Shown here one piece after another: positions 1 to 40,582 of a stretch of DNA of 40,582 nucleotides. A model generated the notes under the pieces. It had not been told where the DNA came from and made no database searches. It saw only the letters and a list, made by a program, of their open reading frames with translations. Numbering within the stretch: position 1 is the first letter of the stretch; every line of letters begins with the position of its first letter. Source of the stretch: Kipferlia bialata (taxonomy: Eukaryota); contig BDIP01000002.1 of the NCBI GenBank assembly GCA_003568945.1, positions 9,426 to 50,007 on the forward strand, written 5' to 3'. Both the position numbers and the translations under genes were made by a program.

Positions 1-178
1 TTAGTATGGTATGTATCCCCCCCCCCCCCCCCCCCCCCCCTTACCCATTTTCATATCTCTTCACTTTTGATAGTGTATGTTTACTCTTTGAACCCTACCA
101 CCACCCATGCACCGACCACTAACATGTTCCTCTTGTGATCAAGTTCTCCATATCCCATCGACAGTTCACAATACCGTC

Positions 179-219
<41 letters not shown>

Positions 220-327
220 ATTACATTAGTATAGGCAGACACTTTCAGATATGCTGTTGTTGTTGAGGATATAGGTCCACTCTATGATTCTGACCTCAGC
301 CACTCACTTCTCTGATTCCTATTTCAG

Positions 328-3300
328 ACACCTGCATACCCTTGCTTCGCGCATACAGGATGATGTTCAGGCAGATGCAGCACTTCAAGAGCTAGGTGAG
401 TCTGGTGTCTCTTCTTACACCATCCAGGCAATTAATGTAATTAATACATCAATGATACTCTGTTATTCCATACATGGTGATCACCGTATGACCATATTGG
501 CATTACTCTACCATTGAGGGATTTATATATACACATACATACATAAGTGTGTGCATTCATATATGCATGTATATAGAGAAGACATGAATGTTACTCCATA
601 TTTGTCTAGGTCTGTGTGGAAGCTTGAAGTCATTTTGCACTATACCTTGTATATGCCATTGTGAATTTACCATATGCTAGTGGCTGTATGGCCCACCAGA
701 GGCACCATATATAGATTCTTCTGTGAATGTATCTCATCTTAGGTGCGATTCTGGAGGATGACATGGAGGATCTGAGTGATACAGTATTCCCAGCCGACGT
801 ACCATGCCAGCTAGAGATTCTATATGCCCTGCGTCACTATCTCGGGAGGTATAACCCATATTCAGGCCGATATAGAGCTGTATACGTATGATTGTGTTAC
901 CGTTCACCCAATATGTGTATTAGTACCGAATTACCACTTTGTGTCTATTTATTGTGTGTGTATTCTCCACTGCTACCTTCTCTAATTACAGAGAGCACAG
1001 TTGTTCAATGGGTGATGGGCAGATAGAGAGCCTACAGGTACTAGAGAGATGTGCATACTTCTAGGATGATGGAGGGTGAACACATAGTCCAACTCGGCTG
1101 TATCATTTGGAGCATCGGTGTCTGGGGGTTACACACAATATTCATCATAGCTAGCTCTGATTATCAGGCATGTGTGGACTACCTGGGCCTCCATGGAGAT
1201 GAAGAGTGAGTTCCCATGCACATATCTACCACAAGTTCTTGTTTTCATATTAAGACGAGTGCACATGTTGATGTATTTGTACCAGATACGGGTGTATTGT
1301 GAGACCTCATCCCAGGGAGAATGGATGCTCCATTCTTATGAGGAACCTTACCTGTTTAGAGGTGGTCATGAAGGCGATAGAAGAGCTGAATCTTACAGGA
1401 CCTGGCATGAACGTGCAAAGCACAGGGAACGCCACTGCAATACAGCCAGGGGTTAGCGACAATTCCTATCAAATACATATATATAACGTTAATGTACGGA
1501 CATGGGTGTCTGGCTATGTATGAGTGTATTGTTAAGTATAATCATTTGGAGGATAGTGTAGGGGGATAGCATTATCAGGTGTGAGTGTCACCTTCTTTCA
1601 CATACATACACATATTGTTAACGGGTTGCACTAGTCCAAGCTAATGTAGATACACAGCGGACCCAGTCAGAAACAAGTAACACAATAGTTGTAATTGCGC
1701 TATACGTATCCCATCATTGCAGCATATGTTTACTATGTTATAGTGACTCACTGTGTCTTGGTGCTTGTTTCTTGGTTGCAACATTAACCATTTACTCCAG
1801 CCCATCCTCCGCTCGCTCACCGTGTGTGTACTCCTGCCTTCGGCATGGAGAGTCCTCACACATCCCATTTACAAGTATGTGCTAGACCCTGATAGGTATG
1901 TATAGGTGTACCAGCCGTTCATTTACCGTAGACTTAACTATTGTATTCTTCTTCGTTTCATATCGTGCATTCAATACATAGGAACTACGACATGACTGAA
2001 TATGGGTATCTCCTGGCGTGGCTCTTGGTGGGAGGTATCTATTACTCCGAGGATGCATCCACCTTCTTACCGGTGACACTGGCCGTACACCAGGTTTGTC
2101 ATCTTGTAGTAGATATATACGTCTTAGTTCCCGTTGCATCCCTATACCGAATACTATTGTATAGGTGTCAATGCACACTGTATCTATCTCAGTATCACTA
2201 GTATGGCATGCTACTGTATAATAGTAGAGTGGCCACGATCATTAATGAGCCACAAGTGACCAGTATGTAAACAGTGTTAGAAATACTTGATTATTATCAC
2301 TGTTTGATAAATCCAGAGAAAGCACTCAATCTTACCATCAGGGTCTCTTTGCGTCTGTCCTTGTTCCGTACTTCCCGTTTGGCTCCGAAAATACCGAGGT
2401 AGGCACTCAGCAGTCCCCGGATACCATATTTATTCATGTGACTAGACTATGACAGTAATATGCTGAGACTTAGGGACAACTTTTCATATTACCAAGTGTT
2501 TCTTGGCTTAATCTTCTTCTCCCCTGATTCCAACGACCTACATTCCAGCTCTTCTTTGATGCATGTGAGTGCCTCAGGTCCCGCTTACTAGTCGAAGATG
2601 GGTATCTCAGACCAGAGGCGAAACAGTGGTTCCCATGTATGAATGTATTTTAAATATTCACAATACCCTTACTGACAACCCTCAATATGGATAGCCAGAG
2701 TATTTTGGGAATACAAGATATATTATATCATACAATCAGTCTCTTGAGACCATTTAATTCAATGTTTACGCGCGTGTTGCTTCTTCGTCTATCTCTCCCT
2801 CGCGTTTGCAGTGTTGCAGTAGATCGATTGTCCGATAGTATTAGAACAATCACTCATATGATAACACATCTACATATATACATGTCTAGTATCATTTACT
2901 GACCAATGTCCATGTAACTATTTACCCACCCCAGACCTTTTTGGATCGGTGTCCATGGGCGTTCCCGAGTGTGTGGTGAATACCCTTTCTCTCTGTGCCA
3001 CAGAATGTGCCAGACAGTGCAGCAACATGACAGAGCAAGATGGCTGGTGTACCGACAGCATCCGTCGAGCCTCCTTAAAGGTATACCTATAGCAACATGT
3101 GATATTGCATTATTCACATAGCTATCTAGTTATAGAGTGATTCCGCCTATAGTAGAACGTAGATGTGGAATGTATTCATTTGTCCTTGGCAATTAGGGCT
3201 TCAAAATTGAAGAATAGTCGTTATTCTATAATACAATTATAGAATTGTCAGATCTTAGATGCATGACAAGGCACTCACACTCTCTATAGACATAATGGTT

Positions 3301-3456
3301 TCATTTGCATCCTAAGCACCCTTTCATTAACGTACACGAAGCCCCACACAAACCAGGAATCAGCGGTATAGATATAGAACTTGTATCTGTTACTATACCC
3401 TCATTGTATCTCTACAGCCAATGGCAATAGCCGATTCCCGCAAGAGGAGTGAATAG
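328..3456 (+). CDS. Multi-exon hypothetical protein (5' end not identified)
   Basis: Phase-consistent GT-AG exons at about 328-395, 743-848, 992-1037, 1169-1206, 1286-1451, 1801-1874, 1982-2093, 2342-2398, 2549-2636, 2935-3080 and 3418-3456 (PMAIADSRKRSE*). The frame stays open across all junctions. No family recognised. Confidence 0.6.
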
Positions 3457-3731
3457 TGGTATATGTATAAGTATAAGTATGATATACTAGCCTACATGGG
3501 TATTCCCATGACAGCCTTGCAACTTCACAGGTCAACCATAATGCCAATGTATGTTCATGAACAACTCCTGGTTCACTTACATACCCACTATATGATTATA
3601 TTTCACTTGCAACTGATACTATGAGAGTATCATATTACCTATACTCCTTCATTTGAGGACGAGCGTCTATGCACAAGACTCTATGTCCTCTCTCATCTCG
3701 TCCGTCTTATCCCAAGGCGCGACAGGGTGTT

Positions 3732-6333
3732 ATGACACCTATCCGGTCATTCCTTACCCTTCACGAGACAGGAGCATTCGAGTTAACCACACCGGTTTCG
3801 GTTCGTCCTACTCTGTTTTAGTTCATATAATCAGTTGTGTCATCATATATGACTCTAACTCACATTCACCTCGGCAATGTGTACCTTTCTGCAAAGTTTG
3901 TTACAAACGTTTGTTCTTTGTGTTTTACAGTCTATATGACAGTAGTGTACATATTGACCAAACTTAATATAGTCGCGGCTTTGTTGTTTTGTTGTGTGCA
4001 CTAATTGGCAGGTGCAACGCTTAGTGATTCCGTCAGTGTTCTCAAACGGCTGTAGGGCACTGCAAATAGGTACATTGACTCACCGTTGATTTAGAGTACA
4101 ACTCCAACGTCGGGTATATACTTGTGACTCACTTCTCTAGGACTTAACCGTGCCATCCTAGTGTCAAGGGCAGAAACCCGTAGGGAGTCTGGTTTTTCTG
4201 CAACAACAGTGCGCGTCTCGGAGCCTGAACCCCTCGCCTCTCTAAAGATCGGTCGGGTTATGGGCCCGGATGCCGAGTGGTTAACCACAACGTACTACGG
4301 ATCTAATCCAATCTGCATCAACGGTCAGGTAGTGTTTCTATCAACAACTCATCTGTGTTGATTCATATTCTAAATATATACATTGTCTTATATGTATACA
4401 TGCGTAGGTCCATAATGGTACTGACTTCATTTTTCTAGAGAGTATTGAGATACTTAAGTATCTTTACTGTAACCTTTCCTCTCACCCTAGGTCTATGTCT
4501 GGAACTCCTCCATCGGCATTAGCGTACTCAGCCTAGACACAGGTGTATGGGAGAATATGCAGGTATGAAAGTACATTCTTCATTAGTATTGAAATGGTCG
4601 AATATGTATTAAATGCAGGTAAGGTTTAGCAGTATGGTTGGTATGTAACATACATTGTATGTATAGTGGCATCATTGGACGGTCAGATATTTCTTCTTCT
4701 CTCCTTCGTTCGGTGAAATCGGTCTGTATCATTCCATCTTTCGTGTATTCGCTGCGTGTATCCAGTTTCTATTTCATCCAAGGTTTACTCACGTCTCAAC
4801 CGTGTGACGCTTGCAAGGCTCTCAGACAGTTTGGTATGTCAAAACACACTAGGCGTTTGCGTAATTGCTATATATACTTCCACATTTGTCCAGATCTTCC
4901 CGCTTGGAGTGCAGACTTCTCTTTCGTATATAGAGACTCAGGTACAGAGTAGTAATTCTGTATATTACAGAAACACTAATCACCTCTGTATTCATCTATA
5001 TATTACGGTCGCTGGTAGACTAACTCTAGCTCATAATTCTGCCAGCCCCAGAGAGGTTAGAACCAGACACAGACACGGATGGAGAAGGAAGTGAGACAGT
5101 TGATATGGAAGAGGAGAGCCCAGGGGAGGCTGACATGGGAGTGGTAGTCCCATGGATCTACGACACAGACACACAGGAGTTGAGGGTGAGGAAAGGTTGC
5201 TTCTTTCAGACACTTTCAGAATATTGCTTGTACATTTGTGCTAATGTCCTTAAGAATATGGTAGATTTATGTATTTATACCACACATGACCCACACCAAC
5301 ATACCTTGGTGCTCACATTGGTATACCCCTACACACTACTCCATATTTGCCAAGTAATTCTCCACCGAATCCCACACACCAGAAAGGCACTGAGTCCCCT
5401 GCCGTATTCCACATGAATGCCGATTGGGATATTCAGTGTGAGACCATTGGGAGGTAAGCACGGCTATTAGACTGCCGTGTTAACTGAATACTCATGTTAT
5501 ATTATGTGTTCACTCTACGTACTGACCACAGCGTCATGCTCCTATCTGCGTCTGACAGGGACCACCCAAGCAAGATCTGTCTCTCATATGCTATCTCTGC
5601 CCTGCACCAAGAAGGACAGTGGACACAGGTCTCTGGCAGAGACTCTGCAACGATCAAGGGCATCCATATGCGGGTATGTATTTTCGGGTTTGATTACGTG
5701 TTAGTTGTTTCACATCATGCAGCATTACGTCTCTTACTCATATGCCTTAACATTCAGGGCATAGGCGGCGGCTTGTTACTCAGTTTTGATCGTCATGGCC
5801 ATGTCTTCGGATACGACACAGTGAGGTACTTGTCATGGGTCATTCTTATGAGTATGAGGATATCCGCATTGTCTTGTATGTAATTTCATTTTCTCATTCT
5901 TCCTTAGATACCCCGAGGATCCATTTGAAAACCTATATTGTGCTCTTATCTTCAGCAACCTAGCCTCCAGTGTGCTCTTTACTCTGCCTGAGATAGATGG
6001 ACTTATGGAGCGGTACACGTCCTGCAGACTCTCTGAAGGTACCATGAGATAAGTATATCTATGATAGATATTATTGATCATAATCGATACACTGTATGGG
6101 ATTATGCATTGTTGTGTCTCTTGAGCGACACAACGCATGTACTTTCATTCTGATACGAATATTCATACGTTCTCTCCACTAATGCGTCAGACTCCATGTT
6201 GCTCATTGGACAGAAGGACACCCGTATACCCTACATCCACAAGGGCTATGTGTTGTATATCGACAGCGATTGCCTCAGAGACAGATGTGAGTCAGACAGC
6301 AGGAAGAGAGGGGTACAAAGAGTACTACGTTGA
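3732..6333 (+). CDS. Divergent kelch-like beta-propeller protein, about 12 exons
   Basis: ATG at 3732 (MTPIRSFLTL...). Spliced peptides include SNPICINGQ|VYVWNSSIGISVLSLDTGVWENMQ, PWIYDTDTQELR, GQWTQVS and GHVFGYDTV, which resemble kelch 'YD.dt..W' blades. TGA at 6331-6333. All junction phases are consistent; the family call is inference. Confidence 0.6.
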
Positions 6334-6552
6334 GTCACTGTAAGATAATGAGAGGCATGGAGATCATGTTGCATACATCGGTAGCAGATCCCATAGATTG
6401 ATTTCACAATTTAGTGACCTAGTGCGTCGCGATTGGAGGAGCATGTACCAATACTATAGCTTAGTTCTCCACACCCATTCCAGTTCTTGTTTGTATTCAC
6501 TGGACGCGATTTTCAAGAATAGTGTCTCTAGATTTATGTATAAGTAGTATTC

Positions 6553-9500
6553 CTAGTCTGTTCTCGTTTGTTGTGAATGGCATGTTATCTACTTTATGTT
6601 AGATCTGTCAGTATATCTCGAATGCATGCATTGTGTTATGTAACTCTACTCTAGTCTGTTCAGTTCTCGGTGGGTGTCAAGTCATCGGTAGCTATACATG
6701 TGCTTAGTCTGTCCTGTTCTCGTTTGTTGTGAAGGGCATGTTGACAGACCACCCCGGCATCAGGTTGGTGGGGCGCATCTCTCTGGAGAGTAAGAAAATA
6801 GTACCAAACACAATTGTATTGAAAGAGAGAGGTGTCAGACTGTACCTCACAAAGTCCTCTCTCCAGCCTAGGATGAAAGCCTCAATCAATGAGTCACACC
6901 GACGGGCCTAGGGGTAAGAGTAACTTGATGTGGAGATACATGATGTATACCCCTATCTCTGCTACCACACCTCTTCCGGTGTTTCGGTCACCTATCAGAG
7001 TGGGAACTGTTCCAGTTGTACTTTAACTACAATATATATATTAATATATAATATATATTATATTACTATAATCACTGTCTTTATCCTCTATCATATACCT
7101 CCACCGGTGTCACTGTCTCCCTTGGCAGTGGGGGTTGTGACAGTTGCACTATCACTGAATACATATATATGCAACATATATACTCTCTCATATACCTTTT
7201 CTGGTGTCAGTTTCCCCTGTCAGAGTGGGGGTGGTGACAGGTGAGCTATCACTATATACTATACATACACTATATATGTATATAGATAGTCCTACCTCTT
7301 CTGGTGTCACTGTCTCCCCTGTCAGAGTGGGGGTGGTACCTACTGTGCCCTCCTCTGACCCAGCCCAGATCTGGAATTCAGATTTTACTCAATACTCTTA
7401 ACACACGTAAAACTGTACAGTATTATCAAAATTCATATTATTTCTCCTAAATACCTCCACCATGTCCATGTATGTAGGATATGTCTCAAGGGTGTCAATA
7501 CATATATACACATTGTCATATACGCAATATACATCCATATAGTATATATATGCTGTATACACACAAATATCCACTGGTTACCTCCACCATTCCCATGCAT
7601 ATTGGACATGTCCCAAGGGTGTCAATAGGGGGGTGACCGAGGCCCTAGGGTCAGCAAGAGAGAGAGAGAGAGAGTGGTATTGAGAGAGAGAGAGAGAGAG
7701 AACGACAAGATATACATATATGAAGAGTATCTATAAATATACATACATACCTCGTGAATGAGGCACTGCATGTAGAGAGATCCGCGGGATAGCATGGGGT
7801 CGTTCGGCGTACGGGCCGGAAGGTAGTTGAGGATATGCAGCAGGGGATCTGATAGGATGGGTAGGGGAAGGGGGTCACATGCACTAGAGCCACATGGGGT
7901 GATGTCACTATCACCTACATCATCCCCTACATCTCTTATTCCCTCTTCTTGCTTCTCTCTCTCTCTCTCTTTCTCTGCCTCCTCTCTCTCTGCCTCCTCT
8001 CTCTCCTTCTTCTCTCTCTCCTGCACCCTCATGTATTCCCCATACATGCTCTGCACATCCGCTAGATTAGCAAGTAAGGCGTCAAGGTCCCCGAACTTGT
8101 CAAGGTGTGGATCATCCCATCCTGGGATGAGATACTATATTCACTTGACTCTGGGTATTCAGTACTCGTGTATACTGCAAGGAAGGTGACTGATGTTTAT
8201 ACCAACTGGCCACCTGATACTCACTCACGACTTTGCCTTGACAACACTTCTACTCAAAAATGTGTAGATAGTATGACACCCTATCTATACCAGGCATGTT
8301 ACCTGACACCCCCTCTTGGCACCCCCTTGCCTCGAGTATCCTGGTCTGGACATAGGCACAGAAGGGACTGCAGAGGTATCTGGAGTGAAATAGGTGTATA
8401 TATGCAGATACAGTGATAAATATACACGTAAATAGCCTGGACATAGTCACAGTAGGGACTGCAGAGGTATCTGAGGGTAGAAACATATATATGTATACAC
8501 TGAGAGAGAGTAAGAGGGGAATATATCCACCCAGGAATGAAAACTTACAAGTATTCGCCACAGAGACAGTAACATCAGCCCATGCCCTTACCTACACACG
8601 AGATGGTACATCTCCTCTATCCTGGCATCAGGAATCTGACTCTTGCATAGACCCTGTCTGCCCATCCTCTGCCTCAATATGGCACTGGAGTGACAGCCGG
8701 CCTGCATATAAGTACATATTAGCATACTAGTAGTATACACTATACTATACTTTTGAATACTATGATATATATATGCCCATCCTCCGCCTCGGGATCTGGA
8801 GTGACATCCTGCCTTAGAGTAAGAGACGTGTATATAATGATGATTCACCTTCATAATGTGTTCAATATATACTCTCACTCTTTGTCCTATAAGCATATTC
8901 GCACTGTGACCCACCTTCATATTGGGCGGGATGGCCTTAACAACAGCATCTCTCTGTCTTCTATATAATTGTGAACAATACAATCATTCTGTGTATTCTT
9001 ATATACAGAGTAACTGTGACCCACCTTCATATTGGGCGGGATGGCCTCTCCGATACCAAGGCCTGGGGTGAGAAACAATGACACCAATGCTACAAGGGAC
9101 TAATGGCCACATACCTTGAGGTGGGATGCTGTACTTTGCATCCACCACCCCTCTGTACCGCCCTGCCACATCCTCAGCCGAGTGGTGGCAGTGGTCACAC
9201 ACAGCTACTACCTATGATTAAAACTCTATAATGGATATAATATATATGGTATGATATAAACATGAGGGGAGAGATACACTGCCACATCCTCAGCAGAGTG
9301 GTGGCAGTGGTCACACACAGCTACGACCTAGTGTTAGACACTTAGAGAGCGGGGGAGAGAGAGATAGAGAGAAAGATATACATCCTCAGCAGAGTGGTGG
9401 CAGTGGTCATTGGTATTGATGATATATGTATCCACTTTGACGTACATCTGCTGAGTTATGGCTCTTGTAGCACGGGGGCATGTAGCGCCGGTACTCACTT

Positions 9501-10712
9501 GGGTAAGTCTGAAGTATATATAGATACCACACTTAATACATATATATATCTATATATTCATATATGATTTGTGTTTAGGGACTGATTAATACAGTATACA
9601 CTAACATACCGGGGCACGATGTGGTGCAGCGTCAGGAAGGTGAATACATATGATTAGCACATGTAGCAATATATAACAGAATGACTAGAACTAGCTAGAC
9701 CAGACATACCGAGGCACTATGTGGTGCAGTCTCAGGTAAGTATGATTGGCATATATAGCAGTGTGCAAGTGAATGTCCAGAACTAGATAAATACTAAACA
9801 TACCGGGGCACTATGTGGTGCAGTGTCAGGCCATGCTCCCTGTCTGCTCCGCACACCACACACTCCTCCTGGGGTGGGATACATATACGTATAAATGTAT
9901 ATATTAATATATTGATAGAGAGAGAGAGGGAGAGAGAGAGAATGTTCCCTGTCTGCCCCACATCAACACATTCCTCCTGGGGCAGCTATAGACAAACAAA
10001 TATACACAACATATATTAAGGGAGCGATACATGCTGACAGACATACGCATCATCAGTATGGTGGCATCCTGCCTCTCTGTCCTTTGTGAAGTATGTCTCG
10101 TCACTCTATATTCCGAGTATGAGCATACACAATACCAATATATCAACCCATACGAAGGCGCACACACACACTTATATATATATAAATACAATTGTCATCA
10201 TTTATACCTCCCTGTCCTTTGTGAAGTATGTCTCGTCTGTCCTCCCGTGGTGACCCATGCCTGGTATGAGAGGTGGAAATATGGGTAAATATACACATTA
10301 TAGTACATTGAACATGAGTACATGGTATTGCACTGTATGTATATCCGGTCACGGTGACCCATGCCTGACAGTGAGAGGTGGACAGAAGCTACAATATCTA
10401 TAATTATACAGAATGAGATTCCATACCAACAACTCTCATTTTTGAGTTCCAAGAGCTGATTGTGAATTCTTAAGCCTACCTCTTGGCCTGAACAATAGGT
10501 CTATCCTCTTCCTGTCTGTGTCACCCTCCTGATAGGTGGCCAGGCCCTTGTTGACATACCAGTCGGCACGGCGCCTGAAGGTAAGAATACACATTAATAC
10601 TAATGTATAAATATATAATAATATATATATACTGGTAAGCAATAGTGGCTTGGCCCTTGTTGACATACCAGTCGGCACGGCGCCTGTAAATAAGAACCAC
10701 ACACACATATAC

Positions 10713-10750
<38 letters not shown>

Positions 10751-10970
10751 GCTGATCATATTGCTGACATATCAATGCAGAGGGTGGGGGAGAGGGGGAA
10801 TACTTATAGCAGGTACAATAAATGTATCATACCTGCTGAGTGTACACAGAACCTTTCCCTCGTATGCCATCTGGATATTCTCATAGATAAGGACCTGGGG
10901 TCAAGAGAGAGAGAGAGAGAGAGAGACAGCGAGTAGTGGGTTGTTCTCATAGATGAGGACTGGGGTCAGA
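6553..10970 (-). repeat. Intronic and 3'-flanking echo copies of exon ends throughout the EXD2-like gene
   Basis: Copies at about 6553-6590, 6968-7010, 7095-7142, 7193-7238, 7452-7500, 8436-8475, 8772-8815, 8903-8937, 9280-9332, 9380-9410, 9605-9637, 9705-9736, 9942-9982, 10070-10103, 10352-10370, 10650-10688 and 10940-10970, each next to its source exon. Confidence 0.9.
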
Positions 10971-11188
10971 CAGGGAGGGGGAGAGAGAGGAAGAGAGAAA
11001 GACAGCGAGGGACATGGATCAATATATAGAGCGATTTGGATATGGGGAAAGTAGAGGGGGAGAACAAATGGTAAATGAGAGATAGAGAGAGAGGTACAGA
11101 GGGAGATGCGTAGGGTGAGAGACTGAGTGGCTGGTGAGAGTAGCAGGAACAGACGGAGGTCAGGTGGATAAGGAATTGTACTCAACAT

Positions 11189-11228
<40 letters not shown>

Positions 11229-11509
11229 TAACTAGTACCTTGTGGCAGTATCTGTGGTTGGACTGTGGTGCTGCATCGGAGGATGGGACTTCATGCTCAG
11301 TCTGACAGTGAGAGACAGACAATGATGATAGAGGAGAAGACATGGAAGAAACAGTTAGGGGGGGGGGGGGCGGTTAAGAAGTACATAATGCAACGACATG
11401 ACAGTATGTGTGTGGCTACCCTCACCTCCGCTGTCTCCACCCCTGTTCCCTCTGGTGCTGTTGCAGTGTCAGGAAGATCCATACCACTACCCTCCTGGGC
11501 CTTTGTCAT
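6704..11509 (-). CDS. EXD2-like HNH/zinc-binding domain protein lacking the 3'-5' exonuclease domain (16 exons, 481 aa)
   Basis: Exons 11509-11426, 11301-11239, 10894-10833, 10574-10480, 10260-10208, 9868-9804, 9497-9446, 9211-9115, 9062-9025, 8701-8592, 8379-8303, 8121-7751, 7644-7582, 7370-7296, 6907-6846 and 6782-6704 join in frame. Motifs YENIQM..GKVLCTLSRRRADWYVNKGLA, CVVCG..LHHIVPREYRRYMP..KSHNSADVVAVCDHCH and WREDFVREMRPTNLMPGWSV parallel the C-terminal half of EXD2 as I recall it (YDNC..WYLDKG; CVVCG..PHEYRKHFP..HNSHDV..CxxCH; WRQHF..MQPKHLP..WSV). Confidence 0.85.
11190..11226. repeat. (GA)n microsatellite, representative of many intronic (GA/CT)n and (TA)n tracts
   Basis: Directly visible. 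Others occur at 182-210, 10715-10750, 12352-12378, 12770-12793, 35625-35650 and 36788-36818. Confidence 0.95.
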
Positions 11510-11739
11510 ATAGCTACAACGTGGCAGGAAATAATAATTCCCGCACCAAGTATGTGGAAAGAGGTCTCTGCGTTTCTGATTCCGGTGTGGCCCAAATCGT
11601 TTGAAACGTGCTACTCAGACTGAGTGCTTTGCGGCCATCTCTCTTCTCACCCTCAAATGCCCTCATGCCAGTACCCAGCAGTCGCAGCTCGCACAGCAAT
11701 TTGCGCCCCCTAGCCTCTCATCTTCGATACCACCGCTAT
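11510..11739. promoter_or_regulatory. Putative bidirectional promoter region (230 bp)
   Basis: Lies between divergent start codons at 11509 (-) and 11740 (+) and lacks the microsatellites seen in introns. Position-based inference only. Confidence 0.45.
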
Positions 11740-12348
11740 ATGCGCATATCTCTTGTGCTGTGGTGTCTCATTCTGCTTCTGCTGGCCCTTCTGACTGCCG
11801 CACAGTCCCCTGGGCCACCAGATGCCTCTAAGACGCCTCTTTGGAGCCAGAAAGGGCGCCAACCAGCCCTCCGTGGCATTGTACGGGCACCAGAGGATAT
11901 GGCGATGCATCCTGCTGCCCATAGCCCTCCACCCTCCTCTCTTCCCACCCCTAAAGATGTGGATACTGATGTGAGTTCTGATGGTGTGCTGTTCCCTTCT
12001 GTGCAGGTCAAGGGTACTACGCTGGATATCATACCCAGCTGGCCTGTGACGGTGTACCCCTTACACGTCGAGGACAGTCAGGTATCAGTATATATATCAA
12101 TACATATCGATTGTCTTATCATCTCCTCTGAGTCCCAGGTTGGATATTCTCTTTCTCTTTCTCTGTCTCTCCCCTCCCACACACACACCGTATACTGATA
12201 ACCAGGTTGTGTTGAGGTTCTCTCTCCCACACACACACTTTATGTTTGTATATATGTGTCTATCTGATACCCATCTGGGAGCACTACCCCCCCTCCTCTC
12301 TTTGCTCAGTTTTGACACCAATGCATCTGATGGTATCTGGGAGCAATA

Positions 12349-12384
<36 letters not shown>

Positions 12385-15300
12385 CATTTTCGTATTCCCT
12401 GTCTCTATCCATCTCCACTAATAATCTAGGTCATCTTTACCTTTGACACCAATGCCTCAGACCTTATGGTATCTTGGGGCACTAACCCCCTCTCTCTCTT
12501 ACACTAGTCCTTCTATACTTTTGACACCAATGCCTCTGATGGTGTCTGGTACCAATCCCCCTCCTCTCACCCCTCTACCTCACTGTCTACTATCTACCTC
12601 AGTCTCTTACACTCAGCTGTTGTTCACCTTTGACACTGATGCCTCAGACGGTGTCTGGGAGCACTACCCCACCTACGACTACACCACCACTCTGACCATA
12701 CCCAGTGAGCCCACACTGAGTGTGTCAATATGCAGTCAGGTATATATGGATACATATGTATATGTACATGTATATATATATATATATATATATACACAAC
12801 TACGACTACACCACCACCCTGACCATACCCAGTGAGCCAACTGTGTCCATATCCATTTGTGACCAGGTATCTATGGGTATATGTGTATCTATGCATATCT
12901 ACATCCATAGTGTCTGCCACCGTTACCATACCATCTGTGTCCATAACGATATGTGACCAGCTATCAACCCCCCCCCCCATCTCTCTCTCAATCATTCCAA
13001 GTACTATACCCCCTCTCATCTAAGCTTATCATTTTAGCTTATCTCTTTCGGTATTCAAAGTCCGTTCCCTTATGCGTATATATCGATTCATCCATTCTAA
13101 TTGTCTTCTCCGCGGTATCCACAAGTTATGCATATACCTATGCTAGCGTTTTCCATTACTGGCACCGCCTTCATACCCACTCTCTCTCTCTCCCGCTCTC
13201 TCTTACCACAGTCCACCTCCGAGTGGACAGTATGTATATGTACATGTTCATATATTCACTACCATAGATATTCTCTATTATACTAATCCCAGGCCACTCT
13301 GAGTACACGGTGTACACCCATCCATATGATCCCCATTTCTCTCTCTCTCTCTCTCTGCCTCTAACTCTCCCTCACTCTCTTACCCTCAGTCCACCTCTGA
13401 GTGCACCGTGTCCACCCCTTCCCACGATGCCTCTATCCTGGACACATACTCCACCCCACTGCCCTATACAGTTACCCAGGGCTGGGTAGAGTGCACATTG
13501 ACTGTACAGGTACTATATATATATATGTATACACTAACACGCCTCTGTCCTGGACACATACTCCACCCATCTGCCATATGCCATATCCCAAGGATGGGTA
13601 GAGTGCACATTGACTGTACAGGTATGGGATATACACTAACATGCGTAAGTATATGTATATATATACCCCTCTGCCCTATGCCATATCCCAGGGATGGATA
13701 GAGTGCACACTCACAGTGCAGGTATGGGATATATATATGTATACGCTAACACGTATATATATACATATATATATATACCCCTCTGCCATATACCATATCC
13801 CAAGGATGGGTAGAGTGCACACTCACAGTGCAGGTATGGGATATATGTGTGTATATATATGTATATCGTATACTAGCCTAGATAACACTGGTAAACACAT
13901 GTGAATGTGTGCCAATCTCTCATGGCTGGATAGAGTGCATACTGACAGTGCAGGTATGAGAAACAAGCTATGCCCATAGATATATGTATACTCTCCTATG
14001 TATACAAGTGGAGTAATGTGTTTACATATATTTGTAATGTCTCACCCCAGGACTGTACAGTCGTGGTTCAGAATGTGTACGATACCCCTGATGTCACTGA
14101 GTACATAGGGGAGGTGTCCCTGTCCCTACCTGTCTATGTACATATGGACACGTTCCCACTCAGCCATGTGTCACTGTTCGGTAAGTGCATATTTATACTT
14201 AGTCTGATCTTTGGCATACAACACAAATATATACATATCCTGGTGACACTGACCAATTCCTGATACACCTGCAAGTAGTAGTGTATAGTCCAAAACCCTA
14301 CAGAGAACACTAACCCTCTCATCCCACCTAGACTACACCATATTAGTGTCATATATAATCGTGGTGTACGCTCAGTAACACTACTAGCATCATACCCCGT
14401 ACTACCCACAACCCCCCCCCCCTCACCCCAGACCTCCCCACCTCCATGTGCCCCGAGTCCTCTGTGAGTGTGTGTGGCAACGTGGCTGCCATAGGGTGTC
14501 CCTTCCAGTATGAGAGTGACGGTGTCACCAGAGACACATCATATCCAGGGGCTGTCTACATATACGCAAGGGAGAGCGAGATACACCCTTGGATTCAGAG
14601 TGAGTACTCGTCTCCCCTCACTGGGGATGCTCTCTATGGGACATCAGTCTCTCTCTACCAGGAGTCAGAGGGGATAGTGGAGCTGGCAGTCTCCATTCCA
14701 TCGCTAGACACTGTCTCGTTCTCTAGGTGGAGTGTAGATGGGGTTATTGTGACCTATCTCTCCCAGCAGCCAGTGAGTGTAGACCTTAAGCTGCCTGATA
14801 TAGTGGCCGAGGAGGACAAGACAGCTGCGAGAGACTACATGGTCCCACTACCAATGGTATGTAAATGTGTAATAGTTCACCAACAGAGACCTACTCCCAA
14901 CTATCTATATTGAGATGGAATCATTTACGTGGAATTGATCCCTCATCCTCAGGCAAGGAGTGAGCGGTTCTTACTCGTTGCCGACAAGAACAAGTCACGC
15001 CCAGGTAGCACAGTCAGTTGGAGTGGTATATCTTCTGTATTGTATTCGTAGTACATTGACTGACAGCAGGGAGAAGAAGGGGGAACATATACAACTCAGT
15101 GGAGCTTTGTGACATTGTGATATGTAAATTTCATCTCATTGTCTATGATTACTGGCAGTAGGAGTTTGGTACCAGTGAATATGTCTCTATTTATTCATTC
15201 CCTTGGTCTGACAGCAGGAGAGAAGAAGGGTGTGGTGCACTCTTTCTGGAAGGACTTAGGCACAGGTACGGGGATATACCATCGTATATACTCATTTTTG

Positions 15301-18300
15301 TTGTCAATATAAATCCCATTAAACGATACTTTGTCCCATTGTGTATCCTGTCCTGTGTATGTTGCACAGATACTCTGTACATCCAGTGAGTACACTACAT
15401 CCTATGTAATTATTAACTCTCAGGTGTTTGGTCCTACCACATGGCGATCTACGGTGCCACCGAGGGTGGGGTTACCTTTGGGGCAGGTATATACACGTAT
15501 TCCTTTCTAATCTTGTTATAGTTCTCTATGATTATAGAGAGCGTTCATACTCTATCTAGATCACCTTCCTCTACATCATTGTATGACCGCACGATGTGTG
15601 AACCTCAACCGTCTGGCCATTATTTGTATTTATATCAGAGTATATATATACATTAATATATATACTCTGGCCGACTGGTACTAATATTGTCAGGTGTGGC
15701 CATCAACCCCTCTGAGACCCATGTGGCAGTGAGTACCTACCTCACTGCTGACAGAGACACTGGCGAGAACACCTCAGTGTTCATGTTTGCGTACGATGAC
15801 TGGGATGAGTGGTGGAAGGACGGGGAGGTATCAGTGCACGGCTATGGGCCTCTGGATAGGCGGGTCATCAACGATGGGACTTCTTACAGGTATACACTGT
15901 GCCACATATACATCTTATAGTCCCAGCCTTGGGGGACTATTGCTTCTTCATATATATACTATCATCTACACATATACTATATTCTATATGTATACTCTTA
16001 CAATCAGGCACTCTGTTGCGATGACTGATGACACCCTAGTGATAGGCACCCCTGACATCGACCACTACTCATACTGGTGGGGACTGGCCACAGTGCTCAC
16101 TAAGGACACTATCAATGGGGACTGGACCTACCAGGGTCAGATCGAGGCCCCACTCTCTACATCATTCGGGTACCACGTCTCCGTGGCAGAGAGTGAGGAT
16201 GGGACTCCTCTGCTAGCCGTCTCTGACCCCATGTACGGCCCGATCAGTCTGAGTGATGCGAGTGTGCGTGTCTACCGTGTAGATTCCATTGTGGGTGAGG
16301 TTGAGGCCAGTGGGATAGAGGTCAGGATGGGGGGTGTAGCACCTGCCTTTGATGGACAGACTGTAGTAGATGGAGGGGCACATTCCATGGCTCAGTGGAC
16401 TAGTCTGGAGACAGGTAATACTATATATGGAAAATGTAGCATATACATGGATCTTTCTAGTGATTGAGTAGGTACATGTCAAGTCCATTCGTATCAACCA
16501 GGAGAGTACAGGTTAGTGTGCTCAGTTCGTTCTTACCCACAGGTCCCAGCTACATTCGTCCCCTCTCCCGTACGCATGTTGTCTCCTCCCCCTCCTCCGC
16601 CCATATCCACTGTGACCTGTACGATGACCTACACGATTCGTCCCAGGGTGATGTGTCTCTCGTGTATACCACCCCTTCCACCTCTACCGTACTCAGTACG
16701 GTCACTGGCCAGTTGGAGTTGGATCACTCCTTCTCTCTAGATGCAGGAGTAGACGACACTCTCTTCTTCCATGCTGTACCTGGTGATCACGAGTGGGAGG
16801 ATCACACACATAGTCTACTCTCTGTCACTGACAGTGACTACTACCTGCCAACCTATCTCAAGGTGGATATAGTAGCGGAGACAGATCTCCCCACTCTCCA
16901 CTACATCGAGGGCTTCCACCCCATCTTCAAGTACTCCACTGAGCTCTGCTTCTCTGTATCGGACGCTGACCATACCCCTGTACCCAACATCTGTTGCATG
17001 GGTCTGTCGGTGGATGGAGGTGACCCTATCACTGCTGTCTACGATGCAGACAGGGAGTGCTACTCCGTCTCTATGGCCGGTCCCCTGTCCCAGGGTAACG
17101 CCGATGTCTCCCTTGACGTGCCTCTGGGAGAGTATCAGGGCACAACACTCAGCACTACTGTATACGTGTATGGAGACGTCAATACGTTGTCTGTAGACGG
17201 TATCCCAGGGAGTGTTTCCACTGGTGAGATTATGGATGTGGAGGTGACACTCCGTGATGGTGACAGTATGGTGCTGCCTTATGACGATGGGTATCTGTGC
17301 TCTGTGTATGTCACAACTGATCCAGATGTAGAGTCTGTGAATGGAGGGGAGGGTACTACAGTGGTGGCTGTGTGGGATACTGCCGTGAGTCTGTTCAGAT
17401 CCAGTGTCACATCTACCTCCACACAGGCTGACAGGGTGGATGTGTCTGTAGAGTGCGTCTATGAAGATGGTGGACAGACGCAGACGTACTACAAGGATGC
17501 CTCCTATGAGATCAGTGTGAGAAAGGCAGAGGCCGATCCTGCCGCATGCTCAGTCTCAATGACATCTTCAGCCACCCTTCTTGATATATCTGCTACTGGG
17601 TCATACAACGTCACTGCTGGTACAGGGTTTGGGATTGATGTCGTCCTTGTTGATGAGAACGGCAACCCCATGCCAGACGCTGACCTAGACGTCATGGTGG
17701 GAGGTGGATCTCTCACTGCATCCTATGACTCTCCATCAGATACCTTCTCGTGTGTGGGAGAGACCGGAGACTACACCACTGCCAGGACATACCTTGTCAC
17801 ACTCAGTGTTGCATCAATCGGCATTGACGAGTTCGATCTGGTTATCCTACCAGAGGATACACCTAGTGACACTGAGTCAGACGTCACTGTCAATGGCAGT
17901 GCTGATGCAGTTGCAGGGGTCAATGCTAGTGTGACTGTCACCTTCAAGGACCGCTTCGGCAACACGATAGAGTACGACTCTGTGGTGGGTGGGATTGATG
18001 GCAGCACTGACCCATTGACCGGTGACTCTGGTACCTACTCTGGGTCACTGCCCACTCCCACGGTCAGTGGCAGTTACTCCTTAGAGATGGTCGGTACCCT
18101 GGATGGCACATCCTACACCATAACCCGTACTGTCTCTGTTCTAGCTGGGCCTGTCGTGTCTGGTACTGTGCTGACACCCTCCGTATTTGCCGCTACCGAG
18201 ACAACCACACTGACAGGCACTCTGGCAGATATGTATGATAACATACCCCTGTGTGGAGTAGGGTCCCTCACCCTCTCCTTCACAGACGACTACGCCACTT

Positions 18301-21300
18301 CGTCCAGCTGCACGTGCTCTGACAGTACATACATCTGTGATATAGTCCATGACACAGGGTGCACTGCTCCGTCAGAAGAGCAGGACATCTATGCATGGCT
18401 GGATGGAGAATACATTGGTTTCACATCAGTGACAGTAGAGACACACATTGTGGAGGCTGTGCCTAGTGGACCACTCTATGTTGAGACCCCTGAGTTGCAG
18501 TTTGTGCTTCTGGACACGTATGGTACTGAGATACCATCGCTTTCACCTCTGCTGGTGATGATTGATAGTGACGTCGTGGGATATGACTTCGATGATGGTC
18601 TGGACTGCTATATCGCCACAGTGCCAAGTGGTATAGGCCTCGGTGTCCACGACCTATCAGTTACAGTCAATGACCCCACGTACCCTCTGGCGATAGTGGT
18701 AGCAAGTGTCAATGTCTACGGCCCCTTGTTTGGTATCACTCCCGATGCCACATCCTACTCAACCGTTGCAGGGGAGTCACTGTCTCTGGGTTTCACCCTC
18801 ACTGATGATAATGGAGCACCCATTCCACACAGTGACGTCTACCAGTGCATTGTCACTGTGACAACAGATGGTGGGGTCACAGAGATCAACGCTGGGGATG
18901 GAACCGAATTCGACGCTGTTGCAGCGATTGAGAGTGGTGTATTCTCTGTTGATGTGATATCTGTCTCTTCCGAGGTGACAGAGATATCCTACCTAGCAGA
19001 GTGCTCTACGAGTACTGGCCCTCTCGATACTGTCAGTGGGACTGTGCCTCTAGATCTCAGTCCTGCTCATGCCTCTTCTGAGGAGTCCTATGTATTTGCC
19101 ACGTCAGGCTCCAACAGCCTTGAGAGCGGCATCCTAGACTCTGTCGCTGGTGAGGGTTTCAGTATCGCACTCTCTCTCTATGATGTGTACTCCAACAGTG
19201 TGGTGGTTGAGGCCGAGGACGTGGAGGTCACAGTGACAGCCAGTGACTCCTCTGAGACGCACCTCGGCGCATCACTCCTTGGTACCATGTACTCAATATG
19301 GGCCAGTGGTGCCCTCTTTACAGTGGCAGAGACTCTCTCTGTAGACATTGCTGTATCAGACCAGACTGCCTTCTCGATGTCCTTCACTGTCAATGTCTAT
19401 GCTGATGTATCTACCTATGAGGCTCTATCTACTGTCACTGTTGGGGATCTCCTGTCGGCGTTGGGGAGACCGTCACTGTCTCGACCTCATTGTTGGATGA
19501 GTACTCCAATGTGATCGTGTATGACTCTGTGACATGCCACCTCTACAGTGACCAGACTGCCCCTTGGCCCCTCTTCCTAGGGGAGGATGGTCTGTACACT
19601 GGGTCAGTTACTGCTCCCACTACCCCTGGGGACGTTGACGTTATAGTGGTTGGACATATGGGGGAGGCCACTTACTCCCTGACTGATAGCGTCTCAGTAG
19701 TACACGGTGATGTGTCTGACTACGTTATGGTAGAGACCAGCATCGATGCTGACACCACCACTACCATGCATGTTACCACAGTGGATTGCTTTGGCAACGT
19801 TGTCCCTCCCAATGGCGTTGATCTCCTCTGCAGCAGCCTGAACGACACCGACTTCCCCTCCTGGTCCTTCTGTACAGAGACAGACACTGCCTATGAGTGT
19901 GAGGTCACCCACGACATTGCACCAGAGCCAACTGCAACTGTACATATATTCTACGGTGGGATGACCATTGGGTCCTCTACTGTCGATGTCATTGTGCACC
20001 TGGATCAGGTGGTAGTGGATCCCCTCTTCAGCCTGTCACAGAACCTCCCCTTCACCATTCTCGACCAGTACGGAGATGATGTCGGTGATATTGGGACAGT
20101 GTCGGTGTCATTTGATGGCACTCTAGCTGGCATGGCCACCTTCGATCAGGACGAGTCCTGTTACATGGTAGATGTACCAGCAGCTATGCCTACCCTAGGA
20201 TCACACTCAATGTCAGTGACGGTGTCTGAGTCTAGCTACCCCACAGTGACCCTGTCTGAGACATTCAGTGTGTATGGACAGTTGGACTCGGTCATTGTGG
20301 ATGAAATGACCTTGCCTGTCACAGCCGGCGACCCAGTACTTGTCACAGTCTCTCTGGAGGACGCCAATGGCACCACCCTGTATGTCACTGATACTGTGTA
20401 CTCGTGTGTGGTATCAGTGGATAGTGATGTGGGAGTTCTGTCTCAGACCTCTGTCGATGCTGAGTGGGACGCCGCTGAAGAGTGGTTCTCAGCCGCTGTG
20501 ACATCTACATCCACCCTCTGTACCGAGTTACTTGTCACTGCTGAGTGTGTGGTGTCTGAAGGCGGCCAGACTGATACTGTCATTCTATCAGTCCCTTTCA
20601 CTGTTGTACCAGCTGCTGTTGACACTGAGTCATGCATTGTATCCCTTTTGGCCGATGCAGTAGCTGTTGGTGATGCAGTTGACACCTTCGATCTGACTGC
20701 TGGTTCCACTCTCTCTGTCTCTGTGACACTACTCGATGTGTACCTTAACCCCCTAACTACCTTGGATGACGTCTCGGTCGAGGCAGTGAAGTCTCTAGCC
20801 GTCTCTTTTGACTCTGATACACATGAGTACTCAACTGATGCATTCTGGACATCAGTGCAGTCTCTGGATGTTATTGTATCTTGTGCTGCGGGTGTCCTCA
20901 GAGAGTTTACAGTCAATGTCACACCTGACACTGCTGGTCCCATTGATACTGTTCTCTCTATCAATGGAGGTGTATCTGCTGTAGAAGTTGGATCCTCTGT
21001 GGATGTGAGTGCAGACTTCTCTGACGAGTTCGGCAATGTGATTGAGTTTGACTCTGTTACATGTGGGTTTGGCAGTGTAGCTGCAGCAACCAATGATATG
21101 GCATGGGCTAGCGGTAGTTACGCTGCATCTATGTCTGCTACCATAGTAGCACGGGATGTCGATGTCTACTTTGTAGGCACTGTGGGGGATGTCATTCACA
21201 CTGCTTCCATGACCCTGACTCTTGAGGCTGGAGGTCCAGACAACTGGTCCCTGATCACCCCATCCTACCTCAAGGCATCCAGTGTCACTTCCATAACTCT

Positions 21301-24300
21301 CAGGGTCAATGATGGGTATGGCAATGTCTTGACCAGTCCTGGGCTGCTGAGATTTGCTCTTGGTACTGATGACGCTGGTTCTGAGACTGCTATCTCTCAC
21401 AACACGACAGAGTGCGACAATGACGCCGATTCTTACTTATGTATCGTTGACTGCGATCTGGATCCTGCACCAGTTGCGTACCTCTATGTATGGTGTGATG
21501 ATGTTTTCATAGGGGTACAGGCTGTTAGTATGGTGCTGCACCTAGATAGTGTATCATTCCTTCCCCAATACACTGGGGCTGACACTGTCCGCTTCCATGT
21601 ACTCGATGACTATGGTGTGTCTGTGGTTGACTTGTCACCCGTCACACTGACCCATGAGGGTGTGACTGTCGATGCGACCTTTGACAGTGAGCACCAGTGG
21701 TATACTGCTCCTGCACCTTCGACATCTGGCCCAGGTGTCCACTCTGTCTCCGTATCAGTCTCAGACACCGACTATCCTGATCTTACTGTGTCTTCATCCG
21801 TCGCTGAGTACGGGCCAGTCTCTAGTATATCTGCCTCTGGTATTCCTGTCAGTGTAGTTGCTGGTGAGGAGATGTCAGTGTCGGTGGAGCTGCTGGATGG
21901 TGAGGGAGTATTGTTGCCTGTGGATGGGGCGTATGTCTGCACGGTCACTGTCACAACTGATGTCGGGGGTCATCTAGATGGGGGAGCTGGGACAGAGTAC
22001 ACCGCAGACTATGATCAGACACTCAACGTCTACACCGCCAGTGTCTCTTCGCTGTCGACAGAGGCTGTCGATGTGCAGATATCCGCAGAGTGTGTATCTG
22101 GTGTGCTATCTCCAGATATAGCAACTAGCTGTGTACCATTAACTGTGGAGGCCAGTGCTGTGGACCCAGCATCAACTGATGTACTCTTTGAGACCGGTGG
22201 AGTCAGTCTCGGTCTGAGTACTGACGCATTGACTGCTGGTGCTGCTCTGAGTGTGTCTGTTCTCCCCTATGATATGTATGGGAACGGTGTCTCCGGTAGC
22301 ACTTGCACCTCTGAGATCATGAATGCCCTGGGTGATATGATTGTAGAGTCCACTGCTGTGGAGGCCGATGATAATTCCTACACGATTGACATTGAGGCCC
22401 TTACACTCACAGAGGCAGGGGTATACGATATATATGTCACCGTGGATGGTGTGTCCATTGATGTATACACTCTTAGTGTTGTGTCAGAGAATGCCCCAAG
22501 TGAGGAGCTCTCGGCTGTGACTCTGGGTGGTGGTGCAACCAGTGTCACTGCAGGCTCTACAGTTGATGTCTCTGTAGCCTTTGTGGACACGTTTGGGAAC
22601 AGTATCGAGTACGACACAGTTGACGGTGCCTTCGCTGGTGGTGAGGCAGTACCCATGTCTACCATTGCTACTATTGGCGAGTACTCTGGATCCATAGTAG
22701 CACCCACACTCGCTGGAGATACAACTCTCACAGTGACTGGACACATTGGGGGAGTCACCTACTCTCTGGATATGGATCTGTCTGTATCGGCCTGTAGGGC
22801 GACACACATACACACCCTGGACTCCACTGGTATCACAGCTGCCGGTGTCACTACCCTGTCAGTCGAGGTCCATGACATATACAACAACGTGGTGGGTTGT
22901 GGTGCAGCTCTCCTTGTATCACTAGGGGATACCATGGGTTCGGCCTCTGAGTGTGTAGATAGTGGCTCCACATACACTTGTGATATCACCCATGATATCG
23001 ATCCATCATCAGACGTCTCTATCCACTCCTGGTTCGGAGGGGTGTACCTTGGTACCGCGACAGAGCCTGTGATTGTCAACCTAGATAGTGTTGTCACACT
23101 GCCAATACTCTCCACCTCGAGCACCCTACGGTTCAGTGTCTTTGATGTCTATGGTGTAAGCGTGTGTGACCTCACAAGTGTCAGTGTAACTTGTGAAGGT
23201 GTTTCTACAGATGCATGTTACGACTCTGATGCTGAGTGCTACACGACTCAGTTATCGATCGTATCCGGTGACAGCCCTCACTCTCTGACTCTGTATATTG
23301 CTGACGCCGCATACCCTGACGTCAACCTGACTACATCATTCACTGCCTATGGTCCACTGGATACCATCACATCGAGTGATATCACTACACTTGTCACTGC
23401 GGGAGAGGACTTTGATCTTACTCTCACTCTTCTGGACTCCGAGGGCACAACCCTTCCCCTTGACCCAGAGTATACATGCACAGTATCCATAACTACTGAT
23501 GCTGGTAGTATGACTGTCAATGGTGGACTTGGGTCAGTCTATGTTGCCACTCTTAGTGGCCCTGAGCACGTGTATACCAGTAGTGTGTCCTCAGTCTCCA
23601 GTGAGAGTGACTCTGTCCTTGTCACAGCTGATTGTATGTTTGCAGATATGGCAGACACTGTCACTGTGAGTGTACCACTCACAGTCCAGCCGAGTGAGGT
23701 TGATGCTTTCTCCAGTGGCTACACTGTGACATCTGAGGGTGTCGACCTAGTTGCTGGCAGTGACTCTCTCTACACGATAACAGCTGGCAGAGGGTGGGGT
23801 GTAGCTGTGACAGTGTGTGATGAGTATGGGAACCCTGTCAGTGATGGCTGTGTTGTCTCTGTATCTAGCACACCTGCCACAGAAGAGCCGTCACTTCTAG
23901 GGTCACAAGACGCACAAGTGTCTGGAGTAATATTCACCGTTGATCCTGCTGGATATACTCATGCTGAGACCCACACTGTTGAGCTAATGGGTAATGACCT
24001 CCTAATTGGTTCCTTTACACTCAATGTGGTCGCTGATATGACACCCAGTGACACAGAGTCTACTATATCAGTCAATGGTGGAGAGGTACTAGTTGCTGGA
24101 ACTGACGTCCCTGTGACTGCCGATATCCGTGACATGTATGGTAACTCCATCCAGTATGACAGTGTGACATGTGAGGTGGAGGGTGTGGATGGAAGCACCC
24201 TCCTAGTCTCAGATGGCGATGGGTCAGTGTCTGGAACACTATCCATGCCCACAACCGTGGGTGATGTCACATTGGATCTGGTTGGTATCTTTGGGGCCGA

Positions 24301-27300
24301 CAGATACACACTGTCTAGTACCCTAGAGACAGTTCCTAGTGTCGCTGCATATGCCGAAGTGAGTACCTCTACTCTATGGTCAGGGGAGGTGTCTACTGCA
24401 AGTGTCGTTGTCACTGACCAGTACAACAACCCAGTGGCACTTGGTACCACTCTCTCAGCCTCTCTCAGCGATGTTGTGGATACTGCGTCAGAGTGTATCT
24501 GGGTGGACACACAGTACGAGTGTTACGTGACTACACTGGCAGTACCTGGTACCACTGTTGACATATACCTCTGGCATGAGGGCACCTCACTGGGAGGTCA
24601 TACCCTAGACGTCATGGGGAGTATTGACTCGGTGGTAGTTAACCCTGTGTTTGAGTCCGATGAGAGCATTGAGCTGGTCCTCATGAATGCAAGTGGGGCT
24701 GAGATGTCGGTGGACTCTATCAGCGTTGCTGTGGACTCTGGTTACCCAATTGTGGTGACGTGTGATTCCGATTCTGCTTCGTGTAGTGTCCCACTTGCAC
24801 AGTCTCTATCAACTGGATCACACACTGTAGACGTCTCAGTAACCCAGGACGGCTACTCTGATGATGTCGTATCGGCAACCTTCAATGTCTTTGGAGGTAT
24901 TCATAGTGTCGAATCGACCCATCCGACTCTCACTTGTGACGCTGGGGAGGCGGCTACACTTGCTGTATCTCTGCTGGATACTGCCGGTTCCGTTCTACCC
25001 GCCGACTCCTCATACAAGTGCACTGTACAGGCAACAGTCATATCAAGTGACACAACAAGTGGTGAGAGTGTAGACCTGGAAGAGGACTCTGGCGTATACA
25101 GTGCATCCCTGACTCTGTTCTCAGTGGATGACACTAGCATTATGGTGGTTGCAGAGTGCGCTACTGAGTCTCAGAGGTTCACAGACGTGGTGTACCTGGA
25201 GATGCCGCTGGAAGTGACCCCTGGGGATCCGGACCCCTCAGAGTCTGTAGTGTGTCTACAATACCCTGACGGCGCATCCCACTACTGTCTGGATGTCAAT
25301 TCCCACAACGTCACTGCCGGGCAGGGTTTCAGTGTCATCACCCACCTACACGACATCTACGGTAACCACGTGACAAGTGAATACGCTGCTGTCCGTTTAC
25401 TCGTAGACGGGCTGGACAGTGTATCACTAGACACCGTCTATGACACCAATACACAGTCCTTCACACTCGACGTGCTGGGGGAAGACTACACGATCATCCA
25501 GCATCTTGAGGTATCAGTAATGGTGGGAGATATACCCATACGGGTGTTTGACTTGGACATTGTGCCTGAGACTAGTGCTAGTCTTGCAATGTCGACTGTC
25601 AGTGTCAATAGTGGTCAGGACGTTCTGGTGTCTGACAGTGTGTCAGTGTCAGTGGTTCCAAGGGACTCTTATGGCAACCTGATTCACTATGATAGAGTGT
25701 CAGCTGGGTTCCTAAAGAGATCTCTTGCCCATATGGAGCTGGCCTTTGACGGCACTGATACCTACTCGGGTACCCTCTCAGCGCCTCGTATTGCCGGAGA
25801 CATACCCCTCTATATGCACTGCTCTCTCGGCAACCACAGATCCGATCTGGAGGCCACTGTATCAATCCACGCTGGTGATGGGTCTACATTCTGTGTCCAG
25901 TCCCCCACTCATCTCATCGCAAGTACATTCAACGGTATCTCTGTCGCCATACTAGATGAGTATGGCAACGCAAGGGTGGGCGACCACACTCCTCTCTCTG
26001 TTGCATACACAGATGATGTCACAGCTGCTATCCCTTGCGCTGCTGGTGATGACACCTACTCCTGTCTGCTCCCATCGCCACCAGTCAATGTCAGTGTGGC
26101 TACTGTGTATGCCTGGTATAACTCCAGTGCCCTTGGTGAACACTCTATGCGGATCGTTGGAGCTACTCCTGACAGTGAGTACTCAATTGTCTCACCTAGT
26201 TCTGCAGTTGCAGGGTCGGCCGTCCAGGTCCACGTGTCTCTATTCGCCAATGGTGGTGTCAGGGTACTCAGTGGGAACTTGGAGCAAGACGTCTCTCTGC
26301 AGTGGGGAGAGTCGTCTTCAGACGCTGTGCCGGCTACGTATAGTGCCACCTCCCAGGCCTGGGTGTGTGGCCTTACAGCTCCAACAACCTCTGGGGCCCA
26401 GTCTCTCAACGTCTATCTGAATGGGACCCTCTTCCTGACTCATTCAGTGGAGGTAGAGGACATGGTGCCGGACGCCACTCGATCCACTATGTCTCCTTCC
26501 ATTGCACCCACTGACAGCGCCCAAACCTACACGATATCACTGCGGAATGACCTGGGATCCTCCATCAGAACCACCTCTACCACCGTCTCTGTCGGATGGG
26601 AGGATGGGACTCAGACCCTTGCTTCCCTTGACAGTCAGAGTGGTTCATACACTGTATCCCTACCGGCACCTGATACTGTTGGACCCTCAATACTGGAGGT
26701 ATACTGTGACGGAGCCTATCTGATGAGTCACACTGTTGTAGCCTTTGCGCCTGTTCTCTCGTTCGAGAGTGATCCAGTCACAGAGATCACTGATCACGCC
26801 GAGTATGGGTATGGTAATGTAGTGGCTACATCAGATAACTGGAAGGCAGTCTCTGCTCCCACTGACGGCCTAGTAGACAGAGGCGTCGTCTACTTCTACG
26901 CGGCGGGTACCACTGATGTATCACTCTCACAGGTGGTATATGCCGACCAGCCCTCGGAGAGCGGACTCTTTGGCTACGCGATGTGTCTGACAGAAGCAGA
27001 TGACGGGTCAGGTATCGCGTACATTGGGCACCCTGGTGTGGAAGCAGTGGAGGTCTACCAAGAGACTGACGGTGTATGGAACTACACGAGAACAGTTGAG
27101 GCACCAGATGGTACTGAGGGTGATGGGTTCGGTAGTAGTGTAGCATGTTCCGGAACCAGACTGCTAGTCGGTGCACCTAATACATACTCATCTCTGGTGT
27201 CGGAGTCTGGTGCTGCATTTATGTACTCATGCACTGATGGTGTGTGTGAGTATGCACAGAGGCTCCAGGCTAGTGTGCCTACTGCTGAGGCACACCTAGG

Positions 27301-28960
27301 GTCCAAGGTTGCTCTGTCTGGCGATGTTGCTGTACTGACAACATCTGAAGATACTGGCTCTGAGACTCTAGTGTATGAGTATGCTTCTGCGTTGTCCCAG
27401 TGGGAACTGTCTGCCTCAATACCCTATGGCGGTGGGGACATTGCCGTGTCCGATGGGATACTAGCCATAGCCTCGGCAGAGTTTGACAGTGGGTTTGGAG
27501 TCTTCTCTGCAGACACTGAGTGGGGGACAGTAGGCTATGTCTCTGAGGAGAGTGTCGATGAGTCCAGTCCCAGCCTTGACTACTCTTCAAAGAGTGTGAC
27601 TACCCAGACTACAACTCTATCCCTTGCAGGTGGTACCTTAGTCGTAGCGAGCAGTGACTCCTCACACGTCTCTGGTTCCGTTACTGCTTACACCCTTGAT
27701 GACTCCTCAGGTGTGTTTGTGGGAACCTCCCCCATTATTACCTCCACCCGTGCCCCAGCCTCTGTTTCCCTCGACAACAACGGTAACCTGGTCGTTGGTA
27801 GCTACTCTGCTGCTGGTTTTGGGTTGAGTCAGTTCAACCTGGCCACCCCTGCTGCTCTAGTCTTTGATGGGGCACAAGGTGCATATGTGCAGGGCACCCC
27901 CAATGTGGAGCTTAGCTACCACTTCATGGATACACTAGGGGGTAGTGTGCCCTTGAACGACGGTGTGTCACTAACTGTAGGGGATAGCTTGGTGAACGGA
28001 GTGAAGGACGGTTCGCTAGTGCGATACACATCTACAGTTGATATCCCTGTCACTGTGGGTCCCAACTCCATTGTGGCCAAGCCGGCCTCAGATGCTGATC
28101 TACTAGTAGGTGGTATGATGGTGACAGTAGGCCCTGCCTCTCCAGATACATCAGAGGTGCTAACAGACACAGCTGTAGCTGGCACTGCCACACCCCTAAG
28201 TGCAGTGCTCAAGTCAGCCTATGGGGATGTGAACGATATACCACAGGACGTGAGTATAGCATGGACCAACGAGGATGGCACAGTAACATCAGTAGCATCC
28301 ATTGACTCTGACACCGGTGAGTACACTGCAGTGCTGTCAGGTGGCACCAGGGCAGGTCTAGCCAGTGTAGTAGTGTCTGTTGGTGACGACCCAGTCTTCA
28401 TGACCAAGTCCATATCCATTCTCCCAGACTCCCCCCATCCAGCTTCATCCTCTGTCACTCTACCAGAGACCGTATCCTCTGATGCCACTGTACCCTTTGA
28501 CACACATGTCCTAGACCAGTATGGCAATGTTTGTGATGGCCGGTCTGTCACAGTCATGATGAACAGCATGGAGACAGCAGAGGCAGAGTGGAACGAGGAG
28601 ACACAGTCCTACGTCGCCATGGTGACCCTACCTACTGAGGGAGAGACCGACTTCCAGGTGCTAGTAGATGGGGAGGCCCTCCTCTCAGTCAATGTCTCTG
28701 TCGATGGGTATCCATTGGAGGCATACATTGCTGTGGGCATGCTGGGTATCGGCCTCTGTGGTCTATCCGTGGCATGGGTGTTCTCCAAGTGCTCAAGGAA
28801 GGACACCAAGCTCGAGCTCTTGAACTTCGAGCCAGATGTGACTGTGATGTCTGTTGTACAGCAGCCCAGGCATGCTGCATTCAACACCGACCCAAGGAAC
28901 CAGGGGCACGGACTGGGAAGAGGGTTCACATTTGATTACGAACTGAAGAATGCGAGCTAG
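11740..28960 (+). CDS. Giant type-I membrane adhesin-like protein (FG-GAP propellers plus filamin/invasin-like Ig repeats), about 4,774 aa, with one -1 frameshift near 19445
   Basis: Signal peptide MRISLVLWCLILLLLALLTAA. Exons 11740-12081, 12617-12739, 13390-13509, 14051-14180, 14432-14856, 14953-15004, 15218-15265, 15424-15486, 15694-15889, 16008-16414 and 16543-28960 are phase-consistent. The ORF-track entries 16464-19514 and 19490-28960 are consecutive parts of one repeat array. It has recurrent D-x-[YF]-G-N motifs, FG-GAP blades (FGYHVSV..LAVSDP; GFGSSVACSGTRLLVGAP), a TM helix at 28721-28783 and a ~58-aa tail. Confidence 0.88.
12255..13960 (+). repeat. Intronic tandem 'echo' copies of exon ends plus splice sites in introns 1-3 of the giant gene
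   Basis: The exon-2 start is echoed at ~12262, ~12300, ~12430 and ~12510, and its end at ~12798-12866 and ~12918-12960. The exon-3 start is echoed at ~13205 and ~13290. Its end (..GAGTGCACATTGACTGTACAG|GT) is echoed four times, ending at ~13621, 13721, 13833 and 13953. Confidence 0.9.
16900..26150 (+). repeat. Six diverged coding super-repeats of about 1,540 bp (~513 aa), each with about five Ig-like modules
   Basis: Homologous anchors AEADPAACSV (~17530), AHASSEESYV (~19060), AAVDTESCIV (~20610), SAVDPASTDV (~22150), SEVDAFSSGY (~23690) and GDPDPSESVV (~25220). Each is followed by 'AG..V...D.yGN' and 'D.fGN.I.YDSV'. Boundaries are approximate. Confidence 0.8.
26760..27840 (+). other. Second FG-GAP (integrin-alpha-type) beta-propeller domain within the giant protein
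   Basis: Blades YGYGNVVATS..AVSAP..GVVYFY, LFGYAMCL..YIGHP..VEVY, GFGSSVACSG..LVGAP..GAAFMY and HLGSKVALSG. Confidence 0.75.
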
Positions 28961-29289
28961 TAATCTATACACCGAGGTGGTCTTTATCCAACTTACTTAC
29001 TTTTCTCAAGAATCTGATGAACGTATTCATGTGACGGAAACAGATTTGGTTCTCGTGAGACTGCGTTTGTATGTTCTTTCTGAATAGAGCTCAACAGATA
29101 ATAGTATCTCAGACTAACTGGACTCAGAGTTATGTCTGAGAATCAATTGAGAGATGAAAGCATCCGTCTCATCCTCCAACCCTTTTGTGAATCTGTCTTT
29201 TAACCCTTTCTACAACGTGTTTTTGCCACCATTTACCCGATGAACGAGGACTCCAACAGTACCCTCTTCTGTCTTCTCGCATATCCTAC

Positions 29290-29668
29290 ATGCGAGACCT
29301 CAGAGTGTGCTCCGTCATGCTATGTCTAGCAGTGCTCTTGTGCACTGTGCTAGGGCTGAGTGTTGATGGGATGGCAGACATACCAGACTACGTGGCCACT
29401 CCTGTATCAGGTATACAGATGCACTCTCCTATTTTTTTATCTATACATGCACTGGCGTTATAACTATCCTTTAGCTTGCAGTGTACATATAGAAAGGTCT
29501 GGATATTCAGTTCCCCAGTTATTCCGTTGTCTCATATATATCTAGGCAGTCTATAGACTGTACAATGATAGTGGAGACAGTCATGCTATATGTTTTCTAC
29601 CACTGATCCTAGGCTACATGCACACCAAGTGGGAGGGAGAAGGGACACCTGGGGAGGGAGTGGTACAG
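29290..29668 (+). CDS. Secreted or membrane hypothetical protein, 5' part only (runs into the assembly gap)
   Basis: ATG at 29290, MRDLRVCSVMLCLAVLLCTVLG (signal-like), donor at 29411. The next phase-compatible exon is ~29613-29668 (GYMHTKWEGEGTPGEGVVQ). Confidence 0.5.
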
Positions 29669-29884
29669 GTGGGTTGGATATACATGTACAGATGTGTGTT
29701 GTGTGGGTGTACAGCTCTGGTCTCTGTTCGTCAATACAATGCGTGTAGACCTTACTCTCCTCACTATATGACCTGATATTGTATACCAATATATACTATC
29801 TCCCTGTATTATGTATCTTAAAGCCGAAGGTAATATTGAGAGCACCCCCCCCCCCCCCCCCCCCCCCTCTCCCCCCCCCTCTTT

Positions 29885-30784
29885 NNNNNNNNNNNNNNNN
29901 NNNNNNNNNNNNNNNNNNNNNNNNNNNNNNNNNNNNNNNNNNNNNNNNNNNNNNNNNNNNNNNNNNNNNNNNNNNNNNNNNNNNNNNNNNNNNNNNNNNN
30001 NNNNNNNNNNNNNNNNNNNNNNNNNNNNNNNNNNNNNNNNNNNNNNNNNNNNNNNNNNNNNNNNNNNNNNNNNNNNNNNNNNNNNNNNNNNNNNNNNNNN
30101 NNNNNNNNNNNNNNNNNNNNNNNNNNNNNNNNNNNNNNNNNNNNNNNNNNNNNNNNNNNNNNNNNNNNNNNNNNNNNNNNNNNNNNNNNNNNNNNNNNNN
30201 NNNNNNNNNNNNNNNNNNNNNNNNNNNNNNNNNNNNNNNNNNNNNNNNNNNNNNNNNNNNNNNNNNNNNNNNNNNNNNNNNNNNNNNNNNNNNNNNNNNN
30301 NNNNNNNNNNNNNNNNNNNNNNNNNNNNNNNNNNNNNNNNNNNNNNNNNNNNNNNNNNNNNNNNNNNNNNNNNNNNNNNNNNNNNNNNNNNNNNNNNNNN
30401 NNNNNNNNNNNNNNNNNNNNNNNNNNNNNNNNNNNNNNNNNNNNNNNNNNNNNNNNNNNNNNNNNNNNNNNNNNNNNNNNNNNNNNNNNNNNNNNNNNNN
30501 NNNNNNNNNNNNNNNNNNNNNNNNNNNNNNNNNNNNNNNNNNNNNNNNNNNNNNNNNNNNNNNNNNNNNNNNNNNNNNNNNNNNNNNNNNNNNNNNNNNN
30601 NNNNNNNNNNNNNNNNNNNNNNNNNNNNNNNNNNNNNNNNNNNNNNNNNNNNNNNNNNNNNNNNNNNNNNNNNNNNNNNNNNNNNNNNNNNNNNNNNNNN
30701 NNNNNNNNNNNNNNNNNNNNNNNNNNNNNNNNNNNNNNNNNNNNNNNNNNNNNNNNNNNNNNNNNNNNNNNNNNNNNNNNNNNN
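29885..30784. other. Assembly gap (N run) flanked by poly-C
   Basis: About 900 N characters. Confidence 0.99.
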
Positions 30785-30889
30785 GTGTGTACTGAGGGGT
30801 TCTTCCCCCCTTTCCCCCCCCCCCCCCCCCTCCCCCTCCCCTTCCTTCTCTCACTGCTCCTATCTATACATTGATCCCACTCACCCTAG

Positions 30890-32474
30890 GCCAGGCTGAA
30901 GCGCATCGTGTATGAGGACCAGGACATAGGGAGGGTGAAGAAGGACACCCTGTATGCAGCCGGTGTGGTTGTGTCTGCATTCATAGTGGACATGGGAAGG
31001 AGGTGAGACGTGTCTGTTCTCTCTCTCCCTCTCTCCTACTGTCACTCTATCACCTCTCCTCACCCTCTAGGTCTGGTGACATCGTGGCCCAGAAACTCAA
31101 GGAGAACCCTAATGCTCTGAATGCTGTGACACCAGATGTGGTGAAGCAGGTATCAATGTCTCATTATCATAGCATGTGATAGTGCCACTTAGTGTACTCA
31201 TTTCCTCTCTGAGCCTCTGACCCCAGGCCATTGAGGAGTCACCCCTGGCAGAGACACTGGCAAGGGTGTTCACAGACAGGTGGGGTGGAGAGTATAACAT
31301 ATTGTCCACTACTGCCCCGTACGCTGTCACGTCTCGCATACATTGTTTGCATACAGTATATGTGAGTCTCAACAGGAGTCTCCCTATCTGCCCCTCTGAT
31401 ACTAGGGCTGCGACCGATGAGCCTCAGGCTGAGGCTGAAGGTGCCGTCCCCCCAGCTGCCCCTTTACCCAGTCAGGTCAAGAAGGAGAGAGAAGGCAAGA
31501 GTGAGGTCAAGACAGAGGCAGGGGCTGCTGAGGCTAAGACTGAACGAAAGCCAGCCCCCAAGAGACAGGTGCTGAAGGGAGGGGACCCCACCCTGTCTGC
31601 CCTCGATGCCTGTCAGGCTGTGGATGGTACAGCCTCTCAGGCCAGGGTCAAGGGGGAGGCAGTGATGGGGGGGCGGGGGAGAGAGGGTGTGAAGGAGGAG
31701 GAGATTCTAGGGGAGGGGGAGAGAGATGTTGTGGTCAAGAAGGAGCCCCGGTCAGTCAAGGCGCAGGGTACTAAGAGGCCTGCAGCCAAGACCACCCCTG
31801 TACCGATGGGTCTACCCCTAGGCAAGGCAGTGCCACCCAGCAAGGGGGGGCTGCCAGGGTTCATGGCACAGACTAAGGGTGTGAGCAAAGGTGTGAGTAG
31901 GCCAAAGGCCAAGGGTGGGCAGCCCCCTCCCCCCTCTGGCCTGCCTGGCTTCATAGGGCAGGGGGTGCCTAAGGTGAAGGTGGAGAAGAAGACACCCACC
32001 AAGGGTAAGAGGCGGAGGCAGAGAGAGAGGGAGGGCGGGTCCAAGGGGCCAGTGTCGAAGAGGAGACCAGAGGCAGAAGAGAGCCCCTCTGCCTCCCTGT
32101 CTCTCTCTGCCCAGGCCGGGTTGAGTGTACCCACCCCCCAGGGTCTGTCTCTGAGTGTGTGTCCTCTATCGGATGAGGCGGCTAGGGATGGACAGGGGCA
32201 GGGGGAGATGTACACCAGTCCCATATCCCTAGGCACTCCCCTTGGGTCTAAAGGACTACTTGTGACACCCACCCCACTCTCTGTCTCCTTGCCAGCCTCC
32301 ACAGGCACACCCCCACTCAACCTGAGGGTACCATCCCCTGCCCCTGCCACCCCCTCCCTCTCCATCTCTCTCTCCCTCCCTGTCCACACGAGTGAGGTAC
32401 CGGAGCAGGAGGGGGAGGAGACACCGGGCACTGCCACTCGTAACCCCTTACCCACTATCAACCTTGGGTTCTAG
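30890..32474 (+). CDS. DRAP1: Histone-fold protein, NC2alpha/DRAP1(Bur6)-like, with a long low-complexity C-terminus (start lies in the gap)
   Basis: Spliced sequence ARLKRIVYEDQDIGRVKKDTLYAAGVVVSAFIVDMGRR|SGDIVAQK..NAVTPDVVKQ|AIEESPLAETLARV resembles the NC2alpha pattern ARIKKIMQxDEEIGKV...TxxHLKQxI. The final exon ~31405-32474 is K/G/P/S-rich. NF-YC or POLE4-type paralogues are not excluded. Confidence 0.6.
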
Positions 32475-32694
32475 GGGGAGGGTCTGGTGCTGATGTTTTG
32501 TGCATTTCCCAAGTCTTGGCTACTGCTGTTCCAGGGTATTTCATTACTAGTGTCTTCCTTACAACGGCTGCTGAATACCACTAGCCTATTTCTATGTGTA
32601 TTTGTGACCGATTCTCTTTCAACCAGAATAGATGATTCGACACAACCAAGGTCTATTATAGTTATAGCATAGTCCTCTCTCTCTCTCTCTCTCC

Positions 32695-34797
32695 CTATGT
32701 TCTCTTCTTGAGCACCCTGAGTGTGATGAGGGTGGCTATCACCACAGACAGCAGAATGGCAAAGCCTATGCCTGGGGTGAGACCTTACCATATATCCACA
32801 CCCACAATAGAATAATAATGTGGTATATATATACCCCTACCTAGCACTATAAGTGTGTTTGTCGACACTGGTATGTCCAGCGTCCTGTAGTACAGTGTCT
32901 GGTCAAGGTCTGAGAGCAAGGCAGCGGCAGTCACGTCGTAGCCCTAGAGAGTGAGAGAGTGAGAGGAAGGATAAGGGGAGACTCTAGACCTAGACCATAT
33001 GTATATATATGTATGCAGATATTTGAATGCCCACACCTGGTTGCTGTAGTCATTGGACGGATCTTCTGCCCTGTATCCATCGAAGCACTCTAACAGGGTG
33101 TTGAGGGAGGGGACGGACTCAGAGTCTAGGTCAAAGCCTGAGTATGGGGGGAAAGTATTGAAGAGAACTCGACCTACTAAATATCGCTTGTTGCACTACA
33201 ACTGTCAATAAACACATGATATGAGAAACATACTATACAGGGTCCCTACTACGATCTATATGTATAAATATATACACAAACCTGTCAATGGGCACATCAG
33301 CACTCCCAGAGCATTGTCCAGAGGGGGATTGACCCTGGGGGTTAGAGATATGGTACCACTATCCACTATCACAACAGACAGTGACTACACCCCCCCCACC
33401 TGATGCCGGCCAGTGCCTCCAGGACATAGTCTGTGAAGTCTGAGTTGATGCCGTCAGAGTATGTGGAGGTCTCCTTCCGCCAGTGCGTGGTGCACAGAGA
33501 GCCTGGGGGGTGAGAGAAAGTGTGTATGTGCGTGTGTGTGAGAGAGAGAGAGAGGAGTAGAGTACCTGAGAACCCTGCCTCGAGACAGGACAGCTCCATG
33601 AGGGGCTCGGTCAGATCCTGAGCGGGAGAGAGAGGGAGAGAGTGGGGAGCCAGGTGCTATGAGTGTATCACTCTACATCCTTACCTCCAGATAGAGCCCG
33701 ACCTCGGTCTCCCAGTCAGCACAGCCCTGGGGGGTAAGGGGCGGCAGGGCCACACACAATATACATGTATATAGATAAAAATATATGTACTTATACACAC
33801 ACATATCCAGTACCTCCCTTATGGCCGCTGCTAGGCTAGACTGTATCATGAACTGTATCCCGTCCTGGGTGTCTATGTACCCAGAGCCAGAAGGGTCACA
33901 CGCAGCACAGATGGCACCTGGCATAAGTAGAAGAAGGAGACAGAGAGTGAGGGATAGTCTTATGAATAGTCTTCTTCAAAGTGGGTCTGTACCTGCATAG
34001 TAGGACAGGAGCACATCTGCGCACTGCCCTATGCCCTTGGACAGCTTGAACAGATGGTCATCAACCACACCCAGGACAGCGGCAAGGGCAGTCTGGGGGG
34101 AGGGGGGGGAGAGAGAGAGAGAGAGAACAAGCCACAGAGCAAGCGACGGCAAGATCTATGAAGTGTAGGAATAGCCTCTACCTTTGTCTGGCTGGTCCCG
34201 CTCTGCAGTGCAGCCAATAGGTAGTCCAACTCATTCTGGGCACTGCCATTCTACATATGAGACATGTGGACAGATACATATACAATCAGTTATTGTCAAT
34301 AACCTAGAATGACAATAATGGATCAAAAGTAGAAGAGAGTGAGGATAGAGAGTGTCACCTAGACTCTCCCTCACACCAGTATAGTACCTGCAGCATATCC
34401 ACTGTGAGCTGGGCCTTGGTGCGGAAGGCAACATACTGAGACTCAAGGGTCTATGAGGTTAGGGAGATGACAGACATGGGGAGAGGGAGGGAGACTGCAG
34501 CGGAGGTGGAGGGGAGCGGGGGAGGGTTGATAGAGAGAACTCACCCTGAAGTTTGCGGCACTGCAGCAGGAGGGAGACCCATTGAGGGCAGGGCACAGGG
34601 CTGATGTGACCTAAGTGTCAGTGACAGAGAGGGAATATAATAATTGTCAAAGAGAGACAGAATCCGCCCACCTGCTCTGGGTAGAGAGTGGCACCACCCC
34701 CACTCCAGAAGTCATTGTCGTCACACTGTGTGGCATACACCCCCACCACACCCATCAGCAGACAGAGTGACACAGCCACCCACGTCACTGGAGGCAT
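32695..34797 (-). CDS. Cys-rich type-I membrane protein (folate-receptor/NPC1-NTD-like Cys pattern), 13 exons
   Basis: Signal MPPVTWVAVSLCLLMGVVGVYA; motifs LCPALNGSPSCCS, QCADVLLSYYAGAICAACDP and GCADW; C-terminal TM LIVLGIGFAILLSVVIATLITL followed by RVLKKRT*. All junction phases are consistent. The fold call is inference. Confidence 0.75.
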
Positions 34798-35181
34798 CGT
34801 ATACAGAGCCTATGACAGGGGAAGTAGCGTGGGAGAGGGGCTACCCACGGGTACTCTGGGGTATCTCGCTCTAAGCAACGGTAGTTACTGTGTGTTTCCT
34901 GCAAGATCCTCCCTAGGACACCTAGTAAGAGAGGTATAGGGTAGAGGCACTCAGTCCTTGACCCTGACCAGAGCGTTTGAATGGTTTGTTCTCTAGTCAC
35001 ACTCAGACTTAACCCTCCAACATCCTCTCTATTGCCTCAGTGGAACCTAGAAGGCATATAGTCTGAGATCAGCACGGGGAGTTTCTATAGCAGGAGCCAA
35101 GGTTGTGTCTTGGACCGTCTTGGGCCACACTAAGAACACCTGAGCGTAGCAGACAATCAGATAGGGACACATAGATAGGCA

Positions 35182-35612
35182 ATGAAGAAGAGTGTCCTTG
35201 GCCTGTTGACACTCCTAGTCCTGGCCGCTGTCATAACGGGAGTTGTTCTGCTGTGTGTGGCACTCTTTGGGAATGTATGTCCTACCTTCTCTCCATAGTC
35301 TGTCATTAGTATGACCGAGGCACTATCTTGTTAATACTCTTGTCAATCCTCCTGATCCTCCCCCCTCTCCCCCCCAGGATGACCCGTACTACTACACCAT
35401 GTCCTGTCCCAATGGGGGTGACAGACCCATCCCACAGAGCTCGGTGGCGGCATTTGTGTGTCCATACTATGAGGATCAGTTAGGTATACCTGTCATCCTG
35501 CTACTGTCGAACAACCACTCCCTCTAGGGTAGTTATTCACCTGCATGTGAATCTCTTCACTCTGTCACTCTTCTCCCTCCCATCTCCACTCTCCGTCCAA
35601 CCCATGGAACAA

Positions 35613-35654
<42 letters not shown>

Positions 35655-36071
35655 TCCCAGGCTGTTATGACACTGAGGCGTACACCTCCTTTGTCTCTGG
35701 GTTCTTCTCAGAGGTCAAGACACTCATGTACACACTCGAGGAGTTGGGTACGTCTCTCTTACATCTCTCTGGACATATCCCTCTCTCTTACTCCCTCTCT
35801 GACCCCTCCTAGGCCGTGGAGACATGGCCTCTGCCTTTGGACACTACATCGACAGTGCATGTGCGGACCTCTCAAGTGAGTGCCTGTGGCTGAGTATAGA
35901 TCACAGTCTGTCCTGTACCTCTTTTCCACCTTATAGTGTGTATTGATATTTACAAGTATATTATATCTTATATATGTATCCCTTACCCCAGGTGAGGCCT
36001 GTACCGCAGGGCAGGAGGTGGCAAAGCAGTACGGGTACGGGGCTAGTTGTACTTATCAGCCAGTATTCTGA
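35182..36071 (+). CDS. Small Cys-containing secreted or signal-anchored hypothetical protein, 5 exons
   Basis: MKKSVLGLLTLLVLAAVITGVVLLCVALFGN|DDPYYYTMSCPNGG..|GCYDTEAY..|GRGDMASAF..|SEACTAG..CTYQPVF*. Phases are consistent. Confidence 0.75.
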
Positions 36072-36165
36072 TACTCTCCTCAGCTAGTATATTGAGATAG
36101 GCCTGAACGTTCATCTATCCTATTCTCCTAACCCCAGCAAGCACGCCGACAACATCTTCAGAAAG

Positions 36166-36784
36166 ATGCACAACTCTCTCGAGAGCCTGGGAGACTACCT
36201 GATAGGTGGGTACTATCATATGAATAGACATCATATACTATCCCTGCATCTCTCTCTCCTCCCCATCTCCCCCCCCCCCCCTCCCAGGTGCCACGTGTTT
36301 GTTTGGCCTGCCCTCCCCAGCCAAGTANNNNNNNNNNNNNNNNNNNNNNNNNNNNNNNNNNNNNNNNNNNNNNNNNNNNNNNNNNNNNNNNNNNNNNNNN
36401 NNNNNNNNNNNNNNNNNNNNNNNNNNNNNNNNNNNNNNNNNNNNNNNNNNNNNNNNNGTGGTGGTTTTTTTTTTTCAAACCCCCCCCCCCCCCCCCCCCC
36501 CCCCCACCCACCCCTGTTTCTCTCCCTCTCTCCTGCCAGGACAAGTATGTGACTCTCTTCCGTGATAGGCTTGAGGTCCACAAGTACTACTTCCCCCTGT
36601 TCACCAAGAGGGTGATACCACTCAGTGAGGTATGTGTGGTGACATATAGTGTGTCTCCTATTGTACTAGTATATATCTCTCCCCCTTCCCTCTCTCACAT
36701 CAGATCAGGCGTATCCAGGATGCCACAAGAGTATCAGTGTTCCTGACAAAGGTATGTATCACCCTCTCATGCCTGCTCTCTCCC

Positions 36785-36821
<37 letters not shown>

Positions 36822-37902
36822 GTTCCTGACAAAGGTAGGCATCATCGCTTCTCTCTCTAATCCCCCCCCCCATCTCCCTATTCAGAATGTGTCTCAGTAT
36901 GTGAACTCAATTTCTCCCATATCCGCCCCTCTCTCCCCCTCCCTCCCTCACTCTCCTCCCCTCTTCTCTCCCCCAGAGCTGGGGCATGATGGTGGACTGG
37001 ACAGTGTACTGGGCATGCGGCATGAGGTGGGGACATTATGCATATATATATGTATTTGAGTCTGCATACACTGTTTGAAATGAGTTGAGAATTCTCTCTA
37101 CCATATATAGGGATATATATCTATATATCTCCTCATACTCTCTCCCCCCCTCTACCCTATATATATATATATGTATATGTATATGTCCCCTCACCCCACA
37201 GGTCCAAGGCCGGCAGGAACGGGGTGGGCAAGGTCATAGCATGGACATCGAAGGTACCACTCTCGCCACATGCCAATTGGTACACCATGATGGAAGACCC
37301 CACGCCCCACTTCGCTTCTTCTGGGTAGTGTATTCAGATAAACTCTCCCCGTCACGGCAACTTCCCTGGTTTAATAATCATTACTTACATATAATTGTAT
37401 ATATCCTTGTAGAGTTCTTGCCCCCAGAGCTACTTCCAGAGTATATGTATGAGTGGTATATACACCTTCCACTCACCCTATCAGGGCTACTTCCGTGGGT
37501 CCGATAAATTATATATATTACTCTTCACATGTGAATACACAGAATACTTTTGCATAGTTCTCACCCCCAGGGCTACTTCCCCGGCTTTAATGTGGTCAAT
37601 GCAAGTGCATTCCTCAGACAGTGCCAGGCACTGGAGCTCACAGGTATAAGGAGTATGTATATATGAGGGGATGGGTGGACATACTCTGGCACATGTGTGC
37701 CTACCCCTTCTCAGACCTGACACATCGCACTGCGACAGAGAAGGAGGTTTCACTTGTGCCGTATACGTGTATATATAGCATATTCATACATCTCATTGCC
37801 ACTTTTCCCCACCCCCAGTCTTTGAGAGTGATTCCATGCCATGTTCCAATGACCTACAGGGGAAGAATGGCAAGACCAACACAGAGTGAGGGGTATGAGT
37901 GA
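36166..37902 (+). CDS. Hypothetical protein with PH-like 'YYFP...WG...W' signature (spans a small gap; 3' end uncertain)
   Basis: Spliced DKYVTLFRDRLEVHKYYFPLFTKRVIPLSE|IRRIQDATRVSVFLTK|SWGMMVDWTVYWACGMR|SKAG..VIAWTSK|GYFPGFNVVNASAFLRQC. The last exons are ambiguous, with a stop at ~37889 or 37902. Confidence 0.6.
36328..36457. other. Assembly gap (N run)
   Basis: About 130 N characters. Confidence 0.99.
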
Positions 37903-38284
37903 CTGGAGTCACATGGGGCACGAAACCCTCGAGTCGTGTGCCAATACTCCTTGTAACAATAGTTAAATGTAATAATTTTTTATGCAGCAGTATAGTGTGC
38001 CTCACATTTCGATCAAAGCACTGATGGGTGGAGTAGAGCTGGAGCGAGGTTCCAACGGAGCTGTAAATAGGTAGAAACGCTTCATTCAACTGTGGCTCTA
38101 CCAGTCACTCTACAGTGTAGACTCCACAGTGAGTTGGGCTGTTGAGAGTCGACTCGAGACTGTAGTCAACATGGTCCGAAGAAGGAGTGAAACAAACACT
38201 TAGAAACAGCTGCAGTGGACCTCCTCTCATCCTCATACCCGACTGAGAATCCCCCGGAGATTGACCCTCATGAGTCCCCCCAAG

Positions 38285-39829
38285 ATGGATTTGATGGAGT
38301 GCATTCTCACAAGGTGGGGGGCAAGGAGTACGGTGTCTCTGCTGAGTAGGCAGTTTCGGACACACTTAGAATGTGTGTCAACCGTACACTTTACGCCGGC
38401 AATGCGCTGTTCCCTCTGAAAACACTCGACGACCTACCTCTCCCGCATTTTAACCCCTCAGGAAGAGTGTAAGACACTTTGACATCACAAGGCCTGTGCC
38501 AAAGGTAAGTTCTACACACTACAGTATTTACCTTACCTTTCTATATATACAGAGTCTGTATAACAGACACACCCACTCTTACCCCAGTCCACCCTCCTGT
38601 ACCTTGTCCAGGCAGGGTGTGCGGCACCAACAGGGTGCAATGCACAGTACGTCCATACTTATGACGGACACACCTCTATACCAAATACTATTATCCACTC
38701 TCACCCAGGCCCTGGCACTTTGTGATTGTTACCAACCGAGTAGTGCTGGACAAGGTGGCAGACACCCTGGAGTCGATACAGAGACCCTTGGTCAAGTTTG
38801 TGAGAGAGGTACGGAGAACAGCTAAGACATCGTATCGCATTTGGTTGATGCAGGCACCTACCATGGTTGGGAACCAATATGTCTCTCCGCATACGCCATA
38901 ACACCACTACCCTCATCCCCCATGTGTCTCTTCACACCACTGAATATGAACTCTCTAAGTATGAACATATACTTCTCCACGACTTATCCTCTGTGTCAGA
39001 CTCTGACCCCCATGCCCACTGTTTCATTGCCATCCACCGAGAATCATCTGTAGCATATGATATGCCATATCATATTTATAGAGTATAAAGTGTTATTGAT
39101 TGTGTCTTGTATCAGTGACTCCCATCCCCCTTACCCCCATGCCCCCTCTGCCATAGTGATATGTGGTGACATGGACAGAGTGGCACAGATACCTGCACAC
39201 CCAGAGTTCAGAGACCTGTGGCTGCAGGTGGGTAGGGGACCAGCCAGAGTGGTACTTGTACTGTATGTCTTCCCAATAGCACTATAACTTCTTACCACGT
39301 AGGACTGTGCGTGTGCCACCCAGAACATCCTGTTGGCAGCACACGCACACGGGCTAGGTTAGCGGTAGTTAGCAGTGCTATTATAGTACAACTACTATGT
39401 TTCAGATCCTGCCTCTCACCTCCAGGTGCCGTATGGACCACCACATACCCAGGGGACAGGTCGGACAGAGTGAGGTGGGTGAGAAAGTGTTACTTGTATA
39501 TATACATACATATTAGAGACATTCTCATCCGATGTCTGCTAATAGTAGACTGCTATAGACTATGGCAGATACCCTACGCTGCGTATCCACACCTTACCTC
39601 CCAGAAACCTCCTGTCTCTGCCTGCCACCCTTGTGCCCATGTGTGTGGTACCCATAGGGTATGCCTCAGAGGGGTGAGTGCATGTATTACTCGTTGATGA
39701 ATGTGACATTCGATCACTCACTCTTGGACTCATAAGTAACGAGTCATAACCATCCCTTCTCACCCTGTCAGTGATAAAAGCCGTGTCAAGGACAAGTGCA
39801 GTCCAGAGAGAGTCACCCACATAGAGTGA
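38285..39829 (+). CDS. FMN-dependent nitroreductase family protein (9 exons, 182 aa)
   Basis: Exons 38285-38313, 38462-38504, 38588-38646, 38709-38808, 39141-39227, 39303-39357, 39426-39474, 39605-39673 and 39772-39829 give MDLMECILTRKSVRHFD..AAPTGCNAQPWHFVIV..APSAIVICGD..QDCACATQNILLAAHAHGLGAVWT..VPIGY..KDK..ERVTH, which carries the canonical nitroreductase motifs. The exon-5 acceptor reads AT rather than AG. Confidence 0.92.
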
Positions 39830-40165
39830 GAGTGTGCCCAGGGAGCCTAAATGATGTCATAGCCCAGGTTGATAGCATCACCCTCATGGACTGTGGGTCA
39901 TAGGCTATGACTCATAGCAGCCCAAGAAACACCAGGAGACATAGATATGTTAGACAGAGATACTTGCTGCTGTTCAAGTCACACATTATACGTCGGCCGT
40001 GCAAATTTAGAGACTCACATATAGTGAACGCGTAGAATCCTGTGTAGAACTATTTGCCGAGAAATCTCCATTTCTCCGCCAATTCTCCGATTCCGCGACT
40101 CGTGCCATTCAGCCAGTGCCTCTCTCTCATACCCTTGGGCCTCTACCCCACGTACCCAAGTGCCC

Positions 40166-40464
40166 ATGTCTCGTGAGGAGTCCAGTGACGATTCGTCGAT
40201 GGACCTCGGGTCCCCCTCTGAGCTCGATGCGTTCAGAGACGCCCTGGTGTCTGAGGTAATGGGTGATGTATGCGTAGTCCTAGCTAACATACATGTATGT
40301 TGCTCCTGGAGCACAGTGCTACTACTGTCAATGACGTGTAAACGAGTGACTCTCTGTGTGTGTCTGCCCCCCCCTCCCTCCCCACCCCCAGGTAGCTGAC
40401 TTTGGTGCCGAGTCTGTGGTTGAGAGGACCATTCTGACAGAGGCAGTGGTGCCTGCACTCATAG
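40166..40464 (+). CDS. Hypothetical protein, 5' part only
   Basis: ATG at 40166, MSREESSDDSSMDLGSPSELDAFRDALVSE|VADFGAESVVERTILTEAVVPALI, with GT-AG junctions. It runs off the window. Confidence 0.6.
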
Positions 40465-40534
40465 GTAATGGGCATACGCTGGTATATATATATACATACT
40501 CAGAGATAGTGGCCAGTAGCCATATATGTGTTGA

Positions 40535-40582
<48 letters not shown>

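What the first reader, a model, noticed from the sequence alone, without database searches (positions are those of the whole stretch)
6553..14050. 'Exon echoes': introns filled with tandem copies of the neighbouring exon end plus its splice site
Seen: about 17 echoes in the EXD2-like gene and about 12 in the first three introns of the giant gene, each roughly 20-85 nt. Donor-side echoes lie downstream of the exon and usually keep ...AG|GT. Acceptor-side echoes lie upstream and usually keep YAG|. Up to four are stacked in one intron, often separated by (TA)n or (CT)n spacers. Inference: a recurrent local duplication process centred on exon-intron junctions builds much of the intron length and leaves decoy splice sites that the spliceosome must ignore or use. 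It occurs in a housekeeping-type gene and in a surface gene, so it looks genome-wide. I know of no described system of this form.
Basis: partly seen in the sequence, partly recalled or inferred. Interest (0 to 1): 0.88.

Follow-up and report, generated by a model that had tools for sequence, protein, structure and literature searches.

The report
Retired exon ends stacked in introns
In two neighbouring genes of the free-living protist Kipferlia bialata, half or more of the intron length consists of ~110-base head-to-tail copies of the exon-intron borders, and because these copies differ from the working exon mostly at silent positions they are likely leftovers of DNA repair between diverged working versions of the same gene.

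Summary
The echoes are real: 16 in 10 of 15 introns of an EXD2-like HNH gene (KIPB_000033), 2 behind its stop codon, 13 in a giant surface-protein gene. Each belongs to a ~107-nt head-to-tail unit (exon end plus intron part). Read depth at one echo shows a true two-copy repeat. They are not uniformly genome-wide: 14 of 25 introns here, 2 of 45 in the window's other genes. Centring on junctions does not exceed what gene geometry plus survival predicts. New here: exon-echo differences are 47 of 89 synonymous (35 expected if a neutral copy sits beside a constrained exon, P 0.006-0.03); echo splice signals differ from the true ones yet stay consensus-like; intron halves are nearly saturated; using an echo site gives a frameshift or stop in 25 of 27 cases. 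Best reading (0.5): copies came from diverged working alleles or homeologs through aborted homologous repair, and the displaced exon ends survive because they are spliced out. No second allele and no RNA were seen. The scan noted junction-spanning duplications before in a sea-urchin gene; human F7 intron 7 is the closest published case.

The parts
6704..11509 (-). Gene A, KIPB_000033: 16 exons (11509-11426, 11301-11239, 10894-10833, 10574-10480, 10260-10208, 9868-9804, 9497-9446, 9211-9115, 9062-9025, 8701-8592, 8379-8303, 8121-7751, 7644-7582, 7370-7296, 6907-6846, 6782-6704); HNH-type protein related to the C-terminal half of EXD2-like nucleases
10944..10960 (-). acceptor-side echo of exon 3 start (A intron 2)
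10645..10686 (-). acceptor-side echo of exon 4 start (A intron 3)
10353..10367 (-). acceptor-side echo of exon 5 start (A intron 4)
10072..10102 (-). donor-side echo of exon 5 end, GT changed to GC (A intron 5)
9942..9979 (-). acceptor-side echo of exon 6 start (A intron 5): 6 synonymous and 0 non-synonymous differences, one 1-nt deletion
9708..9736 (-). donor-side echo 1 of exon 6 end (A intron 6)
9608..9636 (-). donor-side echo 2 of exon 6 end (A intron 6)
9380..9409 (-). partial acceptor-side echo of exon 8 start, junction lost (A intron 7)
9279..9330 (-). acceptor-side echo of exon 8 start (A intron 7)
8903..8937 (-). donor-side echo of exon 9 end: 35 of 35 identical (23 exon + 12 intron bases); two-copy depth in a DNA run
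8774..8814 (-). acceptor-side echo of exon 10 start (A intron 9)
8437..8473 (-). acceptor-side echo of exon 11 start (A intron 10)
7453..7500 (-). donor-side echo of exon 13 end (A intron 13)
7194..7235 (-). donor-side echo 1 of exon 14 end (A intron 14)
7097..7138 (-). donor-side echo 2 of exon 14 end
6969..7004 (-). donor-side echo 3 of exon 14 end
6652..6681 (-). echo of the last codons and stop of gene A in the 3' flank (no splice site involved)
6558..6586 (-). second echo of the last codons of gene A in the 3' flank
11740..28960 (+). Gene B, giant predicted surface protein with FG-GAP and invasin-D3-like repeats; my exon model 11740-12081, 12617-12739, 13390-13509, 14051-14180, 14432-14856, 14953-15004, 15215-15265, 15424-15486, 15694-15889, 16008-16414, 16543 onward
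   Evidence: (no stop in the first 760 codons); public model not retrieved
12274..12565 (+). four acceptor-side echoes of B exon 2 start (12274-12294 partial, 12302-12348, 12436-12488, 12517-12565)
12797..12965 (+). two donor-side echoes of B exon 2 end (12797-12871, 12931-12965)
13209..13319 (+). two acceptor-side echoes of B exon 3 start (13209-13231, 13290-13319)
13541..13955 (+). four donor-side echoes of B exon 3 end (13541-13623, 13665-13723, 13777-13835, 13921-13955); mosaic array, period 100-120
15064..15081 (+). acceptor-side echo of B exon 7 start (outside the finding)
36817..36844 (+). donor-side echo in an unrelated gene (outside the finding)
37353..37494 (+). acceptor-side echoes in the same unrelated gene (outside the finding)

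Best explanation
The echoes are one half of ~107-nt head-to-tail duplications that span one border between coding and non-coding DNA, and they were likely made when a DNA break in an exon was repaired from a diverged working copy of the same gene (another allele or a homeolog) and the repair was aborted and end-joined. Steps: (1, inferred) only exons are similar enough between such copies for strand invasion; (2, inferred) synthesis runs about 110 nt, through the exon end into the other copy's intron, cannot re-anneal, and is joined to the other broken end; (3, shown) the product is exon end, part of an intron, second exon end, full intron, on the donor side, and the mirror image on the acceptor side; (4, inferred) the copy that touches the rest of the exon stays in use, the displaced one is a retired exon end with a once-working splice site; (5, inferred) it survives because the spliceosome pairs the sites nearest across each exon and cuts the echo out with the intron; (6, shown) it then decays a little at random, and stacked units exchange sequence with each other and with the exon.
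For: Two kinds of divergence are layered. Exon-echo differences: 24 of 104 four-fold sites against 25 of 411 zero-fold sites, ratio 3.8, bootstrap over the 17 junction families 2.4-7.0; 47 of 89 unique differences synonymous against 22.5 expected at equal rates and 35 if the exon's silent sites also move (P 0.0055), P 0.007 and 0.019 with context matching and at most 0.033 when any family is left out. Echoes also differ from each other at 15 of 41 four-fold against 18 of 141 zero-fold sites. The 42 non-synonymous differences look random (BLOSUM P 0.71, 2 stops), with 6 of 7 indels out of frame: decay after retirement. Donor echoes show the same bias (24 of 48) although all 14 lie behind a stop or frameshift, so it is not present translation. 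Splice signals of echoes differ from the true ones at 37 of 70 donor and 84 of 143 acceptor positions yet score far above random decay. Intron halves are at 55% identity, which simulation places near 0.8 substitutions per site, far beyond the 0.13 expected from echo decay alone. Echoes at the stop codon show that the end of conserved sequence, not a splice site, is what matters. The B intron 3 array is mosaic: nearest echo equals the exon over the last 15 nt (0 differences, 4 to the others) but groups with echo 3 upstream. Tandem duplications from failed synthesis-dependent strand annealing plus end-joining, 100 bp-10 kb, are shown in C. elegans (PMC8654963, abstract and section 12). Metamonads lack Ku-dependent end-joining and Fornicata have two Dmc1 and no Rad51A (PMC8516963, passages); Dmc1 recombines mismatched DNA (PMC11514202, start of abstract in search listing).
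Against: No second allele or paralog was seen: one search returned only the protein itself and no relative above 50% identity (both weak for this purpose), and the one place with informative depth looks homozygous. The excess over the twofold ceiling is modest (P 0.006-0.03) and rests on 89 differences in 17 families from two linked genes. Stacked echoes are not independent, and part of the acceptor-signal result comes from one-base shifts. In the two introns tested, the donor-side and acceptor-side spacers do not match each other (scores 20 and 14, within the null range), so they do not come from one donor haplotype. Only 4 of 27 intron halves are singly significant. The model needs silent divergence of about 0.15 between the copies and does not explain why the echoes cluster in this 8 kb or why the unit length is so narrow (107 +- 17, range 67-148, n 28).
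Confidence: 0.5

Rival explanations
1. Ordinary same-chromatid tandem duplications in a local hotspot. Those that span one junction survive; the AT- and CT-rich intron halves are scrambled fast by slippage; the exon halves are refreshed now and then by conversion from the exon.
For: Geometry alone makes 84% of tolerated 107-nt duplications one-junction (58% against 11% intron-internal). Conversion-like tracts exist: 35 of 35 identity at 8903-8937 with 63% beyond it and the mosaic array. Intron halves in the B intron 3 array differ largely in TA-run length. Human F7 intron 7 is of this kind (PMC1557585, abstract).
Against: Predicts at most a twofold excess at silent sites; 3.8 is seen. Predicts decayed splice signals where the echo differs from the true site; they stay consensus-like. 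No young unit identical over both halves was found among 27. If the refreshing exon comes from another allele this rival merges with the best explanation.
Confidence: 0.27
2. The echoes are in use now: as alternative splice sites or micro-exons that give protein variants, or as a store of variants that is copied back into the exon.
For: Splice signals are often as strong as the true ones; synonymous bias; a gene finder trained on these genes took two echoes as in-frame micro-exons; several echoes read as plausible peptide variants; gene B is a predicted surface protein.
Against: Using the echo site in place of the true one gives a frameshift or stop in 25 of 27 cases; echoes hold 2 stops and out-of-frame indels, and their replacements are not conservative; nine distant homologs align to the spliced protein with no repeated motif at echo positions; the public model uses the true sites.
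Confidence: 0.1
3. A process tied to splicing (for example R-loops or spliceosome-linked breaks) aims duplications at exon-intron junctions.
For: All intronic echoes derive from the adjacent exon end, and no purely intronic or intergenic duplication rose above the null.
Against: Survival and geometry predict most of this (16 of 16 at 84% each has P about 0.06); two echoes lie at the stop codon; 43 of 45 introns elsewhere in the window have none; it does not explain the silent-site bias.
Confidence: 0.06
4. Old duplicates held as back-ups: deletions between the repeats swap an echo into the gene often enough that echoes with broken codons or splice sites are selected against indirectly.
For: Would give conserved zero-fold sites, consensus-like splice signals and saturated intron interiors; repair in this lineage is thought to rest on homology (PMC8516963, passages).
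Against: A swap rate high enough to select would also delete the arrays before their introns could diverge this far (inference); stops and frameshifts are present at about the neutral share.
Confidence: 0.05
5. Assembly artefact: two diverged haplotypes stitched in tandem from short reads.
For: The published K. bialata assembly used short reads only (PMC5874029, section 7); unit length is near a short-read length; haplotype-like divergence is what the echoes show.
Against: In DNA run X1 the 35-nt repeat is a separate contig at depth 900 and a 135-nt contig at depth 457 runs from one copy to the other with no difference: a real loop at single-copy depth, not a bubble at half depth. X1 holds 0.93 of 813 sampled 31-letter words of 6500-14300, more than could be held if the roughly 60 unit borders were invented. 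X1 may be the sample the window came from, so it is a second assembly, not a second sample; only 7 records were laid.
Confidence: 0.02

Closest known systems
Human F7 intron 7 (IVS7) 37-bp minisatellite (PMC1557585, abstract and outline read)
   Same: First repeat unit spans the exon-intron border; downstream units carry functional but silent donor sites; the most upstream site is used.
   Different: One locus, donor side only, identical sites. Here about 30 units at 17 junctions of two genes, donor and acceptor side and stop codon, ~107 nt, with exon halves diverged at silent sites and intron halves nearly saturated.
Tandem duplications from failed SDSA plus polymerase-theta end-joining in C. 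elegans helq-1 mutants (PMC8654963, abstract and section 12 read)
   Same: Head-to-tail duplication of the stretch copied during aborted homologous repair; lower size limit about 100 bp.
   Different: There the copies are identical at birth and the median is about 1 kb; here the template is inferred to be a diverged homolog and sizes are 67-148 nt. Microhomology and enzyme dependence were not tested.
Intron gain by tandem duplication of a proto-splice site, and internal gene duplication (PMC2891723 abstract read; PMC4974935 search listing; Gao and Lynch 2009 seen only as a reference line in PMC3488318, content recalled)
   Same: Short intragenic duplication, one copy made intronic.
   Different: No new intron position arises; an existing junction is duplicated and the existing intron grows.
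Tandem exon duplication with mutually exclusive splicing (recalled; SCN-alpha exon 5 copies in search listing)
   Same: Exon-derived copies with silent-site bias inside introns.
   Different: Echoes are half exons with one splice site, always on the same side, mostly out of frame.
Introner elements (PMC9860276, search listing)
   Same: Many introns altered by one recurring process.
   Different: Introns here are not a repeat family; best cross-intron score 18 among 300 pairs.

Membership tests
Junction-spanning tandem repeat (F7 IVS7 type) | first unit spans the exon-intron border, later units lie in the intron | tested here: met
Junction-spanning tandem repeat (F7 IVS7 type) | units near-identical along their whole length | tested here: not met
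   exon halves 79%, intron halves 55%; Tandem Repeats Finder reports only the B intron 3 array
Junction-spanning tandem repeat (F7 IVS7 type) | spare sites stay silent in RNA | not testable with these tools
   no junction reads available
Aborted SDSA plus end-joining duplication | direct head-to-tail copy of 100 bp or more | tested here: met
   unit 107 +- 17 nt, at the lower edge
Aborted SDSA plus end-joining duplication | microhomology or templated insertion at the new joint | not tested
   joints are too decayed to place exactly
Aborted SDSA plus end-joining duplication | dependence on polymerase theta; identity of the template | not testable with these tools
   template inferred from silent-site bias
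Intron gain by tandem duplication of a proto-splice site | a new intron whose ends are copies of the flanking exon sequence, directly at its borders | tested here: not met
   echoes lie inside the intron, separated from both borders by 24-135 nt of intron-type sequence
Mutually exclusive tandem exons | whole exon copied with both splice sites, frame kept | tested here: not met
   partial copies, 0 of 18 wrong-side hits; 6 of 7 indels out of frame
Introner elements | introns of different genes form one repeat family | tested here: not met
Recursive splicing (AG|GT ratchet points) | branch point and pyrimidines before an AG|GT inside the intron | tested here: inconclusive
   10 of 14 donor echoes have AG|GT but exon-derived sequence before it; 2 of 13 acceptor echoes begin with GT; no RNA

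The most novel reading that the evidence does not exclude
Kipferlia introns are an archive of retired alleles: in a lineage without Rad51 and Ku, Dmc1-driven repair between highly diverged homologs repeatedly replaces exon ends piece by piece and pushes the old ends, with their splice sites, into the introns, in tracts across the genome. One assembly would then record past allelic diversity and sex or hybridisation, and the long tail of intron lengths would be a by-product of inter-homolog repair; a short-intron protist would have to splice by exon definition to survive it.
Probability: 0.3. Interest if true: 0.8.

Novelty: new variant of a known kind. Interest (0 to 1): 0.58.

Why it matters
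It gives a concrete, testable route by which introns lengthen: here 16 of the 19 introns of 210 nt or more carry echoes. If the copies come from diverged alleles, a single genome holds evidence for recombination between homologs in a metamonad whose ploidy and sex are unknown, and links its odd repair kit to gene structure. Either way these genes are a natural test of splice-site choice: strong spare donors and acceptors stand about 100 nt from the true ones in introns short enough that intron definition would be expected to pick the wrong pair. The echoes can also mislead gene finders.

Tried and rejected
No whole genome is held, so nothing was tested beyond the 40.6 kb window. Sequencing runs: no RNA holder listed; run X2 (RNA only by guess, share 0.20) laid 0 records on 8030-9520, which is no evidence either way; X1 covered only 7 of 30 bins there. 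The metagenome scan for relatives got no answer from the machine. The public model of gene B was not retrieved; exon models of B and of the other genes are mine and may miss exons, which would lower sensitivity in the 45 control introns, although the model-free scans agree. PDB sequence search gave nothing for gene A. Rejected: copying from spliced mRNA (echoes continue into intron sequence, not into the next exon); introner family; whole-exon duplication; base or neighbour composition as cause of the silent-site bias; one donor haplotype for both spacers of an intron. Literature: ten searches found no paper on this pattern in Kipferlia or any protist; the genome paper has 0 occurrences of 'duplication' and does not discuss repeats in introns in the passages shown; its supplements were not read; Gao and Lynch 2009 is not held and most subscription papers are not searched.
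Full report
Setting. The window is from the free-living fornicate Kipferlia bialata: one exon retrieved the public protein KIPB_000033 at 100% identity, and my 16-exon model on the minus strand (11509-6704) translates to it letter for letter with 15 GT-AG introns. Its relatives are EXD2-like proteins, of which it has only the C-terminal HNH-type half. Head to head with it starts a giant predicted surface-protein gene (gene B, from 11740), whose first 11 exons I modelled by hand with no stop in 760 codons; its public model was not retrieved. The genome paper reports 124,912 introns, a short-read assembly and transcript-guided gene models, and says nothing on duplications in the passages and section read (PMC5874029).

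Exon ends aligned to their own introns gave 16 echoes in 10 of 15 introns of gene A, 11 in B introns 1-3 and 1 in B intron 6; a model-free scan added one more in B intron 2 and two behind the stop codon of A. Non-adjacent introns reached score 24 in 1.1% and 34 in 0 of 1108 tests; local repeats scoring 16 or more were 37 against 0 in 6 shuffles. Echoes always derive from the adjacent exon end; 0 of 18 wrong-side controls scored. GT is kept in 12 of 14 donor echoes and AG in 12 of 13 acceptor echoes as scored, the miss being a one-base offset.

They are in the DNA. Laid on 8030-9520, DNA run X1 gave the 35-nt exact repeat as its own contig at depth 900 and a 135-nt contig at depth 457 running from one copy to the other without a difference. 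That is a two-copy tandem repeat at single-copy depth, not a haplotype bubble. Only 7 records were laid, so this is one echo; X1 also holds 0.93 of 813 sampled words of the whole region. X1 may be the window's own sample.

Anatomy. Each echo belongs to a head-to-tail unit of 107 +- 17 nt (67-148, n 28) made of an exon part and an intron part. Exon parts are 79% identical to the exon, many above 90%; intron parts are 55% identical to the stretch beside the neighbouring junction, against 48% for unrelated introns (4 of 27 singly significant, combined P 0.0014). Simulation puts 55% near 0.8 substitutions per site. Units make up 50% of intron length in A and 66% in B introns 1-3 (one intron left only 22 nt after subtraction, so the figure is approximate). 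Where an intron has both kinds, the middle is a complete second version of the junction pair: exon end, 96- or 102-nt intron, exon start.

Extent. With models from a small gene finder trained on A and B, 2 of 45 introns in the other genes have echoes against 14 of 25 in A and B (P 2e-6); the model-free scans agree. The pattern recurs at 36.8-37.5 kb but is patchy. Centring on junctions is largely geometry: 58% of random 107-nt windows in the collapsed gene A span one junction and 11% lie wholly in an intron, so 84% of tolerated duplications would be one-junction; 16 of 16 has P about 0.06 (and arithmetic). Two echoes at the stop codon involve no splice site.

The unexpected result. A neutral copy beside a constrained exon can differ at silent sites at most twice as often as at replacement sites. 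Counting one echo per site, 24 of 104 four-fold and 25 of 411 zero-fold sites differ (ratio 3.8, family bootstrap 2.4-7.0, P 0.019 against 2), for each of the four bases. Of 89 unique differences 47 are synonymous, against 22.5 at equal rates and 35 under the twofold model (P 0.0055); context-matched nulls give P 0.007 and 0.019, and dropping any one of 17 families at most 0.033. One echo has 6 synonymous and 0 replacement differences. The replacements that exist look random, with 2 stops, and 6 of 7 indels break the frame. Donor echoes share the bias (24 of 48) though none of 14 can be translated in place; overall 25 of 27 echo sites would give a frameshift or stop. Echo splice signals differ from the true ones at about half of the positions yet score well above random decay under a matrix trained on 55 other introns (two of those, in the gene at 36.5-37.9 kb, bear echoes; stacked echoes are not independent and one-base shifts inflate the acceptor test). 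So both halves of a unit diverged mostly while each was a working exon end with a working splice site, and decayed only slightly afterwards (about 0.06 per site).

Mechanism. The simplest source of a second working version is another allele or homeolog. A break in an exon, strand invasion into the diverged copy (possible only in exons), about 110 nt of synthesis into its intron, failure to re-anneal and end-joining give exactly this layout. Aborted synthesis followed by end-joining is known from Drosophila (PMC8951532, passages) and yields tandem duplications in C. elegans (PMC8654963, section 12). Metamonads lack Ku and Fornicata have two Dmc1 and no Rad51A (PMC8516963, passages); Dmc1 can recombine mismatched DNA (PMC11514202 and PMC6719624, search listing only). 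These steps are inferred. A variant in which old duplicates are refreshed from other alleles cannot be told apart here; exchange among units is shown by the mosaic B intron 3 array and the 35-nt perfect tract. Survival needs the spliceosome to pair the sites nearest across each exon; intron definition (described in PMC3488318, passages) would pick the innermost pair and wreck the frame. Against the model: no second allele or paralog was found, the two spacers of one intron do not match, the statistical margin is modest, and the clustering is unexplained.

Comparison and verdict. Intron gain by duplication, mutually exclusive exons and introners fail a defining test each. Ten paper searches found no description of this pattern in a protist. 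The structure is a new variant of a known kind, at unusual density and on both sides of exons; the signature of past function in the copies is what is new. Interest 0.58; the boldest reading, introns as an archive of retired alleles, has probability 0.3 and would merit 0.8.

Noticed in passing
window 19421-19514 (+): Gene B changes frame here: a 1016-codon and a 3179-codon open frame overlap, at a 20-nt two-copy repeat (19427-19467) with a short G run. Sequence error, small intron or a broken gene.
   Followed up: no
window 6704-11509 (-): Gene A matches only the C-terminal HNH-type half of EXD2-like proteins: 8 of 10 homologs scanned carry a 3'-5' exonuclease domain that gene A lacks; many homologs of 230-300 residues seem to lack it too.
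   Followed up: partly
window 10669-10683 and 9286-9327 (-): A simple gene finder took these two echoes as in-frame micro-exons: a risk for automatic annotation and the best candidates for real echo use.
   Followed up: partly
all introns of the window: Acceptors follow a tight pattern with a branch-point-like CTYAC a few bases before CAG, recalling the fused branch point and acceptor of Giardia and Trichomonas introns (recalled).
   Followed up: no
window 15212-15218 (+): Tandem CAGCAG acceptor at B exon 7, repeated in its echo at 15064-15070.
   Followed up: no
window 39003-39147 (+): Weak 18-nt repeat at offset 127 (score 13, within the null range) in a long predicted intron: possibly an old acceptor-side echo of an exon my model missed.
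   Followed up: no
window 11509-11740: Genes A and B are head to head, 230 nt apart; the echo-rich zone surrounds this shared upstream region, reaching 5 kb into A and 2.3 kb into B.
   Followed up: no

Follow-up and report, generated by a model that had tools for sequence, protein, structure and literature searches.

The introns at the start of a giant gene of Kipferlia bialata, a free-living protist, hold partial copies of the adjoining exons, and these copies differ from the exons much as one coding sequence differs from another. Why should a copy that lies in an intron look coding? A sequence-only reading of this locus had proposed that the copies (hereafter echoes) were or are under protein-level constraint, and had offered three models: silent variant cassettes recombined into the exon, relics of divergent alleles inserted by recombination, or copies used by unusual splicing. 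We addressed this question in the window, i.e. the whole stretch of 40,582 nucleotides of DNA analysed; all counts refer to this 40-kb window.

Half-exon echoes in two unrelated genes

The DNA of the window is eukaryotic and rich in introns, with runs of TA and of CT. The start of the giant gene (gene A) was modelled as 11 exons on the forward strand, with an assumed start codon. The model has AG and GT at all introns and is free of stop codons; a frame break lies near position 19448. Downstream open reading frames match FG-GAP (E 5e-13) and the Ig-like Invasin_D3 (E 5e-9), and the translation has hydrophobic stretches at its N- and C-terminal ends. Because of these matches and stretches, the product of gene A is predicted to be a giant surface protein. 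A full-length paralogue of 4,718 aa, P0001 (KIPB_000082 of K. bialata), shows 61-74% identity over long matches, and exons 2-4 of gene A join in the same order in it. Further paralogues of gene A were not found in word-indexed protein searches covering proteins up to 2,000 aa, which is weak evidence: the exon 5 query gave 232 candidates, none of them scored, and the exon 2 query gave no candidate.

Gene B is the head-to-head neighbour of gene A and is unrelated to it. Its protein resembles the HNH-like C-terminal part of EXD2, as a lead only (weak HNH matches; Atlas TM 0.50-0.52). With the whole protein, the Pfam search gave no family at E 0.01, no relative was found among solved structures, and a search with the gene B region retrieved only its own protein (the one candidate of one, a weak test).

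An echo is a half-exon located in the adjoining intron: either the end of an exon followed by GT, or AG followed by the start of an exon, together with flanking intron sequence (Table 1). Genes A and B contain 26-28 such boundary-spanning copies; the codon scoring covered 28, 12 of them in gene A and the other 16 in gene B. Units are 100-130 nt long, and stacks reach five copies per exon end. In a shuffle-thresholded search, an echo match was found in 4 of the 10 introns of gene A and in 10 of the 15 introns of gene B, so that echoes are not limited to the surface gene. Together, 14 of the 25 introns of these two genes hold echoes, versus 2 of the 33 introns of the remaining modelled genes, a figure for which the exon coordinates of the right-hand genes were guessed, with two acceptors off, and weak echoes there fell below threshold. 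Introns with an echo match have a median length of 282 nt, versus 95 nt without, i.e. about 106 nt per echo. The giant extracellular part of gene A is intronless and has no echoes.

Table 1. Modelled exons, genes and echoes. S and N, synonymous and non-synonymous differences between echo and exon.
Feature	Positions	Strand	Description	Basis
Gene B (KIPB_000033)	6701..11509	-	481 aa, 16 exons	model translation exactly equals public protein
Gene A exon 1	11665..12081	+	hydrophobic signal-like stretch	gene model; RNA-like contig on 11920-12077
Possible oldest acceptor echo	12205..12222	+	AG then VVLRFS (paralogue exon starts VVFSF)	by eye, unscored
Exon 2 acceptor-side echo a4	12273..12293	+	IWEHYPP, without AG	codon scoring
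Exon 2 acceptor-side echo a3	12302..12349	+	S 6, N 5	codon scoring
Exon 2 acceptor echo a2	12430..12488	+	AG kept; 5-nt insertion and stop; S 3, N 8	codon scoring
Exon 2 acceptor echo a1	12508..12561	+	AG kept; S 6.2, N 8.8	codon scoring
Gene A exon 2	12617..12739	+	spliced copy, 41 codons	model; collinear with P0001; RNA-like contig depth fits exon 1-exon 2 join
Exon 2 donor echo d1	12797..12866	+	then GT; mosaic; S 8.5, N 7.5	codon scoring
Exon 2 donor echo d2	12916..12960	+	9-nt deletion; donor GT lost (CT)	codon scoring
Exon 3 acceptor echo a2	13212..13232	+	AG kept; S 3, N 1	codon scoring
Exon 3 acceptor echo a1	13293..13333	+	AG kept; 1-nt deletion; S 3, N 7	codon scoring
Gene A exon 3	13390..13509	+	40 codons	model; collinear with P0001; without RNA contig
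Exon 3 donor echo d1	13541..13621	+	then GT; 10 of 11 differences within one 27-nt block	codon scoring; DNA contig to exon 3
Exon 3 donor echo d2	13665..13721	+	then GT; S 7, N 5	codon scoring
Exon 3 donor echo d3	13777..13833	+	then GT; S 9, N 3	codon scoring
Exon 3 donor echo d4	13912..13953	+	then GT; P, I, S, I in common with paralogue	sequence comparison
Gene A exon 4	14051..14180	+		gene model
Gene A remainder	14432..28960	+	exons 5-11 and long terminal open reading frames; C-terminal hydrophobic stretch	model, domain matches

The echoes are now decaying. Frameshifting indels are present in 7 of the 28, and one carries a stop codon. GT or GC is kept in 13 of the 14 donor echoes, two of which are without GT.

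Divergence of exon and echo

All codon strings quoted in the sequence-only reading occur in the window and are correct, including the AGT/TCC serine switch. Its description of an exon 2 echo that is nearly identical to the exon and then diverges at the end is borne out by donor echo d1, whose first 40 nt hold 2 differences and whose final 30 nt hold 14 (clustering P=0.0002). For exon 3, the all-synonymous end CTC ACA GTG is indeed present in the second and third echoes; the first echo is identical to the exon there. These examples are the cleanest cases.

Over the 28 echoes and 354 codons, 173 differences were counted (S 89.7, N 83.3), 28 of them at second and 98 at third codon positions, and 83 of the 173 change the protein. 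The fair null has one constrained and one neutral copy, and was simulated with an omega of 0; it is expected to give a dN/dS of at least 0.5. Under this null, 66-71 synonymous differences would be expected where 89.7 are seen (P 0.002-0.007); for radical or stop changes, the expectation is 53-56 and the count 26. Replacements in the echoes are mostly conservative, and several echoes are identical or nearly identical to the exon in their exon half. The pooled dN/dS is 0.27 (bootstrap 0.18-0.37), with 0.30 in gene A (upper bound 0.44), 0.19 in gene B (upper bound 0.38) and 0.30 when only the nearest echoes are used (bootstrap 0.16-0.49). The dS of echoes ranges from 0.26 to 0.59. The pooled value thus upholds the proposal that the copies were under protein-level constraint.

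When one echo was retained per exon end, the hand-scored synonymous excess persisted (P 0.015-0.030), and the second-position deficit was gone (20 vs 22). Because hand alignment had dropped 6 codons net, mostly beside gaps, the count was repeated by automatic re-detection, with the detection step placed inside the null. The synonymous fraction was then 0.51 versus 0.37-0.40 (26 hits, P 0.005), and 0.48 when each of the 16 exon ends contributed a single hit (P 0.03-0.045), in which case the deficit of radical changes was not significant. The two genes contribute in different ways. In gene B, synonymous differences outnumber the others (S 27 vs N 17) and exceed the 18-19 expected (P 0.002-0.007), with no significant deficit of radical changes. 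In the 4 nearest echoes of gene A, the synonymous excess is not significant (P 0.15-0.30, omega 0), and radical changes number 9 vs 16-17 expected (P 0.002-0.02). Adjacent echoes compared with each other (S 34, N 43) have a synonymous excess over a null in which both are neutral (P 0.0005), and their counts are also compatible with the one-copy null (P 0.36). Overall, the excess of synonymous and conservative changes is beyond chance against one neutral copy, and is weaker than the examples first singled out suggest.

The intron halves were considered in the same manner. In the 12 nearest echoes of gene B, exon halves differ at 29 of 363 nt (8%) and intron halves at 32%, as compared with 36% for unrelated pairs and 11-16% (maximum 20%) in simulations of plain duplication; this test is confounded, since the flanks are rich in microsatellites and may mutate faster. 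In total, only 6 of the 26 intron flanks have a similarity score above the 95th percentile of unrelated flanks and are clearly homologous. For gene A the flank test has no discriminating power (0.33 vs 0.30). In 2 of the 4 echoes tested for it, the differences are grouped in blocks (P 0.0002 and 0.004), the arrangement expected of recombination tracts.

Echoes were compared with P0001 at the protein level and at one DNA joint. The gene A exon and P0001 differ at 62 echo codons; here the echo sides with the paralogue in 22 cases (12 distinct sites) and with the exon in 33, and has another residue in 7. On this split, today's P0001 was rejected as the general source of the echoes, which resemble neither random decay nor copies of today's paralogue. 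In appearance they are rather further versions from the lineage of gene A itself, with later decay added. A further 130 codons are the same in exon and paralogue, and at 24 of these the echo has something else, including the stop and lost Cys and Trp.

DNA contigs and splicing

Two sequencing runs were used, both as contigs, which drop rare variants, rare exon/echo chimeras included. One run (X1) is DNA and is possibly the source of the assembly; the other (X2) was taken as RNA from its GT..AG joints, neither being recorded as RNA. DNA contigs at depths of 294-447, with 0-2 other letters, bridge three exon/echo pairs: exon 3 and echo d1 (13380-13609), echo a1 and exon 2 (12537-12743), and echo d4 and exon 4 (13869-14422). 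The longest pieces considered (217 others exist besides) leave 12341-12536 and 13610-13868 unspanned. No divergent allele was seen in the DNA run, in which a 4,455-nt contig has 0 other letters. From the 40 listed differences of this run, 27 were scored (12 rows in exon 1 and one beside an indel were left out); they affect 23 codons, 15 of them synonymously. The residue changes checked match P0001 in 3 of 3 cases, and the listed differences trace to one paralogue.

One DNA joint, 12708/12931, links exon and echo. It has a depth of 333 and one extra letter giving Asp; P0001 also has Asp, and undeleted contigs coexist with the joint at similar depth. On these grounds, the joint is best read as the paralogue's exon rather than as a swap at this locus, and a local deletion was rejected. 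The joint implies a likeness of at least 85% between the end of the paralogue's exon and echo d2 of exon 2, whose last 30 nt resemble that end; gene A's own exon 2 end differs from d2 at 15 of these 30 nt.

Four predicted introns of gene A show GT..AG joints in the RNA-like run. Of one 250-nt contig, 158 nt lie on exon 1, and the remaining 92 nt explain the depth where exon 2 begins; by this arithmetic, the acceptor echoes of exon 2 are skipped. A 1,602-nt contig fits the spliced length of gene B, and the public gene B protein equals the 16-exon model, which skips every echo. The run has no contig on the end of exon 2 or on exon 3. Where there is coverage, i.e. in gene B and from exon 1 to exon 2 of gene A, only the first donor and the last acceptor are used. 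None of the 14 donor echoes begins after an AG, and each of the 11 read-through combinations leaves the frame or runs into a stop, so that the proposed swapping-in of echoes is beyond canonical splicing. The echoes also differ from tandem mutually exclusive exons, in that they are not whole exons with their own acceptor and donor in phase. Two in-frame micro-exon candidates were identified, at 13692-13721 (30 nt, CCCAG before and GT after) and at 13212-13229 (18 nt, AG before and GT after).

Origin of the echoes and comparison with known systems

The echoes are probably remnants of the same gene in other, diverged versions that once worked. Recombination in which only exons pair would have placed them in tandem, and they would have been decaying since. 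As a locus can use just one of the copies as its exon, divergence of a coding kind would call for a second working lineage. The dN/dS below 0.5, the divergent intron halves of gene B and the residues in common with the paralogue suggest that the copies diverged while working. The source versions are likely alleles and, for gene A, possibly also paralogues; in gene B, where the search finds only the gene itself, alleles are the simplest source. Of the three models offered from the sequence, relics of divergent alleles inserted by recombination fits best.

In such a mechanism, a broken exon would pair with a diverged homologue within the exon only. Repair would copy the homologue's exon end, run on into intron sequence that cannot be aligned, and rejoin without homology; unequal crossover would lead to the same arrangement. 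From then on the incoming end would serve as the exon, with the old one displaced into the intron. Since the first donor or the last acceptor is the one used, only events crossing a splice site would survive, and repeated events would add about 106 nt each. Under an assumed omega of 0.1, the differences in gene B would split roughly into 0.2 silent divergence before capture and 0.03 neutral decay after it. Two other routes were discarded: symmetric conversion between exon and echo could not, by reasoning, push dN/dS below 0.5, and refreshing of echoes from an mRNA template fits the contrast between introns and exons and not the synonymous excess.

Work on repair genes offers supporting context for this mechanism rather than proof. 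Metamonads are reported to lack NHEJ, and fornicates to have lost Rad51A and to keep two Dmc1 paralogues (PMC8516963). Residues of Dmc1 are described as stabilising mismatched heteroduplex (PMC6719624), and between genotypes 14% divergent, crossovers have been found to fall in exons (PMC4209137). This context does not explain why echoes cluster in two adjacent genes. A more tentative proposal is that K. bialata, whose break repair would rely on a mismatch-tolerant Dmc1 in the absence of NHEJ, recombines very divergent alleles in exons only and stacks an ordered fossil record of former alleles in its growing introns, so that past sex and diversity would be readable from one genome.

Captured versions are not the only conceivable source. 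Plain tandem duplication between sister chromatids across a splice site would be followed by neutral decay, fast slippage in the intron and occasional exon-to-echo conversion, which would give the patchiness; the synonymous excess would then be partly luck and non-independence. Survival logic would account for copies straddling splice sites here too, several echoes are identical or nearly so in their exon half, 7 of 28 are frameshifted, and some are mostly non-synonymous (13293-13333, and 7500-7455 in gene B with S 1.5, N 5.5). The modest P values (0.015-0.045) in independent subsets and the single-locus precedents of F7 IVS7 and CBS 844ins68 point the same way. We nevertheless consider this origin unlikely. 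It predicts a dN/dS of at least 0.5, whereas the bootstrap upper bounds are 0.37-0.49, and intron halves diverged by no more than twice dN, whereas those of gene B differ by 32% (11-16% in the simulations); moreover, the echo at 13777-13833 carries 9 synonymous differences, and at each of its codons the residue is that of the exon or of the paralogue. An assembly artefact, in which haplotypes or strains that diverge from each other would have been joined end to end through their microsatellites, appears very improbable. The assembly is a short-read draft with N gaps, TA and CT runs lie between the echoes, and the DNA run, with its two unspanned intervals, may be the very source of that assembly; against this, separately assembled contigs of single-copy depth bridge three exon/echo pairs, and echoes with frameshifts or a stop cannot be live haplotypes.

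Present use of the echoes also appears unlikely. Cassettes that are maintained, or kept by indirect selection, would have to swap a variant end into the gene by exon-echo deletion or conversion often enough to matter. In favour of this, 13 of the 14 donor echoes keep a splice site, an exon-echo deletion would yield an in-frame variant end, mosaic blocks show past exchange of the exon with an echo or a homologue, and CBS 844ins68 has been proposed as a conversion template for the real exon (PMC2630376). Yet the pattern is as strong in gene B, an unrelated neighbour that is not a surface gene; echoes have frameshifts, a stop and lost splice sites; and the variants, being conservative, would offer little new surface. 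The giant extracellular part lacks introns and echoes, the sole exon/echo joint in the DNA has the paralogue's residue and coexists with undeleted contigs, and the genome paper reports no VSP/CRP-type system (PMC5874029). The idea of silent variant cassettes therefore does not hold up well, and we regard it as improbable. Slimmer still is the chance that micro-exon use or non-canonical splicing brings parts of echoes into the mRNA and hence into the protein. The two in-frame candidates and the lack of RNA contig cover on exon 3 leave room for it; however, the public gene B model skips every echo and the 1,602-nt RNA-like contig fits, the donor echoes and read-throughs fail as described above, and the synonymous bias reaches beyond the candidates.

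Should the echoes be captured alleles, a single draft genome would document recombination between lineages that differ by about 20-30% at silent sites. The echoes would also display a route of intron growth (from a median of 95 nt to 282 nt) and a testable footprint of Dmc1-only repair, and would warn that a non-coding copy can diverge like coding sequence without having a function today. As neutral duplicates only, they would be a dense example of a scar already known.

Antigenic variation from silent cassettes is known from Borrelia vls, Neisseria pilS and trypanosome VSG mosaics. The likeness lies in partial, coding-like, non-expressed copies beside a predicted surface gene and in mosaic blocks; unlike those cassettes, the echoes are not confined to the surface gene, are tied to splice sites, conservative and decaying, gave no sign of switching in the contigs, and occur in a free-living host. 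Intron gain by tandem genomic duplication shares with the echoes a duplication within a gene that splicing removes. There, a new intron arises between the copies, whereas here none is made and existing introns lengthen.

Literature searches found no paper on such echoes in Kipferlia, and no description of the sexual cycle or diversity of this fornicate was found. The closest layouts are human. In CBS 844ins68, an intron/exon junction is duplicated, and the upstream copy is described as carrying a different allele and being spliced out (PMC2630376). The duplicated junction and the skipping of the copy are shared with the echoes; CBS 844ins68, however, is a single event that affects one gene and differs by one base, in contrast to the echoes, which are stacked up to five deep and occur in many introns of genes A and B. 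In the 37-bp VNTR of F7 intron 7, the unit spans the exon/intron boundary, and the first donor is used while downstream donors are silent (PMC1557585). The pseudo-sites of F7 are identical, whereas the units here are deeply diverged, with a coding-like exon half and a near-unrelated intron half. Unlike copies of the F7 or CBS type, the echoes, with their dN/dS of 0.27 and the 32% of the gene B intron halves, do not fit an identical start followed by neutral decay. In the hypervariable Schizophyllum commune, divergent genotypes are reported to recombine only in conserved exons, a condition that the proposed mechanism needs; the crossovers described there are clean, whereas half-exon scars would be left here (PMC4209137). 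Hence, the boundary-spanning layout is known from CBS 844ins68 and F7 intron 7. What sets the echoes apart is the deep coding-like divergence, with near-unrelated intron halves, at donors as well as acceptors and in most introns of two unrelated genes.

Echoes on both sides of a common promoter region

Echoes, short copies of an exon start or end with its splice site that lie inside the adjoining intron, are abundant in a zone of about 6.5-14 kb, on both sides of the promoter region common to gene A (the giant predicted surface protein gene, + strand) and its head-to-head neighbour gene B (KIPB_000033, window 6701-11509, - strand). The region around this promoter is perhaps a recombination hotspot. 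At the other end of gene B, self-alignment showed that the final coding stretch is copied downstream of the stop (28/29 nt identical); therefore, copies gather at coding/non-coding edges besides splice sites too. Gene B appears to encode an EXD2 C-terminal/HNH-like protein that stands alone and lacks the exonuclease domain; the nearest Atlas feature matches to this protein are clusters without names, mostly phage. Elsewhere, a right-hand gene carries one donor echo above threshold (18 nt, identical) and three weak acceptor-side copies spotted by eye. In window 1-6500, self-alignment found no echo in several intron-bearing genes of lower GC.

Features of the intergenic region, echoes and assembly gaps
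Feature	Window position	Length	Remarks
Head-to-head gap, genes A/B	11509-11665	~155 nt	between assumed start codons
Copies of gene B last coding stretch	6558-6586 and 6652-6681 vs 6705-6742		self-alignment
Candidate in-frame micro-exon inside echo	13212-13229	18 nt	AG before, GT after; outside RNA contig cover
Candidate in-frame micro-exon inside echo	13692-13721	30 nt	AG before, GT after; outside RNA contig cover
Further echoes, right-hand gene	36734-36761 vs 36817-36844; 37361-37500 vs 37571
N gaps (n=2)	29885-30784; 36329-36457		long C runs at flanks

Gene models and assembly

Near 19448 (window 19440-19450), the reading frame of gene A shifts at a run of G, where its full-length paralogue P0001 is uninterrupted; either the assembly slipped here or the giant gene is truly frameshifted. 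Gene A exon 1 is resembled by a second DNA contig at window 11689-11754 and is unlike the annotated N-terminus of P0001, whose modelled first exon may be wrong. N gaps bordered by long C runs are typical for a short-read draft.

Spacers between exon-3 echoes

The spacers separating the exon-3 echoes of gene A contain the word CTAAC (13530-13541, 13633-13642 and 13745-13753). In these spacers, no AG was found 3' of the words, which are similar to the fornicate branch-point consensus (PMC6679479).
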